NCBI GenBank assembly: GCA_025210155.1
Contig: JAOASE010000011.1
Coordinates: 12,498 to 76,497, forward strand
Source of the DNA: Alphaproteobacteria bacterium
GTDB lineage: Bacteria; Pseudomonadota; Alphaproteobacteria; Rs-D84; CASDRH01
Reading direction: 5' to 3'
Length of the DNA stretch: 64,000 bases
The position numbers and the translations under genes were made by a program. A model generated the notes under the pieces. That model was given only the letters and a program-made list of their open reading frames with translations, was not told the origin of the DNA and did not search any database. Shown piece by piece: positions 1 to 64,000 of the stretch. Within the stretch, counting starts at the first letter, position 1; each line of letters opens with the position of its first letter.

Positions 1-1500
1 TATGAAGAAAATGGTGATATAAATTTTTATTTAACATTGTTTGCCGATAAAAAAAATAGAAATCGTATGAATTATATAAGAAAAGAAATTAGGGCTGGAT
101 TTGATGCTAATATTTCATTAGATTTAGATGTTAGAGAAAGAATATATTCAACATATTTAAAACCATTAAGAGATGCAGAAGAAGAATTATCTTCAGGAAG
201 ATATTCTAGACTATCTCATATTTTAAATAATTTTTTAAAGGATGATTCAAAATCTACCTTAAATGAGGATATTAAAAAATTCAATAATACTATTGAAGAA
301 TCACAAAAATCTGAAAAATATTTAGAAATTATAAGATCTCATTTAGAAAATCTTATTTTTGAGAAAGAAGAAAATTTAACATCTAAAGTTTCTTTATCCC
401 AAGGTAGAGAAGAAATTTTATATAAGGGATTATTGGAAAAGTTAAATTTAGAATTTTCTAGTATGGATAAACAAGGTTTAGGTTATCAAAATGCTTTGTA
501 TATAGCTGCAGAATTGCTTTTATTAAATCAAGAAGAAGATATTTCTTCATTTTTAATTATTGAAGAACCTGAGGCTCATTTACATCCTCAGCTTCAAATG
601 AAATTTCTATCATATATAATGAAAATGTTAAATTCTGAATTTAAAAATAAAATTCAAATATTTATAACTACACATTCTCCTAATATAGCATCTAAAGTAA
701 ATCCTGGAAAAATTATTTTATCAACTCATAAAAATAATAAAATAGAAATGTATTCGTTAAGAAAAGAAGAAACTAAACTAAATGAAGAAGATTATATTTA
801 TTTGCAAAAATTTCTAGATATTACTAAATCTAATATGTTTTTTGCTAAAGGTATTTTAATGGTTGAAGGACCTAGTGAGGAAATACTGATTCCGTCAATA
901 GCTAAGGCTATAGGTTATAATTTAGAAGACTATGGCGTTGCAATTGTTAATGTTAACGGAGTTGGATTTTCTAGATTTTCAGATATTTTTATTAGATCAA
1001 ATGAAGATAGTGAAAAGATAAAAATACCTATATCTGTAGTAACGGATTTAGATTTACATAGATATTTTTGTGATGAAGATTCCAATTTAACTTCAGTAAG
1101 AGCTAAAAAGAAGCATGATGGAACTTATAAAACTTATGATTTGAAAGAGTATAGAGCAGAAAGGGAAAAATCTGAAGGAAATGTTAAAAATTTTATTTCA
1201 GCTTATAGATCTTTAGAAATTGATATATTTCACTCTTCTTTGAAGGATGAATTTTTAAAAATAGTAGAAGATTTCGATTATTCTTCTCATGATACAATGA
1301 AAGAAAGTTATAAAAATATAAAAAATAAAACAGATATTGCATATTTCTTATCAAAACAATTAGAGTCTAAAATAGATGCTTGTTTAAAATGTAAAGAATG
1401 TGATATTTCAGCTTTAAATTCTTGTATGTTGTCTGGTTTACCTAAATATATTACGGAGGCTATAAAATATTCTTGTAGAAAAGATTTAAATGAAGAGTAA
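1..1500 (+). CDS. gajA: OLD-family ABC-ATPase/TOPRIM nuclease, GajA-like. The 5' end is cut by the window edge.
   Basis: Frame 1 is open from nt 1, so the TTG at 37 is not the true start. Motifs seen: Walker B/D-loop FLIIEEPEAHLHPQLQ, H-loop ITTHSP, TOPRIM Glu in MVEGPSEE, and DxD in VVTDLD. An overlapping UvrD-like helicase follows. Confidence 0.75.
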   Translation, partial: YEENGDINFYLTLFADKKNRNRMNYIRKEIRAGFDANISLDLDVRERIYSTYLKPLRDAEEELSSGRYSRLSHILNNFLKDDSKSTLNEDIKKFNNTIEESQKSEKYLEIIRSHLENLIFEKEENLTSKVSLSQGREEILYKGLLEKLNLEFSSMDKQGLGYQNALYIAAELLLLNQEEDISSFLIIEEPEAHLHPQLQMKFLSYIMKMLNSEFKNKIQIFITTHSPNIASKVNPGKIILSTHKNNKIEMYSLRKEETKLNEEDYIYLQKFLDITKSNMFFAKGILMVEGPSEEILIPSIAKAIGYNLEDYGVAIVNVNGVGFSRFSDIFIRSNEDSEKIKIPISVVTDLDLHRYFCDEDSNLTSVRAKKKHDGTYKTYDLKEYRAEREKSEGNVKNFISAYRSLEIDIFHSSLKDEFLKIVEDFDYSSHDTMKESYKNIKNKTDIAYFLSKQLESKIDACLKCKECDISALNSCMLSGLPKYITEAIKYSCRKDLNEE

Positions 1501-3496
1501 TATAATGAAAGATATTTTAGAGATTAATGAAGAACAAATTATGGGCTATTTAAGTAGATTAAATCTAGTAGCTGATGAAAAACAAATAGAATTTATAAAA
1601 AATCTTGATACATTGGATATACATGCGGTTCCTGGAGCTGGTAAAACAACTATGCTTGGAATAAAAATAGCATGCCTTTTAGATAATTGGAAAAAATTAC
1701 CTAACCAAAATCATGGTATGTGTATTCTCTCCCATACAAATACAGCAAAAGATGAAATATTAAAAATATTAAAAAAATTAGATCATATAGAGAAAATTAA
1801 AAATTTTCCTCATTTTGTTGGAACTATACAAGAATTTGTAAATAAATTTGGAGGAATACCATATATTAAATCTCAACATTGGAAGTTATCAAGAATTGTT
1901 GAAGAATCTAATTTAGAACTATTGAATAAAAATGTAATTAAATATAAAAATTTTGATATAAATGCTTTTTTTAAAGAAGTACATAACAAAAAATCTAAAA
2001 AGAAATTAAATAAAAATATATATCCAATATCATATTTTTTAGAAACATTTAATAGAAAGGGGAAAATAAAAGAGTCTGATTTTTGTTATACATTTAATAA
2101 TGGAAAATTAACTCTTTTAAAATTTGAGGAAATATTTTCTCATATAGATGATTTGTATAATTATAAAAATGAATGCTGTAAAAGAGGTTTATTTTATTAT
2201 AAAGATTTTTATGCTTTCTTTAATGAAATTATTTATAATCATCCTAATTTAGTAAGAGCTATATCCTTAAGATTTCCAATTTGTTTTATTGATGAATATC
2301 AAGATAATACTAAAACTCAAGATGAATTATTAGAAAAACTATTTTCCAAACATTCTATATTTCAACGAATTGGGGATCCAAATCAATCAATATATGATAT
2401 TGAAAATGATAATGAAGAAAATTCTTTTAATCAAAATTCTCGTCATTATTTAGCTGGAGGGCTTCTTCCAAATTTAGACATGTTATCTTCTTATCGTTTT
2501 AAAGGTTCAAATATAGAAAATTTACTTCAAATATTTTCAAAAAATAATATTGAAAGCAATGCTGTAGGTGTAATGGGAAAAGATACTGTTATTAAAATAA
2601 TACCTATTAATATATCCTATGAAAAGCAAAACGATAGAGCGGATAACTATGGAAATGAATTAATAGATATTAAAAATAAATATATTAAAATAATTAAAGA
2701 AACCTTTTCAGATAAAGTTCAAGATTTTAATTTTGATAAAGATGGTCAAATAAAATATTTTTCTATTGGAGCATCAGGTAAAGATAAAGATAAAATTCAT
2801 ATACAAAAATATTTGGATACTTATGATAAAAAGAAATCAGAAAAAAATTTTCGTCCTAAGTATTGGATAGATTGTTTTTATTTAATTGAGAAAAAAATAA
2901 AAGAAAAAAATGATTTCAAAGAATATTATGATCTTATAATAGATACGTTAGCTAAAAATTCTTTGTTGGAGAATATTAAAACAACATCTCAATTAAAGAA
3001 TTTTTTAAAATCAGAAGATAAATTGTTTAAATTTAATAAAATTTTATTTGAATTAATTAGTCTTGAAAAAAGTGAAAAATTATGGAAAGAAAAATTAAAT
3101 ATAATTAAAGATTTTATTAATATAGATATTAATAAAGAGTATTTTAAATTTAAAGATTCAGATATTGATGATAATGATCATATAAATAATATTTATGAAG
3201 AAGATAATATTAAAATTAAGTTTGATACAATTCATGGAATTAAAGGACAAACTCATAATGCTACATTAGTTTTAACGACTGAAAATGATGGATTTGATAT
3301 AGAGAAAATTATTGAAAAAAGAAATTATAAAAATGATGATAAAAAGTTTGGGAAAAATAATTTTAAAAGAATAAAAAATTGGTATGTAGCGGCTTCTCGT
3401 CCTAAATATTTATTGTGTTTAGCAATACCTAAATCAGTTATAGAAAATAAAAACTTTCCAGAAAATTGGAAAAATTTTATATATGAGGAAAATTAA
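1490..3496 (+). CDS. gajB: UvrD/PcrA-like SF1 helicase, GajB-like
   Basis: Motifs seen: Walker A AVPGAGKTT, motif II CFIDEYQD, and late motif IHGIKGQTHNATLV. ATG 1490 overlaps the gajA TAA (1498-1500). An alternative ATG lies at 1505. Confidence 0.75.
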   Translation: MKSNIMKDILEINEEQIMGYLSRLNLVADEKQIEFIKNLDTLDIHAVPGAGKTTMLGIKIACLLDNWKKLPNQNHGMCILSHTNTAKDEILKILKKLDHIEKIKNFPHFVGTIQEFVNKFGGIPYIKSQHWKLSRIVEESNLELLNKNVIKYKNFDINAFFKEVHNKKSKKKLNKNIYPISYFLETFNRKGKIKESDFCYTFNNGKLTLLKFEEIFSHIDDLYNYKNECCKRGLFYYKDFYAFFNEIIYNHPNLVRAISLRFPICFIDEYQDNTKTQDELLEKLFSKHSIFQRIGDPNQSIYDIENDNEENSFNQNSRHYLAGGLLPNLDMLSSYRFKGSNIENLLQIFSKNNIESNAVGVMGKDTVIKIIPINISYEKQNDRADNYGNELIDIKNKYIKIIKETFSDKVQDFNFDKDGQIKYFSIGASGKDKDKIHIQKYLDTYDKKKSEKNFRPKYWIDCFYLIEKKIKEKNDFKEYYDLIIDTLAKNSLLENIKTTSQLKNFLKSEDKLFKFNKILFELISLEKSEKLWKEKLNIIKDFINIDINKEYFKFKDSDIDDNDHINNIYEEDNIKIKFDTIHGIKGQTHNATLVLTTENDGFDIEKIIEKRNYKNDDKKFGKNNFKRIKNWYVAASRPKYLLCLAIPKSVIENKNFPENWKNFIYEEN

Positions 3497-3497
3497 T

Positions 3498-3938
3498 ATG
3501 ATAAATAATAAATATTTAAATGATATTTTAAGTGAATTGCCTCTTAATTTAAAAACTAATATAGATGGATATATGAGATCCATAGAAAATAGTTTAGATG
3601 AAATCTTTCTACCATTCATTAATAATTCAAAAAAAAATATAAATAAAGAAATTGTTGATAAATTTTTATTTTTAATATTACTTAGAAAAATAAAAGCAAC
3701 TATAAAGACTCAAATTTTAATTTTAAGTAATAGCTTATCTATATCTAATAAAGATATAAAAAATAATTTTGGCTTTCAAACAGGAAAAAAGATCTATAGT
3801 AAATCATCTAAGGAATTTAAAGAGTTATCTAAATTAGAAATGGAATTTGACTCTTTAATTTTAAAGTTAGATTTAAATCATTATATTTATTCGTCTTCAC
3901 CTTCCAACCTTTTAGAAATACTTTATGAGGAATTATAA
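3498..3938 (+). CDS. Hypothetical helical protein (146 aa), coupled to the helicase
   Basis: ATG 3498 lies 1 nt after the helicase TAA and downstream of GAGGA. The track start at 3483 would overlap the helicase. No motif was recognised. Confidence 0.5.
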   Translation: MINNKYLNDILSELPLNLKTNIDGYMRSIENSLDEIFLPFINNSKKNINKEIVDKFLFLILLRKIKATIKTQILILSNSLSISNKDIKNNFGFQTGKKIYSKSSKEFKELSKLEMEFDSLILKLDLNHYIYSSSPSNLLEILYEEL

Positions 3939-3939
3939 C

Positions 3940-4665
3940 ATGGATTTAAATAAAATAACTAAAGAATTAAAAAAATTTATAAGAAAGCATAAATCTAAAT
4001 TTGAAGAAATTCCTAAAAGAGAAACTGCTATATTAGAAATAGGTGCTTTAGCTACAACCGCAGAATATTATAAAAATAATGGATATTTAGTATCTACAAA
4101 AAATTTAAAAAATGGTAATTTTAAAGTCAAAATGGGAGCAAGAGGTAATCCTTATAATTTTTCTTGGTTTACATGTGAAAAAGATAATATTAAATTTGAA
4201 ATTCATTCTAATTTATCAGTTTATGATGGATATAATGAAAATGGAGTTTATGTTGTTGACGTTGGAATTTGTAATTCAAAAAAAGTAGAAGAGCTTTCTT
4301 CTTTGGATAAAGGTGTTATTAAAGCAATAAAAAATAAAGATTTAATAACATTTATAGAGGTTAAAAAATTAGTAGTTTATCCTATGTTATTAGCTCAGTT
4401 TGTTGGTATAGTTCATGAACTACAACCATTTTTCTTAAAGGGAAAACTGCCAGATAATTTTGAGAAAAAAAAGCATTTCTACCCAACTTTAATAGCAACT
4501 CAATATCTTAGTGGGACAACGAGTAAAATAATAGATGATTTTAAAAAAAGAAATTATAAAATTAGTATTATATGGAATTTTGAAAATAGAATTTTTGATT
4601 TAAATCTAACAGGAAGAAATTTATTTTCTAATGAAAGGTCGGATCTAGAAATTGATATTTCTTAA
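3940..4665 (+). CDS. Putative PD-(D/E)xK nuclease-fold protein (241 aa)
   Basis: ATG 3940 lies 1 nt after the upstream TAA, with a GAGGA RBS (track start 3925). The order E (ILEIGA), D (YVVDVGI), ExK (FIEVKK) fits a restriction-endonuclease-like core. Confidence 0.45.
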   Translation: MDLNKITKELKKFIRKHKSKFEEIPKRETAILEIGALATTAEYYKNNGYLVSTKNLKNGNFKVKMGARGNPYNFSWFTCEKDNIKFEIHSNLSVYDGYNENGVYVVDVGICNSKKVEELSSLDKGVIKAIKNKDLITFIEVKKLVVYPMLLAQFVGIVHELQPFFLKGKLPDNFEKKKHFYPTLIATQYLSGTTSKIIDDFKKRNYKISIIWNFENRIFDLNLTGRNLFSNERSDLEIDIS

Positions 4666-5118
4666 ATTATAAAAAATTTTTTTAACAACTTTAGCATATT
4701 TATTAAAATTTCTATGAAGGTCAGTTATTTCTTTGAACTGACCTTCTGAATTAATTATATAAATAGTTTGTCGTCTAAGGAGAATATCTAATTCATTTAT
4801 AATCTTAGTTTTACCTTGTTTATCTGAAGGTTTATTTTTATTTAAGATATAGTAAGTGGATTTTAATTTATACTTAGTTCTCACTAAGCTCTCAATGTTT
4901 TTTAAACTATCTTCAGTTTTGATTAAAGATATTGATGTATTCTCAAGTTTTCTCGTTAATTTTAAGAATACATCATTTTCTATCTTTAACCAAGTTGAAG
5001 CAATATTTTTAGAAATCAATTTTTTCTCGGAAGGGGACAAGTCTTTTAACCTTAAATCGTTAATATTCTTTTTCCAATCTAAACTATCTCTACCTAAAAA
5101 CAATCTTATTATCCCCAT
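4645..5118 (-). CDS. Hypothetical protein (157 aa)
   Basis: Long ORF whose start overlaps the stop of the upstream membrane-protein gene (5109-5118), so the two form a two-gene operon. No motif was recognised. Confidence 0.5.
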   Translation of the reverse strand: MGIIRLFLGRDSLDWKKNINDLRLKDLSPSEKKLISKNIASTWLKIENDVFLKLTRKLENTSISLIKTEDSLKNIESLVRTKYKLKSTYYILNKNKPSDKQGKTKIINELDILLRRQTIYIINSEGQFKEITDLHRNFNKYAKVVKKIFYNLRNINF

Positions 5119-5453
5119 CTTCTATTAATAATCCATAAAATTATAAGTGCCGACAATAATATCACTATAGGACTAATTACTACAAAAAATATTACTTTAA
5201 ATATATTAAATTTATTTCTATAATCAATAGCATCTTCTGCTTTAATAGCTGAATAAAAACCAAATAAAAGATATAAAATTATTTCATAAAAAGCAAAGTT
5301 TACATATCCTTCAATCTGCAAAATAAATCCTATTACTGACAGTAAAGTAAATAAACATAACATAGTATTTGCTATAAACAATTCTCCATAACCTGAAAAA
5401 TACATAGGTTGAAATATAAATGCCTTTAAGTTAAATTTTTTTATATTGTCCAT
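5109..5453 (-). CDS. Small three-TM membrane protein (114 aa)
   Basis: ATG 5453 is preceded by AAAGGAG. The track start at 5486 is a GTG inside the leader terminator hairpin. Three hydrophobic helices are present. The N-terminus FNLKAFIFQPMYF loosely resembles DUF2628-type proteins. Confidence 0.6.
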   Translation of the reverse strand: MDNIKKFNLKAFIFQPMYFSGYGELFIANTMLCLFTLLSVIGFILQIEGYVNFAFYEIILYLLFGFYSAIKAEDAIDYRNKFNIFKVIFFVVISPIVILLSALIILWIINRRWG

Positions 5454-5472
5454 AATTTTACTCCTTTTATAT

Positions 5473-5503
5473 AAAAAAAAATCCACGAGTAAAATACTAG
5501 TGG
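5473..5503 (-). terminator. Intrinsic terminator/attenuator at the 3' end of leader RNA copy A
   Basis: The minus strand reads CCACTAGTattttACTCGTGG followed by a run of 9 T, then AAAGGAG and the ATG of 5109..5453. Confidence 0.55.
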
Positions 5504-5672
5504 ACTGGGAGTTCGTAACTGAAATACAACAGTGCGGGCTTTTAGCTTACGCCTGGACATAACCCTGCCTCCCAGTCCCTAAGAACAAAGAAGGCAGTTT
5601 TTTGATTTCGGTCTTCATCTTTTCAGACACTGCTCATGACCGTGTATTTAGAGGTTACGACACCCCAATCGA
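5473..5672 (-). ncRNA. Unclassified structured leader RNA, copy A (paralog of 45502..45696)
   Basis: Blocks shared with copy B (minus strand): TCGATTGGGGT, TCGTARCCTCT, GACCGAAATCAAAAA, CTGCCTT, GACTGGGAGG, ATGTCCAGG, GCACTGT, CAGTTACGAACTCCCAGTC. Helices with compensatory changes are present. A TATAAT (5675-5680) lies just upstream. Confidence 0.55.
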
Positions 5673-5826
5673 GTATTATACTCAATCTGAATAAATTATA
5701 ATATATTTTCAAAACAAATTCAAATAAAAAGTATATTTAAGAAGGTTTTCTTAAATGCATTAAACTCTTGCAATTACTATTCTTAGTTGATACAACATAT
5801 TTATAAAAAATTGGGAAAGATATAAA

Positions 5827-6753
5827 ATGAAAGAACCTATGCATATAAAAGATGAACCTATAACTTCATCAGAAAATGATTTACTAAATTATAAAAGGTA
5901 TTTAAAACCTTTAAAAAAAGCTATTTTAAAGTATTCTGAAGCTGGTGGTGGTTTTTTACAAATAGATGGAAAGTGGGGAATAGGAAAATCATCAGTAAAA
6001 AAACTATTTATTGATGACATTGAAAATAAAAAAATATCTAAAAATTATAATATATTAGATATCGATGCATCTAAATACGGAAATTCTAAAGAATTAAATT
6101 TAGGGATTTTAAAAAAAATTATATATAAAAATAAAAAAAGTTCCTATATCTTTACATTAAATTTAATTTATCTTTTCACATTATCAATACTCATAAAAAT
6201 CTTTCTTTTCCCTTCATCTGCATATAAAACAACATGTAATTTTTTAAATATAATTTTTAACGGACAGCTGTGTTTTAACAGTATTTATTTCAATATTATT
6301 TATATTACATCTCTTATAATTTTAATATACTTTACTAGTATTAAAAGTTTTAAATTAACTACCTTAACAGCACTATATTATAATTCAAAATCCCCATATA
6401 AAATTTTCGAAGGATTTATCAAAATATCACCTTCAGATTTAATAGATGAAACTAAAAAAAATATAATTTTTATAGATGATGTTGATAGAATTACAAATCA
6501 CAAATATTTAATGGATTTATTTAAAGTTTGTAGAGAAAATTTTAATAAGAACTTCATTATAATATATTTATTTGATACTCAAAAAATGACAGAATTATTA
6601 TCTTATAAAGAAAATGAGAAATATTCACAAGATTTCTTTGAAAAATATATAAATTATAAATTATATATAAAAATGGAGCATAAGGATAAATATAATTTAA
6701 TAACAACTTTAGTAAAAAATAATAATCTTAATTTGACAAAAAGAGGAAGTTAA
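5827..6753 (+). CDS. KAP-family P-loop NTPase, N-terminal part (Walker A, TM insert, Walker B)
   Basis: Motifs seen: Walker A DGKWGIGKSS, two to three hydrophobic helices inserted in the NTPase domain (the KAP hallmark), and Walker B IIFIDDVDR. The ORF ends 1 nt before the next ORF, which is in another frame. Confidence 0.6.
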   Translation: MKEPMHIKDEPITSSENDLLNYKRYLKPLKKAILKYSEAGGGFLQIDGKWGIGKSSVKKLFIDDIENKKISKNYNILDIDASKYGNSKELNLGILKKIIYKNKKSSYIFTLNLIYLFTLSILIKIFLFPSSAYKTTCNFLNIIFNGQLCFNSIYFNIIYITSLIILIYFTSIKSFKLTTLTALYYNSKSPYKIFEGFIKISPSDLIDETKKNIIFIDDVDRITNHKYLMDLFKVCRENFNKNFIIIYLFDTQKMTELLSYKENEKYSQDFFEKYINYKLYIKMEHKDKYNLITTLVKNNNLNLTKRGS

Positions 6754-6754
6754 C

Positions 6755-8356
6755 ATGACTAATAAAAATGAAGATGTTCTTAAAGATATTTTACTAGCCT
6801 TTGTTAAAGACAATCCAAGAGATATAAAAAACATAATAAACAACATTGAAATAAATTTAGAATTAATTCCTTTTCATTTATACTACAATGAAGAAATAAA
6901 CTATCAAAATATATTTTTATCTGAAATCCTTCATTACTATAATCCAGAAATATATAATTTAATATTTATTGGTGATAATGGAGATGAATTTTTTAAATTA
7001 CTTAATGAACTATATGATATAGTAATTTCAAAATCTAAGAGATTTCTTTTATTAATAAGGGGAAAAGATAAAAAAAATATAATAACAGATCATAAAAAAA
7101 ATCCAATAATAGAAACTAGTATTTCTAATTTAGAAAAAATTCAAAATATACTTAAAAAACAAAATATATTTATAAGCTCTGATAATGGAATAGATTTTAC
7201 AATTGAAACCAATAATAATTTAAAATTATTAGAACTAATAAATAAAATTTATAGAAGTGAATTAATAAATTCTTTTTCAACTTATCATTTAATAAAAAAT
7301 ATTAATAGTGAAAACTATGTAACAAGTTTAATGTTTCATGATATAAAATATAAAAATAAAATTGAAAATTTTATAAAAATAAATACATATAGATTATATG
7401 AAGAATTTATTGAAAAATTTTTAGTTTTCAATCTACTTTTTGATAAAAAATATAATAAAAATTACTTAAAAAAATATTCTCAGCTTATAATTAATAATTT
7501 AAAGAATTATAAAAGTGAAAATTTCGAAGAATTTAATTTGATAGATAAATTTATTTATAAAATTAGCACCATACCTTTTCATATATCTAATAAAATTATA
7601 GAAAAGAAAAAGCTACAATCAGAAGGTCACCTAAGAGAATATATTTTTAATAAATTTAAAAATAAAAAAGAATTTTTTGAAATAATAGAAAATTTAAGAG
7701 AAGTTTTTAAAGACAAAGATTATGAATATTTAAAATATAAATTTTCTGGACAGAAAATTAAAGATTTCAACTCGAATCAAAGTACAATTTCTAAAAAAAT
7801 ATTAAATAAATCATTTAAAATAATGGAAGTTGATTCCTCTATAGATTTAATACAAATGAATTTATATTTATTAACATCATTTCTTAAAGAGCCAATAAAA
7901 ATAAATATTTATAGAGCTTCTTTATTAAGAGAAGATTTTTTCAAGGAAAATAATGAAACTTTAATCTCTTCTATAAAAAATAAATTAGCTAAATTTTATA
8001 ATGATGATTCAAAATCAGATAAAACATTAATTAAACTAAATAAAAATGCTCCAAAATGGCTACGCCTATTCAATTCTACCATAACTGAATTTTATAAAGT
8101 CACAAACTTAGAAAAAATTAAAGATATTAAAAATTATTTTAATCAATTATTAAATCATCCTCTAAACAAAAAAACATATTTAAGCGAAGAAGATTTAACT
8201 ATTAAATTAAAAACTTATCAAGAAATGATGAATGATAAATTTCACTTAAAAGAAATATCTAGAGTATCAATAGGTGAATATGCTGAACTTTGGATTAAAT
8301 ACTTAGATATAATAAATAAATTTTATATAGAAGTAGAAGAAACTCCTATAGTTTAA
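6755..8356 (+). CDS. KAP-family NTPase, C-terminal continuation (533 aa)
   Basis: It begins with DNPRDIKNIINNI, matching the conserved NPRxIKR motif that follows Walker B in KAP NTPases. A long helical tail follows. Confidence 0.5.
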   Translation: MTNKNEDVLKDILLAFVKDNPRDIKNIINNIEINLELIPFHLYYNEEINYQNIFLSEILHYYNPEIYNLIFIGDNGDEFFKLLNELYDIVISKSKRFLLLIRGKDKKNIITDHKKNPIIETSISNLEKIQNILKKQNIFISSDNGIDFTIETNNNLKLLELINKIYRSELINSFSTYHLIKNINSENYVTSLMFHDIKYKNKIENFIKINTYRLYEEFIEKFLVFNLLFDKKYNKNYLKKYSQLIINNLKNYKSENFEEFNLIDKFIYKISTIPFHISNKIIEKKKLQSEGHLREYIFNKFKNKKEFFEIIENLREVFKDKDYEYLKYKFSGQKIKDFNSNQSTISKKILNKSFKIMEVDSSIDLIQMNLYLLTSFLKEPIKINIYRASLLREDFFKENNETLISSIKNKLAKFYNDDSKSDKTLIKLNKNAPKWLRLFNSTITEFYKVTNLEKIKDIKNYFNQLLNHPLNKKTYLSEEDLTIKLKTYQEMMNDKFHLKEISRVSIGEYAELWIKYLDIINKFYIEVEETPIV

Positions 8357-8396
8357 ATATATAAAAATATCTATATAAGTGATTTTAATTTCAAAA

Positions 8397-8954
8397 CTAC
8401 TTCAATGACTTCAGAAATTCATCTGGAGTCATATTCCATACATTATCTTCATTCTTATAAAGTTTGTCTAATTTCTTTGCCTTTTTATCATCTACAATTG
8501 CTTTTTCAATTACATTCATTAATTCTGGAGCTGAAGATTCAATAATACCTTCATTAGTCTTAAATCTAACGACCCTAATTTTACTTCCACCCCTAGAAAA
8601 TAAACTCTTATAAATTCTATTTACTGTTTTATCATAAAATTTTAAAAAATCAGAAGTAACCTTGTCTAATTTAACACGTTTATCTATTTTTCTATCTTCT
8701 AAAACTATTATAACATTTTTAGGGTTTACTAAATTAATTCGTTTCCTAGCCTCTTTTAATACTTCTAACGTTGTAAATTTTTTTGTTATAATTAGAAAAA
8801 AAAGCTTCTCTTGATTATCATTACCATATAAATTTAATAAATTTTTATGCTTATCTCCCGTTTCAGAAATATAAGCCACAAGAGTATCTCTATTTCTAAA
8901 ATTTCTAACTAAAGCTTTTAACGTAATTTTTAATGTATCTCTTTTAATTTTCAT
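8397..8954 (-). CDS. Hypothetical protein (185 aa)
   Basis: Long ORF immediately downstream of the integrase on the same strand. No motif was recognised. Confidence 0.45.
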   Translation of the reverse strand: MKIKRDTLKITLKALVRNFRNRDTLVAYISETGDKHKNLLNLYGNDNQEKLFFLIITKKFTTLEVLKEARKRINLVNPKNVIIVLEDRKIDKRVKLDKVTSDFLKFYDKTVNRIYKSLFSRGGSKIRVVRFKTNEGIIESSAPELMNVIEKAIVDDKKAKKLDKLYKNEDNVWNMTPDEFLKSLK

Positions 8955-9008
8955 TATTATCTCCTGTATAAATACCTTACCATATATTAATATAAATTTA
9001 CATACCTT

Positions 9009-10154
9009 TTATATATTAAAACAACTCACTGTATTTAATATATCATCTTTAATATCACTATTACTCAAATGAGCATATTTCAAAGTCATAGAAATAGTCT
9101 TATGACCTAATGCCTTTTGAACTTTAGATAAAGGAATATCATTCTTAACTAAATAAGTAGCAAAGGTATGTCTTAAATCATGCATTCTAAAACCACTAAT
9201 ACCAGCGTCATCCATAAGTATTCCCCAAGACCTTTTAGGATCTGTGATATATCCATTATACCATCTATTATAAAATAGATACTTACAAGGCTTTTTACAA
9301 GAAGCCTGATATTCTCTTATCAATTCCATAATTTCATTTGATATAGGAACTGTTATACCTTCTCCATTCTTAGTATCTTCAATAAATATATTACCCTTTT
9401 CAAAGTCAATATTTTCATTTAATATACTTAATATATTAGTCTTTCTTAAACCTGTATTTAAAGCTATTAAAGTAAATAACTTAATATAATGTCCATTATA
9501 CTTCTCACTATTTAAAACTCTTTTTAAAGATGCTAACTCTGCATCACTTAAATATCTTGTTATTCCCTTAACTGGATATTTAGATATCCCTTTAACATAA
9601 TTTTCGCTCATCAAATTATTCTCTATCAAAACATTAAATACCTTACTTAATAAAGAAATTATATGATTAAAAACACTCTTAGTCTTTCTAACATTATCCA
9701 AAACTCTTAATACTAAATCCTTATCAATTTTATCCGCCTTCTTCTTTCCCATAAAAGGTCTTACATATGCATTATAAAGTTGCTTGTCATGTTCACAACT
9801 TTTCTTATTAGGTTTTGCATGTTTCTCATAATAAAAATTAAATAAATCATCAAATCTCATTACAACCTTATTACCCAAATCATTTCTTTTATATTTTCCA
9901 TTTAATATATCTGCTAAAATCTTAGCAGAATCATCTTTAGCCTGACTTATAGAGATATAAGGGTAATGCCCTATGTCTTTTCTATAATCAATTCCTTTAA
10001 ATCTTTTATCTACAAAGAATAATACATCTCTCTTTCCAATTCTAACATAAAGACTAGAAGCATTAGAACATGAGTAAGTCACATTCTTTCCACTTTCTTT
10101 AACTTTATTAATTACCTTTTCTAAATTACTTTTATTCAACACAATTGAAGCCAT
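9009..10154 (-). CDS. int: Tyrosine recombinase, P4-like integrase
   Basis: C-terminal catalytic signatures HDLRHTFATYL and LGHKTISMTLKYAH are present. ATG 10154 (MASIVL) follows AAAGGAG. The track start at 10187 is less likely. Confidence 0.85.
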   Translation of the reverse strand: MASIVLNKSNLEKVINKVKESGKNVTYSCSNASSLYVRIGKRDVLFFVDKRFKGIDYRKDIGHYPYISISQAKDDSAKILADILNGKYKRNDLGNKVVMRFDDLFNFYYEKHAKPNKKSCEHDKQLYNAYVRPFMGKKKADKIDKDLVLRVLDNVRKTKSVFNHIISLLSKVFNVLIENNLMSENYVKGISKYPVKGITRYLSDAELASLKRVLNSEKYNGHYIKLFTLIALNTGLRKTNILSILNENIDFEKGNIFIEDTKNGEGITVPISNEIMELIREYQASCKKPCKYLFYNRWYNGYITDPKRSWGILMDDAGISGFRMHDLRHTFATYLVKNDIPLSKVQKALGHKTISMTLKYAHLSNSDIKDDILNTVSCFNI

Positions 10155-10459
10155 TTCTAATTCTCCTTTAATACTTAAATTCATCACATATGCGACATTA
10201 AAAGTATTTATAAAAAATTAGTTTTAGTTCGTAATCTCACCACATAAAAGGCATATAATAAAGAAGTCATTACATAAGTAATAACTTTTAAGAAACTTTT
10301 AAGAATTATTGTTATATTTATATAGATTTATATATACTCATATATACTTTAGATAAAAATACAGAAAACAAAACAATCTTAAAAACACAATAAAATCAAA
10401 GATTTACAAAAGTTCAAGGTTAGAGACTAACTCTCATCAATATTTTCTTTTAATCAATC

Positions 10460-10491
10460 GGTCACAGGTTCGAATCCTGTAGCACCCACCA
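10460..10491 (+). other. tRNA/tmRNA 3'-end fragment (T-arm, acceptor strand, CCA), a putative att site
   Basis: The sequence reads ACAGG-TTCGAAT-CCTGT, then AGCACCC-A-CCA. No matching 5' acceptor strand (GGGTGCT) or anticodon arm lies upstream, so this is a fragment and not a gene. Confidence 0.6.
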
Positions 10492-10597
10492 TTTAATTTC
10501 CTAGAGAAAACAAAGAGTTAGACAGTTTCCGAAAGGAAGCTTTTTTTGTATCAAATTTCAACTTTTAAAGATTTTTTAAAACTAGTGAAAATATTTT

Positions 10598-10655
10598 AAA
10601 TTTTATTACCAATTCACTTAACTATAGAAACTTCCTCTTAAAAACTCCAATAAAT
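10598..10655. repeat. 58-bp direct repeat, copy 1 (partner at 13235..13292)
   Basis: The sequence AAATTTTATTAcCAATTCACTTAACTATAGAAACTTCC..TTAAAA.CT.CAATAAAT is nearly identical to copy 2. Confidence 0.85.
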
Positions 10656-10714
10656 AAGAAAATTAACAATATATTCCTAAAGATGCTAAAAATATGCTAT
10701 ACTCCTGAACCTTC

Positions 10715-11194
10715 TTAACCAAACAGATTTATATCACATGTAGTCGCAAAATTCTTATCTAAAACTTTATTCCTACCCATAACAGTTAATGTTATAGGAA
10801 TTTGTTCCTTATCAATTTCGTTCATAACATACTCTAAAGATGTTGTTTCTTTTTTAATCTTAAATTCCCAAACATCATCTCCAATATTTTTACCTTCTTT
10901 AAAACTTATAGAATGATCTGCATTTTCTATTATTAAAGTAATATCCCTATATTCTTTATAGTTTGTAATTGTAACTAACAGCGAACTATTTTCCTTTGAG
11001 TTCTTTATAGAAACTGTTGGAGCTATAATAACCTTATTATCTGCCTTATAAATATTGCAATAAACAAATTTATCATCATTTATAAATGACGCAGAAAAAC
11101 AGTTAGAAAAAAAATCAATTTTAGAAATATTTTCCTCTATATCTTGAAGAACTTCTATATTATCAGGAATTGTTATATTTATATTATCTTTCAT
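10715..11194 (-). CDS. Hypothetical protein (159 aa) downstream of luxI
   Basis: Long ORF on the same strand as luxR-luxI. The composition is beta-rich. No motif was recognised. Confidence 0.45.
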   Translation of the reverse strand: MKDNINITIPDNIEVLQDIEENISKIDFFSNCFSASFINDDKFVYCNIYKADNKVIIAPTVSIKNSKENSSLLVTITNYKEYRDITLIIENADHSISFKEGKNIGDDVWEFKIKKETTSLEYVMNEIDKEQIPITLTVMGRNKVLDKNFATTCDINLFG

Positions 11195-11301
11195 ATTATT
11201 TCCCCTTCTATTAAATTAAGAATTAATTACTATCCTTACTTTTAATTTTAAAACTTAGGCTTGGTGATTGAATTAATATCAACCACCAAGTTACTAAGAG
11301 A

Positions 11302-12045
11302 TTATTTTCCTCCTTTGATACTTTGCCAAATTTCTTTAAAAGAAAGAAATTTAACACTTTCATCCATAAAAAATTCAAATTTAAAACTGTTGATGTCTTT
11401 TAAAGATTTGGGATTTTTAGATTTAATATTTTCTAAATTATCTTCTGACATTGAAAAACTAACAATTTCAACAGGTAAATTGTTAATCCCTCCTTTTCCT
11501 AATGTATGCAATACTGGTAAACCTTTCCTATAAGCGGTCAACCTAACTATACTTTCCAATAATGTTGTTATAGAAACAACTCCATTCATTACACACACCG
11601 TGATTAATCCAACAAGTATCCTTGAAAAGGATGTTAATCGATCCGCTTTTGAAGAAATACAAAATCTAGTACTCTCCATTTCCCTTTTTTGAGGAATATG
11701 CTTTATTGACTTTATTATCTTATTAAAAGATGAAATCTCGTTAATCATATACCTATGCTTTAATAGCCTTATATAACCAACAGCTTCATTACCTTCAAAT
11801 AAACCTAAATGAATTATATCATCCTGAGAATCAAATTCATCTACCTCTATCTCAAAGTTAGAAAATTTGTTTTTTTCTACCCAGCTCAACTCTTCAATAT
11901 AAATTTTATATCTCAAGCTTAACATTTCTTTTAAAACTTCTTCTTTTTCAGTCAACTCACATTCGCAAACTAATTTTTGTAAAAAATTTTCAACATCCTT
12001 AGATTTTGTTGCAATTACCTTAAATAATACTTCCTTCTCGTTCAT
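11302..12045 (-). CDS. luxI: LuxI-family acyl-homoserine-lactone synthase
   Basis: Family signature residues are in order: RYKIYIEELSW, EIEVDEFD (ExDxxD), GYIRLL, ESTRFCIS. A LuxR gene is adjacent. Confidence 0.75.
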   Translation of the reverse strand: MNEKEVLFKVIATKSKDVENFLQKLVCECELTEKEEVLKEMLSLRYKIYIEELSWVEKNKFSNFEIEVDEFDSQDDIIHLGLFEGNEAVGYIRLLKHRYMINEISSFNKIIKSIKHIPQKREMESTRFCISSKADRLTSFSRILVGLITVCVMNGVVSITTLLESIVRLTAYRKGLPVLHTLGKGGINNLPVEIVSFSMSEDNLENIKSKNPKSLKDINSFKFEFFMDESVKFLSFKEIWQSIKGGK

Positions 12046-12103
12046 AATTTAAAAAATTTAACTTAGTTATAAAATAAGAATATATTATCCTTTTTTAAAA
12101 AGT

Positions 12104-12123
12104 AACTGACACTTCTTACAGGT
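12104..12123 (-). promoter_or_regulatory. lux-box-like imperfect palindrome upstream of luxI
   Basis: The minus strand reads ACCTGTAAGAAGTGTCAGTT, against the canonical ACCTGTAGGATCGTACAGGT. It sits 16 nt upstream of a TAATAT -10 candidate. Confidence 0.5.
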
Positions 12124-12137
12124 ATAATTGAAATTTA

Positions 12138-12854
12138 TTATAGAATATTCTCCAATAAAGCCTTAGCAACTGCATGAGTATTTGAATAAACTCCAAGCTT
12201 AGACTTAACATTATTCATATGAAAGGAAACTGTTCTTTCTTTAATATCTAAAATTTTTGATATTTCCCAATAAGTTTTTCCAATAGAAATCCACTTTAAG
12301 CACTCTTTTTCTCTCTGAGTTAATTTAACCTTAGATATTGAAGTCTTAAAATTTATAAAGTTTGAAGCTATTTGATGAAAATATATTGACATAATCTGAA
12401 GATCATAAAGAACATCAAAAGAAACTTTTCCCCACTCTTCTTCAGACAAATAAGAATAAATGCTTATCAACCCTTTTCTTTTTTTATCAGAAATAACTGG
12501 TATAGACATACCTGTTAAAGATATACCAAACTTAGAAGAAATATCAAAGAATTCTCTATCCTCTTTAGTCTTAACTGTCTTTTCCCATAAGAATGGCTCC
12601 CATTCTTTTACTCCCATTTTAACAACAGGATCTGTTGAGAATAAATTCTTTCCCAAGTAATATTCAATCCACTCTTTAGGATAATTTGACTTATAAATTG
12701 GTTGAAAATCTGATGTATCAGAATCATCAAAATTTAGATATGCGACATAACATCTTCCTATATATTTATCAAGATACTGAAAAAATAATTTAGACATACT
12801 ATCTATGTCATTTAAATCTTTTAACTCTTCTACAAAGTTTTTAACGATTATCAT
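12138..12854 (-). CDS. luxR: LuxR-family autoinducer-binding transcriptional regulator
   Basis: The N-terminal domain carries W..YY...DP...PFLW. The C-terminal HTH reads LTQREKECLKWISIGKTYWEISKILDIKERTVSFHMNNVKSKL. Confidence 0.85.
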   Translation of the reverse strand: MIIVKNFVEELKDLNDIDSMSKLFFQYLDKYIGRCYVAYLNFDDSDTSDFQPIYKSNYPKEWIEYYLGKNLFSTDPVVKMGVKEWEPFLWEKTVKTKEDREFFDISSKFGISLTGMSIPVISDKKRKGLISIYSYLSEEEWGKVSFDVLYDLQIMSIYFHQIASNFINFKTSISKVKLTQREKECLKWISIGKTYWEISKILDIKERTVSFHMNNVKSKLGVYSNTHAVAKALLENIL

Positions 12855-12994
12855 ATATTACACTTCCCCTTATAATAATAAAAAAGTCTAATATAAATTT
12901 ATATTAAAAGTCAATCACTTTATGTACAATATAATAAAATTACAACTTTAAGGAATTATTTCCTAACAATATTTTACCCGTCATATAAATCAAA

Positions 12995-13025
12995 CAAGGG
13001 ACCGAGATAGATATGGAGTCCCTTG
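12995..13025 (-). terminator. Candidate hairpin terminator
   Basis: A CAAGGGAC(15 nt)GTCCCTTG stem is followed on the minus strand by TTTGATTT. It lies between the hsdR operon and luxR. Confidence 0.3.
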
Positions 13026-13234
13026 CAAAATCATTTATAATTTAAATTATTAAATGATCAAAATATTATTGATTTAAAACATAAAAAAGTCAAAGAAAAT
13101 ATTTTTCAATTATTTTGTAAAGTTTAGTAGACTAACCAGATTTCCCTTGATAAACTTCAATTCCACCGATGCAAAACATAAATAAAACAACTAGTAAAAG
13201 AGAGAAAATAATGGAAAATTATAAAAAGCTATTC

Positions 13235-13292
13235 AAATTTTATTATCAATTCACTTAACTATAGAAACTTCCCTTTAAAACTTCCAATAAAT
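13235..13292. repeat. 58-bp direct repeat, copy 2
   Basis: See 10598..10655. This copy overlaps the 3' end of an unlisted 45-aa minus-strand ORF (13255..13392). Confidence 0.85.
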
Positions 13293-13482
13293 TATAATTT
13301 TCATCAATCTTATCATAAATTTCTTGAAGATTTTCATAATCTGCTTTTATAAAAACATCTTCCTCAAACAAAATATTTCTATCTACATTCATTACACTTC
13401 TATTTGATATGTCTAGTAAAAACCACTATGAATATTTTCAAAAACTTAAAACTTATTTGATTTATTAATTTTTTCCACAACA

Positions 13483-16400
13483 TTATCCAACTATATTCAT
13501 ACCAATAAGCATACTTTGTTTTACAACATTATCTATTGCTAATTTTTCCATATTAGGTGGATAACCAAACTCTTTCAAAAGCTTCTTAACTTCCACCCTT
13601 AATCTAGCTTGAACATCACTTCTTTCTAAGAAATTAAAGTTAACCCTTCTCTTACATCTAAATACAAGAGCTTTTGTTAATTCCTTAAGCTTATTATCAC
13701 CCATAACTTCAACTGCAGACTTATTATCTGCTAGTGCTGTATAAAACTGTATTTCTTCGTCTGTTAAACCCAGTTCTTTCTTTTTTTCATCAGATAAAGC
13801 AATATGCTTACTCAAATTAATAAGCTCTTCTATCATCTGAGTAGAATCTATTTGATTATTATGATATCTAGAAACAAGCTCCTTCAACATCTCACCAAAA
13901 TTTCTAGCTTCAATGACACTATGTCTAGCTCTTTCTTTTACATCATCACTAATAAGTTTCTTCAGCATCTCTAAAGCTAAGTTTTTATTATTAAACTTCT
14001 TTATCTCATTTAAAAAGTCTTCTGAAAAGATATCTATCTGATTTTTGTTAATACTAGCCAAATCAAGAAGATCAAATATCTTAACCCCCTCAACTGCTTG
14101 AGAAGCAAGATTTCCTATCTTCGTGTTAATATCCTCAAGCTTCAGCTTTCTTTCGTTACAAATATTGGTATTTTTCAAAATCAACTCTTTAACTGCACAG
14201 AAAAATACTAACTCATACCTAATACTTTCAGCTTTATCAGTAGTAGCACACAAACTATAAGACTTTTGAAAATCAGTAGTCCATTTAACAAACTGCTTAC
14301 TCTTTTCCTTATCATCCGAACCAACAATAAAATTAAACAAGTCCTTTTTCAACTTAAAAAGTATCTTGCTATCATTGTTCTTATAAGCCCTTAACAACTC
14401 ATCCTTATAATCAAATCCAAACAATAAATCAGAAATATTAGAATACTTAGCCATCATAGTATCAACAGCCTTCTCTCTAATATTTTCACCTACAACTCCT
14501 TTATCTCTAGGAGAATATATAGCCAATGCATCTTTAAGATTTCCAAGAATACCAATATAATCTACAATCAAGCCATCTGGTTTTTCTTTATAAACCCTAT
14601 TAGCCCTAGCAATAGCCTGAATAAGATTATGTTCTTTTATAAGCTTATCAAAATACATTGTATTAATTGGAGGAGCATCAAATCCTGTCAACCACATATC
14701 ACAAACTATGATAAAGTCTAATTCATCATTCTCATCTTCAAGTCTCTTAGCAATCACCTCTTTATCTGCAGAAGATGTTTTATATTTCAGCAAATCTTCA
14801 CTATCAGAAGCCGATGAAGAATAAACCATCTTTATTTTACCCTTATCAACATCATCACTATGCCATTCTGGATTTTGAGAAACTAACATTTCATATAGTT
14901 TAACAGCAACATTTCTAGTAGAACAAACAATCATCGCCTTAGAAAACGGCAAAACCTCTTTTCTTAATCCAAAATGCTTACTAATGTCCTTCGCTAACAA
15001 CTTCAATCTTTCAGGACTTCCTAAAATAGCTTCCAACTTAGCATTCTTACTTTTTAAACTCTCACTATAACTTAAATCAGTAATGCCTTCTATCTCATCA
15101 AATAACTTATTTATTTCAGATATCTTATCATCATTCAACTTCACCTGAGCTAAACGAGCCTCATATCTAATTGGAACCGTAGCTCCATCAATTACAGACT
15201 GAGCCATATCATAAACATCATTATCATCACCAAAAATAGCTCTAGTATCATTATTCCCTTTCTCTATTGGAGTTCCTGTAAACCCAATAAATGTAGCATT
15301 AGGAAAAGCATCTCTTAAATATCTTGCAGAACCATCATCTATACCATTATGAGATCTATGAGCCTCATCAACCATAACAATAATATTATCTCTTTCTGAA
15401 AGTGTTTTAAACACCAACTCTGATCTACCCTTCTTATCAATACCAAACTTTTGCAATGTAGAAAAATAAACACCACCTGCTTTAATACCCTCAAGCTTAG
15501 TCTTCAACTCACCTGAACTTTGAATATTAACAGGCTTAGAACCTAAAATCATCTCTCCAGAACTAAATGTCTTAAACAATTGGGAATCCAAAGCAACTCT
15601 ATCAGTAACAACAAGTATCGTAGGATTTTCCAATTTCAAATCCTTCTCAATCATCCCAGCTAAAAACATCATAGAAAAAGACTTCCCTGAACCTGTAGAA
15701 TGCCAAACCAAACCACCTCGTTTATCACCATCTACAGCCTTTTTAATAGCTTCTAACGAACTATTAACACATCTCACCTGATGATACCCTGCGCAGATTT
15801 TAACATCCTTACCTTTAGAATTTATAAACGTCACAAAATTCTTAATATAATGTAACAATTTCTTCTTATCAAATAAATCCCTAATCAATCCTTCAATTTC
15901 AAATTCAAGTTTATCATCATCTTCACTTCTCCATGGATTAAATCTATCATAACCCGCAGACAAAGAACCTACCCTACTATGAAATCCATCTGAAATAATA
16001 TTAAACTGGTTAAAATAAAAAGCTTGAGGAAACTCCCTCTTATAAGTTTCCAACTGATTAAAAGCATTCTTCAAAGTAGCATTCTTATCAGCTGGATTTT
16101 TAAACTCAATCATAGAAATAGGCAAACCATTTAAATAAATCATAACATCAGGTCTTCTATGCTTATTATGCTCTTTTAAAATTAACTGATTAGAAACTAC
16201 AAATGAATTATTCTCAACATTTTCAAAATCCACTAACCTAACAGTCAAAGTTCTATCTTTATGATTTATCTTAACCCCACCAGTTAATAACTGGAAAATC
16301 CTCTTATTCTCTTGAACAAGATTAGTATGCTTACTTCTTATAACCTCATTAATAGCTTCTTCAATAACTTCACTAGACAAATCAGAATTTATTTTAAAAA

Positions 16401-16587
16401 CAACATCTCTAAAAATAGATAGATAATATGCAATATCAAAATCACTTCTCAAACAACTTCCATTTTCATCTAAAGGATTAATCTCTTCTCCTGATAAATA
16501 TTGGTATCCCTTATCTTGAAAAATACCAATAGCATAATCCTCTACCATCTGCTCATTAAACGGATTTTTAAAATTATCTTTTTGCAT
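13483..16587 (-). CDS. hsdR: Type I restriction enzyme R subunit
   Basis: Motifs seen: Walker A HSTGSGKS, the DEAH box VMVDEAHRS, and helicase motif QAIARANR. The protein is 1034 aa. Confidence 0.9.
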   Translation of the reverse strand: MQKDNFKNPFNEQMVEDYAIGIFQDKGYQYLSGEEINPLDENGSCLRSDFDIAYYLSIFRDVVFKINSDLSSEVIEEAINEVIRSKHTNLVQENKRIFQLLTGGVKINHKDRTLTVRLVDFENVENNSFVVSNQLILKEHNKHRRPDVMIYLNGLPISMIEFKNPADKNATLKNAFNQLETYKREFPQAFYFNQFNIISDGFHSRVGSLSAGYDRFNPWRSEDDDKLEFEIEGLIRDLFDKKKLLHYIKNFVTFINSKGKDVKICAGYHQVRCVNSSLEAIKKAVDGDKRGGLVWHSTGSGKSFSMMFLAGMIEKDLKLENPTILVVTDRVALDSQLFKTFSSGEMILGSKPVNIQSSGELKTKLEGIKAGGVYFSTLQKFGIDKKGRSELVFKTLSERDNIIVMVDEAHRSHNGIDDGSARYLRDAFPNATFIGFTGTPIEKGNNDTRAIFGDDNDVYDMAQSVIDGATVPIRYEARLAQVKLNDDKISEINKLFDEIEGITDLSYSESLKSKNAKLEAILGSPERLKLLAKDISKHFGLRKEVLPFSKAMIVCSTRNVAVKLYEMLVSQNPEWHSDDVDKGKIKMVYSSSASDSEDLLKYKTSSADKEVIAKRLEDENDELDFIIVCDMWLTGFDAPPINTMYFDKLIKEHNLIQAIARANRVYKEKPDGLIVDYIGILGNLKDALAIYSPRDKGVVGENIREKAVDTMMAKYSNISDLLFGFDYKDELLRAYKNNDSKILFKLKKDLFNFIVGSDDKEKSKQFVKWTTDFQKSYSLCATTDKAESIRYELVFFCAVKELILKNTNICNERKLKLEDINTKIGNLASQAVEGVKIFDLLDLASINKNQIDIFSEDFLNEIKKFNNKNLALEMLKKLISDDVKERARHSVIEARNFGEMLKELVSRYHNNQIDSTQMIEELINLSKHIALSDEKKKELGLTDEEIQFYTALADNKSAVEVMGDNKLKELTKALVFRCKRRVNFNFLERSDVQARLRVEVKKLLKEFGYPPNMEKLAIDNVVKQSMLIGMNIVG

Positions 16588-17047
16588 TTTTACTTTCCTT
16601 CTTCCTAAGTATTAGTTTTATCATCTTTAACTCTTTTTTTATATTTTTATTAAAGTCAGATGAAAGAGACAGTATAGCATTTTTATCAAAATTATCATTA
16701 AGAACATAATCATTTATAGCATTTAAATGAAATTGAAAATCCTGATAAACACCTACAACACTTGGAACTTTCACATCATATAAAACCCTAACATCTTCTA
16801 TCAAGAAAGATGGTTTAATAACATCTAATAAATTATTAATATTTCCATCTCTTTCTATAACATCATGGGATGTATTCATAAACATAACCATATTCTCCAA
16901 ATCAAAAGATATTTGTTCTAATAGTTTGATTTTATTTATTTTCTCTTTCCTATAATTTATAAACTCTCTTAAAATTTCATTTAAAAAACCTGTTAGAACA
17001 GCAAATAAAGCTCCAAAAAACATAGTCCAAATAGTTGCCCAATCCAT
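16574..17047 (-). CDS. Hypothetical N-terminally anchored membrane protein (157 aa) embedded in the hsd operon
   Basis: N-terminal TM helix WATIWTMFFGALFAVLTGFL. The stop overlaps the hsdR start by 14 nt. Confidence 0.55.
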   Translation of the reverse strand: MDWATIWTMFFGALFAVLTGFLNEILREFINYRKEKINKIKLLEQISFDLENMVMFMNTSHDVIERDGNINNLLDVIKPSFLIEDVRVLYDVKVPSVVGVYQDFQFHLNAINDYVLNDNFDKNAILSLSSDFNKNIKKELKMIKLILRKKESKNAKR

Positions 17048-17156
17048 TATTTAAAATCCTTTCAAAAATTTCCTAAACTCTTTAGTATTATCTTTAATCT
17101 TCATTAAAATTTTCTCATCCTTTAGACTTCTATTTTTCAACTCAAGATAACCATTA

Positions 17157-17378
17157 TTAAGTTAAAAGATATTTATTTCCTCTAATCCAAAACCAAACAA
17201 CATTAGCTGTAACACCTCTATACATCCTCACTACAGGATCTCTTTCAGAAAACTTCAAAACTAATTCTTTTATATCATCAATAACAAAATCTTCTAAAAC
17301 TCCATGATCATAATTTCGAAATTTAACACCTTCTATATAATCTTCTATAGCAAATTTATTATCTAAAACCTTAACCAT
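17157..17378 (-). CDS. Hypothetical small protein (73 aa) embedded in the hsd operon
   Basis: The ATG lies 2 nt after the hsdS TAG. No motif was recognised. Confidence 0.45.
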   Translation of the reverse strand: MVKVLDNKFAIEDYIEGVKFRNYDHGVLEDFVIDDIKELVLKFSERDPVVRMYRGVTANVVWFWIRGNKYLLT

Positions 17379-17380
17379 CT

Positions 17381-18619
17381 CTACATTCCTTTTAGTTTTA
17401 CTTTACCACTTATTAGTTTTGGTAAAAGTGTATCTCTAGTTTCTTTAAGAGTTGCTATTTGCTTAATATTAGCAGAAATCTTTTCAAACATAGGTTCAAC
17501 CTTTTCATTAAACCTTTTCATACTCCCCTCATCAGGTATTAAAATTTTAGAATTTTTTATTTCAAAAGTTGATAAATTAACTTGAACACCACTATTTGAG
17601 CGCCCCCTCAAATTTTCTATAAATTCTGACGTATTAGTTAATATACTTAAAAAATAATTATAACCATTTTTAGGTCTAATAATTCCAACACGTTGATTTA
17701 CTAAATATTTTTTATCTTCAAACATAATACCTGTATGTCCTAGTAAGTTCATTGAAGATTTCATATCTGTCATACACATTAATATATCATATTTTTCAGC
17801 AAAATTACTCGAAATTTTATTAGAAACATCTCCAGCAAAATAAGAAACAAATTTTTCTAAAGTTAAACCACCACCCTTTAAAATATTTCCCATTTTTAAA
17901 ACTGGTATTCCAACTTTATCCTTAGATAGTTCTTTACTAGAAAATGGATAACCATTTTTAAAATCTGACACATCATCCAACACTCCTTCTTTCCAATCTG
18001 AATTTGGGTTAGTAATGAAGGTTTCAGTGAAGATAGTTTGAGCTAATTCTTCTAGAGTTTTATTTTGCTCTTGCAACAATTCAATCTTATCATCTAGCGA
18101 TGACAAAACCCCTGCAATCTCCCTCTGGATCTCCACATCCTCAGGGATAAAAGTAGAAAACTGTAATATACGAGAAGGACTAGTATGCTTCACTGTACTA
18201 CCTGTAGCTCCATTAGCAATATATCGCTGATAAAAAGAAGTTCTCATTAACCAATAAAGAAATTCTTTATCAATTTTTTCACAATTAAGATTTTCCACCA
18301 AACCAAGTCTTTGATTATGTAAATAAACAAACTCATTACTATTAGGAACTTTTAAAGGATACCCCAATGTATCAGCCTTTTTACTTAGATCTGTCATCGA
18401 AACAAGTAAATCACCTTCTTTTAAAATATAAGACTTAGGAAAATCATCAGAAGAATAATACTTAAATTTTTTAGAATTAAACCCTCCACCTATAGAAAAA
18501 TTACCAGGAGTTAAAAGTATATTTTTAAACTTTTCTGAAGTAATAAAGTCTCCTTTAAAAGCATAACCATGCTTTATATCACAAACATCACCTAGTGTTG
18601 TCTCAATCCACTTAATCAT
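17381..18619 (-). CDS. hsdS: Type I R-M specificity subunit
   Basis: Two target-recognition halves are separated by the conserved helix LDDKIELLQEQNKTLEELAQTIF. The C-terminal helix reads LKETRDTLLPKLISGKV. Confidence 0.9.
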   Translation of the reverse strand: MIKWIETTLGDVCDIKHGYAFKGDFITSEKFKNILLTPGNFSIGGGFNSKKFKYYSSDDFPKSYILKEGDLLVSMTDLSKKADTLGYPLKVPNSNEFVYLHNQRLGLVENLNCEKIDKEFLYWLMRTSFYQRYIANGATGSTVKHTSPSRILQFSTFIPEDVEIQREIAGVLSSLDDKIELLQEQNKTLEELAQTIFTETFITNPNSDWKEGVLDDVSDFKNGYPFSSKELSKDKVGIPVLKMGNILKGGGLTLEKFVSYFAGDVSNKISSNFAEKYDILMCMTDMKSSMNLLGHTGIMFEDKKYLVNQRVGIIRPKNGYNYFLSILTNTSEFIENLRGRSNSGVQVNLSTFEIKNSKILIPDEGSMKRFNEKVEPMFEKISANIKQIATLKETRDTLLPKLISGKVKLKGM

Positions 18620-18795
18620 TATTTTTCCTCTTCAACTAAAAATGTATTTACAACACCTGATGTTCTTATAGTTCCCATCTTATAACCACACTTAGCACAC
18701 AACACTAATTCATTCTCTGTAGACCCCATTCCATCACCCCAAGAATCTTCTTTAACTAAATTTTTAGCACTACACTTTTTACAAACTTGTATCAT
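18619..18795 (-). CDS. Unlisted 58-aa zinc-ribbon protein (CKKC...CAKC) embedded in the hsd operon
   Basis: The minus strand reads MIQVCKKCSAKNLVKEDSWGDGMGSTENELVLCAKCGYKMGTIRTSGVVNTFLVEEEK. Its ATG overlaps the upstream TAA and its TAA overlaps the hsdS ATG (TAATG junctions at both ends). Confidence 0.55.
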   Translation of the reverse strand: MIQVCKKCSAKNLVKEDSWGDGMGSTENELVLCAKCGYKMGTIRTSGVVNTFLVEEEK

Positions 18796-19748
18796 TACTT
18801 GCTTCTCCCTTTAAATTTATTAAATAATACATAAAACAAATATATAAATAGTAAAATAACAAAAAGATAAACAAGTGGACTAATAGTAATTCCAAATTTA
18901 CTATATTTTTTATACTCTGTAATAAGTAACAAGTAAGTCAAGCTTTCAGCTATCGCTAATAAAATTAGAAGCATAAACAAAAATTTATAAATACCTCCTT
19001 TTTCTATTTGAAAAGATCCATACCTTTTTACAAAAGTATTTACATAGTTGATAAGTAAAATTGAAAAGATCAATATGAAAATATAAACACCTTTTCCAAA
19101 AAGATGAATTTCTACTATAAAAATATTTAAAAATTTCTTCCAAATAGAAGTATTTTTCTCTTCAAAACTTTTAACACAACTATCTATATTTTCAAAATAT
19201 TCTATATCAAAATTTTTAATAAGTCCCTTAACGGATATATCAAGTTCTTTTCCATCTAGTTTTTTATACAAAATAGATGTACAAAAATCCTTACCAGCCT
19301 TTAAATAAAAAGGTTCTAGCATCCAATTTTTTTTCTTTTTCCATACGATATTATCTCTTGTTAAATCATCTGGTTTTTTATTCTTAAAATAAACATCAGA
19401 ACAAGCTTCTACATTTATTATTCTATTATCTTTATCATAAAGAGTTATAGAGTTAATAAAATCATCTTTAGCTATATCTAAAGCAGAAATATTCCTTATA
19501 TAAATAATCTTTGAAGAAACATCTTTTACATTAAAAAATTTCTTATTTGATAACAACTTCAAAGAATCTGAAGATATAAAATCATCTAACTTATAACTAT
19601 AAGAACTACCAATAATCAATTTATTTGGCTTTATTTTTTCTTTAGGATAAAAACTTATAACCATTGTTAATACAGTCAATAATATACTTATAATTCCTAT
19701 ATGATTTTTTCTTAAATAATGGTAAATATTTGTTTTAAGATCTCTCAT
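18795..19748 (-). CDS. Hypothetical multi-pass membrane protein (317 aa) embedded in the hsd operon
   Basis: It has an N-terminal TM helix, a roughly 170-aa soluble beta-rich segment, and three to four C-terminal TM helices. The ATG lies 2 nt after the hsdM TAG. Confidence 0.6.
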   Translation of the reverse strand: MRDLKTNIYHYLRKNHIGIISILLTVLTMVISFYPKEKIKPNKLIIGSSYSYKLDDFISSDSLKLLSNKKFFNVKDVSSKIIYIRNISALDIAKDDFINSITLYDKDNRIINVEACSDVYFKNKKPDDLTRDNIVWKKKKNWMLEPFYLKAGKDFCTSILYKKLDGKELDISVKGLIKNFDIEYFENIDSCVKSFEEKNTSIWKKFLNIFIVEIHLFGKGVYIFILIFSILLINYVNTFVKRYGSFQIEKGGIYKFLFMLLILLAIAESLTYLLLITEYKKYSKFGITISPLVYLFVILLFIYLFYVLFNKFKGRSK

Positions 19749-19750
19749 AA

Positions 19751-21343
19751 CTACACCTCAACCTTACTCATTTGTTTTAAAATCTCTTCATTCAAATCAG
19801 TTTCTTTTTTAATCTGAACTTTCAACTCACTTAAAAGTCGTGGAAACTTCTCTTCAAAAGGTTCTGAGTCCTCTTCACTCTCAGCAATACCTACATATCT
19901 ACCTGGAGTCAAAACCCAATCATTCTTTTCAATTTCTTCTAAACTAGCAGACTTACAAAAACCAGCAATGTCTTTATAATCATCTTTAACCAAAACATGT
20001 CCTTTTACCCTTGTTGTTTTAGCATCATAAAAAAGACCTGAACCTGTAGACAATCCTGCACTAACAGATTTAGATTTCCACTTATCATAAGTAGTAGAAA
20101 TATTAGCTATATCCTCATCAGTAAATTCTTTATGAACTCTATCAGCCATAAACCCAATTTCTCTAGCATCTATAAACAAAGTCTTTTTCTTCTCTTCAGC
20201 ACTTCTACCTTTTCTCAAAATCCATAAACAAGCTGGAATTTGAGTAGAGAAAAACATCTGCCCAGGCAAAGCAACTATAGCTTCAACAACCCCATCTTTA
20301 ATCATATTCTTTCTAACTTCCAATTCACCATTAGTAGCCGTAGACATTGAACCATTTGCAAGAACTACACCTGCCACTCCATTGTGATTAAGGTGATGTA
20401 TCATATGTTGCAACCAAGCATAATTAGCATTTCCTTTAGGAGGTAAACCATAAGACCATCTAACATCATTCGCCAATATATCATGCCCCCACTCACTTTG
20501 ATTAAATGGTGGATTAGCCAAAATATAATCCGCTTTTAAAGTCTTATGTAAATCATTCCTAAGAGTGTCATCCGAACTCTCTCCAATATTTCCATTAATC
20601 CCTCTAATAGCCAAATTCATCAAACAAAGTCTTCTTGTAGACTCATTATACTCTTGACCATGTATCCAAATATCTTGAACTCTATGACCATGAGCAACAG
20701 TAAATTTCTCAGATTGAATAAACATCCCACCAGAACCACAACAAGGGTCATAAACCTTTCCCTTGTAAGGCTTAATAATTTCCACAAGTGTTTTAACTAT
20801 TGATTTGGGTGTATAAAACTCCCCACCTCTTTTACCTTCCGTAGAAGCAAAATTAGAAATAAAATATTCATAAACCCTTCCAAGCACATCTTTTTCTTCA
20901 TTCAAATCTCCAAAAGAAATATTATTGGTAAAAAGATCTATCAAACCACCCAAGTTATTTTTATTCAACGAGGCTCTATTATAATTTTTAGGAAGAACTC
21001 CTTTCAAATTAGAATTCTCTTTTTCTATAGCAATCATAGCATTGTCTATTATCTCACCAATGTCATCTGACTTAGCATATTTAGATATATAACTCCAACG
21101 AGCAATCTCAGGACAAAAGAAAATACCATCTGCTAAATATTCATCTCTATCTTCTTCTGAACCATAACCTTCTTCCACAAGAGTATTATACTTAATCTCA
21201 AATGAATCTGATATATATTTCAAAAATATAAGCCCTAAAACAACATACTTATACTCAGATGGATCAATAGCTCCTCTTAACTTATCAGCTCCCGCAAACA
21301 ATACTTTTTCAATAGATAAATCCGATGATGAATTCTTAGCCAT
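19751..21343 (-). CDS. hsdM: Type I R-M N6-adenine DNA methyltransferase subunit
   Basis: Motif I is YDPCCGSGGMF and motif IV is ILANPPFN. Confidence 0.9.
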   Translation of the reverse strand: MAKNSSSDLSIEKVLFAGADKLRGAIDPSEYKYVVLGLIFLKYISDSFEIKYNTLVEEGYGSEEDRDEYLADGIFFCPEIARWSYISKYAKSDDIGEIIDNAMIAIEKENSNLKGVLPKNYNRASLNKNNLGGLIDLFTNNISFGDLNEEKDVLGRVYEYFISNFASTEGKRGGEFYTPKSIVKTLVEIIKPYKGKVYDPCCGSGGMFIQSEKFTVAHGHRVQDIWIHGQEYNESTRRLCLMNLAIRGINGNIGESSDDTLRNDLHKTLKADYILANPPFNQSEWGHDILANDVRWSYGLPPKGNANYAWLQHMIHHLNHNGVAGVVLANGSMSTATNGELEVRKNMIKDGVVEAIVALPGQMFFSTQIPACLWILRKGRSAEEKKKTLFIDAREIGFMADRVHKEFTDEDIANISTTYDKWKSKSVSAGLSTGSGLFYDAKTTRVKGHVLVKDDYKDIAGFCKSASLEEIEKNDWVLTPGRYVGIAESEEDSEPFEEKFPRLLSELKVQIKKETDLNEEILKQMSKVEV

Positions 21344-21538
21344 AACAACACGTTCCTTTTCCTAATTTTCTTTGAAAAAAGTATACTCCTCAGCACTCAA
21401 ATAATCAAGAATTGATTTAAAAAAATTACATTAAATTAATATAAAAATTTAAACTAAGTTTTTATTCACAATAAATCGATCCAAAAACAAAAAAAGCGAC
21501 CCATAAAAGCCGCCTTTCTTTTCACAAAACAACTGAAT

Positions 21539-22621
21539 CTATGAACCCAATTGATCAGCTGTAACAATAGCCGCATAAACTAATTCCGGAGTAACTGGGA
21601 ACGACATATTATGAATAGTCTCACCTTCCGCAGTAGCCGCTTTAGCAACAGCCATCAAATCCTTCTTCGAAGCATCAGCGATATTCAAATCACTCAAACT
21701 AGTTGGCAACCCAACACTCTTACAGAAATCAATAACTGTTCTAATTTCTTCCATAGGTGCATTTTCCAACACCAACTGAACAATAGTTCCAAAAGCAACT
21801 TTTTCACCATGATAGAATTCATGAGTTCCTTTCAATGCAGTTAAACCATTATGAACAGCATGAGCAGCACACAAGCCACCACTTTCAAAACCAACTCCAC
21901 TTAAATAAGTATTAGCTTCGACAATATTTTCCACAGCTAAATTACTAACTTTTTTATTAACAGCCAACTTAGCTTTCAAACCATCAGATAATAATGTTTC
22001 ATAACACAACTTAGCCAAATCCATAGCACCCAAAGTAGGAGTACCGCCAGCCATCGCCTTACCATTAGAACGATAAGTAGCTCTAGCTTCAAAATAAGTT
22101 GCCAAAGCATCTCCCATACCAGAAACTAACAATCTAACAGGAGCCTTAGCAATAATAGTAGTATCAACTAAAACAATATTAGGATTATTAGGTAATAATA
22201 AATATTTACTGAACACACCCTTCTCTGTGTATAAAACAGCCAACGCACTACAAGGTGCATCCGTAGAAGCAATAGTCGGAACAATAACAACAGGAACTTT
22301 CATATAAAAAGAAATAGCCTTTGCAGTATCAAGAGTTTTACCTCCACCAATACCAACAATACAATCACATTTCTTATCCAAAGCAATCTTCTTTAATCTA
22401 TCAATTTCCTTTTTAGAACACTCTCCATTAAAAGTTTCATAAACAAAATCTGACTTCTTCGCAAAACCAGATGACACAGTATTTTCTGTCATCCCTTTAA
22501 CAAATTCATCAGCAATAACGAAAATCTTTTTCCCTAAATCTTTCGTATATTTTTTTAGATTTTTTAATTCATTAGGTCCTTGAATATATTTCCCTGGACC
22601 AATTATAATTTTAGTAGCCAT
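21539..22621 (-). CDS. gldA: Glycerol dehydrogenase (iron-containing alcohol dehydrogenase family)
   Basis: Motifs seen: GIGGGKTLDTAKA, a metal-binding His cluster (AAHAVHNG, HGEKVAFG), and the GldA-like N-terminus IIGPGKYIQG. Confidence 0.8.
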   Translation of the reverse strand: MATKIIIGPGKYIQGPNELKNLKKYTKDLGKKIFVIADEFVKGMTENTVSSGFAKKSDFVYETFNGECSKKEIDRLKKIALDKKCDCIVGIGGGKTLDTAKAISFYMKVPVVIVPTIASTDAPCSALAVLYTEKGVFSKYLLLPNNPNIVLVDTTIIAKAPVRLLVSGMGDALATYFEARATYRSNGKAMAGGTPTLGAMDLAKLCYETLLSDGLKAKLAVNKKVSNLAVENIVEANTYLSGVGFESGGLCAAHAVHNGLTALKGTHEFYHGEKVAFGTIVQLVLENAPMEEIRTVIDFCKSVGLPTSLSDLNIADASKKDLMAVAKAATAEGETIHNMSFPVTPELVYAAIVTADQLGS

Positions 22622-22710
22622 AATTCTCCTCCTTTTTCCACATATAAATATATTACTAAAAATTCAACCAAAAGTCAATCTAGTGAAAAAAGCAAAAAAC
22701 TAACTCCTAT

Positions 22711-23298
22711 CTATTCTACCCCATCATAAACTCTTTTAATTTCTTTCATATCCTCAAACATCAACCATCTAGGACTACCTTCAACGACCCTATGATTTCG
22801 CAACAAATAAGAAGGATGAAATATAGGCATCATTTTAGCTCCACCAGGACCATCAAACCATTGTCCCCTAACTTTACTTATAGCTAATTTACCTTCCATC
22901 AACGACTTCATAGCAACAGCACCACAAAGCAAAATTATATCAGGTTTTATAATATCCAACTGCTTATCAAAAAACTTTCTACAAGCTACCTTTTCAGAAG
23001 GTAAAGGATCTCTATTTTGCGGGGGTCTACACTTCAACGTATTCATGATATAAATATCGTTCTCTCTAGTAATTCCAACTGAGTTCAAAAATTCATCCAA
23101 CAACTTCCCAGCTCTCCCAACAAAAGGAAAGCCTGTCTTATCTTCTTCTGCTCCAGGAGCTTCTCCAATAAGAACAATTCTAGCATCAGAATTTCCATCA
23201 GAAAATACTAATTTATTGCGCAGCCCACCCAACTCACAATCTCTACACTTCTCAGCTTCTTGTTTTAAAATCTCTAATTGCTCTTTCTTAGAACTCAT
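22711..23298 (-). CDS. Uracil-DNA glycosylase, family 4
   Basis: Motifs seen: GEAPGAEED, HPSYLLRN, and an N-terminal Cys cluster (CRDCEL). Confidence 0.8.
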   Translation of the reverse strand: MSSKKEQLEILKQEAEKCRDCELGGLRNKLVFSDGNSDARIVLIGEAPGAEEDKTGFPFVGRAGKLLDEFLNSVGITRENDIYIMNTLKCRPPQNRDPLPSEKVACRKFFDKQLDIIKPDIILLCGAVAMKSLMEGKLAISKVRGQWFDGPGGAKMMPIFHPSYLLRNHRVVEGSPRWLMFEDMKEIKRVYDGVE

Positions 23299-23427
23299 AT
23301 CTTACCTCCATAAATTACAAAACAAATTATACTAACAACTGCATTAAAAATCCATAATTTATTTTCCCATAAACACAAAAAAAGACCCACATAAAATGCA
23401 GATCTTCTTCTATAAGAATAGAAATCT

Positions 23428-24204
23428 TTAACTTCTACTTTCCAACTCTTTTATAGTTGAAGCAGCTACAGTCCGAATGGTATCTACCCAAACGGTTCCA
23501 TCAGCCAAAGTTTTAATACCGTCAATTTTTTCAGATAAATACCCTTCTCTTTCCATAAAAGTGGTTATAAGACGACAAGCACATATAACAAATAATTTAC
23601 CTGAAGTCTTAGACAGCGAATCCATGACTGAAAGAAACTTGTATGAATCTATTTCTTTACCCGGCACCAATGAGTCATAAATAAAACTATTTATGTTTTC
23701 TTTCTGATCATCGGTGAAATTCACTAATGAATCTATGCCATCTTCAAAGTATCCTAAAAATCCTGAAGCATTCATAAAATTTCTAGTGGCAACTATTGCC
23801 AGTGAAGCTTCAAACGAAGGCTCTACCCTTTCAAGATAGTCTGTTATTGATTGCTTCAATGAAATAAGATTTGCCGTATCCTGTTCAATAATCAAGTCTT
23901 CCAACAAGCCCAAATCATTAGAACAAAGAACAATAGGCGCATCCAACGCTTCTCCTTCAAGTTTATGTAAAGAATATTTTATTAAAGGGTAAACAACCTC
24001 TGGCCATTTCTCCAAAGGCGCTTTCTTCGCCTCCTTAATTTCACTGGGAAGATAAACTGGCAAAGGCTTAACCAAGCCAGGAGCCATCTCCTTAAAAATT
24101 TTAACATATGTATCAAAAGCAGCTTCATTCTCTGCTAAAAATACAACTGTCTTTGTTTTAACATCTAATGTCTCAACATTGTTTTCTTTTTCAATTGTTT
24201 CCAT
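23428..24204 (-). CDS. Hypothetical protein (258 aa)
   Basis: Long ORF with noticeably less AT-rich codon usage than its neighbours. No motif was recognised. Confidence 0.5.
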   Translation of the reverse strand: METIEKENNVETLDVKTKTVVFLAENEAAFDTYVKIFKEMAPGLVKPLPVYLPSEIKEAKKAPLEKWPEVVYPLIKYSLHKLEGEALDAPIVLCSNDLGLLEDLIIEQDTANLISLKQSITDYLERVEPSFEASLAIVATRNFMNASGFLGYFEDGIDSLVNFTDDQKENINSFIYDSLVPGKEIDSYKFLSVMDSLSKTSGKLFVICACRLITTFMEREGYLSEKIDGIKTLADGTVWVDTIRTVAASTIKELESRS

Positions 24205-24296
24205 TTAATTAGGTTTAAATAATTAATATTCAAATTAGTAATTTCATCCTAATACAAAACACAACACTATCACTTTGTCAACAAAAAAGCAGTGAG

Positions 24297-24755
24297 TTAT
24301 GTATCACTGCTATTTTCTTTTTTATTTAATTTCTTTGGTTTCCAGAATGTAGTATTCTGCTCAGAGAAAATTACTACTTCCTTCTCCTTAACAAAAATTT
24401 TAGAATTTTTCGGAACATTAATCTTCCAAAACTTTTCACTCCGACAGGATTTCACTGTTAATATAACATTGTTTACAAGAACACCATTCTGCAAAACTTT
24501 ATTAACATCTCCCGAAATAACCATCTTATAGCCATTTAAATTTTCCCAAATATTAAACTTATCAAAGGTTTGAAAGTATCTCTTAGTAAGATACATAGTT
24601 TGTTTCTTACCAAATTCATTTACTCTTTCTATGTTAAAAGCTGAGGAAGAAACCAAACTATCAGCTTCTAAAAAATCAACTTTCTTTTTTTGCCCCAAAA
24701 CCAATAAGTTATTAAACAAAAATGCAATAAATAAAAATACAATTAACTTTTTCAT
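24297..24755 (-). CDS. Hypothetical secreted protein (152 aa)
   Basis: N-terminal signal-like sequence MKKLIVFLFIAFLFNNLLVLG. Confidence 0.5.
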   Translation of the reverse strand: MKKLIVFLFIAFLFNNLLVLGQKKKVDFLEADSLVSSSAFNIERVNEFGKKQTMYLTKRYFQTFDKFNIWENLNGYKMVISGDVNKVLQNGVLVNNVILTVKSCRSEKFWKINVPKNSKIFVKEKEVVIFSEQNTTFWKPKKLNKKENSSDT

Positions 24756-24817
24756 TTTAAACAGGTTTAAATTAATATTTAGATAAAAGCATATTAATAA
24801 TCAGTTTATTTGTCAAG

Positions 24818-25282
24818 TTAATTAAGCTTTATCCCTTCTAAATCAAGCAATCTCTTTTTAACCTCAACACCACCTTTCATAGAAAAGCCAGTCAACTTTC
24901 CAGACATTCCAACAACTCTATGACAAGGAATTATCAAAGGAATAGGATTTTTACCACACGCCATTCCAACAGCCCTAGGATGAGACTTAATCTTATCAGA
25001 AATATCTTTATAAGTAATAACCTGCCCATAAGGTATCTTAGCAATTTCACTAACAACCTTATTAACATAAGGCGTCTTATCATAAAAAGTCTTAATAGAA
25101 AATTTCTCCAACTTCCCATCAAGATAATCCGAAACCTCTTCTTCAACCTTCTTAGCTAATCCATTAGGACAAGAGCCTGATATTTTTTTATCAGTTCCCG
25201 TTAGCAAATAAATTTTATCATCATCCACTTCTATTCTAATATTTCCAATATTACTAGAAAATATATATTCGTATTTATTCAT
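24818..25282 (-). CDS. ogt: Methylated-DNA--protein-cysteine methyltransferase
   Basis: The active-site motif IPCHRVV is present with a YGQV..YKDIS helix-turn-helix region. Confidence 0.85.
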   Translation of the reverse strand: MNKYEYIFSSNIGNIRIEVDDDKIYLLTGTDKKISGSCPNGLAKKVEEEVSDYLDGKLEKFSIKTFYDKTPYVNKVVSEIAKIPYGQVITYKDISDKIKSHPRAVGMACGKNPIPLIIPCHRVVGMSGKLTGFSMKGGVEVKKRLLDLEGIKLN

Positions 25283-25399
25283 TAAATCACCTCAACAATT
25301 TCACTCTCAATAATAAATATAAATGCTAACTAAAAACAAAACAAGCAATAAAAAAATCCCCAGTAAAATACTGAGGACTTTTTCTCAAGAAGCTCTTAA

Positions 25400-26953
25400 T
25401 TAAAATGCATCCTTAGTTGCTTGATAAGACAAACATGCAGAATTATTTCCTTCTTCACAAGCAATTCTACATAACTCTGTATTAGCAGAATATCCACAAG
25501 CCCATGCAACTTCAGCAGAAGTTGTTGGAGACTCTCCAGACAAGTATTTTTCTGCCATAGCGTTACAAACTGCATCTTCACCTACAGTAGCATCTTTACA
25601 ATGCCATTTAATAGTATAAGGAGATTGCTCAAACGCTTCATCACAAACAGCATCATTATCTGAATATCTACATACGTGATAAATCATATCCACATGAGCT
25701 ACATCAGAATCTGGATTTTGATCTACATAATCTGCATAAGCCTGACAAACTGCATCATTAGTACCTCTACCATATCTACAAGCAGAATATAAATCCTCCC
25801 CTGTAGGGTTTTGAGCTAATAATTCATTACACAAAGCGGCATTACCAGATTTACATCCATTACTTAAATCTTCTGAAGTTAAAATACCTGTTCCAATATA
25901 CTCTTCCAATTTAGAACACATCTCTTGAGATATTGGAGAACATGATTGTGATATCAAATCTGTACTTGGGTCTGTAGCCATAAAAGCATCACAGGCCGAA
26001 GCAATACCACCTCTACAACCTTGTGCCAACTGAGCTTGATCTGTTGGATTTGTAGCCAACCACGCATCACAGACAGCCTTAGAATAACCCATATCACAAG
26101 CGTCTAATAATTCTTCTGGTTTTGTATTAGGATGAGTTATTAAAGCATCACAGGCCTCAGTAACAGCTCTTTCACACAACCAAGCTAAACCTCCAAAACT
26201 ACCATGAGTTTCATTAGTTTGAGATATATAGGCATTACAAACTGCAGTATCATATCTTTTTTCATTTACATAAGGCGTTGGACCCGTAGCACAAGCATTT
26301 TTCAATTCAGCAAGAGAAGGATTTGTCTTTAACCACTCATCACAAATAGCTGGGTTTGAAGTTGTTCTACAAGCACTATATAATTCAGCTTCTGTAGCAT
26401 TATCAATAGCTTCCTGTAAATCATCTGAAACTATATATCCATTATAAGGATCTTTAATATCATCTAAAATAGAATTTCCATCACTTGTATCAACATATTT
26501 ATTAGCTAACTGAGTATCACCTTCTTTATCACCACAAGCAACTTCAACTTCAGGATATTCATCCAAAAAATTCATATTGTTCATAAGTAAATTACAATCT
26601 TCTGTTTCTATACCAGTTATAGCTAATTGAAATTTATCCTTCGTAATAGCCGACAACTCATAAACACCACCAAAAGGAGTTGTAGAGTTTTTTCTAATAC
26701 CGCTATCTACAAATAAAGTTTGGAACGTTTCATCTTCTCCTAAAACATAACCATCTGCAGTATAACCATTCTTAACATAAATCTTTCTAAGATGACTAGC
26801 AATCATAGATATATCATTTTTTGTTTCCGTAGCCTTATTACTTTTGAAAACACTTTGTGAAGCTATAACTCCAATCACAACTATAACAGTCATAATACCT
26901 AGAACACCAAGCATCTCAATCATAGAACGACCTTTTTCATTTCTTTTAATCAT
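25400..26953 (-). CDS. Type IV pilin/pseudopilin-like protein with a Cys-pair repeat C-terminal region
   Basis: A prepilin-type leader KG/RSMIEMLGVLGIMTVIVVIGV has Glu at +5. About ten repeats of the A.C(8-11 aa)A.CD.WL.TNP type follow. The RBS is AAAGGAG. Confidence 0.65.
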   Translation of the reverse strand: MIKRNEKGRSMIEMLGVLGIMTVIVVIGVIASQSVFKSNKATETKNDISMIASHLRKIYVKNGYTADGYVLGEDETFQTLFVDSGIRKNSTTPFGGVYELSAITKDKFQLAITGIETEDCNLLMNNMNFLDEYPEVEVACGDKEGDTQLANKYVDTSDGNSILDDIKDPYNGYIVSDDLQEAIDNATEAELYSACRTTSNPAICDEWLKTNPSLAELKNACATGPTPYVNEKRYDTAVCNAYISQTNETHGSFGGLAWLCERAVTEACDALITHPNTKPEELLDACDMGYSKAVCDAWLATNPTDQAQLAQGCRGGIASACDAFMATDPSTDLISQSCSPISQEMCSKLEEYIGTGILTSEDLSNGCKSGNAALCNELLAQNPTGEDLYSACRYGRGTNDAVCQAYADYVDQNPDSDVAHVDMIYHVCRYSDNDAVCDEAFEQSPYTIKWHCKDATVGEDAVCNAMAEKYLSGESPTTSAEVAWACGYSANTELCRIACEEGNNSACLSYQATKDAF

Positions 26954-27036
26954 AAGAATCTCCTTTTAACTTAACTCGGAGTAATAATAACACAATTACA
27001 CATTTTTATCAATTTCAAAAATATACACCTTATTTA

Positions 27037-27065
27037 TTGACAAGTAAATAAATACAGTATAAAAT
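27037..27065 (+). promoter_or_regulatory. Sigma70-like promoter candidate
   Basis: TTGACA, a 17-nt spacer, then TAAAAT. It faces the terminator at 27309..27338. Confidence 0.4.
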
Positions 27066-27308
27066 ACAAGCTCAACCTATTTTTAAACCACAAAACAAAC
27101 ATTATTGAAATTAAACCTTTCGATAAAAATTTAAAACTACTATCTATTTATGACATACTTTCAGATGCGTCTTATAACTGGTCAGATATTTTTGGAAAAA
27201 CCTTTCAATTCAAAAAAGGAATGAATGAAGAAGAAGCTAAAGAGCTGAAAAATAAAATTTCTTCGGCAATGAAAGAAATTAATTTAATCTAATTAAATTT
27301 TACTAATA

Positions 27309-27338
27309 AGACTACTGCAAAAACAGTAGTCTTTTTTT
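27309..27338 (+). terminator. Rho-independent terminator
   Basis: AGACTACTG-caaaaa-CAGTAGTCT followed by a T7 run. Confidence 0.6.
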
Positions 27339-27394
27339 ATATAAATTCAACTAAAAATAATTGAAATTTTTAAATAAACATTTTAAAAATTCCA

Positions 27395-27423
27395 TTGACT
27401 AGCAACCTTCCATATTATATAGT
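27395..27423 (+). promoter_or_regulatory. Promoter candidate for tetR
   Basis: TTGACT, a 17-nt spacer, then TATAGT. It lies about 20 nt upstream of the AAGGAG RBS and ATG 27442. Confidence 0.5.
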
Positions 27424-27441
27424 TATACCAAGGAGCAAAAT

Positions 27442-28062
27442 ATGACTAATAATAATATAAAAACTAAAGATAAAATTATCCAAATAGCAAAAAAATTATT
27501 TGCTGAAAAAGGATTTCACGGAACATCTGTAAAAGATATTTGTGAACTTGCCGATGCAAATATAAGTGCTGTAAATTACCACTTCACATCAAAATTAAAT
27601 TTATTCCAAGAGATTATCGATAACGTTAGTGAAAAATGCCTAGCAAACATATTAAGTGTTATAGAAGACCCAGCCGATGACTTTGAAGAATTTAAAATAA
27701 AAATGAAAATTCTTTTTGAAACATTTTTCAAAATAGCTGAAAAAGACTGGGATTCTCTTGTAGTTATATTCAGCAACATATATTTCCTAAGAGAAGAATT
27801 ACAAAAAGATACTTGTGAATTCTTTGATAAATTCATACATATCCTTGGAAACTTTATTAAAGAAGGTCAAAAAAGAAAATATATAAGAAATGATGTTGAC
27901 CCAGAAGTTATCTCAAAAATAATATTACATATTCCACAAGGTGAAATTGAAGATAGATATTTAATCTATGGAGAAAAGCCTGAGCAATTCAACAAGGCTT
28001 ATCAAAAAAAATATATAAATAATATTTTGATAACTCTAATAGCTGGATTAGAAAATAAATAA
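27442..28062 (+). CDS. TetR/AcrR-family transcriptional regulator
   Basis: The N-terminal HTH is IIQIAKKLFAEKGFHGTSVKDICELADANISAVNYHF. Confidence 0.85.
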   Translation: MTNNNIKTKDKIIQIAKKLFAEKGFHGTSVKDICELADANISAVNYHFTSKLNLFQEIIDNVSEKCLANILSVIEDPADDFEEFKIKMKILFETFFKIAEKDWDSLVVIFSNIYFLREELQKDTCEFFDKFIHILGNFIKEGQKRKYIRNDVDPEVISKIILHIPQGEIEDRYLIYGEKPEQFNKAYQKKYINNILITLIAGLENK

Positions 28063-28068
28063 ATTAAA

Positions 28069-28095
28069 AGCTCCCAATCGGGAGCTCTTTTTTTT
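28069..28095. terminator. Bidirectional hairpin terminator between tetR and autotransporter 1
   Basis: AGCTCCC-aatc-GGGAGCT is flanked by an A-run upstream and a T-run downstream. Confidence 0.7.
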
Positions 28096-28117
28096 AAGAT
28101 AATATTTCTTTTTTAAT

Positions 28118-31102
28118 TTAGAACATATATTTACCTTTTAAGTATAAAGTATTTGAATCAAAGTTATCTCTACTTTCATTTTCATAATCGAAAGATACTT
28201 CATGACCTTTTTCATTTAAATAAGTTACACCAGCACCCATTCTTAAAATACTTCTACCCATATCTGGAGATGTATAGCTTGCTCCTGCTAAACCAGTTCC
28301 TCTAACCGTAGAATCTATAGCAAATGCATTATCACCCATTTCCCTAGCTAATTCAATTTTAGCAGTAGGCATTATAGTTCCATAATTATCAAGTTGGAAT
28401 ACATAACCAAAATCCATACCTAATGAAGCTTGGAAACTATCAAAACTAACACTTTCAACTGACAAATTGGCAGTACTTCCAGTTTCATCATAGGCATCTT
28501 GTTTTACATTGATATAAGAACCTTTAACAAATGGAGTTAATAACATTCTATCTTTATGAAGATAAACTTTGCCGACTGTCGCAGCAAGTGATATTTGAGT
28601 ACTATCATAATCTGCCGAAGCTATATCAGAACCAGTGTTTCTCTTTTGATCATAAGATCCAATACCATAACCAACAATAGCATCTAAGAACATTCTATCA
28701 TCCATTAAATAAGAACCATAAAGAGATAACTGTACTGAATCCATATCAGTCTCAAACGAGTTAAATTTACCTTCTGCATCACCCTTTGAATAAGTTAAAG
28801 ATACACCAGCTAACAATTCATTAGATAGCTTTTGATCATAACCAACGGTAATACCAAAACTATCTGAATCATAACCTGTAGAACTCAAACCATTGCTACC
28901 AGATTTTACAGCACCATCATAAGAATCTTTCTTAGAAGTTAGCTGCATCCAAACTCCATGTTTTTTATCTTTATCAATACCAAAAATATTTCCAGCATCA
29001 GACATAACAATAGCATCTAAAGAAGCAAATTGAGAATTTTCACTTAAAATATCATCATATTTTCTAGCCATTTGTCTTCCTTGAACAACATCAAGCACAG
29101 CAGCAGAGGCTGAAGCTGCAGAACTAACTGAAGATTGAAAAACACCACTTGAAGCTAAATCAACTTGAGCACCTTGGCCAGGATTAATAGCACCTGACTC
29201 TGTATCAAAAGTTGGAATTTCCGAGAATGTATAAATCAATTGATCCCCAGATCCATCATTATAAATAGACAAAGTACCATCAGCATTATAATTATTTATA
29301 TTCAATGTTAATTGTGTAAGATCATTTGAAATAGTATCTGCCTCAGCAACAACAAAAGTATCACCTATATTATAACTAGTTATAGCATCATAATCAGGAT
29401 TAATATTCAAAGTAACATTTGTAAAATTAAGAGCTGTTGTTCCAGAAGTTTGCATCAAAGCTCCGCTCTTATTATCCACTGTAAGAGATAAATTCATTGT
29501 AGAATCTGTAATATTCAAAGTCTCTGCTGAATTAACATTAATATTTTCAATAGTTGCATTAACAATATCTAAAGTATCAACACCTTCACCCATATCAATT
29601 TGATGAACTGATGATTTTAATTCTCCATTACCTGAATAAGTAAATGCATTATCAGAACCATAATACTCTATGGCAGAACCTAAAGTAGATTTAATTGAAC
29701 CATTATTAGTAAATAATCCTGTTATAAAAGATGTATCATCAACATAAACTGCTGTTTCAGCATTCATAGCACCAGAACTATAAGTGACATCACCTACAAC
29801 ACTTGAAGTTTCTTCAACTGCAAAAGCCTTAGAAACGATATTATCTGAAGCTGCAAGAGCTTTAATATTTCCAGATAATTGAACATTTCCACCAACACTA
29901 GACGTTTCTGTAATTTTAATAGCATCTGAATTAAGTTCTGCATCATCAGAGTTAGACTTAGAATATAAATCTGCATCAATAAAAAGACTTCCAGCCATAT
30001 TTGTATTTTTCATAATATAACCAAAAGAATCTCCTCCTGCAACCGAATATATAGATCCATCAAAATTAAGATCCCCATTTATAGTTGACCCAGAAAAATA
30101 AAATGATCTCGAATTCTCACCTGAAATAACTTCCATATCAGAATTTACATTAACATTATCAACCGTTAAACCATTTAATATAAAACCTGCTCCAGCCCCT
30201 GTCGCTTTAATATCAAAATCTCCAGTAAAATTTAAATCTCCAGTAACTGCCAAAGTAGGATGTGTCATAAATCCATAAGCACTACCACCAACAGATTTTA
30301 TATTAGAATTAAAAACTATATCTTCACCAATAGAACCTCTGTACATCCAAACTCCAGTAGCCAAACCTCCAGATCTAACTTCTATATTTCCATCATACAT
30401 AAATGAACCTAAAACATTTGTATCTCTAAGCATAATAGTATTTGCCTGATTTGAAACATTTTCAGTATAATAATTCCCAGAAAGTTTTAAATCTCCTTCA
30501 ATCCTAGTTCTATAAAAATAACTATTAACTATCCAATCTGTCCCCTTATAATCTAGATATGAATCTCCAACTAAAGTAACATCTCCTAAAATAGTAGCAC
30601 TAGAAAGAACTCTATTAAAATGACTCGCAGTAGAATCTTTTTTAGCACGAGCATTCATTTCACCTTCATAATAAATATTTCCATCTATATTAGTATTAAG
30701 AAATCTTATAAATGTATTACTTGCTAATATCGTTCCATCAGCATCAAAATCTTTATAAATATTTATATCTACATTTTCTCCATCTGTATCATTATTAAAT
30801 GTTCCTGATATAACTACTTCAGATAAAAAATCTCCAACACTAGAATCATCTTTTGAAAAAAGATTAATTGTATTAATATTTAATACTGCTTCATCTCCAT
30901 CCAAATGTACTTCTTCTACAAGACGACCTTTTTTTGTCTTTATTAAATTACAAACTCCATCAACACACTCTGCACTCATAACAACTTCAGAATTACTATT
31001 TTGTAAATCTCCTGAAGTCCCTAAGATCCATTCAATATCAGCTCTAGCATGACTAGAAAAAGCAAGTGATAAAAACACTGTATAAGTAGATATTTTTCTC
31101 AT
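28118..31102 (-). CDS. Type Va autotransporter, paralog 1 (994 aa)
   Basis: It has a signal peptide, a Gly/Asn/Asp-rich repetitive passenger (GD.N rungs), and a C-terminal beta-barrel with alternating hydrophobic strands ending YLKGKYMF. Confidence 0.8.
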   Translation of the reverse strand: MRKISTYTVFLSLAFSSHARADIEWILGTSGDLQNSNSEVVMSAECVDGVCNLIKTKKGRLVEEVHLDGDEAVLNINTINLFSKDDSSVGDFLSEVVISGTFNNDTDGENVDINIYKDFDADGTILASNTFIRFLNTNIDGNIYYEGEMNARAKKDSTASHFNRVLSSATILGDVTLVGDSYLDYKGTDWIVNSYFYRTRIEGDLKLSGNYYTENVSNQANTIMLRDTNVLGSFMYDGNIEVRSGGLATGVWMYRGSIGEDIVFNSNIKSVGGSAYGFMTHPTLAVTGDLNFTGDFDIKATGAGAGFILNGLTVDNVNVNSDMEVISGENSRSFYFSGSTINGDLNFDGSIYSVAGGDSFGYIMKNTNMAGSLFIDADLYSKSNSDDAELNSDAIKITETSSVGGNVQLSGNIKALAASDNIVSKAFAVEETSSVVGDVTYSSGAMNAETAVYVDDTSFITGLFTNNGSIKSTLGSAIEYYGSDNAFTYSGNGELKSSVHQIDMGEGVDTLDIVNATIENINVNSAETLNITDSTMNLSLTVDNKSGALMQTSGTTALNFTNVTLNINPDYDAITSYNIGDTFVVAEADTISNDLTQLTLNINNYNADGTLSIYNDGSGDQLIYTFSEIPTFDTESGAINPGQGAQVDLASSGVFQSSVSSAASASAAVLDVVQGRQMARKYDDILSENSQFASLDAIVMSDAGNIFGIDKDKKHGVWMQLTSKKDSYDGAVKSGSNGLSSTGYDSDSFGITVGYDQKLSNELLAGVSLTYSKGDAEGKFNSFETDMDSVQLSLYGSYLMDDRMFLDAIVGYGIGSYDQKRNTGSDIASADYDSTQISLAATVGKVYLHKDRMLLTPFVKGSYINVKQDAYDETGSTANLSVESVSFDSFQASLGMDFGYVFQLDNYGTIMPTAKIELAREMGDNAFAIDSTVRGTGLAGASYTSPDMGRSILRMGAGVTYLNEKGHEVSFDYENESRDNFDSNTLYLKGKYMF

Positions 31103-31180
31103 AAAATCTCTCCAATTTTATTAAAATATAAAACTATGTTAACATAATTTTATAGTAAAAACAACTATTAAGATATATTA

Positions 31181-31211
31181 GAAAAATAAATAAGCTCTCA
31201 ACAGAGAGCTT
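31181..31211 (-). terminator. Terminator after autotransporter 2
   Basis: AAGCTCTC-tgtt-GAGAGCTT is followed by ATTTATTTTT on the minus strand. Confidence 0.55.
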
Positions 31212-31238
31212 ATCTACTAATTCAAAACCTTTTAAAAA

Positions 31239-34145
31239 TTAGAACATATATTTACCTTTTAAGTATAAAGTATTTGAATCAAAATTATCTCTACTTTCAT
31301 TTTCATAATCGAAAGATATTTCATGACCTTTTTCATTTAGATAAGTTACACCAGCTCCCATTCTCAAAATACTTCTACCCATATCTGGAGATGTATAATT
31401 AGCACCTGCCAAACCAGTACCTCTAACTGTTGAATCTATAGCAAATGCATTGTCCGCCATTTCTCTAGCCAACTCAATCTTAGCTGTAGGCATTATAGTT
31501 CCATAATTATCAAGTTGGAACACATAACCAAAATCCATACCTAATGAAGCTTGAAAACTATCAAAACTTACACTTTCAACTGACAAGTTGGCAGTACTTC
31601 CAGTTTCATCATAAGCATCTTGTTTCACATTAATATAAGAACCTTTAACAAATGGCGTTAATAACATTCTATCACCATGAACATAAACTTTACCAACTGT
31701 TGCGGCTAAAGATAACTGAGTACTATCATAGTCAGCTTTCGCAATATCAGAACCAGTATTTCTCTTTTGATCGTAAGATCCAATACCATATCCAACAATA
31801 GCATCTACAAAAGTTCTATCATCCATAAGATAAGAACCATAAAATGAAAGTTGTAATGAATCCATATCAGTCTCAAACGAATTGGAACTTCCTTCAGCTT
31901 CTCCTATCGAATAAGTTAAAGACACACCAGCCAACAACTCTTTAGATAATTTTTGATCATAACCAACCGTAATACCAAAACTATCTGAATCATACCCTGT
32001 AGAACTTAAACCATTATTACCAGATTTAACGGCTCCATCATAAGAATCTTTCTTAGAAGTTAACTGCATCCAAACTCCATTCTTTTTCTCTTCATCTATA
32101 CCTAAAATATTTCCGGCATCAGACATAATTACTGCATCCAATGAAGCTAATTGAGAATTTTCACTTAAAATGTCATCATACTTTCTAGCCATTTGCCTTC
32201 CTTGAACAACATCAAGAACTGCCGCTGATACAGCCGCTGCTGAAGTAACTGAAGATTGGAAAACTCCACTTGAAGTTAAATCAACTTGAGCTCCTTGCCC
32301 TGGATTTATAGCACCAGAGTCATCATCAAAAACTGGAGCTTCTGCAAATGTATAAATCAACTGATCTCCAGAACCATCATTATAAATAGAAATTGTTCCA
32401 TCAGCATCATAATTATTAATATTTAAAGTCAATTCTGAAAGATCACTTGAAATTGTATCTGCCTCAGCAATCACAAAATATTCGCCACCTTCATAAGAAG
32501 TTATAGTAGCATAATCAGCATTAATATTTAAAGTAGTATTAGTAAAGTTCAGCGATGTTGTTCCAGTAATTTGCATTAAAGAACTATCTTTAGTATCAGC
32601 ATTTAATGTTAAATTCATAGTAGAATCTGTAATATTCAAAGTCTCTGCAGAGTTAACACTAATGTTATCAATCTTAGCATTAATAATATTTAAAGTATCA
32701 TCACCATCTGCCATCTCAAATTGATAAGTAGAAGAAATCAATTCACCATCACCAGTATAAGTTAATTCATTATCAGAACCGTAATAATCAATTGCAGGTC
32801 CATCTAACCCTTCAATAATACCTGCATTATTTATTTTACCTGTCATGCTAGCTGTAGGAGCAACTGTAATTCCCTTATCTGCATAAATTTCACCTGTTAC
32901 ATTAATATCTCCATTTAGGGAAGCTGTATTTGCAACATAAACACCTGCAGAAGAAACTGTTTCAGACGGTTTAAAAGATTCGATAACAGAAGCTATATTT
33001 AAATCTCCATTTAACACTGAAGCCCCTCTTAAATATATAGCATTAGAATATCCAGAATCTCCTTCTGATATTAAATACATATCAGATCCTATATTAATAT
33101 CTCCATTAATAGTCGCATCTCTTACCACAACACCAGATACATAAGGAGCATACAAATCCATAGTTCCATCAATATTTAAATCACCAGTCATAGTTGAATT
33201 TCTCATATGAAATCCAAAACCTCCTAGAACCCCTTTTCCAACTATATTTGTATCAAAGTTCATTCCTTGTGTATTTGCATCATCAAAATTTATTCCAACA
33301 AAACCACCTTTTTCAGAATAAAGATTCATATCACCTGTATAATTATAAGAACCATTAAAATTAATTTTTGTCCAATAATAAAGGCCATAAGAAAGGCTTT
33401 TATTTGATTGAATATCAAAATCAACATTAATATTATGATCGCCATTAACTGTTAAAGTATGTCCAAATATACCAAAAGCAGAATTTCCACTTGCTGGATT
33501 ATGCCCAATAGTTTTAATATCACCTTCAATATTAATATTGTTATCAATAATACTATTATATAATAAAATACCAATATCTCTATCATCATAAGCTACTACT
33601 TCAAAGCTACCTTTTATAGATAAATCCTCCCCTATATTAGAATCTTCTAAATAAAAAGCATAAACTTCGTTTCTCTCATGATCCGTAACTATACTACCTT
33701 CATAACTTAAGCTTCCATCCAAAATAAAATCATTAAAAGTTAAAACACCTGTACCATCTGTATAATCTCCTGAATTATTAATATCTCCATAAATATTCAT
33801 ATCAAGATTGATACCATCTGTTACATTAGTATAAGAACCTGTAACATAAACAGGACTTTTTATTGCATCCGTATCAGATAAATATTTACCCTTATAACCA
33901 TACAAATTAACTTCCGTAATATCTGTTACAGCTACATCACCTGTCAAGGTAAGTTTCTCATCGATAGCTTCATCAATAACTTTTGTTAAATCACAAACAC
34001 CATCTGCACAATTTGCAGTAATAACTGTCTTACCTGTACTATCCTGTAATTCACCAGAAGTACCTAAAGTCCAATTTACATCTGCATAAACATTTCCTAC
34101 TGAAATTAACGACAAAACAATCGTATACAACGATATTTTTTTCAT
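31239..34145 (-). CDS. Type Va autotransporter, paralog 2 (968 aa)
   Basis: The architecture matches paralog 1. The C-terminal ~470 aa are nearly identical to paralog 1 and the N-terminal passenger is divergent. Confidence 0.8.
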   Translation of the reverse strand: MKKISLYTIVLSLISVGNVYADVNWTLGTSGELQDSTGKTVITANCADGVCDLTKVIDEAIDEKLTLTGDVAVTDITEVNLYGYKGKYLSDTDAIKSPVYVTGSYTNVTDGINLDMNIYGDINNSGDYTDGTGVLTFNDFILDGSLSYEGSIVTDHERNEVYAFYLEDSNIGEDLSIKGSFEVVAYDDRDIGILLYNSIIDNNINIEGDIKTIGHNPASGNSAFGIFGHTLTVNGDHNINVDFDIQSNKSLSYGLYYWTKINFNGSYNYTGDMNLYSEKGGFVGINFDDANTQGMNFDTNIVGKGVLGGFGFHMRNSTMTGDLNIDGTMDLYAPYVSGVVVRDATINGDINIGSDMYLISEGDSGYSNAIYLRGASVLNGDLNIASVIESFKPSETVSSAGVYVANTASLNGDINVTGEIYADKGITVAPTASMTGKINNAGIIEGLDGPAIDYYGSDNELTYTGDGELISSTYQFEMADGDDTLNIINAKIDNISVNSAETLNITDSTMNLTLNADTKDSSLMQITGTTSLNFTNTTLNINADYATITSYEGGEYFVIAEADTISSDLSELTLNINNYDADGTISIYNDGSGDQLIYTFAEAPVFDDDSGAINPGQGAQVDLTSSGVFQSSVTSAAAVSAAVLDVVQGRQMARKYDDILSENSQLASLDAVIMSDAGNILGIDEEKKNGVWMQLTSKKDSYDGAVKSGNNGLSSTGYDSDSFGITVGYDQKLSKELLAGVSLTYSIGEAEGSSNSFETDMDSLQLSFYGSYLMDDRTFVDAIVGYGIGSYDQKRNTGSDIAKADYDSTQLSLAATVGKVYVHGDRMLLTPFVKGSYINVKQDAYDETGSTANLSVESVSFDSFQASLGMDFGYVFQLDNYGTIMPTAKIELAREMADNAFAIDSTVRGTGLAGANYTSPDMGRSILRMGAGVTYLNEKGHEISFDYENESRDNFDSNTLYLKGKYMF

Positions 34146-34245
34146 AAAAACTCTCCAATTCCCTTGATAATATAAAATTAATATATCACAAAAACAAATT
34201 TAAAACAAGAATTTAAAACTCTAAAATACAAGCTGACATTTAAAA

Positions 34246-34271
34246 AGCCCCCTATCGGGAGCTCTTTTTTT
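34246..34271. terminator. Hairpin terminator after autotransporter 3
   Basis: AGCCCCC-tatc-GGGAGCT with flanking A and T runs. It is a near copy of the 28069 hairpin. Confidence 0.6.
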
Positions 34272-34293
34272 AAGATAATATCTTCTTTTAAAT

Positions 34294-37200
34294 TTAGAAC
34301 ATATATTTACCTTTTATATAAATACTATTTGAGTCAAAATTCTCTCTAATTTCTTTTTCAAAATCGAAAGACATTTGATGACCTTCTTTATTTATATAAC
34401 TCATACCTAATCCAGTTCTTAAAATATTTCTACCCATATCTGGAGAGGTAAATGAAGTTCCCGCTAAACCTGTACTTAAAATAGTAGTATCAATCGGCAA
34501 AGCATTATCACCCATTTCATTAGCATATTCTAAATTAATATGAGGTATTAATTGTTCACCTTGTTCTGTTTCAAACAAATAAGAGAATTCAACACCTGCA
34601 CCTAATTGGAATGACTCCATATTAACAGACTCTACATGCAAATTATTAGCACTTCCTTTTTCATCATAACTATCTTGATTAACAGTTATATAAGTACTCT
34701 TAACAAATGGCATCCAAAACATATTATCCCCATCTTGATAAATAGTTCCATAATTCAATTGTAAAGATAATTGATCAGAATCATAATCTGCACTAGCAAT
34801 ATCTGTACCAGTATTTCTCTTTTGATCATAAGAACCAAAACCATAAGATAAAATACCATCTAAGAAACTATCATCTTCCATCTTATAAGTTCCATATAAA
34901 GCTAATTGAACCGATGTCATATCTGTAACAAAAGAATTATTGTTTCCATCAACATCGCCAGATGCATAACTTAATGCAAAACCAGCTAAAATATCTTCAT
35001 CTATCTTAGTATCATAACCAACAGTAACACCAGTTGAAGATGAATCATATCCAGCTGAAGTAATATTATTTTTAGCAGCATTCAAAGCTCCATCATAATT
35101 ATCACTTTGAGACATAATTTGTAACCAAACACCACTATCTTTTTCATCATCAAAATCAATCATTGATGCTACGTCAGAAGTAACATGAAATGCCATAGCA
35201 AATTGATTTTCTTCATAGAACTCTTTCTTCTTCTGAGCAACTTGTCTGTCTTGAACAATTCCCATAGTAACTGAAGAATTAGACACTGCCGAACTTAAAG
35301 AGGAAGCAGCACCACTAACAGCCGTAGCAACGTCAACTTGAACAGCTTGAACAGGACTTATAGCTTCAGTAGATTCAAAGAAAGGAGTTTCATCAAAAGT
35401 GAAAACAAGTTCGTTTCCAACTAATTGTAAAGTCCCATCAATATTATAATTTTCAATATCAAATGTTAAAGAAGATAAATCAGAACCCGATGCATCTGCT
35501 GTTGAAATAACAAGATTATCACCTTTTTCAAAAGAAGTAATCGCACTATACTCAGCAGTAGTGTCCATATTTGTATCTCTCATAGTCAAAGTAGTAGTAC
35601 CATCTAAGTTCATAAGAGAAGTATCTTTATTATCCATTGTTAAATATAAATCCAAATCAGACGCAGATATATTAACCGTTTCAGCAGATAATGTTGATGG
35701 CATATCAGCATGAACATTAGTCATATTTAAAACATCATCACCTTCCCCCATATCTATATCATAAGTAGCACTACTTAATTTACCATTACCGGAATAATCA
35801 AAAACATTATCTGAACCATAATATTCTATAGCCGAAGATTTAGATGCTGTAACAATTCCATTATTATTAAATTTACCTGTTAAATAAGCTGTATCATCAA
35901 ATACAATACCTTTTTCAGCACTAATTTCCCCTGTTAAATTTATATCGCCATCTATAAAAGATCCACTTTGTACAAACATACCTCTAGTTAAAGTGTCTGA
36001 AGCATCTTCAATTATAATATCTCCACTTATATTTAAGTCATCCAAAACCTTAGCATTAGAATAAAGATAAATACCATATATATAACCTGTCGGTTCTGTT
36101 TTTACAGAATTTAATTTAATATTACCTGAAAGATTAATCCCTTTATCAAAAGTAAAAGATTCCGCAATAACACCAAAGCTATAATCACCTCTAGCAGTTA
36201 TATCAGCATCACCTAAAATATTCACATCTCCAGTAGCAGAACCTCTTCTAAAATAATATGCATAAGCATTAACACCATTACCATTAAAATCACCTGCCAA
36301 TGTAAAATTCGTAAAATTAGAATTATAAATATATAAACCCATAACAGCACTATTTCTAGCTTCATAATTAACTGTACCATCGAAATAAAAATCTCCATTA
36401 AAAGTACTAGTTTGTAACATCAAAGGATAAGCATATTTATTTTCAGAAAAGATATCCATATTCATATGTAGATTTACATCTCCATTAAATGTAGTATTTG
36501 CCGGATAAAATCCAGCGCCTGTTAATTCTGACTTCATTTTCACATCAGCTACTACATTAACATCTCCATCGATAACACTATTATTGTTTAAATGAATTCC
36601 ATTTGCATTATTTGCAGTAGAAGTCAAATCCATATTTGACTTAATATCTATATCTCCAGCTAAATCAAGAGTTGAAAAGAAAATTCCTGTAGCGTGCATA
36701 GAAGCTTCAGCAACTATATCAGATTTAACATTAACATTCCCATTCACAGTAGAATCTTCAAGTAAAAAACCTGCAGCTCTATTATTACTAGATGCTATAT
36801 CAAAATTTCCATAACTATTTACATCCCCTTCAACAGTAGATTGATAAATAGCAAAACCATAATGTTTATTACCAGTAGCATTATATCCAACATCACCATA
36901 CATAGAAACATTTCCATCTACTATAGCATTTTCAAAAGAAACTCCTTGTCTTTCCCCTCCAGTAAAATCTCCATCAAAAAATAAATCAGCATAAATATTT
37001 ATATCAACATTCTCACCGACAGTATCATTCGTAAATTCACCAGTTAGAAACAAAGTTTTTTTAAGATCTGTGGTTTCAACTAAATTCTTTCCATCAACAC
37101 CGTTAATATTAATTACTTTAACATCTTTAACAACTGCATCTCCATTTAATGTCAATTGCTCCGTAATCAAAGTATCACCAACTTTATTTAAATTACATAC

Positions 37201-37347
37201 TCCATCAGTGCATTCCATATTAGCAACTACCGTGGCTTCACTGTTCTGCAAATCACCTGTAGTTCCCAACGTCCAAGAAACTTCCGCATTAGAATTTCCA
37301 GTAAATGCCATAGATAATAAAATAGTATAGAATGATACTTTTCTCAT
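34294..37347 (-). CDS. Type Va autotransporter, paralog 3 (1017 aa)
   Basis: The architecture matches the other two paralogs and the barrel ends YIKGKYMF. It is more divergent than the paralog 1/2 pair. Confidence 0.8.
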   Translation of the reverse strand: MRKVSFYTILLSMAFTGNSNAEVSWTLGTTGDLQNSEATVVANMECTDGVCNLNKVGDTLITEQLTLNGDAVVKDVKVININGVDGKNLVETTDLKKTLFLTGEFTNDTVGENVDINIYADLFFDGDFTGGERQGVSFENAIVDGNVSMYGDVGYNATGNKHYGFAIYQSTVEGDVNSYGNFDIASSNNRAAGFLLEDSTVNGNVNVKSDIVAEASMHATGIFFSTLDLAGDIDIKSNMDLTSTANNANGIHLNNNSVIDGDVNVVADVKMKSELTGAGFYPANTTFNGDVNLHMNMDIFSENKYAYPLMLQTSTFNGDFYFDGTVNYEARNSAVMGLYIYNSNFTNFTLAGDFNGNGVNAYAYYFRRGSATGDVNILGDADITARGDYSFGVIAESFTFDKGINLSGNIKLNSVKTEPTGYIYGIYLYSNAKVLDDLNISGDIIIEDASDTLTRGMFVQSGSFIDGDINLTGEISAEKGIVFDDTAYLTGKFNNNGIVTASKSSAIEYYGSDNVFDYSGNGKLSSATYDIDMGEGDDVLNMTNVHADMPSTLSAETVNISASDLDLYLTMDNKDTSLMNLDGTTTLTMRDTNMDTTAEYSAITSFEKGDNLVISTADASGSDLSSLTFDIENYNIDGTLQLVGNELVFTFDETPFFESTEAISPVQAVQVDVATAVSGAASSLSSAVSNSSVTMGIVQDRQVAQKKKEFYEENQFAMAFHVTSDVASMIDFDDEKDSGVWLQIMSQSDNYDGALNAAKNNITSAGYDSSSTGVTVGYDTKIDEDILAGFALSYASGDVDGNNNSFVTDMTSVQLALYGTYKMEDDSFLDGILSYGFGSYDQKRNTGTDIASADYDSDQLSLQLNYGTIYQDGDNMFWMPFVKSTYITVNQDSYDEKGSANNLHVESVNMESFQLGAGVEFSYLFETEQGEQLIPHINLEYANEMGDNALPIDTTILSTGLAGTSFTSPDMGRNILRTGLGMSYINKEGHQMSFDFEKEIRENFDSNSIYIKGKYMF

Positions 37348-37414
37348 AAAACCTCTCCGAATGTATTGATAATTTCAAAAGATAATATCATAAATCAGAG
37401 ACTAAAACAAGAAT

Positions 37415-38641
37415 TTAAAGTTGCGAAACCCCACTTTTTATAGCCGCGTCAGAAACTGCCACCGCTATTCTTGGCAACAACCTATCATCAAAAGGTTTCG
37501 GCAAAATATAATTTCTACCAAATTCCATACCTTCCCAACTATAAAGTTCTTTAATCTTTTCAGACACTTCCTCTCTTGCCAACTCAGCCAAAGCATATAC
37601 CGCAGCCTTCTTCATAGGCAAATTAATTTCACTCGCTCTCACATCAAGAGCCCCTCTAAATATATAAGGGATACACAAAACATTATTTATCTGATTATTA
37701 TAATCTGACCTACCAGTAGCAATAATTACATCATCTCTAGTCTCTAAAGCAATTTCCGGAAGAATCTCAGGATCAGGATTTGCACAAGCAAACACAATAG
37801 GATCTTTTGCCATAGTTTTCAACATACTAGGTTTTAAAACTCCACCTCTAGAAAGTCCTAAAAACACATCAGCATTTTTAACAGCATCTTCCAAGGTTCT
37901 ATCATCTGTTTTAACTACATATTTTTTCTTATACTTATTCATCCCCTCTTCTCTTCCAGAATAAATAACCCCTTTAGAATCTACAACTTTAATATTTTTC
38001 TTTTTAACTCCCAACTCTACCATCAAATCAATACATGCCAAAGCTGCTGCACCTGCTCCAGAAACCACAATTTTTACTTTACCAATATCCTTTTCAACTA
38101 ATTTCAAAGAATTAATTAAAGCAGCAGAAGTAACTATAGCCGTCCCATGTTGGTCATCATGAAAAACAGGAATATTCATTTCCTTTTGCAATTTCTTTTC
38201 TATTTCAAAACATTCAGGAGATTTTATATCTTCCAAATTTATACCAGAAAAAGTAGGCTCCATAACTTTCACAGCATTCACAAATTCTTTAACATTATTT
38301 GTATCCAACTCTAAATCAACAGCATCAACATTTCCAAACTTCTTAAAAAGAATAGCCTTACCTTCCATAACAGGTTTAGATGCCAAAGCACCAATATTTC
38401 CTAAACCTAAAACAGCTGTACCATTACTTATTACAGCAACAAGATTTCCCTTACCAGTATATTCATAAGCATTCTTAGGATCTTTCTTAATTTCTAAACA
38501 AGGAGCTGCAACTCCTGGAGAATAAGCTAAAGACAAATCATTAGTAACCTCAAGAGACTTAGTCAAACAAATCTCCAACTTACCTGGCTTACCAGCTCTG
38601 TGCATCTTTAAAGAATCTTTGTATATTTTGCTACTATTCAT
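37415..38641 (-). CDS. NAD(P)-dependent malic enzyme (short form, no PTA domain)
   Basis: Motifs seen: LSLAYSPGVA, FHDDQHGTAIV, and the Rossmann motif VSGAGAAA. Confidence 0.85.
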   Translation of the reverse strand: MNSSKIYKDSLKMHRAGKPGKLEICLTKSLEVTNDLSLAYSPGVAAPCLEIKKDPKNAYEYTGKGNLVAVISNGTAVLGLGNIGALASKPVMEGKAILFKKFGNVDAVDLELDTNNVKEFVNAVKVMEPTFSGINLEDIKSPECFEIEKKLQKEMNIPVFHDDQHGTAIVTSAALINSLKLVEKDIGKVKIVVSGAGAAALACIDLMVELGVKKKNIKVVDSKGVIYSGREEGMNKYKKKYVVKTDDRTLEDAVKNADVFLGLSRGGVLKPSMLKTMAKDPIVFACANPDPEILPEIALETRDDVIIATGRSDYNNQINNVLCIPYIFRGALDVRASEINLPMKKAAVYALAELAREEVSEKIKELYSWEGMEFGRNYILPKPFDDRLLPRIAVAVSDAAIKSGVSQL

Positions 38642-38836
38642 ATTGCCTCCAAACTTTTCTTAACAAGAAAATTATAAGCCTATAAAAATAACAATCAATT
38701 CAATCAATATTTCAATTCCCCGTATAAAAAGTGAACTCAATTTTACTAACAAACAACCTTTTTATATAGACACATTAAAAATAAACTTTTATAAAATATA
38801 TATACCCTAATTCAATAATAAAAATAAGGTATTAAT

Positions 38837-39766
38837 ATGGAATACGGATTATGTTGTTTATTTTATAAAGAACCAATAAAATTCAAAAGCTACACCTACG
38901 CTAACATTAAAAAAATAGAAAAAGAAAATGGAATTAAATCAGCTAGAAAAAAAGTTACAGAAATATGGAAACATAATATTAAAACATTACAACAGGCAAT
39001 CAACTATTGTAAAAATAACGACATAAAAAGTTATAGAGTAAGCAGTGATCTATTCCCTCAATTTGATAAAGTCATAAAAGATGGAATAATAGAAAAAAGC
39101 TTTTTAAAAACTATAACAAAAGAATTATCCAAAATTAATAGTTACGATATTATTTTATCAATGCACCCAGGACAACATGTTAACATCGGGAGTCCTAATA
39201 AAGATGTTGTTAAAAATAGCATACAAGATTTAAAATATCATTTCTTCGTAGCAAAGCCACTTAACTGCAAAGAAATCAACATCCATATTGGAGGAAGTTA
39301 TGGAGATAAAAAAGCTTCATTAAAAAGATTTATATCTAACATAAAAAAGTACCTAACAAAAAAAGAATTAAATTTGATAACAATTGAAAATGACGAACTA
39401 AATTATAGCATAAAAGATACTTATGAAACTGCTAAAAAATTAGGTATCAGATGTATATACGATATACATCACCAAAGATGTTTTGAACTAAAATATCCAA
39501 AAGATGGTAATGAAAAAGAATACTTTAAATGGGCAAAAGAAACTTGGAAAAATTATGACTATCAAAGAATTCATATTTCAACACCAAGAGATGGATACAC
39601 TACCCAATCAAAATCCAGACCGCACCACGATTTCATAAATAAAAATGAGTTTCCTGATTGGATATTAAAAATAAAAAATCTACACGTAGACATAGAAGCT
39701 AAGGCAAAAGAAATCGCAATCAAAAAATTACAAAAAGATAATTTAAAAAAAACAGAATTTAAGTAA
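38837..39766 (+). CDS. uvdE: UV damage endonuclease
   Basis: Motifs seen: INIHIGGSYGDK, ENDE, YDIHH, SRPHHDFI, and DIEAKAKE. These match the UvdE/UvsE pattern recalled from Bacillus UvsE. Confidence 0.8.
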   Translation: MEYGLCCLFYKEPIKFKSYTYANIKKIEKENGIKSARKKVTEIWKHNIKTLQQAINYCKNNDIKSYRVSSDLFPQFDKVIKDGIIEKSFLKTITKELSKINSYDIILSMHPGQHVNIGSPNKDVVKNSIQDLKYHFFVAKPLNCKEINIHIGGSYGDKKASLKRFISNIKKYLTKKELNLITIENDELNYSIKDTYETAKKLGIRCIYDIHHQRCFELKYPKDGNEKEYFKWAKETWKNYDYQRIHISTPRDGYTTQSKSRPHHDFINKNEFPDWILKIKNLHVDIEAKAKEIAIKKLQKDNLKKTEFK

Positions 39767-39819
39767 TAAAAAAAGAAGTATCTTTTTTAAAACACTTCCC
39801 TTTAAATTTATTTAATTAA

Positions 39820-40332
39820 TTATCTTTTATTCCAAGGCATAACTTTCAACAAACTTGCCATTCCACACCAACCGGTAAGTCCAGCAAAGAATAATCCAAA
39901 TCCAACAAACACAGATAATCCAATCCAAGCAGCATCATTATAAATAGACATAACCACACCTAAAACAACTAAAGAACCAGCTATCATTTGAACTTGCCTC
40001 ATAACTGGAAGTCCTGCAGAAACTCTCTTTTCAATTTCTCCACCAGCTTCAACCCAAGAATTAAAACCTTCTTCTAACTCAAAAATTTCTTTACCAAATT
40101 TCTTCTCAATTTTTTCCATAGCCTGAGCAGAACGTCCACCACCTTGGCAATGAAAAACTACTTTTTTATCTGATAATTTTTCCAACACTTTATCTTCAAA
40201 AGAATCCAACGGAATATTTATAGCGCCAGGAATAGCACCAACAAAAAATTCAGATGCATCTCTAACATCAATTATCACTACACCTTTTTTATTATAGATT
40301 TTTTTCAACTCAACGGCAGTTATCATCTTCAT
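39820..40332 (-). CDS. Rhodanese-domain protein with a C-terminal two-TM module (YgaP-like)
   Basis: A rhodanese active-site loop HCQGGGRS is followed by two hydrophobic helices, as in the DUF2892/YgaP arrangement. Confidence 0.7.
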   Translation of the reverse strand: MKMITAVELKKIYNKKGVVIIDVRDASEFFVGAIPGAINIPLDSFEDKVLEKLSDKKVVFHCQGGGRSAQAMEKIEKKFGKEIFELEEGFNSWVEAGGEIEKRVSAGLPVMRQVQMIAGSLVVLGVVMSIYNDAAWIGLSVFVGFGLFFAGLTGWCGMASLLKVMPWNKR

Positions 40333-40525
40333 AACAATTCCCCCTTTTTATAATTTTAACACAATATAATTTATCAAAATACAGTAACAAGTCAACCACA
40401 AGTCCATTCAAAATAAATTACAAAATTAAAATTCTAAACTTTTAAAGTTTATAAAATAATTATCTATTATTTCCTTGAATTAAATCTTTACATAATATAT
40501 TTTATAAAAAAATAGAGGATTTAAA

Positions 40526-41980
40526 ATGTTAGAAAAAATTAAAAATGACAAGTATCTAAAAAATGCTGTTATACTACTATCAGCATTAACAATAATAAGA
40601 CTTATAATCTCAGCATTTGTAGGATTAGACGGTGGACCGGCTTACTACGCAATGTGGTCGACAAGGCTAGAATTATCATATTTCGACCATCCTCTAATGA
40701 GTTCAACCTTAGTTAGATTATCCACTGAAATCTTCGGCTGGAATAGCTTCGCAATTAAATTCCCTGGAATTATGTGTTACCTAATAACATCTATATTCCT
40801 GTATAAAACAGTTAAAGAATTAAATGGATCATCTAAAGGTGCTTTCTATGCAACTGCAATCTTTAACTTCATTCCATGGATTGCAAGTTCATTTGGAATA
40901 AAAGCGCTTACTCCAGATATACCATTCCTAATGTTCTATCTAATGTCATTCTACTATTTTGTTAAACTACACAAAACATTAAATCCTAAATATTTCTACA
41001 TAATAGGTGTTATAGCTGCACTTGGTATTATGTCAAAATACAAAATGGTATTCGTATACCCAGCCTTATTATTAGCAATGATATTTGAGAAAAAATTACA
41101 CCCTCTATGGAAAAGAAAAGAATTATATATCAGTGCATTCATTGGTCTGTTAGGAACTATTCCTATTTTAATTTACAACTTCAACCATGATTTTGCTTCA
41201 TTCCAATATCACCTAGTACAAAGACAAGGTCACATAACTTTCGTACCAATGGACTTTATAGAATTTCTTGGAAACCAAATAGCTATTATGGGAATATTCG
41301 TTCCAATAATGTTATTCGCATACTTTTTCAAACAAAGAAAAACTGAAACTGGAAAATTAATATTTTATTTCATAGCTCCAGCAGTATTCATATTCTCATT
41401 CACAAATATATTCTTTGGTAAATCAATGCAAAACTGGTGGGCATCAGTTTACCTAATATTACTATGTCTTTACGGTACTAAAGAACAATTCGGAAAATTC
41501 GATAAGTTTGTATTAAGATTTACAGTGTTTGTAACAATAGTAGGTACTACTTTCTACCTACATCCATTTGGAGTAAAACTAAAACAATCTTCAAACTTCT
41601 TAGATCACCACTTATTCGATAACGCTGCAGAAGACTTATCAGATATAATAAAATCATATGAAGAACAAAACAAACCTGTATATATTGGAACTCCAAGATA
41701 CAGAACAACTGCTATGTTGAACGTTTATATGCCAGAACAAAAAATCTACTCTATGGATTATAGAAAAGGTGATCAATTCCAACTATGGTATCCATCACAA
41801 GAACTAATTGGTAAAAACGTAATTTACTTCAGAGGAGGATCTCAATTAAAACAAACTCCTGAGAAAATATTTAAATATGATAACGTAAAATTAATAAAGA
41901 AAACTACTCATGTTTATAACTCAAAATTCCAAAGAGATTTCTACTTTTACGAAATAGAAAACTACCAAGGTCTAAAATAA
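40526..41980 (+). CDS. ArnT/PMT-like (GT39/GT83-type) integral membrane glycosyltransferase
   Basis: It has more than 10 TM helices and an early periplasmic loop with YFDHPLM. It neighbours GtrA and a polyprenol-phosphate GT2. Confidence 0.65.
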   Translation: MLEKIKNDKYLKNAVILLSALTIIRLIISAFVGLDGGPAYYAMWSTRLELSYFDHPLMSSTLVRLSTEIFGWNSFAIKFPGIMCYLITSIFLYKTVKELNGSSKGAFYATAIFNFIPWIASSFGIKALTPDIPFLMFYLMSFYYFVKLHKTLNPKYFYIIGVIAALGIMSKYKMVFVYPALLLAMIFEKKLHPLWKRKELYISAFIGLLGTIPILIYNFNHDFASFQYHLVQRQGHITFVPMDFIEFLGNQIAIMGIFVPIMLFAYFFKQRKTETGKLIFYFIAPAVFIFSFTNIFFGKSMQNWWASVYLILLCLYGTKEQFGKFDKFVLRFTVFVTIVGTTFYLHPFGVKLKQSSNFLDHHLFDNAAEDLSDIIKSYEEQNKPVYIGTPRYRTTAMLNVYMPEQKIYSMDYRKGDQFQLWYPSQELIGKNVIYFRGGSQLKQTPEKIFKYDNVKLIKKTTHVYNSKFQRDFYFYEIENYQGLK

Positions 41981-41981
41981 A

Positions 41982-42446
41982 ATGAAAAGATTTTTAAAAT
42001 TCATGATTGTCGGTGGAACTGGCACAATAATAAACCTAATTATATTTATAATCTTCAATAATTATATAGGTCTACATTATATGCTAAGCTCCACTCTATC
42101 ATTTATAGTAGCAGCAACATCAAACTATATCTTCAACAAACTATGGGTATTCTCTGATCGTGGATACGAGCATTCAAAAAAACTTTACCTAAAATTCATG
42201 GCTATATCAACAGCCTCTCTAAGTATAAACTTACTAGCACTATTTATAGCAAACCACTATATAATACCTAGCCTAATACATATTAAAATTGTAGATTTTA
42301 TAATTTTATTTACAGCCGATATACTTAACGTAAAAACTATCTCTAAAATAGTAGAGTTATACGCTCAAGTATTCGGAATAGGAGTTGCTATGTTATTCAA
42401 CTTCTTCGGAAATAATTTAATAACGTTTAAGGAAAAATTAAGTTAG
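41982..42446 (+). CDS. GtrA-family membrane protein
   Basis: It starts FLKFMIVGGTGTIINL and has four TM helices. The start lies 1 nt after the upstream stop. Confidence 0.75.
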   Translation: MKRFLKFMIVGGTGTIINLIIFIIFNNYIGLHYMLSSTLSFIVAATSNYIFNKLWVFSDRGYEHSKKLYLKFMAISTASLSINLLALFIANHYIIPSLIHIKIVDFIILFTADILNVKTISKIVELYAQVFGIGVAMLFNFFGNNLITFKEKLS

Positions 42447-43180
42447 TTACCTAACATACTTCTAAATTTCTTTCTAGAAAAACCCATAACGAAAACTTTT
42501 AATAAAGCTTCTATAAAGATCTTCTTACTCATCTTAGATTGACCAACACGTCTATCTTCAAAAACAATAGGAGTTTCTTTTATCTTAAGCTTACCTAAAG
42601 CACAACGCCATTTCATTTCTATTTGAAAACAATATCCATTAGAAACAATAGATTTTAAATTAATCTTACCAAGAGCTTTTTTAGAATAACAGTTATATCC
42701 ACCTGTCAAATCTCTAACTCTAGTTAGCAATAAAGTTCTAGCATATATAGAACCTCCAAGAGAAATCATACGTCTAATCAAACCCCAATTTTTAACAGCA
42801 CCACCTTTTACATATCTACTGCCAATAACTAAGTCATTAGTTTTAATATCTTCTAACATAGTCTTAATATATTTAGGATCATGAGAAAAGTCAGCATCTT
42901 GAGAAATAAACACTTCATATCCTTTTTCTAATCCCCATTCGAAACCTTGAATATAAGCAGTACCTAAACCAAGCTTCCCTGCTCTATGCATAACATGAAG
43001 CCTACCATTATATTTATTAGATGCGATAAGTTCATCAACAACTTCACCAGTTCCATCTTTTGAATTATCATCAACGATTAAAATATCAATATCCAAACCT
43101 AAATCAAAATCAGCTTGAATAATTTCTCTAATATTTCCTAATTCATTATAAGTAGGTATTACAACTAAATTCTTTCCCAT
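42443..43180 (-). CDS. GT2 polyprenol-phosphate glycosyltransferase (Dpm1/ArnC-like)
   Basis: Motifs seen: VVIPTYNE, VDDNSKDGT, and the QDADFSHDP (DxD) motif. Confidence 0.8.
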   Translation of the reverse strand: MGKNLVVIPTYNELGNIREIIQADFDLGLDIDILIVDDNSKDGTGEVVDELIASNKYNGRLHVMHRAGKLGLGTAYIQGFEWGLEKGYEVFISQDADFSHDPKYIKTMLEDIKTNDLVIGSRYVKGGAVKNWGLIRRMISLGGSIYARTLLLTRVRDLTGGYNCYSKKALGKINLKSIVSNGYCFQIEMKWRCALGKLKIKETPIVFEDRRVGQSKMSKKIFIEALLKVFVMGFSRKKFRSMLGN

Positions 43181-43322
43181 GAACTTTCTCCAATAATAAT
43201 TTCTTTATACAGCTGATAGTAAAACCAACTCCAAACAATGTCAATCTATTTTTAATAGAAATTATTAATTAAAATCCCAAGAAAATAAAAAAAATCCCCG
43301 AAAAAATCCGAGAACATAAGAA

Positions 43323-43378
<56 letters not shown>

Positions 43379-43497
43379 TCCCATGGAAATAAAAAACTTA
43401 CAACAAACAAGAACAAACAATAATAATAAAATCAAAGACTTACAAAATTATTATTTATTCTCCATATTTACTATTTTTTCTCATTTATTAGCTCTAC

Positions 43498-43515
43498 TGT
43501 CCCACCAGTGTCCCA
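43498..43515 (+). promoter_or_regulatory. Arm-type repeat pair TGTCCCA-n4-TGTCCCA
   Basis: TGTCCCAccagTGTCCCA. The same dyad recurs at 55062..55079, and inverted at 54962..54979. Confidence 0.45.
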
Positions 43516-43527
43516 TTAAATTATATT

Positions 43528-43728
43528 TTATTTTTTAGAACCAATCTTTTCTTCATTGAATTTCTTTTCAATTTTCACTTCAATATCTCTCAAAACTCCA
43601 AATATAAGAAATAGTAGACCAACAATCATTGGTAAAAAATTATCAATAATTAATGAATTTGGCACAAATAAATTTAACATACCTATTCCCAAAAATATTA
43701 TTCCTAATATATAACTAATCATTTTCAT
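43528..43728 (-). CDS. Small two-TM membrane protein (66 aa)
   Basis: It has two hydrophobic helices and a charged tail. The start lies 4 nt after the stop of the HEPN gene. Confidence 0.5.
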   Translation of the reverse strand: MKMISYILGIIFLGIGMLNLFVPNSLIIDNFLPMIVGLLFLIFGVLRDIEVKIEKKFNEEKIGSKK

Positions 43729-43732
43729 CTCC

Positions 43733-44566
43733 TTATCTTATTATATTATCCCAATTATCTTTTATTAAGCTTGATAACTTATATAAATTTAATATTGATA
43801 AATAAGCCTCACTTTCAGATATTATTGTTTCTTCTCCATGAGCTGCATTATCTCTAAACTTTTTTATATAAAATGATAATGCCTCATACATATCTTGAAT
43901 ATTCTTATCAGTTCTTCCTAATGTACAGTCTCTTATTTCTTTTAATTTCCCAGTGTTGGAATATATTTCAATAGCACGATTTAACTTTTCAGTTTTAGTT
44001 TTTTTACTAGCTATTGCCAACAATATAGCTTCAGATGCGGAACCTGTCATTACACAACTTGCTGTATAAAAATTTTGTTCATAAGTATTTATAGCCTCTA
44101 AAGATCTTTGATAAAATGCATTACCAAATAATTCCTTAAATTCACCAAATATTTTAGAAAATTTTGAAGTAGTTATAAATAAAATATCATCTTTATTTTC
44201 AAACCACTTTTTACCCATAGATGTTAACGAATATCCATGATTTAATGTATTTGAATTAACACTCTGATAACTTGAAACTATAGATGTCTCATTAGGTCTT
44301 AAAATACCCTTATTTGTTAATAACCATAATGCGTCTAAAAATTGAGGATATAAAAATTTTAATTCCCTATATTGGGTAGCTGGTGATTGTGATAATGTAA
44401 TCCCATTATTATTACAGTACCATTTAACTAAATATGGCAACCATAAATCAAATCCACAATTCCTATTTGTAGATATATTTATTACACCACTTTGTATCAT
44501 CTCTATAATAAAATCAACACACTCATCTATAGATAATTTTTCTTTTACGTCATGCACATTTACCAT
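43733..44566 (-). CDS. HEPN-domain protein (277 aa), putative RNase
   Basis: The C-terminal helical domain carries an Rx4H motif, FRDNAAHGEE, of the DUF4145/AbiU2-like type. Confidence 0.5.
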   Translation of the reverse strand: MVNVHDVKEKLSIDECVDFIIEMIQSGVINISTNRNCGFDLWLPYLVKWYCNNNGITLSQSPATQYRELKFLYPQFLDALWLLTNKGILRPNETSIVSSYQSVNSNTLNHGYSLTSMGKKWFENKDDILFITTSKFSKIFGEFKELFGNAFYQRSLEAINTYEQNFYTASCVMTGSASEAILLAIASKKTKTEKLNRAIEIYSNTGKLKEIRDCTLGRTDKNIQDMYEALSFYIKKFRDNAAHGEETIISESEAYLSILNLYKLSSLIKDNWDNIIR

Positions 44567-44680
44567 AATCTAAACCCTTATTAGTTAATATAAAAAGACT
44601 ACTCTTGTATTCTTAAAAAAACAAGGAGATTATTTTCTTCTTTAGAATTTTTATTAAAAAATCATAACACTTGATAAATA

Positions 44681-45145
44681 CTAAAATTCATCTGGATCCA
44701 AATTGGTTAATAAATTAAATCTCGTTACTATACCAGATTTATACCTCAATTTATTAGAACTCAGTACAGCATATCTTACTTTATTAGAATTCAACATTCC
44801 CAAAATAAAATCACAAGCTTCTTTAGGAAGAAATAAGTTAATTCTAATACAATCCTTCATATCATCTATAAGACCTATAAAACTCCTCTCTTTATCTTCG
44901 TTTAAATCATACCTTGAATAAATCTTAAGTTCTATATCCTTAGCTTCTGAAATTTTCAATCTATCTGGTAATTCTCCAATCTTCCCTTTCAAAATTATTG
45001 AAAGTCTTTGGTAATAAGATATAAACTCCCAATCATTATTACGATAAATTCCTTGATTAGTTCCAAATCCATAATAAGCTTCCCAATCATCTACCTCGAA
45101 AAACCAACTAAACCATTCATCTTTTATTTTTCTCTCTTTAGGCAT
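44681..45145 (-). CDS. Hypothetical protein (154 aa)
   Basis: Long ORF. No motif was recognised. Confidence 0.45.
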   Translation of the reverse strand: MPKERKIKDEWFSWFFEVDDWEAYYGFGTNQGIYRNNDWEFISYYQRLSIILKGKIGELPDRLKISEAKDIELKIYSRYDLNEDKERSFIGLIDDMKDCIRINLFLPKEACDFILGMLNSNKVRYAVLSSNKLRYKSGIVTRFNLLTNLDPDEF

Positions 45146-45233
45146 ATCTACAACCCCTTAATATTAAAGAGAAACAAATCTCAAATACTAAAAAGAAGAA
45201 AGAGTTTTCCATAAGAAAAACTCAGATTCAAAT

Positions 45234-45482
45234 TTAATGACAAGTAATATACATTTCTTCTATAATATCATTACCCATAATATCTTGCATACCTCTAACA
45301 TCGTCAGTTCTATAACCTTTAGGACAAAGTATTTCAGCCTGTTGTTTGCAAGCATTTGCATTACTAGACATTTCACAATTTATCTTATACTGAGCTGGAG
45401 TACCACTGTTCAATTTCAAAACAGTAGGTGCACAAGCCGTCAAAGATAAAATTAAAGATATCATTAATATATTTTTATTCAT
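45234..45482 (-). CDS. Small lipoprotein (82 aa)
   Basis: The lipobox LSLTAC follows a signal sequence, and the mature part has four further Cys. An AAAGGAG RBS lies directly after the leader terminator. Confidence 0.65.
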   Translation of the reverse strand: MNKNILMISLILSLTACAPTVLKLNSGTPAQYKINCEMSSNANACKQQAEILCPKGYRTDDVRGMQDIMGNDIIEEMYITCH

Positions 45483-45501
45483 AATTAAACTCCTTTCTAT
45501 T

Positions 45502-45528
45502 AAAAAAGTCTACTAAGTAATAGTAGAC
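45502..45528 (-). terminator. Intrinsic terminator/attenuator at the 3' end of leader RNA copy B
   Basis: The minus strand reads GTCTACTAttactTAGTAGAC followed by TTTTTT, then AAAGGAG and an ATG. The 5' arm shares GTC with the upstream CTCCCAGTC helix strand. Confidence 0.6.
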
Positions 45529-45696
45529 TGGGAGTTCGTAACTGCGTAAAGACAGTGCCGGTATTTAGTGCAAGCACCTGGACATTCCCTAACCTCCCAG
45601 TCTGATAAAGACTAGAAAGGCAGGTTTTTGATTTCGGTCTGACCCTAAGGTTCTGCATTCAGACCGCTTTACGAGAGGCTACGAAACCCCAATCGA
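45502..45696 (-). ncRNA. Unclassified structured leader RNA, copy B
   Basis: It is a paralog of 5473..5672 with the same conserved blocks. Helix CGGTCTGA...TCAGACCG and the GGT/ACC pair (GGC/GCC in copy A) are present. A TATTAT -10 candidate lies at 45698-45703. Confidence 0.55.
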
Positions 45697-45712
45697 ATAA
45701 TACTACTCGACA

Positions 45713-45739
45713 TAAAAATAGTGTACCATCGGTACACTA
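45713..45739 (-). terminator. Terminator of the ABC-3C-like operon
   Basis: The minus strand reads TAGTGTACCgatGGTACACTA followed by TTTTTAT. Confidence 0.6.
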
Positions 45740-45765
45740 TTTAATCAAGCGTTTTATTTCTTTTA

Positions 45766-47550
45766 TTACCATTCAGGAAGATTGAACAATCTTCCACTAT
45801 CTCCACTTTCATCCAAAGTCTTTACAATATGAAAAATAGATGACAAATCTTCTATTTCATCCCCATTTAATTTTTTATTAGGAATATCTGAAGATATTGA
45901 TGATATTATTATTTGTATATTATATTCATTACAATACCTAATTATTAAATCTAATATTTTTTCCTTTTTTCTAGGTTCCAAAGTTTCAAACAAACCATCT
46001 AAATAAGTAAAATGTAAAAACTTATAATCTTTATAGTGTCTTAAAATGGATAAAACAAAAGCTATACATAAAATTTTTCCATAAGTATTACCATCATCTT
46101 CAGATGTATTTTTACCATCTTTTGTTATAAACTTTGCAGAAAAACTAGGATTACCCGTATCTGCAGGCTTCATAGAAATAATAGCATTCTTATCCAAAAC
46201 CTCAGAAACAATTTCTGAAAAAATCGTTCTAATTTTTGTATACTCTTCATTATTAGTATCTCTTTTTATATCTTCAATAAGAGAGTTTCTTACTGATATT
46301 AAACCATCTTTTTCCCTTTCCAAAATTCCAAGCTTTATAATATTTTCCTTTAATTCATTTAAGCTTATTAATTCCATTTTTTTATCAGATAAAAAGCCTT
46401 GTAATTTTTTATACTTATTTATAATATCCTTAGAATTTAAAATATTTATATATCTAGTTTTTTCATCATCTAATTCTTTTAACTTGTTTTCAACGACCCC
46501 CAACTCCTCTTCTGAATTTTTTAATTCGATCTTAAGCTGTTTATTTCTTTCCATCGTAATAGATTTATTAAAAGCTAATAATTCTTCATATGATTTTCTA
46601 ATCTGACTACTAAAACAAATACCACTCTCCATAAAAAGACTCTCAGCATTTTTTAATGAAAACTTTGTTTTTGAGCTAGAGATAGATTTTTTTAAATCAT
46701 AAATTTTATTTGTTATAACATATCTCTTTCTAGAAAATTCTAAAATATTTTTTTCTATATTTTCTATAAGATCTGTATTAACTTCTTTTTCCAAATTATA
46801 AAACTTAAGATTATCAAGTTCTTCTTCCTTTTTAGATATATCCTTTTCTAAATATAAAATTTTTCCCTGCACTACATCAATATCATCCTCATTTATTAAT
46901 GTTTTTAATCCCCTTATTTTACTATTAATATTTTCTATATTCTCATTTTCATCATAAATATTTAATAAAATATTATGGTTAAATCCTAACAAAGATAATA
47001 AATGAGGCTTCCATTCTTTATCTAAAATATTAGTATCCATTTTAAATGGGTTTTCAAAATTATTTTGAAGCCTTATAAGATAACCTAATGTTTTCCTATA
47101 AGAAAAATCATTTAATGATTGAACATTCAAAAAGCCTCTAATTATACTCTTAGCATTATCAATTGATATTTTATAATGATCAAACTCTCTTTCTTCCAAG
47201 TTTATAAAATATTGATGTTTAGTATCTGATCTTTTTATACTTATTTTAGACTGATTTTCTACTCCTCTTATTATTGTAACATACTCACCATCACCTACCT
47301 TCAATTCTAATGCAAATATAAGCTCCTCAAATACATCTTTATGCTCTATAAGAAAAATATTATTTTTATTAAGTTTTTTCAAAAAACAAAAATCTAAAAG
47401 TTTTGCAAAAGTTGTCTTTCCTAAATTATGGCTATCTCTTTCTTTATTTAAAAAATCTTTAATATTAGCTAAAACAAGATTTAACCCATCTTCAAAAAAA
47501 AGATCTTCAAAAACATCTGGTTTATTACAATATAATTTTGATAATCTCAT
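45766..47550 (-). CDS. ABC-type ATPase with coiled-coil insert (DUF2326/ABC-3C type)
   Basis: The N-terminus reads MRLSKLYCNKP..F..GLNLVLA....DSHNLGKTTF (Walker A). A long coiled-coil middle is followed by the Walker B-like FLHFTYLDGLFETL. Confidence 0.65.
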   Translation of the reverse strand: MRLSKLYCNKPDVFEDLFFEDGLNLVLANIKDFLNKERDSHNLGKTTFAKLLDFCFLKKLNKNNIFLIEHKDVFEELIFALELKVGDGEYVTIIRGVENQSKISIKRSDTKHQYFINLEEREFDHYKISIDNAKSIIRGFLNVQSLNDFSYRKTLGYLIRLQNNFENPFKMDTNILDKEWKPHLLSLLGFNHNILLNIYDENENIENINSKIRGLKTLINEDDIDVVQGKILYLEKDISKKEEELDNLKFYNLEKEVNTDLIENIEKNILEFSRKRYVITNKIYDLKKSISSSKTKFSLKNAESLFMESGICFSSQIRKSYEELLAFNKSITMERNKQLKIELKNSEEELGVVENKLKELDDEKTRYINILNSKDIINKYKKLQGFLSDKKMELISLNELKENIIKLGILEREKDGLISVRNSLIEDIKRDTNNEEYTKIRTIFSEIVSEVLDKNAIISMKPADTGNPSFSAKFITKDGKNTSEDDGNTYGKILCIAFVLSILRHYKDYKFLHFTYLDGLFETLEPRKKEKILDLIIRYCNEYNIQIIISSISSDIPNKKLNGDEIEDLSSIFHIVKTLDESGDSGRLFNLPEW

Positions 47551-47789
47551 TATTCCCCCACATACTCAATATTATCACCATTCACTCTATATTCAATTAG
47601 ACCTAATAAAAATAAAAAGCCCAAACTCTCTATAAAAAGAATCTCACCAACAGTTCCATATTCTTTTTTAATTTTTTCTTTTATTTCATCCAATTCTAAA
47701 ATCCTAACTTGTCTCAACTTCTTTAATATAAACAAGCTAATTGATAATAAATTTTTATCTGGATTCATATGTTTATTAGGTAAAAGCAT
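47550..47789 (-). CDS. Small wHTH-like middle component (79 aa) of the ABC-3C-like system
   Basis: Its stop overlaps the ATPase ATG (ATGA-type junction at 47550). Its size and position match the ABC-3C middle component. Confidence 0.5.
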   Translation of the reverse strand: MLLPNKHMNPDKNLLSISLFILKKLRQVRILELDEIKEKIKKEYGTVGEILFIESLGFLFLLGLIEYRVNGDNIEYVGE

Positions 47790-47794
47790 TTTCT

Positions 47795-48718
47795 TTATTT
47801 TTTCCCTATATCACAATGATAATACATATAATATACAAAAGTTTTTGTTAATAATTTATTACTACTAAAAACATTATCTCTTTCAAAGAAGTAATCTAAA
47901 ATAGCTTCAAAAACCAAATCAAAAGATTTAGAAGAGGATAACATAGCCACTTTAGTATCTATACCATCAATAACATCATTATATAATTTTTGTTCCTCAG
48001 GACCTTCTAAAAAATTTTTTATTTTATAAAAATTATGAAGATATTTCTCTTTTATTTTATCTGAATAATATTCAGATAAATTATTTATTTTATTTTTTTC
48101 ATCAAATTTAATTCTTTCCCCAATTACAGGTATCAATTTATCAGAACTAAATTCTTTTTTAAAACCTATTAAAAGATCTTTTAAATCAGAAAAATCTATC
48201 TTTAAATTATCAAACGGTCTAATAAATTCAATTTTATCTTGAATTTTAGGAAATTCAAAAAGCCAATCATCCATCTCTTCCGTTCCAAATAAATGAATAT
48301 TAGACTCACTAATACCAACTTTATTTGAAATATATTTTTTAATATCCATTTCAGATATACTAGATAAGCGCCTATTTGCAAATAAAAAGTAATGATCTAA
48401 TTTTTTAGCATCATATAATTTTTTAATACGAATTATTTCTTTATTTATAATTGATGAATTATTCTTAAAAAAGTCATTATCTGAAAAAGTAGAATTTTTA
48501 TTAATAGTATGCTTAGCCTGAATTACCATCTTTCCACTCATTGTACTCTTACTACTAGGATATAATTCAGAAACACCTTCAAAAAAAGCATCTCTACCAC
48601 CATCTTTTCCTTTTGAGAATTTTTTAACACCAGGACCTAAAAGGTTATAACATATGTTATATACAATATCTTCAAAAACACCATCATCATATTCAGAATA
48701 CAATATCTTCTGACTCAT
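47795..48718 (-). CDS. Mrr-like restriction-endonuclease-fold effector with a C-terminal helical domain (307 aa)
   Basis: GKDGGRDAFFEG followed by MVIQAKHT gives a D...QxK nuclease core. It is the first gene of the three-gene operon. Confidence 0.55.
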   Translation of the reverse strand: MSQKILYSEYDDGVFEDIVYNICYNLLGPGVKKFSKGKDGGRDAFFEGVSELYPSSKSTMSGKMVIQAKHTINKNSTFSDNDFFKNNSSIINKEIIRIKKLYDAKKLDHYFLFANRRLSSISEMDIKKYISNKVGISESNIHLFGTEEMDDWLFEFPKIQDKIEFIRPFDNLKIDFSDLKDLLIGFKKEFSSDKLIPVIGERIKFDEKNKINNLSEYYSDKIKEKYLHNFYKIKNFLEGPEEQKLYNDVIDGIDTKVAMLSSSKSFDLVFEAILDYFFERDNVFSSNKLLTKTFVYYMYYHCDIGKK

Positions 48719-48799
48719 AAGTCCCTCCTACACTAAAAACTAAACCTTCTATTTTTCATAAAAATAATATAACATATATAAACATCCTTTTAAAGAATT

Positions 48800-49261
48800 T
48801 TATGAACCTTTTTTTAACCTAAAATCTCCCAAAATGCTCGCATGTCCATCTCTTTCAACAAAAACCTTTTTAAATATCTCAATTTGATCCTCTATTCCAA
48901 AATATGTCTTATTCTCATAACATACTTCACCAATATACATTTCCCATTCTTCCCAACCAATTTTATGCTGATTATCAAACACTAATCTAGCTAAGTCTAA
49001 CTCTGCTTTCGAAGCCTTTATTAAATTATCCCACTTCAAAAATCCAACCATACAAGCTATAATATGTTGAGCCTTCATCAAAGTAAAATTCTCTTCATCT
49101 ATATCATAAGATAAAACAACTGTATCTATATCAAAATATTTTGGAGTGTATTCATACAAAACTCCACTAGCAACCTCATCAAAATAAGGTTTTTTGGTTT
49201 CAAAATCTTTGTAAAGTTTCTTAGCTTGAAGTTTGAAATATTGAATATTTGCATTTGTCAT
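48800..49261 (-). CDS. Hypothetical protein (153 aa)
   Basis: Long ORF. No motif was recognised. Confidence 0.45.
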   Translation of the reverse strand: MTNANIQYFKLQAKKLYKDFETKKPYFDEVASGVLYEYTPKYFDIDTVVLSYDIDEENFTLMKAQHIIACMVGFLKWDNLIKASKAELDLARLVFDNQHKIGWEEWEMYIGEVCYENKTYFGIEDQIEIFKKVFVERDGHASILGDFRLKKGS

Positions 49262-49564
49262 AATAACATAATCCTTATAATTTATTTAAGCTTATTATCC
49301 ATATATTTTGCGTTCGTAACCTATTTTTAGATAATAATCTTAAATCAGGTTATATTATTTTATGTTGGTTGATAAAAGTATCTTTACACGAACGAGTAAG
49401 CTAACCAACTAGCGATGAAAATATTATATTACATAGCATATTTTTAAGCAAGGTTAAAGTTGTATCATCGTCCCGACTCAAGCTTTTTTATTTTTCTAAA
49501 AAGTAGTACTGCTATATAAAAAACCAACTACTTTTTTATCGAAAAACTAAAAAAGAAAATTAAC

Positions 49565-50086
49565 TTAATGATAAATTTCATTACAAGTTACAAGTCTGGA
49601 AAAATCAACTTTTTTTCCTTTAAAATCAAGCTCTTTCATTAGATAAATAATCAATTTATCTGAGTAAACTTCCTTAGCAAAAATCTCGCGCGCGTACATA
49701 CGCCTGCGTATATGTGTCGGAAAACTATCTATTTTTTTACATCCAAAAAAAGAATTATACCTAATAATATCTTGAATATCCTTTAGCTTTTTATCAAACA
49801 TCTCAAGAGAAATATCTCTTATATTTAAAATAATATGAGTATGATACATATCATATCTTCCCTTTTCTATAACTATAAAAAATCGTAAAGAATTTTTTAT
49901 CCAATGCCTTCCAAGTACTCTACGATTTAAAACCCTCATTATCCATCTTACTTCTTCTTTTAAAAATTCCTCACTCTTAACTTCATTATAATACCTAATT
50001 GTTAAAAATACTATTTTACCATTATCAAAATCTATAATATCCTTTAACCAACGATTAATCACTGCATAATTATTACTAACTTGCAT
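49565..50086 (-). CDS. Possible HUH-type replication initiator (inovirus Gp2-like)
   Basis: FFIVIEKGRYDMYHTHIILN resembles the HUH motif context of small rolling-circle Rep proteins. It sits where a satellite replication gene would be expected. Confidence 0.35.
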   Translation of the reverse strand: MQVSNNYAVINRWLKDIIDFDNGKIVFLTIRYYNEVKSEEFLKEEVRWIMRVLNRRVLGRHWIKNSLRFFIVIEKGRYDMYHTHIILNIRDISLEMFDKKLKDIQDIIRYNSFFGCKKIDSFPTHIRRRMYAREIFAKEVYSDKLIIYLMKELDFKGKKVDFSRLVTCNEIYH

Positions 50087-50219
50087 AACACATATCCTTC
50101 TAATTTTAGATTAAACAACTTATATAAAAACCAAGCCAATCCTTTTCTAAGCTAATATATAAATCTATGTAATAAGATCACCGGTGATAAATATGTTTAA
50201 ATTTTATTTCCATTCGGAA

Positions 50220-50432
50220 TTATTTCGATAAATTTTTAGAGAACTGTTCTCTAAGTACCCTTTTAGCACTTTCAGTTAAATTCTTTTTTTGATAGGGATT
50301 TTTACCGAAACGAAATTCATGCAATGAACAACCTTTAACAGGACAAAGTTGCACTTCTTTAGAGCTATTAAAACAACAGTCTAAGCACTTCACTCTAATT
50401 GCTTTAAGAGGCGTATTTTTTTTCTTCTTCAT
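50220..50432 (-). CDS. Small zinc-finger protein (70 aa)
   Basis: A CLDCC...CPVKGCSLH Cys cluster is present. The start lies 2 nt after the stop of the Xis-like gene. Confidence 0.5.
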   Translation of the reverse strand: MKKKKNTPLKAIRVKCLDCCFNSSKEVQLCPVKGCSLHEFRFGKNPYQKKNLTESAKRVLREQFSKNLSK

Positions 50433-50434
50433 AA

Positions 50435-50653
50435 TTACACCTCTAAGCTCTTTTTATCAATCCATTGAAAAAAAGCATCAACATCTATAAGAATCTTTTT
50501 ACCAATTCTTTTAAGAACTTTTTGTTCATCCATACCATTTAATTTAGAATTAAAAATATAACCTCTTATTGATCCATGTGAAAAAGCCGGAAAACTTTCC
50601 ACAAATTGTTTTACAGTCATCAGACTTGATACTGTGATTTGATTATTTTTCAT
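50435..50653 (-). CDS. Excisionase/AlpA-like HTH DNA-binding protein (72 aa)
   Basis: MTVKQFVESFPAFSHGSIRGYI...ILIDVDAFFQWI fits the Xis/MerR-type winged helix. Confidence 0.55.
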   Translation of the reverse strand: MKNNQITVSSLMTVKQFVESFPAFSHGSIRGYIFNSKLNGMDEQKVLKRIGKKILIDVDAFFQWIDKKSLEV

Positions 50654-50734
50654 AACAATCCTCTCTTTTTTTTAAATAAGAATTAATTTTCCTATTTACT
50701 AAAAAGAGTAAAACACGAATTAATGTTTAATTCA

Positions 50735-51457
50735 TTAACTCTCTTTCCCTAAATTTTGGGAAAATCTAGCATAATTTTTTTTATAATAATTATATGCATT
50801 TAAAAATAATTTAGAATTACGATCTAATCTAAAAAATTTATGCATTAAAAATATATATTCTTTAAAGAATACTTCATTATTCTTAGACTCTCTTAAATTA
50901 GGTTTTCTATCAGATAATAAAATATAAATAGAAATAAGAATATCCAAAAAACCTTCTTTAGAAACTCTATTAATCTTAATCTTTGACGGGTATTTCTTTT
51001 CAGCCCTTCTACAAACCTCTTCCCAATACTTAATATCATTCTCAATTTTAGTTGATATAAACTGCATTCTATCTTTCCTTAAACGGAAATGAGAATTCCT
51101 AATTAAATCTATATCCATAGAATTCAAATTAGAAATTTTATCATTAAGATTTTTAAAAGCATTTTCTAACTGTTTTATTTTTCTAGCAGGTTCCTTTTCT
51201 TCAAAGTCTTCCTGATTATAATAATCTCTAAAGACATAAGAATTCAAACCTCTCAAAATATTCAAATATGCTAAATTAATATCTATTTTACCCTCATTTA
51301 AAGTTATTTTCTTAAGTAAATTTAAACATTCCCCTTCTATACTTTTCAACTCTACATTTGGTAAAGAATTCTTTAATTCATAAACTTCATATTCCAAATC
51401 TTCTTTAGAAAAATTCTTATATTTTAAATGAGTAAAACAAAACTGCTGTAGATCCAT
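50735..51457 (-). CDS. Hypothetical protein (240 aa)
   Basis: Its ATG overlaps the integrase stop at 51457. No motif was recognised. Confidence 0.45.
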   Translation of the reverse strand: MDLQQFCFTHLKYKNFSKEDLEYEVYELKNSLPNVELKSIEGECLNLLKKITLNEGKIDINLAYLNILRGLNSYVFRDYYNQEDFEEKEPARKIKQLENAFKNLNDKISNLNSMDIDLIRNSHFRLRKDRMQFISTKIENDIKYWEEVCRRAEKKYPSKIKINRVSKEGFLDILISIYILLSDRKPNLRESKNNEVFFKEYIFLMHKFFRLDRNSKLFLNAYNYYKKNYARFSQNLGKES

Positions 51458-52524
51458 TATCTATCCCCAAACATTTTTTGATTCATTCTTTCAACAACAG
51501 AGCTTGTATGACTTTCAGATAAATGAGAATATCTCTTAACCATTTGCAATGTCTTATGACCTAATATCTCTGCAATTTCAGATGGAGTAGCTCCATTCAT
51601 AGCCAAATAACTTGCTGCAGTATGCCTTAAATCATGAAATCTAAAATTCTTAATATCAGCTTTCTTTAAAGAAGTTTCCCAACTATCCCTAATTTGAATA
51701 GGAACCTTTTTATCTTTAATAGATGGAAAAACTAAATTACTCTCATAATCTCGCTTATTATAAAGATCTTTTACCATCTCTAAAGCCTTACCCTTTAAAG
51801 GAAGAACTCTTTTCTCTCCATTCTTTGTCTCAAATAAAACAATCTTATTCCCCTTAATATCTACATTACTCCATTCTAAATTCAATATCTCACCTTGCCT
51901 AGCCCCAGTAGATAGAGCAATCATAACAATTACTTCTAAATAGGGACTCTTACTCTGAGAAACAACTTCTAATAGTCTTACCCTCTCATCATCTGAAAGA
52001 TATCTGACAACACCTTTAGGCTCTTCTAAATTAGATATTTTATTAAATGGATTACTCTCCAATAAATTCCACTCATTAACAGCTATACTAAAACAATGAC
52101 TCAAAGCTGAAGTATATCTATTAACCGTTGAAAAAGATCTCTTCTCTCCATTCTTTTTAGGTATATCCAACAGCTTTTGTCTAGCTTTAACAAGAGCTGA
52201 AGAATTCAGTTCTAACAACAACACATAACCTATAGTCTTTTTCCACCATTCTAACTTAGCTTTAACATCTTCCAACCTCTTAGGTTTATTAACAAGATAT
52301 TCATCAATATACTTATCTATAAGCTGAGATAGATTAAACTTTTTAGCATTAGAATGAGAAAAATATTTTCCCCTTCTTATATCAGCCTCTGTTTGCTGAG
52401 CCCATAACCTAGCATCTGTAAGTCTTTCAAAACTAGCCGTTTCTTGAGGCTTCCCTTTTATTCTTATACGAACTCTATATGAAAACTTATTATTTCCCAA
52501 TGGTCTCTTTTCTATCGTCGCCAT
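51457..52524 (-). CDS. int: Tyrosine recombinase (phage integrase family)
   Basis: Motifs seen: ALSTGARQGEIL, HDLRHTAASYL, and LGHKTLQMVKRYSH. Confidence 0.9.
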   Translation of the reverse strand: MATIEKRPLGNNKFSYRVRIRIKGKPQETASFERLTDARLWAQQTEADIRRGKYFSHSNAKKFNLSQLIDKYIDEYLVNKPKRLEDVKAKLEWWKKTIGYVLLLELNSSALVKARQKLLDIPKKNGEKRSFSTVNRYTSALSHCFSIAVNEWNLLESNPFNKISNLEEPKGVVRYLSDDERVRLLEVVSQSKSPYLEVIVMIALSTGARQGEILNLEWSNVDIKGNKIVLFETKNGEKRVLPLKGKALEMVKDLYNKRDYESNLVFPSIKDKKVPIQIRDSWETSLKKADIKNFRFHDLRHTAASYLAMNGATPSEIAEILGHKTLQMVKRYSHLSESHTSSVVERMNQKMFGDR

Positions 52525-52527
52525 AAT

Positions 52528-53205
52528 CTACTCCCAAATTTTCTTATGTGTTATTTCTAAAATTTCATATTTTTTTATCTTTAAACCATTTTTAATATCA
52601 TCAAAAAAAACTACATTAAAATTAGACTCTAACTCATTTAATTTAGTATCATAAATTTTTGAAACATAATATTTATCTCCAAAGTAAACCAATATTTCTT
52701 TTTTATCACCAATCTCCTCTAATACAGAATATTTTTTTTGAAGATAAGTAGGTTGAAGAATAAATATGATTAAAGAAAAGAATATAAATTTTGAAAACTT
52801 TTCTTCTTTTATATTTTCTAAAAATGAATTTAAATAAATTGCTATTGTATAACCTATACTAAGATTTCCTAAAATTTCATTTTTCAAAAAAACTCCTAAC
52901 AAAATAATAAAAATAGGACTTAATAAAATTAAATAACTCCAAAAAACACTTTTAAACATATTTGAGAGTTTTAAAGAAAATAAATATAAGAAATAAACTA
53001 AAAAAATTATTATAAAACTTTTTCCCAATATAAGTAAACAATCATTATATGTTATTTTTATTAAATAAAAAGGTATATCAAATTTAACAATAATATTTTG
53101 CCTATAATGAATATATGTCTTTAAATAGACTATTCCTAAAATAAATAAAGGTAAAATAACACCTAGATAATTAGAATTTAGTATTCTTTTCATCTTTTCT
53201 TCCAT
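52528..53205 (-). CDS. Multi-pass membrane protein (225 aa), partner of the RT
   Basis: About five TM helices are followed by a ~70-aa soluble C-terminus. It starts 18 nt after the RT stop and ends 3 nt before the int start. Confidence 0.55.
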   Translation of the reverse strand: MEEKMKRILNSNYLGVILPLFILGIVYLKTYIHYRQNIIVKFDIPFYLIKITYNDCLLILGKSFIIIFLVYFLYLFSLKLSNMFKSVFWSYLILLSPIFIILLGVFLKNEILGNLSIGYTIAIYLNSFLENIKEEKFSKFIFFSLIIFILQPTYLQKKYSVLEEIGDKKEILVYFGDKYYVSKIYDTKLNELESNFNVVFFDDIKNGLKIKKYEILEITHKKIWE

Positions 53206-53223
53206 AACGACTCCTAAATATTT

Positions 53224-54843
53224 TTAAAAAGGGATTTCCTCAATATCATCATCAATAGACTCAACTTCAATAAATTTCATAAAGTTAATATTATTATCTT
53301 TCATAAACTTAAATTCCTTACCCATAACTCCCTTGTATGGATTTCCAATAATTCCATTAAAAAACAACTCATATTCCAACAACCAATAAGAATTTTCAAA
53401 GTTCATATATTCTATAACATCATCATCATTCTTATTTTGAATAGAAGATCTATAATATTTTTTTAATACATCTATATCCCGACTCTTATTATCGGATTTA
53501 AAATAATAAAATATCATCAATAATGATAAACAGTCCTTCATTTTAAATTTATTATTTTTATAAAAATTATCTGAGTTAATCCAAAAATCATATTTAATAG
53601 ATAAATATAAACACCAAACAAAAACATCTATCTGTTGTTTCTCAACACTAGAAATAATAAGCTTATCTATATATAAATTCATAGATATATCATGAACCCC
53701 AAATTTTTCAAAAAAAACATCTAACAAGGATATCAAATATGGATACTTAAATATCATTTGTATTAAGCTTTTTAATATAAAATTATATTTTTGATCATCC
53801 ATATCTTCTACAGTATTTAAAAGAGTTTTCATTCCAAACTTATATACTTTACCAAAATTTAAAACGGAATGTTTATGTAATAAATCTATAAATAACTTTA
53901 TAGATGTCTCCTCATCTTTCAAATCAAAATTTTTAATATCATAAATCCAATTTTCATAAAAAGTATTAGGAATACTTTCTACAGAGAATTTAAAGTCATT
54001 TAAAGATAATTTATATTTATATAATTCTCTCCTTAAAATATTTCTAAATTTTTCAACTTCCAAATCATCTTTAGCATAAAAAACATAATCATCAATAAAC
54101 CTATAATAATTTTCAAATTCATCTCTTAGAACACTATCTATCTTGGAGAGTAAAATATCTGCTATCACATAAGAAGTATCTGGTCCTATAGGAATTCCGT
54201 AACTTTCTCTACTATCTAAATTCATAATAGTATTTTCTAACTTATTATTAAATAATTCAGTATTATTTCTATGTTTTTTAGCTTCACTTTTTCCTAAAAT
54301 AGCCCAGGATATAGAGTGTGAATAAATTGAATCATAAAATTTAGTTATATCAAATTTAACTTTATATTTAGAAAATAATTTATAATCTAAATCAAAATCT
54401 TCTTCAAAATATTTATAAGAAGACATATCAAACAATCTACCATCTTTTTTCATAGACACTAAATTAGGATTAACTTCACCAGTCCCCATATATTCCCAAT
54501 TCTTTTTAAAATACTCATACAAGTCACTTTCCCAATAAAAAGATATACAATTCACCAAATCAAAATATGCTAAAAAATTAGGTATTTTAAGACCTCTAAC
54601 TTCATTTTTATCTCTAGTTAAAGGAAAATAAAGAGATAAAGTAGAGTTATTTTTCAATAAAGATATATAATTTTCAAAATCTATTTTCCTATAGTAAACA
54701 TTTCCAAAATTCTCAGAGTTGAAACAAGGAGGTAAATGTTCTGGAAATAAACCATATTTCAATAGTCTTGAAGCTAAATCATGTCTATTAGAAACATATC
54801 TAATATTATTATTATAAGAACTCATAAAAACCAACCTTTCCAT
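53224..54843 (-). CDS. AbiK/Abi-P2-like (class 1 UG/Abi) reverse transcriptase
   Basis: RT motifs A (FDITKFYDSIYSHSISW), B' (YGIPIGPDTSYVIADILLSKID) and C (YRFIDDYVFY) are present. The spacing and the GKSEAKKHR segment parallel AbiK as I recall it. A ~250-aa helical C-terminus follows. Confidence 0.7.
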   Translation of the reverse strand: MERLVFMSSYNNNIRYVSNRHDLASRLLKYGLFPEHLPPCFNSENFGNVYYRKIDFENYISLLKNNSTLSLYFPLTRDKNEVRGLKIPNFLAYFDLVNCISFYWESDLYEYFKKNWEYMGTGEVNPNLVSMKKDGRLFDMSSYKYFEEDFDLDYKLFSKYKVKFDITKFYDSIYSHSISWAILGKSEAKKHRNNTELFNNKLENTIMNLDSRESYGIPIGPDTSYVIADILLSKIDSVLRDEFENYYRFIDDYVFYAKDDLEVEKFRNILRRELYKYKLSLNDFKFSVESIPNTFYENWIYDIKNFDLKDEETSIKLFIDLLHKHSVLNFGKVYKFGMKTLLNTVEDMDDQKYNFILKSLIQMIFKYPYLISLLDVFFEKFGVHDISMNLYIDKLIISSVEKQQIDVFVWCLYLSIKYDFWINSDNFYKNNKFKMKDCLSLLMIFYYFKSDNKSRDIDVLKKYYRSSIQNKNDDDVIEYMNFENSYWLLEYELFFNGIIGNPYKGVMGKEFKFMKDNNINFMKFIEVESIDDDIEEIPF

Positions 54844-54961
54844 TTTCTTAATTAAACTCTATAACTATCCTCCACAAAAGTCAACACTGGAGAAAAAACC
54901 GATGAATAAAACCCTAAAACATTATACTATTCAAGACATTCATAAACAAATATGAAATTCA

Positions 54962-54979
54962 TGGGACAATTACGGGACA
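54962..54979 (-). promoter_or_regulatory. Arm-type repeat pair, inverted orientation
   Basis: TGGGACAattacGGGACA is the reverse complement of TGTCCC-n5-TGTCCCA. Confidence 0.4.
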
Positions 54980-55061
54980 AATATCTTAACAAACACCAGA
55001 GACAAACAAGGAGTTTATTACTACTCATTCTTCTTATTTATTGCAGTTTTTTATTTTCAAC

Positions 55062-55079
55062 TGTCCCACGAGTGTCCCA
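55062..55079 (+). promoter_or_regulatory. Arm-type repeat pair TGTCCCA-n4-TGTCCCA
   Basis: TGTCCCAcgagTGTCCCA lies 60 nt from the tRNA 3' end. Confidence 0.45.
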
Positions 55080-55139
55080 GAGACATAAAAAAAGAGCTTA
55101 AAGAAAATTCTCAATCTTCCTTAAACCCTTGTAAAATAA

Positions 55140-55227
<88 letters not shown>

Positions 55228-55352
55228 ATTCCAACAATGTAATCAAAACTAAACTCATTAATTTTGATAAGACTGATAATACATATAAAAAAATTAAAAT
55301 CAAGTTTTTTTTTAACAATTTTTCAAAAAAACAAAAAATAGCTAATAAAAGA

Positions 55353-55871
55353 CTAATCACACCAATTTTTCAACTTCCTACCTCCATTATAAGAAACTGC
55401 TAAATCAGTCTTCAGCATCTCTCCAGCAACATTCACAACATCATTTCCTAAAAACTCTCCATCAGAAAAATAAACATTAGCATCAATCCTATTGCCATAC
55501 TTATCCTTCTTTACCCCATTTATAAAAAATTTCTTACCCTGCTTCTCCGCAGATAATAAAATCCCCTTCATAAATTTAGTAGCCTCTCTTGCCAACACCT
55601 TTTCATCATCGCACCTAGCGTTACCACCCTTCTCAGGAGTATCAATCCCAATAAGCCTAATATTAATTTTCTCAGACAAAGTATTAGTATAATAAATCTC
55701 CACAAACAAAGTATCACCATCCACCACATCAAGCACATCTATATGATAAACATTTTTAGATACATCATTATACTTCCCCTTCTTAGCAACAGCCTCAAAA
55801 GAGAATAAACAAAAACAAATAAATAGAACTAAACAATTTCTACCCATAATAAACCTCTCCCACAACAACAC
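55353..55871 (-). CDS. Secreted staphylococcal-nuclease-like (SNase) thermonuclease
   Basis: A signal sequence is followed by VVDGDTLFV and IRLIGIDTPE. The true start is possibly MGRNCLV at 55847. Confidence 0.75.
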   Translation of the reverse strand: MLLWERFIMGRNCLVLFICFCLFSFEAVAKKGKYNDVSKNVYHIDVLDVVDGDTLFVEIYYTNTLSEKINIRLIGIDTPEKGGNARCDDEKVLAREATKFMKGILLSAEKQGKKFFINGVKKDKYGNRIDANVYFSDGEFLGNDVVNVAGEMLKTDLAVSYNGGRKLKNWCD

Positions 55872-55986
55872 AACCTCAGATAAACCAAAATTATAATAAC
55901 ACTACTTTTGATTGCATTCAAGACGAAACTATTCTTAAAGAAAAAGCTTTGACATTATCGTATTAAAAAGCTAAACTCACAACATT

Positions 55987-56979
55987 ATGGAGAAAAAATA
56001 TTTAACATTAATAGACGGTTCTGGATATATATTCCGCGCCTATTTCGCAATCAAAAGACTAGAAGGCGTAAACGCAATTTTCGGCTTCTGCTCTATGCTA
56101 CTAAAAGTACTTGAAGAAAAAGTAAATCACAACGATACTGGCCACATAGAAAACGAAAAAATCATAATAGTTTTCGATGCCGCTAGAAAAAACTGGCGTA
56201 ACGAAGTATATGATCAATACAAAGCAAATCGTACTGATTTACCAGATGATCTAAAACCTCAATTCAAACCAATCAAAGAGTGTGCTGAAGCCTTCGGTCT
56301 ACCAACAATAGAAATGGAAGGATACGAAGCTGACGACATCATAGCAACATACGCTGAGCAAGCTAAAAACAATGGTTACATAACAAGAATTATCTCATCA
56401 GATAAAGACCTTATGCAATTAGTAGAAGATAATAGCGTCTACATGTACGACTCTATGAAAGATAAAAAAGTTGATGAAGCAGCTGTTTTTGAAAAATTCG
56501 GAGTATCACCTAAGCAAGTTCCTGACGCACAAGCTCTTATAGGAGATAGCTCAGATAATATTCCAGGAGTTCCAAACATTGGTCCCAAAAAAGCTGCAAA
56601 GCTTATACAAGAATTCGGCTCTATAGAAAATATGATTTCTAACATAGAAGGTATAGATAATGCCAAAACAAAAGAAACTGTAAAGGACAATATAGATAAT
56701 GCTGAAGTTTCTAAAAAGCTTGCAACACTTATAAGAGACATAGATCTAGAAACTCACATCAACGATGTTCCTCACGCAGTTATAAACGCAACAGGACTAA
56801 AGAAAATCATTGAAACTTTTAACTTCAGAGAACTTGAAAGAAGATTTGAAAACACTATTAAAAAGTTCCAAGACACTTACGGAAACGAAGGTTTCGATAA
56901 TAAAGATGTTGAACTAAACGTTCCTGAAGAAATAACAATCTTCAAAAAAGAAAAACCTCAACAAGGTGATTTATTTTAA
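55987..56979 (+). CDS. Stand-alone 5'-3' exonuclease (Pol I N-terminal/FEN-like)
   Basis: Motifs seen: LIDGSGYIFRAYFA, EADDIIAT, SSDKDLMQL, and the H3TH motif GDSSDNIPGVPNIGPKKA. Confidence 0.85.
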   Translation: MEKKYLTLIDGSGYIFRAYFAIKRLEGVNAIFGFCSMLLKVLEEKVNHNDTGHIENEKIIIVFDAARKNWRNEVYDQYKANRTDLPDDLKPQFKPIKECAEAFGLPTIEMEGYEADDIIATYAEQAKNNGYITRIISSDKDLMQLVEDNSVYMYDSMKDKKVDEAAVFEKFGVSPKQVPDAQALIGDSSDNIPGVPNIGPKKAAKLIQEFGSIENMISNIEGIDNAKTKETVKDNIDNAEVSKKLATLIRDIDLETHINDVPHAVINATGLKKIIETFNFRELERRFENTIKKFQDTYGNEGFDNKDVELNVPEEITIFKKEKPQQGDLF

Positions 56980-57022
56980 AAAGAAAGGAGTTAATTAAAA
57001 CTCCTTTTTTATTTTACACTGA

Positions 57023-58057
57023 TTATTTTTTACAAGATTTTTTAACAGCTCTTTTACATTGTCTCTTTTCTTTTCCAGACATGCTATTACAACCTTTTTC
57101 AGCATAACCATCAGCAATACATTTCTTCTTCAACTCTCTCTTATAAGAACCTCTAGGATTTCCTGCTTTATCAAATTTCTTAACAGCATCAACTTCACCA
57201 TCCTTATAAGTAGTAACTGTTTTTCCTTTTGAATTATTCTCTGTTTTTTCAATATAATCTTTACAATCTACATCCCCAATTTCACAATCATAAGAAGATA
57301 ATCTATCACCTTTATGTCTAATAGACTCAACAACTTCACCTTCTTCTGTTATAACTCTAATAAGCCCTTCTTTATCTTCCTCTTTCTCAAAAGAAATACC
57401 ATCACCATAAGTACCTTTAGTATCTATAAGCTCTTTACCACCTGATAATTTTTCTTTATAAAAATAATCACCATCAGAATCTCTTAAATAATGTTTAGTC
57501 TTATCTTTATATTCAACTTCTCTAACATTTTCAGATTTAAATTCTTCACCTGAGTAATTCTTTTGATATTTAACTTTCTTTTGCCACTTATTATCTTTAC
57601 CTCTGATAATTCTAGTAACTTCACCATCTTCAGAAATAGTTTCTTTTGAAAACCCACCTTTTTCTAAATTTTCAAATCTAACCTTACTACCATTTCTCTT
57701 ATCATACTCAGACTCAATTAATTTATTATCAGAATCTGTAGTTCTATAACCTCTTGTACCTGTTTTAGTAACAGTCTCAACATTACCATCTTCATCTTTT
57801 TTAACTTTAGTATTTCTATGACTACCGTCTTTAGAATATCTATTTTCAGATTCAATAGTTCCCTCTAGTTTTTCACCAGAATAAACAGCCTTTTTAATAT
57901 CAAGACCGTCATGAGTTTTCCCATCAACTTCCTCTAAAACTTGAATTGCAACTTTTTCATTCTTATTAGTCTTTTTCTTTTCATCATCATTTCCATCTGC
58001 ATAAGCATTTGAAGTAACTAAAAAACCTGCCAATAATAATAAAGATATTTTATTCAT
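57023..58057 (-). CDS. Lys/Glu-rich secreted protein (344 aa)
   Basis: The start MNKISLLLLAGFLVTSNAYA follows GGAGAAGG (track start 58120 is less likely). The sequence is low-complexity and K/E/D-rich with a Cys-rich basic tail. Confidence 0.55.
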   Translation of the reverse strand: MNKISLLLLAGFLVTSNAYADGNDDEKKKTNKNEKVAIQVLEEVDGKTHDGLDIKKAVYSGEKLEGTIESENRYSKDGSHRNTKVKKDEDGNVETVTKTGTRGYRTTDSDNKLIESEYDKRNGSKVRFENLEKGGFSKETISEDGEVTRIIRGKDNKWQKKVKYQKNYSGEEFKSENVREVEYKDKTKHYLRDSDGDYFYKEKLSGGKELIDTKGTYGDGISFEKEEDKEGLIRVITEEGEVVESIRHKGDRLSSYDCEIGDVDCKDYIEKTENNSKGKTVTTYKDGEVDAVKKFDKAGNPRGSYKRELKKKCIADGYAEKGCNSMSGKEKRQCKRAVKKSCKK

Positions 58058-58177
58058 AATCCTTCTCCATAAAATAATTACGTATGAAAATATGATACCA
58101 CAAAAATATAACCAATACAAACAAATAAAAAAGAGGTTAAATTAAAACCTCTCTTTCATAAATATCTTTGATAAAGC

Positions 58178-58627
58178 TTATTTTTTCATTGGAACTTTCA
58201 TAGCAGACAATTCACAAGAAACACAAAGTTCTCCGTCCACTTCACCCCAACATTTAAACTTACTCATAGGACCTTTTTCTGTTATGATTTCAACATGTAA
58301 TTTCAACACATCACCAGGAACAACTTGTCTTTTAAACTTAGCTTTGTCAGTTCCTGCTAGTAAAATTAATGTATCATCTGGATTTTCCATAACATCTTTT
58401 CCAACACAAACTGCAGTTTGAGCCAAGGCTTCTAACATAAGAAAGCCAGGAAAAGTAGCTCTACCAGGAAAATGTCCATTAAAAACTTCTTCATTAGCTG
58501 TAACACATTTAGTACCAGTAGCACTCACACCTCTTTCTGTAATTTCCACTTTATCTATTAATAAAAATGGATATCTGTGAGGTACTAGCTTTTTAATTCC
58601 TTCAATATCATATTTTACAGTAGTCAT
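58178..58627 (-). CDS. fabZ: 3-hydroxyacyl-ACP dehydratase
   Basis: Motifs seen: LPHRYPFLLID, FNGHFPG, PGFLMLEALAQ. Confidence 0.9.
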   Translation of the reverse strand: MTTVKYDIEGIKKLVPHRYPFLLIDKVEITERGVSATGTKCVTANEEVFNGHFPGRATFPGFLMLEALAQTAVCVGKDVMENPDDTLILLAGTDKAKFKRQVVPGDVLKLHVEIITEKGPMSKFKCWGEVDGELCVSCELSAMKVPMKK

Positions 58628-58701
58628 AATAAACCCTTTTTCTACTTTTTTGTATTCTTAACTATGCATTATTATATATTTTAAAAAGCATATTGCAAGA
58701 A

Positions 58702-59754
58702 TTATTTTTTTCTTTTAATTAAACCTCTCAAAGCGGCTGTTTGTCTCAAATAATCTCTTTTATTTGTCGCAGGAAGCCCCCAAACACTAGAGCCTGAAGA
58801 AACGTTTCCTATCACACCAGACATACCACCAATATTAGCACCATCTTCTATCTTAAGATGCCCAGATATAGCCGTATTTCCACCGACAAGAACAAATGAA
58901 CCCATCTCAACAGAACCTGCAATACAACAACCTCCAGCTAAAATAGAATGTTTTCCAATATTAACATTATGAGCAATCTGACATAAATTATCTATTTTAA
59001 CACCATCTGAAATCTTACTATCTTCAAACACACCTCTATCAATACATGTATTAGCACCAATTTCAACAAAATCACCTAAAATAACAGATCCTGTATGAAT
59101 AACTCTAACATGCCCTCTAGCATCAGACGCCCAACCAAAACCAACAGTACCTAATCTAGCACCTTCATCTATAACACAATAATTACCTAATATAGAATAT
59201 CTAATAGTTGCGCCATCTCTAATAATAGATCCATCGCCTATTTCAACACCAGCACCAATAACAACGTTATTTCCTATAACGACGTTCTTACCTATCTTAA
59301 CATTCTTTTCTATAACTGAAAAATGACCTATAGCAACACTATCTTTTTCAACGAATTCAACAGAAGAATCTACAAAAGATCTTTCTGATATTGATTTTTC
59401 AACTAAAGATAAATCTTGAACAAAATGTTCTTGTAACTTAATAAATGATTTTTTAGGACTTTCCGAAATAAATACAGCTATATTTGTATCTTTAAATAAA
59501 TCTTTATTAGAATCTCTTACAATAATAGCTGAAGCCTTTAATTCCGAAATATAAGCCATATATTTATCTCTAGAAAGCTCTGAAGAAGCTCCCACACCAT
59601 CAAGATAAACTATATCACCCTCTTTATTATTTCTTAAATCACCTAAAGAAAAAATCTCTACAGAATCACATTTTTGATAAGCTTCAACCGAAGCAATTCT
59701 TTTGATATCATCAGAAAACAACTTGTACTTGCCAAGCCCAAAAAATTTATTCAT
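58702..59754 (-). CDS. lpxD: UDP-3-O-acylglucosamine N-acyltransferase
   Basis: It has a long left-handed beta-helix of hexapeptide repeats (IGKNVVIGNNVVIGAGVEIGDG...) and sits between skp and fabZ. Confidence 0.85.
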   Translation of the reverse strand: MNKFFGLGKYKLFSDDIKRIASVEAYQKCDSVEIFSLGDLRNNKEGDIVYLDGVGASSELSRDKYMAYISELKASAIIVRDSNKDLFKDTNIAVFISESPKKSFIKLQEHFVQDLSLVEKSISERSFVDSSVEFVEKDSVAIGHFSVIEKNVKIGKNVVIGNNVVIGAGVEIGDGSIIRDGATIRYSILGNYCVIDEGARLGTVGFGWASDARGHVRVIHTGSVILGDFVEIGANTCIDRGVFEDSKISDGVKIDNLCQIAHNVNIGKHSILAGGCCIAGSVEMGSFVLVGGNTAISGHLKIEDGANIGGMSGVIGNVSSGSSVWGLPATNKRDYLRQTAALRGLIKRKK

Positions 59755-59792
59755 AACTAAAACCTTTCTTGTAAAAAGTTATCTAAATACAA

Positions 59793-60941
59793 CTAATAGC
59801 AATATTCTAAACTTTTTTCAAGGTTTTTAATATGAGAGATCATATTTATATCGTATCTTCTACCTAATATATTATCATATCTGTATACAACTTCAAAATC
59901 ATCTTCACCTATAACAGAAAAAAGCTTTCTAAATATTTCTAATTCAGAATTTATATAGTCTTGATTTTTACAAACGCAACCATCTTTTGAATTAAAGATA
60001 ATTCTTTCTTCATCTTCAGATCTATAATACTTAGAAATATCTTCCATATCATAAAACATACAGAAGCCTTGAACTTCTTCACCTTTAATATCATTAACTA
60101 AATAATCATATCTTGAAGAATAAGAGGCACCATCTCTTCTAAATTCATTAGACAAAGAAGACTCACAACAAGCTTTAGAAACTTCTAAAAGATTTGTATA
60201 GCTTTCATTAACTGGTTCTAAAATATCATTTATTAATTCTTCTTTAGACGATAAATCAACCTTTTTATTAGAAGATTTTTCTTCATCTAGAATTTTTTTT
60301 AATTCATTCAAATCCTTAACAAATTTACTATCCTTAGAAGCATCAACTGACATAGAAGATCTTCTAGAAACTTTAAATATTGGCTTGTATTTCTTCAAAA
60401 CTGTTTTAAATTTACTAGTATCAACTTCTTCATAAACTTCTTCTTCAACCTCAGAATTCTTAGAAACTTCAGCATCAGTTACTTCTTCATCTGCTTCAAT
60501 CTTTCCAGGATTAGCTAATTTATCTAGCTCATCCTCAAGCTGATCCATTCTTTCCAAAGCCATATCCATAGCAGCATCTTTTTCTTCTGCCATATCATCA
60601 CAATCTTTTTCTTTAATAATAGGAGTCTTTTCAACAGATAGAACTTCCATTCTTTCTTCAACTACAACATTAGCAGTTTCATCAGAAGATTTACCTTCAA
60701 AGAACTTATCCATAGCATCACTATCTTCTTCAGACACCTCTTCTATATCATCAGAAATTTCATTAACTTCCACAGCTTCAGTATCTGTCTTTTCTGGAAC
60801 TTCAGCAACATCTACAGTCTCAACTTCTTCAACCTCAGTTTCTGTTACAGGTTCGTCGAAATCAACACCTGAGTAAGATATACTTACAGGAAAAGTGAAC
60901 GAAAATAACGCTAAAAATAAAATGTTTCTACTAGTCTTCAT
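59793..60941 (-). CDS. Acidic secreted protein with a Cys-containing C-terminal domain (382 aa)
   Basis: The start MKTSRNILFLALFSF follows GGGGGAG. A long E/D-rich region is present. No motif was recognised. Confidence 0.5.
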   Translation of the reverse strand: MKTSRNILFLALFSFTFPVSISYSGVDFDEPVTETEVEEVETVDVAEVPEKTDTEAVEVNEISDDIEEVSEEDSDAMDKFFEGKSSDETANVVVEERMEVLSVEKTPIIKEKDCDDMAEEKDAAMDMALERMDQLEDELDKLANPGKIEADEEVTDAEVSKNSEVEEEVYEEVDTSKFKTVLKKYKPIFKVSRRSSMSVDASKDSKFVKDLNELKKILDEEKSSNKKVDLSSKEELINDILEPVNESYTNLLEVSKACCESSLSNEFRRDGASYSSRYDYLVNDIKGEEVQGFCMFYDMEDISKYYRSEDEERIIFNSKDGCVCKNQDYINSELEIFRKLFSVIGEDDFEVVYRYDNILGRRYDINMISHIKNLEKSLEYCY

Positions 60942-61013
60942 AACAAAAAACTCCCCCATTTTTACTAAATTATAGCAAATTCAGAGGGAGCTTTCAACTA
61001 AATAAAGTATTTT

Positions 61014-61649
61014 TTATTTTGTAGCTTTTTTAATTTTAGCTTCTAATTTTGATGGATCTTCCATTTTCAATGTTGAAACTTTTTTATTTAAAGCATCAAC
61101 AACTTCTTTTGTAAGATCAAAGTCAGAATTAATAACAACGCTATCACTACTTTGAGTTAATACATCAAAACCTTTTTCTTTAGCTAAAGAAACTAAAATT
61201 GTATTTAAGTGATCCATTTGAACTTTTTGAATTTCTTGAGAGAAAGAAAGTTGAACAGCTTTAACTTTAACTGCAGTTTCTCTTTCAAATTCCATAACTT
61301 CATTTTGGAACGCAAGAACTTTTTCTTTTAAAGCTTCTTGAGATAAAGTTTTAGCTTGAGCTTTTAACTTTTCTTCTTCTTTCTTTAATTCAGCTTTTTT
61401 ATCTTCAGTTCTTTTTTGTAATTTTTTAAGATACTTATCTTTTTGTTCATTTAAAGCTTTAGTAACTTTAGCATTTTCTTGAACATATTTGATGTTAACA
61501 ACACCCACTTTAGTACCACTTTCAACAACTCTTTCTTCTAATTTTTTGCTAGGGCTAGTAACTATAGCAAATGTAGAAAGAACTATTGCAAAAGCAGATA
61601 AAGATACTGCGATAAGATTTCCGTCCATTAATTTAGATTTTTTCAACAT
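61014..61649 (-). CDS. skp: Periplasmic chaperone Skp/OmpH
   Basis: It has a signal anchor, a coiled-coil K/E-rich body, and sits directly downstream of bamA. Confidence 0.75.
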   Translation of the reverse strand: MLKKSKLMDGNLIAVSLSAFAIVLSTFAIVTSPSKKLEERVVESGTKVGVVNIKYVQENAKVTKALNEQKDKYLKKLQKRTEDKKAELKKEEEKLKAQAKTLSQEALKEKVLAFQNEVMEFERETAVKVKAVQLSFSQEIQKVQMDHLNTILVSLAKEKGFDVLTQSSDSVVINSDFDLTKEVVDALNKKVSTLKMEDPSKLEAKIKKATK

Positions 61650-61709
61650 TATTTTCCTCCTAAGTTTTTTGTAATTATAGTCTTTTTATACAAACTTTTC
61701 AATCAAAAA

Positions 61710-63992
61710 TTAAAAATTATTTCCGATAGAAAGTCTAAACGTTTCTCTTTCATCATACTCTTCATAATTTTGAGCCCACGCCCAAGTAAGAGCAATAGAT
61801 CCCATTGGTGAATCCCAGTTAATACCAAGTCCAGCAGCAGTTCTAATTGAATCATCATATTGAGTAGTAGCAGGATCAAATCCAGAAGGCTTACCAATAG
61901 CACCATAATCAAAGAACGCCAAACCATTAACTTTATATTCACTTGGAATTCCGATTGGGAATTTAGTTTCTAACGAACCATAAACTCTCCATTCACCACC
62001 TTCAGTATAACTACTACCATTTTGTCTAGCACCAACACCTGAAATAGCAAAACCTCTTAAATTAGAACCACCTAAGAAATATCTATAAGATCTTCTTAAA
62101 TAATTATCTTCTAAAGCCTCTATATAGCCACCATTAATTGATGCCGAAGTTGAAACCCTACCTTTCAAGAAAGTTTTATAATAAGTAGCAGAAACATCTG
62201 TCTTAAAATAATTCTCAGTAGACTCTTTTAATGTATAAGAATTAGCTACGCTCAATATATAACCACTTCTATTTCTATACAATAAATCATAATCAGTATC
62301 TCTATAAGATAACTTTTGAGAAACAATATATAATTTAGCTTCACCAACATCTTCTGGTTTTAAAGTTGAATCATCAGACAAATCAGATACATCATCCATT
62401 TGATATCTAACACTAACACTTTGAGACAAGTGTTTATTATATTTCCAACCTGTATTCAAAGCTAAACCATAAGAATCTTTATCATAACCATAATCTTCTT
62501 TATATTTATAGTTATTCATAAACACTGTAAATCCACCAGACATATTCTTATTAAAGAAATATGGATCCGTATAACTAAAACTATAATTATCAGTTAAGCT
62601 AGATCTAGATGCAATAGCTGAAACCTTATGACCTTTACCCATAAAATTACTTTCCTTATAAGCCAAATCTATTACCAATCCTTTTAATGAGCTCCAACCT
62701 AATGCAAAAGAAATCTCACCAGTATTTCTTTCAACAACTGCAACATCCAAATTAACTTTCTCTGGATTCAAAGTCGGACTAGGAGTTATTGATAAATTAT
62801 CAAAATATCCTGTTTTAGATAAAGACGATTTAGACATTCTCAATTTAGTTTGAGTTAAAACGTCTTGCTCTCCAATATAAAGTTCATTTCTAATAACAGA
62901 ATCTCTAGTAACCGTATTACCAAGTATATTAATTTTATCCACAAATATCTTCTTAGCATTTTCTATGTTATAGATAATATCCATAATTGGTTCATCTGCA
63001 AATTCAACTTTCTTAACATCTACATTAATTTCTTTAAATATAAACCCTTTTTCTTCCAATGCTAAAGAAAGATTTTTTTCAGTTTTATTTCTATTAGATA
63101 AAGAGAACCAAGATCCTTTAGGATTTAAATTTTCTTCTTTAAGTAAACTATATAAATCATAATCTATAACATCAGATGCAATCTTCACATCACCAACTTT
63201 ATATCTATCACCTTCTTCAATTTCAAAAGTAAGAATAAAAGAACCTTTATCTTCAGAAACATTAACATTTGAAGGAATTACTGTAGCATCCATAAAACCA
63301 TTATCTCTATAATATTTCTTAATCAAAGCTACGTCTGATTTTGCCCTATCTTCATCAAACACATCATTTCTAGAAAAGAATTTCCACCATTTATATTCTT
63401 TAGTTTTTATAGCCGATAAAATATCTTCATCTTTTAAGAACTTATTACCTTTAATAATAATTTTTTCAATCTTTGCTTTTTTACCTTCATCAACTTCAAA
63501 AACAACATTATAAAAATTATCTGAAAGCTTAATTTGAACAGGAACTACTTTTGCAGAGAAATACCCCATAGAACTATAAATCTTCAACATAAGATCTACA
63601 GCATTAGAAATTTCACTTTTAGAAAATGGTGTCATATCTTTTATTGTTAAATTTTCAAAAAAGATATCATCAGAAACTCCATCATTACCTTCTATATAAT
63701 ATTTTTTAACAATGATAGCTTCTTCAACTTTAACTTTAACTTTTCCAGATTTTTCATTTAAAGAAACATTTTTAAAAAAACCTGTTTTATATAAAATCTT
63801 CAAACCTTTATTAAGATCTTTTTTAGAAATATTATCTCCAACTTGGAAAGGTAAAGAAGCTACAATCATACCAGAATTATATTTCTCATTTCCTTCAACT
63901 GAAATAGATTTAACAACAACAGCTTTCGCAACAAATGAAATATTCATAGCTACAAATAATAGCGCCACAAATAATAAGTTTTTTTTATTCAT
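61710..63992 (-). CDS. bamA: Outer membrane protein assembly factor BamA
   Basis: It has a signal peptide, repeated POTRA-like modules (I..I.VEGN, I.I.GN), and a C-terminal barrel ending FRLSIGNNF. Confidence 0.9.
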   Translation of the reverse strand: MNKKNLLFVALLFVAMNISFVAKAVVVKSISVEGNEKYNSGMIVASLPFQVGDNISKKDLNKGLKILYKTGFFKNVSLNEKSGKVKVKVEEAIIVKKYYIEGNDGVSDDIFFENLTIKDMTPFSKSEISNAVDLMLKIYSSMGYFSAKVVPVQIKLSDNFYNVVFEVDEGKKAKIEKIIIKGNKFLKDEDILSAIKTKEYKWWKFFSRNDVFDEDRAKSDVALIKKYYRDNGFMDATVIPSNVNVSEDKGSFILTFEIEEGDRYKVGDVKIASDVIDYDLYSLLKEENLNPKGSWFSLSNRNKTEKNLSLALEEKGFIFKEINVDVKKVEFADEPIMDIIYNIENAKKIFVDKINILGNTVTRDSVIRNELYIGEQDVLTQTKLRMSKSSLSKTGYFDNLSITPSPTLNPEKVNLDVAVVERNTGEISFALGWSSLKGLVIDLAYKESNFMGKGHKVSAIASRSSLTDNYSFSYTDPYFFNKNMSGGFTVFMNNYKYKEDYGYDKDSYGLALNTGWKYNKHLSQSVSVRYQMDDVSDLSDDSTLKPEDVGEAKLYIVSQKLSYRDTDYDLLYRNRSGYILSVANSYTLKESTENYFKTDVSATYYKTFLKGRVSTSASINGGYIEALEDNYLRRSYRYFLGGSNLRGFAISGVGARQNGSSYTEGGEWRVYGSLETKFPIGIPSEYKVNGLAFFDYGAIGKPSGFDPATTQYDDSIRTAAGLGINWDSPMGSIALTWAWAQNYEEYDERETFRLSIGNNF

Positions 63993-64000
63993 AAATATAC

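Follow-up and report, generated by a model that had tools for sequence, protein, structure and literature searches.

Two copies of a candidate bistable leader RNA upstream of small envelope-protein genes in an alphaproteobacterial contig

By comparative sequence analysis, two copies of a structured RNA element in an alphaproteobacterial contig are members of an uncatalogued leader RNA family of ~225 nt with two mutually exclusive folds. Each copy is probably a cis-acting 5′ leader of ~225 nt that has its own sigma-70-type promoter and acts as a bistable switch for the next gene downstream. The element was first noticed by reading the letters of the window (the whole stretch of 64,000 nucleotides analysed here, positions 12,498 to 76,497 of contig JAOASE010000011.1), and the observation of a two-copy structured leader element is confirmed. 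The family comprises ~35 or more loci in Rickettsiales-like, Micavibrio and other alphaproteobacterial MAGs, in metagenomes and in one viral contig. Rfam 15 lacks this well-supported structured RNA family with two covariation-backed folds, found mostly in uncultured and poorly studied alphaproteobacteria.

Two copies in the window

The window holds exactly two copies of the element, both on the minus strand (Table 1), and a search with the covariance model, filters off, found no third copy within it. As the original prediction had stated, the copies share long identical blocks: aligned with MAFFT, 5440..5720(−) and 45470..45750(−) agree in 81% of columns, and the 19-mer CAGTTACGAACTCCCAGTC occurs at 5503..5521 and 45526..45544 only (both minus strand), even with 3 mismatches allowed, while its shuffle control gave 0 matches. 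The homology spans from the 5′ hairpin P0 through the Shine-Dalgarno sequence (SD) to the ATG, and ends there. Covariation between the copies was likewise borne out. RNAalifold on the two copies gave 54 pairs, 12 of them changed on both sides, including GGC/GCC versus GGU/ACC and six of the seven P1b pairs, and the fold z-scores of the copies are −3.3 and −4.8. The assignment to a minus-strand RNA also holds, as the covariance model reaches 187-190 bits for the minus strand versus 6-10 bits for the plus strand, and G-U pairs, which favour the sense strand, are common throughout the family.

The expression platform proposed for the element was found at both copies: a hairpin and U-run are followed by AAAGGAG and an ATG (first base 5453 in copy A and 45482 in copy B). 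Both copies do lie directly upstream of small envelope-protein genes, encoding a three-TM protein (A) and a lipoprotein (B). The 3′ hairpin P5 and its U-run form an intrinsic terminator in both window copies, as in ~40% of relatives. P5 of copy A (−9.7 kcal/mol, 8 U in the 8-nt tail) was missed by the terminator consensus scan, probably owing to its interior loop and few G-C pairs; P5 of copy B has −10.7 kcal/mol. The 114-aa and 157-aa proteins encoded downstream of copy A have no Pfam match.

The 5′ end had to be revised. It had been placed at 5672, with the adjoining TATAAT as a promoter element, whereas the RNA begins ~20 nt further 5′ and this TATAAT is probably RNA, namely the loop of the conserved hairpin P0. 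The promoter that the consensus scan called for copy A sits upstream of P0, and transcription of this copy would start near 5687/5688. An operator overlapping a −10 element was also considered for the P0 inverted repeat; this was rejected, as family comparison identifies it as an RNA hairpin. Indeed, P0 ends exactly at the first base of the core in ~27 of 31 members, with unrelated stem sequences, and sigma-70-like hexamers can be read at a like distance upstream of P0 in most relatives. For copy B the consensus scan made no promoter call; the putative promoter, found by reading, overlaps the hairpin at the end of the DUF2326 gene upstream.

Table 1. Coordinates of the element's features and of the adjoining genes, as positions in the window
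Copy	Feature	Positions	Strand	Remarks
A	Promoter	5695..5723	−	−35 TTGAAT 5718..5723, 17-nt spacer, −10 TATAAT 5695..5700; consensus scan, 10/12 matches
A	P0 5′ hairpin	5668..5686	−	AUUGAGUA-UAA-UACUCGAU, adjoins core; loop contains TATAAT
A	Core	5503..5667	−	Covariance model 186.8 bits
A	P1/P1a 5′ strand	5654..5667	−	P1a/P1 3′ strand 5506..5519
A	CCUC internal loop	5651..5655	−	
A	P1b	5643..5649 with 5522..5528	−	Paired strands
A	P2	5609..5642	−	J2/3 AAAUCAAAAA = 5599..5608
A	P3	5564..5597	−	
A	Segment X (GACUGGGAG)	5569..5577	−	Fold N: P3 3′ strand; Fold X: closing-stem 5′ strand
A	Invariant AUGUCCAG	5553..5560	−	
A	P4	5534..5553	−	
A	H_alt (ACUG-UUGUAUUU-CAGU)	5518..5533	−	Fold X-specific hairpin; loop = P1b 3′ strand
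A	Segment X″ (CUCCCAGUC)	5503..5511	−	CUCCC(A) closes P1, AGUC opens terminator stem; or all 9 nt pair with X
A	P5 terminator	5473..5506	−	Hairpin AGUCCACUAG...CUCGUGGAU 5481..5506, then U9 5473..5481
A	SD AAAGGAG	5461..5467	−	
A	ATG	5451..5453	−	
A	114-aa three-TM ORF	5109..5453	−	
A	157-aa ORF	4645..5118		Second downstream ORF
B	Putative promoter	45720..45748	−	−35 TTGATT 45743..45748, 17-nt spacer, −10 TACACT 45720..45725; by reading
B	P0 hairpin	45692..45711	−	GUCGAGUA-GUAU-UAUUCGAU
B	Core	45526..45691	−	Covariance model 190.3 bits
B	P1/P1a 5′ strand	45678..45691	−	
B	P1b	45667..45673 with 45545..45551	−	Paired strands
B	P2	45635..45666	−	
B	P3	45589..45623	−	
B	Segment X	45594..45602	−	
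B	AUGUCCAG	45578..45585	−	
B	P4	45557..45578	−	
B	H_alt	45541..45556	−	
B	Segment X″	45526..45534	−	
B	P5 terminator	45502..45529	−	AGUCUACUA-UUACU-UAGUAGACU 45507..45529, then UUUUU; scan call, 9 pairs + T-run
B	SD AAAGGAG	45490..45496	−	
B	ATG	45480..45482	−	
B	SD, ATG and 82-aa lipoprotein ORF	45234..45496	−	Lipobox LTAC
B	Further downstream ORFs		same strand	154 aa; 277 aa (weak HEPN match); 66 aa (TM)

Family membership and the two folds

A covariance model built from the two copies recovered full-length family members, the route to relatives that the original prediction had proposed. This model (R1) found full-length relatives at 24-75 bits, and model R2 found nine further relatives at 74-93 bits. 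Other searches returned less: the exact 19-mer had 0 matches in GTDB species genomes, blastn of copy A against plasmid and phage collections gave no match, and two degenerate-pattern scans returned mostly chance matches in high-GC genomes, the first of them including two true relatives (L027 and L081). No prior description of the element was found in literature searches. The view that it matches no familiar family stands in so far as no Rfam 15 family is reached at threshold, but needs qualification in that the 3′ domain resembles sRNA-Xcc1 below threshold. The sole gathering-level match to Rfam in the window is a tRNA, and the loci of 17 relatives gave tRNAs alone at this level. T-box, GEMM, ydaO, tmRNA, 6S, hairpin ribozyme and other Rfam 15 families were not matched, and scans of both copies at E <= 10 gave nothing relevant. 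ARAGORN reported tRNA-Ser alone in the window and nothing at the element in the relatives' loci.

Fold N consists of the 5′ hairpin P0, a closing helix P1/P1a/P1b, a four-way junction with P2 to P4 and the 3′ hairpin P5. The closing helix is made up of UGGGG:UCCC, P1a, a CCUC internal loop and P1b, and the 3′ segment CUCCCAGUC both completes P1 and starts P5. Across 31 sequences 91.7% of the cells of Fold N are paired, versus 33-46% in slid controls, and changes on both sides are seen in 36 of the 48 pairs, a number reached by 0 of 500 shuffles. The blocks AUGUCCAG and UAAAG are invariant and single-stranded, and a conserved UUAU, U/A-rich and tetraloop-like, forms the P3 loop immediately 5′ of X. 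A clear U-tract (>=5 U in the 8-nt tail) follows P5 in only 11 of 29 members, a further point against the switch reading discussed below.

A second fold, exclusive with the first, is also supported by covariation. The competing helix with the CUCCC tract that had been noticed in the letters is present in both copies, where GACUGGGAG (X) is perfectly complementary to CUCCCAGUC (X″) over 9 bp. In Fold X this helix closes a compact 3′ domain that further contains a stacked helix, Hx1, and the hairpin H_alt; in a separate hairpin, Ha, the 5′ GGGG pairs with the CCUC loop. X:X″ is 99.2% paired and shows changes on both sides in three of its nine pairs, versus 0.3 in shuffles, and seven of the eight Hx1 pairs covary in a structure-blind MAFFT alignment. 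All 30 members tested have both H_alt and Ha, whose stems occur in many different sequences (at least 9 across the family for H_alt). In silico, Fold N is more stable than Fold X by 4-23 kcal/mol (mean 13), and its local hairpins are transcribed first. This advantage is a point against a bistable switch, since it leaves the population of Fold X unaccounted for. A fold that is under selection yet ~13 kcal/mol less stable than its competitor also offers a defined case for the study of RNA folding pathways.

The copies could be repeats at the level of DNA, either MITE-like or similar to attC sites, with P1a AAC/GTT as R box, P1b as L box, the junction arms as variable terminal structure and the ORFs as cassettes. 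We consider this reading very improbable, and it is largely refuted. The order of helix, internal loop, helix and variable tip, with an invariant AAC...UU beside the internal loop, is superficially similar to attC; the ORFans downstream are diverse, relatives of sRNA-Xcc1 occur in integron cassettes, and islands, tRNA genes and integrases are found nearby. Integron attC sites fold on the bottom strand. The structure of the element belongs specifically to the sense strand: G-U pairs are numerous, and the reverse complement reaches only 6-10 bits. The attC cores RYYYAAC/GTTRRRY are matched by AAC/UU only, the highly conserved internal blocks X, AUGUCCAG and X″ are unlike attC, and no cassette arrays were seen; copies are single or kilobases apart. 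Each copy comes with a promoter and a P0 hairpin of its own, every copy has one orientation and a fixed distance from the start codon, and neither terminal inverted repeats nor target duplications were seen. A MITE had been named at the outset as what many copies in random contexts would indicate; the window has two copies of fixed orientation and ORF distance with strong covariation, and a repeat scan found no flanking duplications.

Resemblance to sRNA-Xcc1 and hok mRNA

On alignment to Rfam models, the element appears to be a new family, yet one not wholly without relatives, as its 3′ domain resembles sRNA-Xcc1 (RF02221) below threshold. In six relatives the RF02221 model aligns end to end (1-87 of 87) with the 3′ domain of Fold X at 26.6-35 bits, below the gathering threshold of 53 bits, and no pair is flagged there as non-canonical; the window copies have no match to RF02221 at E <= 10. 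The RF02221 architecture of a 9-bp closing stem, two hairpins and an ACC-type tail is present, with a perfect 9-bp X:X″ and ACUG/CAGU in the window copies. Shared features are the G/C-rich closing stem GGCYGGGRG/CYCCCRGCC of 9 bp, GGCGG directly 3′ of it, two internal hairpins, and UUU..A ahead of the 3′ strand with ACC behind it. Both groups of RNAs are on mobile elements and just upstream of accessory genes. Unlike sRNA-Xcc1, the element family has an additional 3′ hairpin or terminator and, on the 5′ side, a further half of ~110 nt or more (P0, the P1 5′ strands, P2 and X′), which can capture the Xcc1-like domain in the four-way-junction fold. The promoters of the element lie upstream of P0, ~125 nt before X, whereas the sRNA-Xcc1 model begins at the closing stem.

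In X. campestris, experiments revealed sRNA-Xcc1 as an 88-nt sRNA (PMC2996969), and Rfam-annotated homologues have been reported as transcribed in Xylella (PMC12189769) and in EHEC (PMC5331693), although the EDL933 coordinates given for the latter are those of a hok/sok locus in the current assembly. Its relatives are known from integron cassettes, phages, plasmids and genomic islands; within such cassettes of Xanthomonas, Xcc1 elements lie in front of the toxin gene symE (bioRxiv 10.1101/2025.06.18.660453), and sRNA-Xcc1 is also found upstream of an ORF6N-domain gene. An element upstream of a KilA-N gene on a Kingella plasmid, located by means of the Rfam consensus, is Xcc1-like by eye and was not detected by our models; it is a possible relative. 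A further difference is that sRNA-Xcc1 is described as a trans-acting sRNA and not as a leader. Many genomes, phages, plasmids and integrons carry annotated sRNA-Xcc1. The resemblance suggests that Xcc1-type RNAs may be cis switches for adjacent accessory genes and not solely trans sRNAs.

The same resemblance raises the question whether the element is itself an independent gene for a trans-acting sRNA, an extended relative of sRNA-Xcc1. Such a gene would yield a discrete RNA of ~225 nt, maybe processed to ~90 nt, and the downstream ORF would be expressed by read-through only incidentally. In the window, both copies are equipped with a promoter and a strong terminator, the 3′ domain is like that of an RNA itself detected or reported as a transcribed sRNA (PMC2996969, PMC12189769, PMC5331693), and the invariant single-stranded AUGUCCAG and UAAAG could be seed regions. 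We nevertheless think this unlikely. The spacing to SD and start codon is fixed in ~24 of 32 loci, the window copies are homologous as far as the ATG, SD included, complementarity of the start region to the leader is specific to cognate pairs, no separate ORF promoter is evident in the gap of 40-50 nt, and more than half of the relatives have no U-tract terminator. The two roles are compatible, since a riboswitch leader released by termination can act in trans as well.

In the hok mRNA family of type I toxins, folding follows a conserved pathway of several steps, with covariations that are coupled. Like these mRNAs, the element has several exclusive helices, each kept by covariation, a long-range closing interaction between 5′ and 3′ parts, small hydrophobic proteins downstream in some members, and a place on mobile DNA. 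It differs from them in that there is no similarity in sequence or model, no antisense RNA was seen and most downstream genes are not toxins. A hok-like, ligand-free leader activated by processing would be inert in Fold N until cut by an RNase in the AU-rich P3 loop or the 5′ half, whereupon the 3′ domain would refold to Fold X, its 5′ stem stable and its start site exposed. Two exclusive folds that are both under selection would suit such a leader, as would a later-acting fold that is far less stable while the 5′ half is present, a conserved UUAU P3 loop directly 5′ of X and small hydrophobic proteins among the downstream products. The mapped 5′ end of the 88-nt sRNA-Xcc1 (PMC2996969) would equal the start of the closing stem, if the stem begins the RNA as the Rfam model implies, and Xcc1 elements stand ahead of the toxin gene symE (bioRxiv 10.1101/2025.06.18.660453). 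After the cut, however, ~30 bp (P1, P1a, P1b and P3) would still join the halves; the proteins encoded downstream are mostly lipoproteins or secreted proteins (80-800 aa) and not type I toxins, and no antisense RNA partner was seen. Activation by processing is, in our judgement, quite unlikely.

A proposed switch for the downstream gene

Our preferred reading of the element as a bistable cis-regulatory leader builds on the architecture that the original prediction had called riboswitch-like. This architecture is supported by a covarying structured domain, a position in the 5′ UTR at a regular ORF distance and exclusive structures that involve the terminator or SD; ligand sensing in the strict sense is a candidate property only. 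In Fold N the terminator would be complete and the gene OFF, and in relatives without a U-tract the free P1a-3′/CUCCC strand would mask the SD and start codon. Fold X would be the ON state, as it would sequester four base pairs at the base of the terminator together with the anti-SD-like CUCCC, which would allow read-through and translation. If ON and OFF were set by the opening and closing of P1, the terminator-type and SD-masking-type members would have opposite signs; X:X″ = ON is the only model consistent with both types. Candidate triggers are a small ligand or a protein to which one fold binds, or processing that removes the 5′ half.

Several observations bear on this model. The ORF starts 42-61 nt past the core in ~24 of 32 loci. 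The computed stability of P5 falls from a mean of −13.5 to −7.7 kcal/mol once AGUC is removed. Where relatives have no U-tract, CUCCC is the predicted pairing partner of the SD, and the translation-initiation region is specifically complementary to the P1a-3′/CUCCC strand of its own leader (permutation p = 1e-4); in the window copies, complementarity between start region and P1 strand is no better than in non-cognate pairs, which counts against the model.

The downstream genes encode varied membrane, lipoprotein and secreted proteins and are often on mobile or defence islands. A TM segment, signal or lipobox is found in 20 of 29 downstream proteins, versus 61 of 227 background ORFs (27%; Fisher p = 1.3e-5). 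Most of these proteins are ORFans without common biochemistry, and the recognised domains are PEGA, TM2 and RhuM/Fic only. The lack of shared biochemistry sets the family apart from classical metabolite riboswitches and is a further point against the switch reading. No conserved neighbour gene, ligand or protein partner was found, with a tyrosine integrase recurring in just 5 loci, and a dedicated partner protein was dropped as a candidate for want of a conserved neighbour. The role that we propose is common control of otherwise unrelated accessory genes, mainly for the envelope and many on genomic islands. If a trigger is found, it would show how dozens of unrelated, uncharacterised envelope proteins are co-regulated, including those of defence-island and prophage genes, and would make the element a portable regulatory module.

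Riboswitches whose aptamer is a three-way or four-way junction and whose platform is a terminator or masks the SD, such as the pbuE/add purine and SAM-I switches, are comparable in several respects. They share with the element a covarying structured domain in the 5′ UTR, a closing helix whose 3′ strand is common to the sensor fold and the expression platform, and the use of a terminator in some members and of SD masking in others within one family. The element differs in that its genes have no common metabolic theme, it has no Rfam riboswitch match, and the less stable fold is the compact, aptamer-like one. The c-di-GMP (GEMM) riboswitches control heterogeneous, often uncharacterised genes that are surface-related or borne by phages and mobile elements, with several copies per genome. 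Their likeness to the element is in the gene set only; the structure is unrelated, and neither GEMM-I nor GEMM-II is matched. One possible hypothesis is that the element, and by extension the sRNA-Xcc1 class borne by mobile elements, is a hitherto unrecognised riboswitch-type sensor, in which Fold X, compact and with three helices, would serve as aptamer and recognise a signal of cellular or host origin, and binding would pull the RNA from the four-way-junction OFF fold. We hold this tentatively, as possible rather than likely. If true, it would mean that surface and secreted ORFan proteins of host-associated or predatory alphaproteobacteria form a regulon specified by RNA, taking in cargo genes on defence islands and prophages.

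Other identities were considered and dropped. A retron or DRT ncRNA would have an adjacent RT, and a bridge RNA or omega RNA an adjacent recombinase or nuclease; none of these adjoins the element. ACCAG/CUGGU and A-GUC in the element resemble the hairpin ribozyme, which has no Rfam match here. A tRNA-like RNase P substrate, formed by X:X″ and RCCA (27 of 32 members), was negative in ARAGORN, and the conserved P5 stem accounts for the RCCA. Near the copies we noted islands, tRNA genes and integrases. A Fusobacterium host, considered in view of the GC content of 27%, was rejected: the malic enzyme lacks close relatives, with best matches of 55-62% identity in Rickettsiales and various other groups, and the relatives of the RNA indicate a divergent alphaproteobacterium. 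A 539-aa ORF adjoining tRNA-Ser in the window, considered and rejected as the integrase of an island, was identified as a DRT4-type reverse transcriptase.

A family of leader RNAs

Both elements of the original prediction are present at 5473..5672 (copy A) and 45502..45696 (copy B), and both lie on the minus strand. With their flanks they are identical in 81% of alignment columns, variable segments alternating with long identical blocks, and their homology runs from the P0 hairpin through the SD sequence to the ATG, where it stops. Even with three mismatches tolerated, the 19-mer CAGTTACGAACTCCCAGTC is confined to 5503..5521 and 45526..45544, the chance expectation being none. In each copy the fold is more stable than 200 of 200 dinucleotide shuffles (z = -3.3 and -4.8). 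Of the 54 base pairs that RNAalifold predicts for the two copies, 12 are compensatory, including those of the helix first noted as GGC/GCC versus GGU/ACC and 6 of the 7 in an inner closing helix. A covariance model built from the two copies (R1) scores 187-190 bits on the minus strand versus 6-10 bits for the reverse complements, in line with the strand proposed, and with filters off it finds no third copy in the 64 kb.

No known family had been recognized in the sequence, and Rfam 15 likewise holds no relevant match to either copy at E <= 10; at gathering level the whole window yields tRNA only. Plasmid and phage collections gave no DNA resembling the element. Relatives were recovered by pattern scans and then by R1. 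Full-length relatives occur in MAGs of Rickettsiales (loci L027, L169, L198, L175), Micavibrio (L081, L199, L192) and other Alphaproteobacteria (L184, L185, L203, L190, L201, L182, L188), in ~20 JGI metagenome contigs and in one IMG/VR viral contig (L208), with two copies per contig in several cases (L131; L128 and L137). A model of the 3′ domain (R2) detects 9 further members outside its training set at 74-93 bits. The element is a member of an uncatalogued RNA family, of which the nearest known relative is sRNA-Xcc1. GC content of the window is ~27%. Against GTDB species genomes the malic enzyme encoded in it finds nothing close; the best hits, in Rickettsiales and various other groups, share 55-62% identity. 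The RNA relatives suggest that the host is a divergent, probably host-associated alphaproteobacterium.

Two mutually exclusive folds

Family comparison gives a common 5′ to 3′ order, which we call Fold N: a sigma-70-like promoter, P0 ending exactly at the core, UGGGG, and P1a, whose invariant AA/UU adjoins an asymmetric internal loop containing CCUC. P1b leads into a four-way junction that comprises P2, an A-rich linker, P3, an invariant AUGUCCAG and P4. P2 is variable, with insertions up to ~90 nt; P3 pairs the pyrimidine-rich X′ with X (GRCUGGGAGG); the loop of P4 is UAAAG. Next come the P1b and P1a 3′ strands, then X″ (CUCCCAGUC) and the P5 hairpin. One subfamily (L158, L163, L165, L201, L208, L182, L145, L149, L154, L177, L205) shares a conserved ~90-nt P2 insertion with GUCCGAAAACAGG and a second GC-rich hairpin; it is found on higher-GC alphaproteobacterial contigs, mostly with no U-tract after P5. 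In the alignment of 31 sequences, 91.7% of cells have standard pairs in Fold N versus 33-46% in slid-partner controls, and two-sided changes affect 36 of 48 pairs, values reached in 0 of 500 shuffles; all 7 pairs of P1b covary.

About 27 of 31 members have a P0, and the sequences that form it are unrelated. Given this hairpin, the RNA 5′ end is placed ~20 nt upstream of 5672, the boundary originally proposed, and the TATAAT adjoining 5672, first taken to lie just 5′ of the element, is the P0 loop. A consensus scan calls a promoter further upstream in copy A; the putative copy B promoter was identified by reading and is not called by that scan. The P0/promoter region of copy A (5671..5719) has a 73% match, beginning GAGTATTATACTYAATCT, at 21181..21229 in the hsdM region, which may be chance.

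X″ is common to P1 (via CUCCC) and the base of P5 (via AGUC), and can alternatively be wholly paired with X. This 9-bp helix, the exclusive pairing first noticed at the CTCCC tract, is found in 30 of 32 members and turns out to be one component of a larger Fold X. When the 3′ domains are aligned with MAFFT, blind to structure, X:X″ is 99.2% paired, with two-sided changes in 3 of 9 pairs versus 0.3 in shuffles (0/500); the changes are A:U, G:C, U:A; U:A to C:G; and G:C to A:U. By reading, 8 members have an extra C before ACCA, and there a matching G precedes X. The stacked helix Hx1 covaries in 7 of 8 pairs (RNAalifold, isolated 3′ domain), and its strand adjoining X is the one paired with upstream sequence in Fold N. 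H_alt, which joins the segments just 5′ and just 3′ of the P1b 3′ strand, is present in 30 of 30 members tested with at least 9 different stem sequences, ACUG/CAGU in both window copies and elsewhere AAUCG/CGAUU, GGUCG/CGACU, GCCG/CGGU, CCAU/AUGG and GUUGU/ACAAC among others. Finally, Ha pairs the 5′ UGGGG with the CCUC of the internal loop and covaries as UGGG/CCCA, UUGG/CCAA, AGGG/CCCU and CGGG/CCCG. Through these four pairings Fold X takes up every conserved block that is 'single-stranded' in Fold N, and each fold excludes the other. A DNA-level explanation (MITE or attC) is contradicted by a structure specific to the sense strand, with G-U pairs, by strongly conserved internal blocks, by a promoter individual to each copy, and by the absence of arrays and target duplications.

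Resemblance to sRNA-Xcc1

At permissive thresholds six relatives match one Rfam family, RF02221 (sRNA-Xcc1), on the right strand, over model positions 1-87 of 87, and in a common register from X to 8 nt past X″. At 26.6-35 bits the matches stay below the gathering score of 53, which leaves the 3′ domain outside sRNA-Xcc1 in the Rfam sense, and RF02221 gives nothing in the window copies at E <= 10. The likeness extends to structure, the closing stem of the model corresponding to X:X″ and its second hairpin to H_alt. We regard the 3′ domain as either a distant relative of Xcc1 or convergent on it; the 5′ half, the two covariation-supported folds and the association with envelope genes are new. 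sRNA-Xcc1 is an 88-nt RNA detected by experiment in X. campestris (PMC2996969). It lies upstream of symE in the most widely distributed Xanthomonas integron cassette (bioRxiv 10.1101/2025.06.18.660453); in APSE phages it precedes an ORF6N-domain gene (bioRxiv 10.1101/2020.03.17.996009), and Xylella has seven copies, a single genomic island accounting for five (PMC12189769). A further element, Xcc1-like by eye, precedes a KilA-N domain gene by ~40 nt on the Kingella potus plasmid NZ_CP091517.1 (L290, ~1447..1535). Its closing stem is GGCGGG/CCCGCC, and it has a CCGACUUUGUACGG hairpin together with an overlapping hairpin downstream; neither R1 nor R2 detects it.

Proposed start-site control and genomic setting

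P5 and a U-run precede AAAGGAG and ATG in both copies, as originally described for copy A. The tail after P5 is nine U long in copy A and five in copy B, and a terminator scan calls copy B. The P5 stem sequence (RCCAG...CUGGUG, e.g. L132 710..735) is conserved in 27 of 32 members, which is unusual for a plain terminator, and its CCAG recurs in AUGUCCAG and in CUCCCAG. In about 24 of 32 loci the distance from the core to the start of an ORF with an SD is 42-61 nt, the SD very often being GGGAG. Without AGUC, P5 is weaker (mean -7.7 instead of -13.5 kcal/mol). Where relatives lack a U-tract, pairing of the SD with CUCCC is predicted (probability up to 1.0). The complementarity of start regions to their own P1a-3′/CUCCC strand exceeds that to the strands of other members (mean -11.9 versus -10.45 kcal/mol; permutation p = 1e-4), with extended matches in L139, L151, L203, L165, L081, L201, L158 and L164.

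We infer that Fold N would be the OFF state, with the terminator intact or the P1 3′ strand free to mask the start site, and Fold X the ON state, with the terminator base and the anti-SD-like tract sequestered; terminator-type and SD-masking members agree in sign under this assignment alone. The computed stability of Fold X falls short of that of Fold N by 4-23 kcal/mol (mean 13), and Fold N has local hairpins that form first, so some factor must favor Fold X. This could be a ligand or protein binding Fold X, a factor binding X′ or the 5′ half, or a processing step in which the 5′ half is lost; a hok-like processing pathway would be a variant of this model with an RNase as trigger. A purely trans-acting sRNA is possible and would fit the terminator and the Xcc1 link, yet it leaves the fixed start-codon geometry and the cognate complementarity unaccounted for. 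The riboswitch/attenuator architecture first proposed is supported and the finding is real; its interest to RNA biologists is solid, and would be higher if the trigger proves to be a ligand or host signal.

The downstream proteins are mutually unrelated and mostly lack a Pfam domain, exceptions being a PEGA lipoprotein, a TM2 protein and a RhuM/Fic protein. The suggested link to envelope proteins holds across the family: a TM segment, signal peptide or lipobox occurs in 20 of 29 downstream proteins versus 61 of 227 other ORFs of the same loci (Fisher p = 1.3e-5). No protein family recurs beside the RNA except tyrosine integrase (5 loci), and tRNA genes lie inside 8 of 31 loci.

Features of the two leader RNAs and their surroundings in the window
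Feature	Position	Strand	Details
Copy A core	5503..5667	minus	
Copy B core	45526..45691	minus	
Copy A promoter	5723..5695	minus	TTGAAT-17-TATAAT
Copy B putative promoter	45748..45720	minus	TTGATT-17-TACACT
Gabija system	37..3496		GajA E = 9e-119 (N-terminus cut by window start), GajB E = 2e-108
Two ORFs of no assigned family	3483..4665		After Gabija; convergent with copy A operon
KAP-family P-loop NTPase	5827..8356		PifA-like N-terminus; apparently split (adjacent ORFs, 308 + 533 aa); divergent from copy A
Tyrosine integrase	9009..10187		3.3 kb from copy A
Direct repeat, 83 nt	10578..10660 / 13215..13297		81% identity; around ~2.6 kb with three ORFs
Type I restriction-modification locus	13483..21343		hsdR 13483..16587, S-like ORF 17381..18619, hsdM 19751..21343
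Three tandem paralogous ORFs	28118..31102, 31239..34145, 34294..37347		Region 28108..37420; ~1000 aa each
Copy B island	43.3-55.2 kb		11.8 kb; tRNA-Ser(tga) 55140..55227 and 97% copy of its 3′ part
Island-bounding direct repeat	43318..43381 and 55135..55198		64 nt, 97% identity; 3′ part of tRNA-Ser(tga)
ABC-three-component / PDC-M68B-like three-gene system	45766..48718		In copy B island; CTD12 / MC / DUF2326
DRT4-type reverse transcriptase	53224..54843		In copy B island

Copy A sits between the Gabija system and the KAP/PifA-like NTPase. The 83-nt repeat just past the tyrosine integrase could be a pair of att sites bounding a small element that has integrated. The copy B island, inside which no integrase was recognized, also holds small phage-like regulators, a Rep-like ORF and a four-gene operon downstream of copy B. 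The tandem ORFs are built on a ~3.1-kb repeat unit (66-92% identity) and may encode large surface or autotransporter-like proteins.

What the first reader, a model, noticed from the sequence alone, without database searches (positions are those of the whole stretch)
13483..21343. Type I R-M operon with four uncharacterised ORFs interleaved between hsdM, hsdS and hsdR
**Gene order (minus strand).**
1. hsdM.
2. A 317-aa protein with one TM helix, a soluble domain and three to four more TM helices.
3. A 58-aa zinc ribbon.
4. hsdS.
5. A 73-aa protein.
6. A 157-aa N-terminally anchored protein.
7. hsdR.

**Coupling.** The junctions are 2-nt gaps or TAATG overlaps, and the last ORF overlaps hsdR by 14 nt. 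The extra genes are therefore co-translated with the R-M subunits and are not later insertions with their own signals.

**Precedent.** Embedded guard genes are known in hsd loci, for example prrC in the E. coli prr locus and the rlo genes in Campylobacter hsd loci. I recognise none of those families here.

**Hypothesis.** Two membrane proteins plus a zinc ribbon could be a membrane-acting abortive-infection or exclusion module that monitors or backs up the R-M complex.
Basis: partly seen in the sequence, partly recalled or inferred. Interest (0 to 1): 0.8.

Follow-up and report, generated by a model that had tools for sequence, protein, structure and literature searches.

The report
Type I restriction operon carrying passenger genes
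A complete Type I restriction-modification operon in a phage-defence island carries four extra unknown genes, two of them for membrane proteins, in the gaps between its own genes; this layout is known and common, so they are untested defence candidates, not a new kind of system.

Summary
On the minus strand the order is hsdM, orf317, orf58, hsdS, orf73, orf157, hsdR. All four extra ORFs look like real genes, and five of six junctions are tight. The orf73/orf157 junction is a 109-nt spacer, not a tight join.

- The closest related hsd operon (HsdM 72%, HsdR 71% identical) has different, unrelated genes in the same two slots.
- 49 of 109 related operons carry embedded non-HsdS genes. These include Abi_2, Shedu, DUF4145, PIN and ABC-ATPase genes. 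12 of the 109 carry membrane proteins.
- The extras are therefore exchangeable cargo that uses the hsd promoter.
- Only orf317 has detectable homologs: nine distant ones. It has an N-terminal TM helix, a beta-sandwich ectodomain with a conserved Cys pair, and three more TM helices. None of the nine homologs lies in an R-M operon.
- orf58 is a generic zinc ribbon. orf157 is a membrane-anchored helical bundle. orf73 has no match to anything.
- None of the four matches PADLOC, Pfam, NCBIfam or PHROGs significantly.
- The operon sits in a defence island with Gabija, a KAP NTPase and an integrase.

Best reading: these are independent embedded candidates, possibly acting in defence at the cell envelope. 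They are not dedicated guards of the R-M complex. This is a new member of a known kind, of moderate interest.

The parts
21380..21408 (-). Promoter-like site (TTGATT-17-TATACT) upstream of hsdM. It follows the terminator-like hairpin at 21520-21489 that ends the gldA unit.
   Evidence: consensus scan only, so weak evidence
19751..21343 (-). hsdM, Type I methyltransferase subunit (530 aa)
   Evidence: Pfam N6_Mtase 2.5e-105 and HsdM_N 1e-24; PADLOC MTase_I 1.4e-194. DPCCGSGG and NPPF motifs in the translation.
18795..19748 (-). orf317: polytopic membrane protein. It has an N-terminal TM helix, a beta-sandwich ectodomain of about 145 aa with a conserved Cys116/Cys156 pair, and three C-terminal TM helices. 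It belongs to a sparse unnamed family.
   Evidence: TM segments; nine distant homologs; invariant D96, C116, W142, C156; AF2 model, ectodomain pLDDT 80-93; only generic beta-sandwich matches
18619..18795 (-). orf58: 58-aa zinc ribbon with two CxxC pairs. It overlaps orf317 and hsdS by 1 nt each (TAATG).
   Evidence: Only sub-threshold matches: TIGR02098 MJ0042-type 15.6 bits against a cut-off of 20.9; PHROG 6422 'Lar-like' E 0.0046; GltJ/AgmX zinc ribbon E 0.57.
17381..18619 (-). hsdS, specificity subunit with two target-recognition domains (412 aa)
   Evidence: Pfam Methylase_S 2.4e-22 in two stretches; PADLOC Specificity_I 1.3e-74. The conserved N-terminal, central and C-terminal regions align with L002 HsdS.
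17157..17378 (-). orf73: 73-aa soluble protein with no detectable relatives, starting 2 nt after the hsdS stop
   Evidence: no hit
17048..17156 (-). 109-nt spacer between orf73 and orf157. This is the one loose junction. It holds three mini-ORFs of 5, 4 and 17 codons. The last is in frame with orf157 and separated from its ATG only by TAA-ATA.
   Evidence: read directly from the sequence; no promoter-like or terminator-like site was reported there
16574..17047 (-). orf157: protein anchored by an N-terminal TM helix, with a predicted cytoplasmic helical bundle. Its last 14 nt overlap the start of hsdR.
   Evidence: The single-sequence AF2 model is all-helical (pLDDT 65). Foldseek gave only generic four-helix bundles with E > 0.03.
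13483..16587 (-). hsdR, restriction/translocase subunit (1034 aa)
   Evidence: Pfam HSDR_N 8.8e-40, SWI2_SNF2 4.7e-66, T1R_D3-like, T1RH-like_C 3.6e-82; PADLOC REase_I 1.8e-271
9009..10187 (-). Tyrosine integrase. It marks the variable region that holds the hsd operon. This is context, not part of the operon.
   Evidence: Pfam Phage_integrase 1.8e-32
37..3496 (+). Gabija defence system: GajA, probably cut by the window start (the hit begins near position 120 of the roughly 620-aa GajA profiles), and GajB. This is context and shows that the region is a defence island.
   Evidence: PADLOC GajA 8.8e-119 and GajB 2.3e-108; Pfam AAA_15/OLD-like TOPRIM and UvrD helicase

Best explanation
**Shown**
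- This is a complete Type I R-M operon with intact motifs, laid out as a single co-directional unit.
- It lies at the edge of an integrase-marked defence island. The order is Gabija, KAP NTPase/PifA-like gene, integrase, LuxI/LuxR, hsd, then core genes.
- Its two intergenic slots (hsdM|hsdS and hsdS|hsdR) are filled almost completely by four real protein-coding genes that are specific to this lineage.
- In related hsd operons the same slots are empty or hold unrelated genes.

**Inferred**
- The four genes are passenger ('embedded') cargo. They use the hsd promoter and ribosome traffic for expression. They work independently of HsdM, HsdS and HsdR and are neither subunits nor dedicated guards.
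- They probably form two small modules.
- Slot 1 holds orf317 and orf58. orf317 is an inner-membrane protein with both termini in the cytoplasm that displays a disulfide-stabilised beta-sandwich outside the cytoplasm. orf58 is a cytoplasmic zinc ribbon translationally coupled to it.
- Slot 2 holds orf73 and orf157. orf73 is small and soluble. orf157 is a membrane-anchored helical bundle.
- Most likely function, from the logic of embedding and the island context: phage defence at the envelope, either exclusion at the surface or membrane-acting abortive infection. This would complement DNA restriction. No data test this step.
For: **Real genes**
- ORF-length statistics and codon log-odds support all four.
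- Independent gene callers called them on other assemblies.

**Cargo status**
- L002 has HsdM 72% and HsdR 71% identical, with homology running to the very ends of hsdM, hsdS and hsdR.
- Its slots hold an Abi_2 protein (224 aa), a 283-aa protein with one TM segment, and a 267-aa protein with two TM segments. None is similar to the window's ORFs.
- 49 of 109 related operons have embedded non-HsdS ORFs, and 12 of 109 have embedded TM proteins.
- The embedded inventory in relatives is rich in defence-associated families:
  - Abi_2, Shedu SduA_C, DUF4145 and PIN_12;
  - AAA_15/AAA_21 ATPases and the YhcG PD-(D/E)xK nuclease;
  - hsdS shufflons with recombinases.

**Independence from R-M**
All nine orf317 homologs are stand-alone genes outside hsd operons. 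Two sit next to toxin-antitoxin pairs and one next to an integrase island carrying HinfI R-M and GmrSD.

**Envelope location of orf317**
- It has four TM segments.
- A Cys pair in the ectodomain is invariant across the family.
- Charge distribution in the GC-richer homologs fits the positive-inside rule.
- The beta-sandwich is modelled with confidence.

**Defence context**
Gabija, a KAP NTPase/PifA-like gene and an integrase lie in the same 21 kb.

**Literature**
- Type I R-M systems frequently hold embedded genes, 96.7% of them in the same orientation.
- More than half of those genes have unknown function, and several were shown to be defences (bioRxiv 10.1101/2024.01.29.577857).
- TgvAB is an experimentally shown example that works independently of HsdR (PMC11411939).
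Against: - No direct evidence shows any function.
- The orf317 family is not visibly enriched near defence genes. Its neighbours include EF-P, LysR, an EAL regulator and an amino-acid permease.
- orf58, orf73 and orf157 have no detectable relatives, so context statistics are impossible for them. Their orphan status is also provisional, because I could not run an exhaustive search for them.
- About 16 of roughly 94 embedded non-HsdS ORFs in relatives contain a TM segment. From general knowledge, that is no higher than the usual share of membrane proteins in a proteome.
- Very tight coupling (1-nt and 14-nt overlaps) would also fit stoichiometric co-assembly with Hsd subunits.
- The nearest relative also has non-homologous TM proteins in both slots. 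This could hint at a functional need for membrane partners.
Confidence: 0.55

Rival explanations
1. The four proteins form one membrane-acting abortive-infection or exclusion module that is functionally wired to the R-M complex. It would sense inhibition of R-M, for example by Ocr or ArdA, or back the complex up. PrrC guards EcoprrI in this way.
For: - Genes are interleaved in both slots, with 1-nt and 14-nt overlaps onto hsdS and hsdR.
- The closest relative, L002, also has non-homologous TM proteins immediately upstream of hsdS and of hsdR. This could be analogous replacement.
- PrrC sets a precedent for a guard embedded in an hsd locus (Fig. 6C legend).
Against: - The only ORF with homologs, orf317, is never found in an hsd operon elsewhere (0 of 9). 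It has no conserved zinc-ribbon neighbour there.
- The two slots are separated by hsdS, and slot 2 has a loose 109-nt junction. This looks like two independent insertions, not one module.
- Most related operons (60 of 109) work with empty slots.
- There is no similarity to PrrC or any PADLOC family.
Confidence: 0.12
2. The genes are non-defence passengers. They would be envelope, stress or selfish stabilising genes that landed in permissive slots of a mobile operon and do not contribute to immunity. A small toxin/antitoxin-like pair is one example.
For: - orf317 homologs sit among ordinary genes such as EF-P, LysR/flavodoxin, an EAL regulator and a permease.
- Two sit beside TA modules.
- No defence-family match exists for any of the four.
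- TM proteins are not enriched among embedded genes.
Against: [quoted passage not shown]
- Neighbouring embedded genes in relatives are largely defence-associated.
- The locus lies in a defence island.
Confidence: 0.22
3. The genes are accessory regulators or localisers of the R-M enzyme. orf58 would act like Lar in restriction alleviation, tuning restriction against modification. orf157 and/or orf317 would tether the enzyme to the inner membrane, where incoming DNA enters.
For: - orf58 has a weak PHROG 6422 'Lar-like restriction alleviation' match (E 0.0046).
- orf58 is coupled to hsdS and orf157 to hsdR.
Against: - The Lar match covers only the generic zinc-ribbon core and is sub-threshold.
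- Pfam reported no Lar family hit at E <= 0.1.
- Equally weak matches go to MJ0042-type and TFIIB ribbons.
- Related operons lack any counterpart.
Confidence: 0.07
4. Some of the small ORFs (orf58, orf73) are not expressed genes. They would be chance open frames or remnants of decayed cargo.
For: - Both are short and have no detected homologs.
- The nearby 109-nt spacer with mini-ORFs suggests some local decay.
Against: - Open-frame probabilities are 2e-3 and 5e-4.
- In-frame codon log-odds (0.35) equal those of the hsd genes, and all other frames are negative.
- Start and stop codons fit exactly against the neighbouring genes, and Shine-Dalgarno-like sequences lie upstream.
- The four ORFs together fill 99.9% of slot 1.
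Confidence: 0.04

Closest known systems
Genes embedded in Type I R-M systems ('guilt-by-embedding', Payne et al. 2024, bioRxiv 10.1101/2024.01.29.577857)
   Same: - Extra genes are nested between hsd genes on the same strand and co-regulated with them.
- Their function is unknown, and the locus lies in a defence-rich neighbourhood.
   Different: - None of the four ORFs matches any PADLOC v2 model. By the paper's account, PADLOC includes the PDC families.
- Here both slots are filled, with four ORFs that have few or no relatives. Two of them are membrane proteins, a class that paper does not mention (no occurrence of 'membrane').
TgvAB in the Vibrio cholerae VPI-2 Type I R-M cluster (PMC11411939)
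   Same: - It is a small gene set embedded inside an active Type I R-M operon.
- It was shown to be an independent defence that does not need HsdR.
   Different: TgvAB is a cytoplasmic GmrSD-like Type IV nuclease pair. The window's ORFs have no nuclease or NTPase domains, and two are membrane proteins.
PrrC anticodon nuclease in the E. coli prr (EcoprrI) locus
   Same: It is embedded between hsd genes. It is the classic case of a guard that depends on the R-M complex.
   Different: PrrC has an ABC-ATPase-like domain and a nuclease domain, and it is found almost exclusively embedded. Here no such domains are present, and the one traceable family (orf317) is found only outside R-M elsewhere.
Closest relative operon L002 (JAFGXE010000049, a MAG labelled Alphaproteobacteria)
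   Same: - It belongs to the same hsd family (HsdM 72%, HsdR 71% identical).
- It uses the same two slots, with similarly tight junctions.
- It has TM proteins directly upstream of hsdS and of hsdR.
   Different: - Its cargo is unrelated: Abi_2 (224 aa), a 283-aa protein and a 267-aa protein.
- A Fic/DOC gene lies downstream.
Membrane-anchored beta-sandwich proteins (DUF2207-, DUF4352- and DUF5067-like; CBM2 fold)
   Same: The orf317 ectodomain is modelled as a beta-sandwich next to TM helices. Foldseek finds CBM2 (TM-score about 0.5 on the target) and phage DUF4352/DUF5067-like proteins.
   Different: - There is no significant sequence match; the DUF2207_C hits are E 0.023 in 2 of 10 family members.
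- The similarity is generic to the fold and says nothing about function.

Membership tests
Type I restriction-modification system | HsdM with an N6-adenine methyltransferase domain and HsdM_N | tested here: met
   (2.5e-105 and 1e-24); motifs DPCCGSGG and NPPF
Type I restriction-modification system | HsdS with two target-recognition domains and conserved central and C-terminal helices | tested here: met
   (Methylase_S, two stretches); the conserved regions align with L002 HsdS
Type I restriction-modification system | HsdR with a PD-(D/E)xK nuclease, an SF2 motor and a C-terminal assembly domain | tested here: met
   GSGKS, DEAH and PD...EFK motifs read
Type I restriction-modification system | Sequence-specific methylation and ATP-dependent restriction activity | not testable with these tools
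   needs methylome sequencing and restriction assays
Defence-system-embedded genes (Payne et al. 2024) | Located between genes of one multi-gene defence system, on the same strand | tested here: met
Defence-system-embedded genes (Payne et al. 2024) | Not a mobility-associated or housekeeping protein | tested here: inconclusive
   no significant hit in Pfam, NCBIfam or PHROGs; mobileOG and eggNOG were not available
Defence-system-embedded genes (Payne et al. 2024) | Match to a published HEC or PDC candidate family | tested here: not met
   PADLOC-DB v2.0.0 gave no significant hit for orf317, orf58, orf73 or orf157; the only match listed was orf73 to ZorA at E 0.074
PrrC-type anticodon nuclease guard | ABC-ATPase-like N-domain plus a C-terminal anticodon nuclease domain | tested here: not met
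   no ATPase or nuclease domain, and no PADLOC or Pfam hit
Campylobacter rlo genes | Sequence similarity to RloA-RloH | not tested
   no reference sequences were available; the four ORFs have no Pfam domain of any kind
Lar restriction-alleviation protein | Significant match to the Lar family profile beyond the zinc-ribbon core | tested here: inconclusive
   PHROG 6422 E 0.0046 over residues 1-45 only; no Pfam Lar hit at E <= 0.1; comparable weak hits to unrelated ribbons
MJ0042-type zinc ribbon | Two CxxC knuckles and a score above the TIGR02098 cut-off | tested here: inconclusive
   the CxxC pairs are present; the score is 15.6 bits against a cut-off of 20.9
Holins and known membrane Abi or exclusion families | Profile match above the curated threshold | tested here: not met
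   the only holin-type match, TIGR01673 (phage holin), scores 15 bits against a cut-off of 34.75 for orf317; nothing in Pfam or PADLOC
Unnamed orf317 family (P0002-P0010) | Full-length similarity, the same 1 TM + ectodomain + 3 TM layout, and invariant D96, C116, W142, C156 | tested here: met
   phmmer E 1.5e-6 to 4.6e-4 against 1.84 billion representatives; alignment A1
Unnamed orf317 family (P0002-P0010) | Association with R-M operons | tested here: not met
   none of the nine homologs' loci has an hsd gene next to the homolog

The most novel reading that the evidence does not exclude
The tight interleaving is functional. The membrane proteins orf317 and orf157, with orf58 and orf73 as cytoplasmic adaptors, would position or gate the Type I enzyme at the inner membrane. 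Alternatively they would trigger membrane-level abortive infection when restriction fails. The non-homologous TM proteins in the same slots of the nearest relative (L002) and in about 11% of related operons would then be analogous solutions. That would amount to an unrecognised class of membrane partners of Type I R-M systems.
Probability: 0.1. Interest if true: 0.75.

Novelty: new member of a known kind. Interest (0 to 1): 0.36.

Why it matters
If any of the four genes protects against phage, it would add new protein families that act at the membrane to the known defence repertoire. These families are absent from PADLOC, Pfam and PHROGs.

The comparison with relatives also shows that the hsdM|hsdS and hsdS|hsdR junctions of this hsd family are precise cargo slots that turn over. 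This makes them a cheap place to look for new defence genes.

If the genes turn out to be inert passengers, that sets a limit on how far 'guilt by embedding' can be trusted.

Tried and rejected
**1. Concatenated query.** I searched orf58+orf73+orf157 as one sequence in the search for homologous proteins. It returned nothing, not even the window's own proteins, which are in the collection. The search is uninformative and cost one of three allowed. The orphan status of these three ORFs is therefore provisional. It rests on three things:
- each is a singleton at the 90% cluster level;
- the family libraries are negative;
- local, phage, plasmid and viral searches are negative for orf157 (plasmid and phage tblastn plus viral contigs) and for orf58 and orf73 (viral contigs only).

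**2. Wider search for the orf317 family.** A profile search with alignment A1 in the 5.8-billion collection recovered only two known members. Scans of metagenome and viral contigs and tblastn against phages and plasmids found no relatives.

**3. Is orf58 a remnant of a DUF4145 protein?** DUF4145 proteins occupy the same slot in L041 and L062 and have an N-terminal zinc ribbon. BLASTP found no alignment, so I rejected this.

**4. Is orf58 a Lar homolog?** The evidence is only a sub-threshold match to the ribbon core. I did not adopt it.

**5. Are orf157 and the N-anchored proteins of L002 and L071 one family?** Only the TM region gives BLAST hits (E 3.3), so this is not supported.

**6. L002's 341-aa gene downstream of hsdR.** I guessed RhuM-like from memory. 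Pfam gave no hit, so I dropped the guess. The adjacent Fic/DOC gene was confirmed.

**7. Purifying selection (dN/dS).** The only other copies are 99.98-100% identical, so no test was possible.

**8. Source organism.** It was not identified, and its genome was not found in the representative genome collection by this scan; the best hsdM hit there is 72% identical.

Full report
**1. Observation**

- hsdM 21343-19751
- orf317 19748-18795
- orf58 18795-18619
- hsdS 18619-17381
- orf73 17378-17157
- orf157 17047-16574
- hsdR 16587-13483

The three hsd genes are unambiguous:
- HsdM matches N6_Mtase at 2.5e-105.
- HsdS matches Methylase_S in two stretches.
- HsdR matches HSDR_N, SWI2_SNF2, T1R_D3-like and T1RH-like_C, and PADLOC REase_I at 1.8e-271.

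Their catalytic motifs can be read in the translations, so the R-M system looks intact.

The junctions are a 2-nt gap, two TAATG 1-nt overlaps, another 2-nt gap, and a 14-nt overlap onto hsdR. A 109-nt spacer (17048-17156) separates orf73 from orf157.

**2. Are the four ORFs real genes?**

- The stop-codon probability is 0.10 per codon in this 23-25% GC stretch.
- At that rate, open frames of 58, 73, 157 and 317 codons have probabilities of 2e-3, 5e-4, 7e-8 and 4e-15.
- Shuffles of slot 1 never exceeded 118 codons.
- Each ORF has positive codon log-odds only in its own frame (0.18-0.35 per codon). The hsd genes score 0.31-0.39.
- Each has a purine-rich ribosome-binding-like sequence upstream.
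- The ORFs fill 99.9% of slot 1 and 86% of slot 2.
- Other pipelines called all four as genes on two further assemblies that are 99.98-100% identical.
- I consider all four real. There is slight residual doubt for the two short ones.

**3. What the four proteins are**

No significant match exists in Pfam, PADLOC v2, NCBIfam or PHROGs. By Payne et al.'s account, PADLOC includes the embedded-candidate PDC families.

*orf317*
- It has one N-terminal and three C-terminal TM segments.
- An exhaustive phmmer search of 1.84 billion representatives found nine distant homologs. They are full length and 21-26% identical, with E-values from 1.5e-6 to 4.6e-4.
- The homologs share the same layout and four invariant residues: D96, C116, W142 and C156.
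- An AF2 model built with this alignment has a mean pLDDT of 71. It places a confident beta-sandwich (residues about 43-185, pLDDT 80-93) between TM1 and a three-helix membrane bundle.
- Foldseek finds only generic beta-sandwiches. In PDB these are the CBM2 cellulose-binding domain and a GH20 enzyme, at E about 1e-3.
- Against BFVD, Foldseek finds uncharacterised phage proteins, with a best E of 1.8e-6. Weaker hits include DUF4352- and DUF5067-like proteins.
- The invariant Cys pair and the positive-inside charge pattern of the GC-richer homologs indicate that the sandwich faces outward, with both termini in the cytoplasm.

*orf58*
- It is a two-knuckle zinc ribbon with only sub-threshold matches.
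- TIGR02098 (MJ0042-type) scores 15.6 bits against a cut-off of 20.9.
- PHROG 6422, 'Lar-like', matches at E 0.0046.
- The GltJ/AgmX ribbon matches at E 0.57.

*orf157*
- It is an N-terminal TM helix followed by helices. The single-sequence model has pLDDT 65.
- Only generic four-helix-bundle matches were found.

*orf73*
- It matches nothing.

**4. Comparative context of the operon**

- Scans with HsdM returned 160 related loci.
- None encodes a relative of any of the four ORFs.
- The closest is L002, with HsdM 72% and HsdR 71% identical. It is homologous to the window right up to the ends of hsdM, hsdS and hsdR.
- L002's slots hold different genes: an Abi_2/PD-T4-5-like protein, a 283-aa protein with one TM segment, and a 267-aa protein with two TM segments. 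A Fic/DOC gene lies downstream.
- Among 109 related operons with hsdM and hsdR co-directional, 49 carry at least one embedded non-HsdS ORF, and 12 carry an embedded TM protein.
- Defence-associated families among the embedded genes of relatives:
  - Abi_2, Shedu SduA_C, DUF4145 and PIN_12;
  - AAA_15/AAA_21 ATPases and YhcG/DUF1016 nucleases;
  - recombinase-driven hsdS shufflons.
- Other embedded families found there: KilA-N, DUF3644, DUF1828/1829, DUF6978, DUF6650 and Bflower.
- The two junctions are therefore exchangeable cargo slots.
- About 16 of roughly 94 embedded non-HsdS ORFs contain a TM segment. From general knowledge, this is not above the usual share of membrane proteins in a proteome.

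**5. Context of the orf317 family**

All nine homologs lie outside R-M operons and are stand-alone genes.
- Two are adjacent to toxin-antitoxin pairs: HicAB and an Unstab_antitox gene followed by a 100-aa ORF with no Pfam hit, inferred to be its toxin.
- One borders an integrase island carrying HinfI R-M and GmrSD.
- The others lie next to LysR/flavodoxin, EF-P, or an EAL regulator and a permease.
- Three sit on contigs too short to say anything.
- No hsd gene and no zinc-ribbon partner accompanies any of them.

This argues that orf317 works on its own and does not need orf58 or the Hsd proteins. The sample is small.

**6. Wider window context**

The operon sits in a defence island:
- Gabija GajA/GajB at 37-3496, followed by two coupled unknown ORFs;
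- a KAP NTPase/PifA-like gene and a 533-aa unknown at 5827-8356, where GC is 16-18%;
- a tyrosine integrase at 9009-10187;
- a LuxI/LuxR pair at 11302-12854;
- the hsd operon;
- then core genes: a glycerol-dehydrogenase-type Fe-ADH and a uracil-DNA glycosylase.

**7. Literature**

- Embedding of extra genes in Type I R-M, BREX, DISARM and Hma systems is documented as frequent. 96.7% of embedded genes share the system's orientation.
- More than half have unknown function, and several are experimentally confirmed defences (bioRxiv 10.1101/2024.01.29.577857).
- TgvAB in Vibrio cholerae is a tested example embedded in a Type I cluster that acts without HsdR (PMC11411939).
- PrrC is the example of a guard that is almost always embedded.

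**8. Interpretation**

- *Best supported (confidence about 0.55).* The four ORFs are lineage-specific cargo in two slots of an intact Type I operon. They are expressed from its promoter and are functionally independent of it.
- By embedding and island context they are candidate defence genes. Their predicted locations suggest action at the envelope, by exclusion or membrane-level abortive infection.
- The cargo part is well supported. The defence part is inference only.
Non-defence passengers, about 0.22. R-M regulators or membrane tethers, about 0.07. Non-genes, about 0.04.

**9. Verdict**

- The arrangement is a known, common kind.
- The specific proteins are new, and three of them currently have no detected relatives.
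- The proposed coupling to R-M is unsupported and is partly contradicted for the one ORF that can be traced.
- Interest is moderate (0.36). These are good, cheap candidates for a phage-defence screen, but not a surprise to a specialist.

Noticed in passing
window 37-4665 (+): A Gabija system: GajA (probably cut by the window start, since the hit begins near position 120 of the GajA profiles) and GajB. Two overlapping ORFs of unknown function follow (3483-3938, 151 aa; 3925-4665, 246 aa). They look translationally coupled to gajB and match nothing in Pfam or PADLOC.
   Followed up: partly
window 5827-8356 (+): A KAP-family P-loop NTPase with a weak PifA-like N-terminus (308 aa). A 533-aa ORF with no family match follows directly. 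The stretch is extremely AT-rich (16-18% GC at 6-8 kb), which suggests another foreign defence-type cassette.
   Followed up: partly
window 9009-12854 (-): A tyrosine integrase (9009-10187), a 159-aa unknown ORF, and a LuxI-type autoinducer synthase with a LuxR regulator (11302-12854). They lie between the other defence genes and the hsd operon. The quorum-sensing pair may be island cargo.
   Followed up: no
window 17048-17156 (-): The 109-nt spacer between orf73 and orf157 holds a chain of mini-ORFs (MVILS, MRKF, and a 17-codon MKIKDNTKEFRKFLKGF). The last is in frame with orf157 and is separated from its ATG only by TAA-ATA. It could be a remnant of a longer orf157 N-terminus or of decayed cargo.
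   Followed up: no
window 13255-13392 (-): A 45-aa ORF 90 nt downstream of hsdR. Independent gene callers also called it on the two other assemblies (L176, L177). It has no family match.
   Followed up: no
L059 11557-15618: A related hsd operon from an uncultured bacterium carries six embedded ORFs across both slots. One is a Bflower-domain protein. Three are unrelated TM proteins of 184, 121 and 245 aa. This is the most similar 'membrane-rich' embedding found.
   Followed up: partly
L002 2348-10640: The closest hsd relative carries Abi_2 and two TM proteins embedded in its slots. Downstream of hsdR lie a 341-aa ORF with no Pfam hit and a Fic/DOC gene. The slot boundaries coincide exactly with the ends of the hsd genes in both operons.
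   Followed up: yes
window, whole: Strongly negative GC skew runs across nearly the whole window from about 8 kb onward, and almost all genes there lie on the minus strand. Overall GC is about 28%. The source organism was not identified.
   Followed up: no

Follow-up and report, generated by a model that had tools for sequence, protein, structure and literature searches.

A structured RNA conserved upstream of small envelope-protein genes near defence systems: a candidate riboswitch-like attenuator

The copy B locus and its cargo

We analysed a stretch of 64,000 nt (the window) from Alphaproteobacteria bacterium, assembly GCA_025210155.1, contig JAOASE010000011.1, positions 12,498-76,497. Two related elements, copies A and B, lie in the window and a third, copy C, was found in another organism. 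All three are well supported by sequence analysis as structured RNAs, of ~210 bases, positioned 5' of small envelope-protein genes. The host is an uncultured low-GC alphaproteobacterium of a poorly known lineage. Its housekeeping proteins fall into 90% clusters of 1-4 members, and the closest relatives of a flanking glycosyltransferase, at 68% identity, come from MAGs annotated as Alphaproteobacteria or Rickettsiales. An exonuclease used as query reached no more than 45% identity, and the tRNA-Ser pattern, which matched many phyla, was of no taxonomic help. Contigs carrying proteins of the window were all 100% identical to it, indicating that they represent the same strain.

Copy B is read on the minus strand, as are all features of the two window copies given below, and the span in which it was originally noted (45502-45696) runs from UCGAUU through the end of the T-run. 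A sequence-only reading of the window had assigned it to a tRNA-Ser island, and the boundaries of this island could be located. Copy B lies within 11.9 kb (43318-55227). One boundary is tRNA-Ser(UGA), at 55140-55227, and the other is a repeat of 61 nt (~43318-43378) that duplicates the 3' end of this tRNA. This integrative island carries a DRT4-type reverse transcriptase (53224-54843), a tyrosine integrase and an ABC-3C system, the last of which is situated upstream of copy B and comprises CTD12, an MC component and a DUF2326/PDC-M68B ATPase. The upstream ABC-3C-like operon of the same reading is therefore real, and it ends in a terminator hairpin (45714-45741; AAAUAGUGUACC-GAU-GGUACACUAUUU followed by a U-run) with an RNAfold energy of -19.9 kcal/mol. 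Copy A is flanked on one side by a Gabija pair (GajA/GajB) and on the other by a KAP/PifA-like NTPase, and a further integrase lies nearby. Copy C has a DNA methyltransferase and a small wHTH protein as neighbours on a 3-kb contig, and defence or R-M genes are present around all three copies. A common integrase family for the islands of A and B was considered and rejected, the similarity being 33% and confined to the catalytic domain.

By eye, a putative sigma-70 promoter of copy B can be placed at 45720-45748, with TTGATT (45748-45743) separated by 17 nt from TACACT (45725-45720) and a predicted transcription start site (TSS) at ~45713. This site scores 8/12, which is under the scan threshold, and it overlaps the 3' arm of the terminator of the upstream operon. 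Given this weak promoter, copy B may depend in part on read-through from the ABC-3C operon.

The MFE fold of copy B begins with P0, a 5'-proximal hairpin (45692-45711, GUCGAGUA/UAUUCGAU) that is kept in copy A with one-sided changes and has an equivalent in copy C. The 3' arm of P0 competes with an extension of P1. The structured core (45530-45690; 196 bits with the covariance model) has a GC content of 49% in a 64-kb window of 28% GC, and consists of P1, P2 and a four-way junction with P3, P4 and P5. The closing helix that had been described as common to A and B corresponds to P1, formed by GGGGUUUCGUAGC (45678-45690) with GUUACGAACUCCC (45530-45542), and the shared fold to which it belongs is backed by compensatory changes. 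The 3' half of its 3' strand is part of a putative switch sequence discussed below. An internal loop, CUCU/CA in copy B, separates P1 from P2, in which CGUAAAG (45667-45673) pairs with CUUUACG (45545-45551).

P3 (45635-45666, CGGUCUGA...UCAGACCG) is the 8-bp internal hairpin that had been listed among the features shared with copy A. It is real in copy B, but only its 5-bp base is conserved in copies A and C. This base is CGGUC/GACCG, with CAGUC/GACUG in copy C, where pair 35/70 has changed from G-C to A-U. The conserved junction J3/4 (45625-45634), A-rich and single-stranded, is identical in A and B; in copy C it is reduced from AAAUCAAAAA to UAAAAA, with AAAAA retained. P4 (45588-45624, CCUGCCUUUCUAGUC ... 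GACUGGGAGGUUAGG, -11.8 kcal/mol) contains several G-U pairs, and four of its pairs show double changes in the three-copy alignment. The P5 region (45556-45584) includes the invariant AUGUCCAG and a loop with a conserved UAAA. Abutting P1 is the intrinsic terminator (45502-45529, AGUCUACUA-UUACU-UAGUAGACU plus U6, -10.8 kcal/mol), the 9-bp stem of which spans 45529-45507 and leads into the T-run.

As previously noted, the RBS AAAGGAG (45496-45490) and the ATG (45482-45480) follow; together they occupy 45480-45496. They open the gene of an 82-aa lipoprotein (45234-45482) with lipobox LTAC, four further Cys residues and a C-terminal EMYITC; the four further Cys are invariant in two homologues. 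A terminator (45202-45223) is located after the lipoprotein gene, indicating that the copy B cassette is monocistronic. The cargo of copy A is an orphan 114-aa membrane protein with three TM segments (5109-5453), which is unrelated to the copy B lipoprotein. Neither cargo protein has a relative in Pfam, PADLOC or PDB. The lipoprotein was predicted to adopt a generic small alpha/beta fold, for which no significant structural match was found. No relationship exists between the second gene downstream of copy A and that downstream of copy B.

The nature of the cargo bears on whether these loci could be type III toxin-antitoxin-like systems, in which the RNA would be the antitoxin, the terminator would set the RNA:toxin ratio and the toxin would be freed upon transcription shut-off in infection. 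The order promoter, RNA, Rho-independent terminator and protein gene is typical of such systems (ToxIN, AvcID; PMC10511110), and residence in a defence island is a further likeness. We nevertheless regard this reading as very unlikely. A type III antitoxin binds its own toxin, whereas here one RNA precedes two unrelated proteins, an exported lipoprotein and an integral membrane protein, neither of which is a cytoplasmic RNA-binding enzyme; direct neutralisation of a toxin by the RNA is thus implausible. In ToxIN-type systems the toxin also processes its RNA, which consists of tandem repeats; ToxI-type tandem repeats are missing from the RNA described here, and the cargo has no match in PADLOC.

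Conservation of the fold in three copies

Copy A extends over ~5451-5683 and is 71% identical to copy B over 239 nt. The conserved blocks that the sequence-only reading had seen in the two copies are borne out as long identical stretches, and the homology spans from about the TSS to the ATG, where it stops. Copy A possesses a promoter, TTGAAT-17-TATAAT (5695-5723, scan score 10/12), a structured core (5507-5666, 193 bits) and a terminator (5473-5505, -10.1 kcal/mol) in which GUCCAC...GUGGAU encloses an inner hairpin and is followed by U9. Its terminator stem has 10 bp and is interrupted, and the ATG of its cargo gene is at 5453.

Word-indexed protein searches returned no relatives of either cargo protein. 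Two full-length lipoprotein relatives, P0130 and P0132, emerged only when HMMER was run exhaustively, and these led to copy C. P0130 (56% identity to the copy B lipoprotein) is encoded on a JGI metagenome contig (L106) behind an upstream spacer of 333 nt. A covariance model built from copies A and B only (R1) matches this spacer end to end (L106 2060-2216, 30 bits, E ~3e-9). Copy C is much more diverged than A and B are from one another, and its contig is an unrelated one. Folded independently, it adopts an MFE structure of the same architecture, including the 5' hairpin. A near-consensus promoter, TTGACT-17-TATAAT (11/12), precedes it by the distance seen in A and B, and it has a terminator of -13.7 kcal/mol plus U6, followed by an RBS and an ATG; the lipoprotein gene of copy C also ends in a terminator. 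The cargo proteins of B and C belong to the same small lipoprotein family (lipobox, four Cys, EMYITC). By contrast, the gene for P0132 (41% identity) lies in a core-genome setting, 29 nt after that for ribosomal protein S16 (locus L107), and is not preceded by a leader RNA.

These loci bear on the earlier proposal that the element is a portable regulatory RNA and not a gene-specific one. As far as sequence can show, every part of the earlier interpretation that could be checked was upheld. Portability of the leader between cargo genes is supported by sequence comparison, as the RNA precedes the unrelated cargo of copy A and P0132 occurs without it. A caveat is that two of the three copies precede the same lipoprotein family, so that the RNA is partly gene-linked.

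The element had also been described as its own transcription unit. Consistent with this, promoter-like sites are equidistant upstream of all three copies (strong in A and C, weak in B), so that a 5' UTR position, as in riboswitches, is found in each of them relative to the predicted TSS. Copies A, B and C each have an intrinsic terminator, with a G+C-containing stem-loop followed directly by a U-tract, and then an RBS and ATG within ~20-25 nt. No separate cargo promoter was evident in promoter scans of the three copies.

Next, we consider the evidence for the fold itself. Folding z-scores against shuffles were -4.4 for B, -3.7 for A and -5.6 for C, and RNAalifold returned a single A/B consensus of 51-54 pairs. 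Between A and B, 16 of 51 pairs are variable and all 16 are still paired, through 11 two-sided and 5 one-sided changes. Under a null of random substitution with the same number of paired positions (20,000 trials), ~33 of 51 pairs were retained, with a maximum of 44. A formal count for A and B gave 100% of cells paired versus 30-49% with slid partners. In P2, six of the seven pairs show two-sided changes between A and B, and changes occur again in C. Copy C adds compensatory changes in P1, P2, P3 and P4. Over the three copies, 96.7% of base-pair cells are paired and 16 pairs are changed on both sides, compared with 28-48% paired and 0-4 double changes in slid controls; these counts come from three sequences, two of them from one genome, in an alignment that was fitted to the model and so inflates pairing in favour of the structure. 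The fold of copy C on its own agrees with the model-fitted alignment, and A and B, folded singly, arrive at this architecture too. Seen in three copies, the 51 pairs describe a conserved, covarying aptamer-like domain of the kind expected of a riboswitch.

With the covariance model, copies B and A score 196 and 193 bits on the minus strand versus 12 and 9 bits on the plus strand, and their pairing includes 13 G-U cells. This asymmetry indicates that a minus-strand transcript folds and that the element is not a symmetric DNA palindrome. When stretches of 161 nt are ranked by GC content across the window (28% GC overall), copy B, tRNA-Ser and copy A are the top three, and the cores of the copies have a GC content of 47-49%.

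The strand asymmetry also speaks to whether the element could be a selfish palindromic repeat (MITE, REP or Rickettsia-palindromic-element-like) with no regulatory role. Two copies were counted in 64 kb with the covariance model, P1 would make a long terminal inverted repeat, and one metagenome contig ends within the repeat, all of which such a repeat would explain. We consider its probability close to negligible, however. G-U pairing is strand-specific, and the copies remain homologous outside P1, as far as the promoter-proximal hairpin on one side and the RBS/ATG on the other. The position of the element relative to promoter and ORF is fixed at three loci, one of them in another organism. 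The window holds only two copies, a further ~1 Mb of loci holds none beyond copy C, and no target-site duplication was found.

How widely the RNA occurs was examined at several levels. Models R1 and R2, run over ~1.09 Mb of fetched loci, returned the three copies only, and no copy was present in the loci around relatives of the flanking glycosyltransferase. A search of metagenomic sequence for the motif, which the sequence-only reading had suggested, was productive in one respect: a homologue of the lipoprotein led to copy C on L106. Pattern searches found none, since exact and gapped block patterns gave only chance matches inside coding genes of the genome, metagenome and viral contigs, as judged by reading the matches or with covariance models. 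Searches of plasmids and phages by blastn with copies B and C and by tblastn with the lipoprotein gave no match, and no viral relatives of the ABC-3C ATPase or the KAP NTPase were found. When the whole window was scanned with Rfam 15 (4227 families), only tRNA-Ser passed; permissive Rfam scans of A and B reached at most 17 bits versus the 49-382 bits required.

The Rfam result is relevant to another possible role, that of a processive antitermination RNA, which would modify RNA polymerase to ignore terminators. The RNAs put of HK022 and EAR are the basis of this comparison, and a structured RNA directly upstream of a terminator within a mobile element recalls them. Such a role seems highly improbable to us, because the copies have no match in Rfam, EAR included, and the cassettes of B and C are monocistronic and short, so that processivity would be of little purpose; the conserved pairings at the terminator base point instead to structural competition.

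Judged against Rfam 15, the RNA appears to be a new family with three known members, and its known distribution is narrow. In this it resembles the orphan structured-RNA candidates yielded by an approach based on GC-rich long intergenic regions (PMC6429828, PMC8632094 and PMC11109978). Shared features are a GC-rich block (47-49%) in a 28% GC background, a narrow distribution and covariation. It differs in having three representatives only, and it is absent from Rfam 15.

Alternative pairings at the base of the terminator

Conserved sequences at the junction of P1 and the terminator can pair in more than one way. The switch sequence CUCCCAGUCU (45525-45534) has as alternative partners the P1 5' strand (with its GAUU extension), the P4 3' strand and the 3' arm of the terminator. 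UCCCAGUC reaches from the end of P1 into the start of the terminator stem, and its sequence does not vary among A, B and C. An unbiased search covering every helix able to form in both window copies returned, as the longest, the competing helix GACUGGGAG/CUCCCAGUC that had been proposed for A and B, with 10 Watson-Crick pairs in each of them. This helix is formed by AGACUGGGAG (45594-45603, also the 3' strand of P4) and CUCCCAGUCU in copy B and by GGACUGGGAG/CUCCCAGUCC in copy A, with one compensatory pair between them. A helix of at least 10 bp occurs in 1.5-1.8% of shuffles of each sequence.

In copy C, GACUGGGAG/CUCCCAGUC of A and B is replaced by GACUGGGAU/AUCCCAGUC, the last pair having changed from G-C to U-A. 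Matching changes are found in the 5' strand of P4 (C to A) and in the 5' strand of P1 (G to U). As a consequence of this one coordinated four-position change, copy C preserves pairing in P1, in P4 and in the competing helix alike, which is the pattern expected if all three have been selected.

A second alternative concerns AGUC, with which the terminator stem begins. It can pair with the tetranucleotide just 5' of P1, GAUU in A and B and GGCU in copy C. These four bases lie in the 3' arm of P0, and P0, the P1 extension and the terminator appear to constitute a chain of competing pairings. The expression platform suggested by the sequence-only reading, in which the 5' arm of the terminator shares bases with the competing helix, is thereby strengthened: the 5' base of the terminator overlaps conserved alternative pairings, and the competing helix covaries in copy C.

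Sequestration of AGUC is predicted to weaken the terminator from -10.8 to -2.7 or -1.9 kcal/mol in B, from -10.1 to ~-4.1 kcal/mol in A and from -13.7 to -7.7 kcal/mol in C. The terminator fold is nevertheless the MFE in all three copies. Relative to it, the P1 extension costs +1.5 (A), +5.2 (B) or +9.0 (C) kcal/mol, and the competing helix costs +12 to +18 kcal/mol. The equilibrium probability of the competing helix is ~0 at every nascent-transcript length; the sole case in which it rose to 0.5 was copy A with the P4 5' strand masked. The default terminator is strong, and read-through therefore needs an outside input. From these energies, the P1 extension would be within reach of ordinary ligand or tertiary stabilisation, and the competing helix would require something that opens P4. 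The P1 extension over AGUC, as the cheaper alternative, may be the real antiterminator. In terms of an expression platform, the covarying alternative pairings overlap the terminator base and would destroy it if formed, with an equilibrium population of ~0.

Because the terminator fold is favoured by 12-18 kcal/mol over the competing helix, the element could, on the numbers alone, be a constitutive terminator. It would then serve as an attenuator and stabiliser, holding a potentially harmful envelope protein at a fixed low level while the folded 5' end protects the mRNA. An antiterminated state that is never populated in equilibrium folding and a P0 hairpin at the extreme 5' end are both consistent with this. 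However, a bare terminator would suffice for such a function, and a ~160-nt four-way junction with invariant blocks and three-way covariation exceeds the need. We judge constitutive attenuation to be improbable.

The stability of the terminated fold is likewise compatible with a stand-alone sRNA gene, the ~210-nt terminated transcript of which would function in trans or bound to a protein, with the ORF reached by incidental read-through. In favour are the element's own promoter, its strong terminator and an MFE that is the terminated fold in each copy. In several helices not only the pairing but also the sequence is conserved, as expected of a recognition surface, and a GC-rich body is typical of ncRNA genes. 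On the other side, all three copies have, 20-25 nt beyond the U-tract, the start of an ORF with a strong RBS but no separate promoter, homology ends at the ATG, and the covarying pairings over the terminator base would have no role in a plain sRNA. We consider this reading unlikely, while giving it some weight. Terminated riboswitches can also act in trans, and the sRNA and leader readings are thus not mutually exclusive. The stand-alone sRNA and the constitutive attenuator are the main rivals of a switching attenuator.

Leader-peptide attenuation was also tried as a candidate and rejected. An SD-like GGGAGG-N7-AUG is present, with a mini-ORF of 6 codons in B and C and ~40 in A, and this SD lies inside P4.

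Proposed mode of action and related RNAs

With slightly better than even confidence, we read the element as a cis-acting 5' leader that controls its gene by conditional intrinsic termination, that is, as a riboswitch-like attenuator with a default OFF state. The switching itself, its direction and its signal are what we infer from sequence and predicted folds. Transcription would start at the sigma-70 promoter of the element, ~22 nt upstream of the closing stem, and the nascent RNA would fold into the P0 hairpin, the long closing stem P1/P2 and the four-way junction with P3, P4 and P5. The terminator hairpin would form directly after P1, and most transcripts would end ~20 nt before the RBS. 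Two conserved alternative partners are predicted for UCCCAGUC. One is GAUU (GGCU in copy C), which would lengthen the P1 5' strand in competition with P0, and the other is the P4 3' strand (GACUGGGAG or GACUGGGAU). Either alternative pairing would take AGUC from the terminator stem, which would then collapse and let RNA polymerase read through into the envelope-protein gene. The balance might be shifted by an input such as a junction-bound small molecule or ion, a protein, or another RNA. In copy C, conservation of the junction nucleotides that would make up a ligand pocket is only partial.

A more specific version would make the RNA a riboswitch for a phage-attack or envelope-damage signal, perhaps an ion flux or a second messenger of nucleotide type. 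It would act as a plug-in switch by which mobile defence islands induce, only on demand, envelope proteins with accessory roles (surface-exclusion lipoproteins and membrane effectors are examples). We offer this as speculation and think it doubtful. If it were true, anti-phage or mobile-element cargo would for the first time have a riboswitch class of its own.

Among known systems, the conditional leader that we favour is most readily compared with riboswitches and attenuators that have terminator platforms. Like them, it occupies a 5' UTR, has a multi-helix domain closed by P1 with a terminator abutting P1, contains a conserved putative switch sequence whose predicted partners are mutually exclusive, and stands before different genes. 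Unlike them, its gene context suggests no ligand, as the cargo consists of orphan envelope proteins and not of metabolic or transport genes; its antiterminated states fall far short of the terminated one in stability, and it has no match in Rfam. T-box leaders, which are ~200 nt long and choose between terminator and antiterminator by means of an external macromolecule, offer an analogy for a trigger acting in trans. The copies nevertheless contain no T-box sequence and no Rfam T-box match, their cargo is not aminoacyl-tRNA-related, and the host is alphaproteobacterial.

If the element is a working switch, it would be a new family among terminator-based leader RNAs and an unusual self-contained cassette, with promoter, sensor, terminator and RBS, for different small envelope proteins. 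It would give a handle on how accessory genes of defence islands are silenced and then induced, and it might be used as a compact default-OFF control part. The three-sequence covariance model provides a concrete starting point for a wider search of metagenomes.

Three further candidates were also rejected. An integron attC site does not fit, as core sites are missing and the element lies upstream of ORFs. OMEGA, IS110 bridge and TnpB guide RNAs were dismissed because no IscB, TnpB or IS110 gene is adjacent; the genes neighbouring the copies encode a lipoprotein or membrane protein, ABC-3C, a KAP NTPase and a methyltransferase. Retron msr-msd and DRT ncRNAs share with the element a long closing inverted repeat and a place in a defence island, and the copy B island contains a DRT4-type reverse transcriptase. 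This only reverse transcriptase, however, is 7.5 kb from copy B, and none was seen near copy A or on the 3-kb contig of copy C. The enzyme belongs to the AbiK/DRT4 group, which we take to be a class 1 DRT. For class 1 DRTs, template-free DNA synthesis is described in PMC13174585.

A short reading frame within the leader RNA

Inside the leader RNA, an SD-like GGGAGG (GGGAUA in copy C, the diverged third leader on metagenome contig L106) lies 7-9 nt upstream of the invariant AUGUCCAG and is accompanied by a mini-ORF. This element occupies 45584-45564 in copy B and 2150-2170 of L106 in copy C, and extends from window position 5560 onward in copy A. The mini-ORF comprises 6 codons in both copy B (MSRCLH) and copy C (MSSPSG), where it stops at a conserved UAA. 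By comparison, that of copy A runs to about 40 codons because of a 2-nt indel. This pattern probably reflects conservation at the RNA level and not a leader peptide.

The Logan metagenome contig L101 (SRR21418663) stops within copy A at window position 5580, and its end point is a block common to copies A and B, GACUGGGAGG. The repeat shared by the two copies may interrupt short-read assembly, which could be part of the reason why assembled data so rarely reveal the leader RNA.

The lipoprotein family with and without the RNA

The most distant homologue of the copy B lipoprotein (41% identity; 563-802 of L107, a locus outside the window) is found in a core-genome context, 29 nt past the gene for ribosomal protein S16. 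Examination of locus L107 revealed no leader RNA at this homologue, indicating that the lipoprotein family occurs both with and without the RNA.

Boundaries and gene content of the tRNA-Ser island

The 11.9-kb integrative island carrying copy B is delimited at both ends by a direct repeat of 61 nt (43318-43378 and 55135-55195; 98% identical), which is derived from the 3' end of tRNA-Ser and includes an exact 36-mer at 43327-43362. A DRT4/AbiK-like defence reverse transcriptase (53224-54843, minus strand; PADLOC Drt4, 7e-95; Pfam RVT_1) adjoins tRNA-Ser directly, ahead of the island integrase (51457-52524), and is separated from the tRNA by a non-coding gap of about 300 nt. Downstream of the copy B lipoprotein cassette, a 277-aa protein (43733-44566, minus strand) matches the HEPN domain HEPN_MAE_28990 below threshold (E = 0.009). 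Together with its neighbours, a 154-aa protein and a 66-aa protein with a TM segment, this protein may constitute a further, unrecognised defence module in the distal part of the island.

Defence systems and other genes across the window

The 64-kb window contains at least five defence systems: Gabija, KAP/PifA-like, type I restriction-modification, ABC-3C and DRT4. The type I system is complete (HsdR, HsdS and HsdM; 13483-21343, minus strand) and is situated between the two islands of the window. A tandem array at 28118-37347 (minus strand) comprises three genes, each with a product of about 1000 aa, and both of those scanned (two of the three) encode autotransporter beta-domains. A pair of 83-nt direct repeats (10578-10660 and 13215-13297; 81% identical), which may be att sites or belong to another repeat family, flanks a 2.6-kb segment that adjoins an integrase (9009-10187) and holds a LuxI-type autoinducer synthase-like gene (11302-12045).
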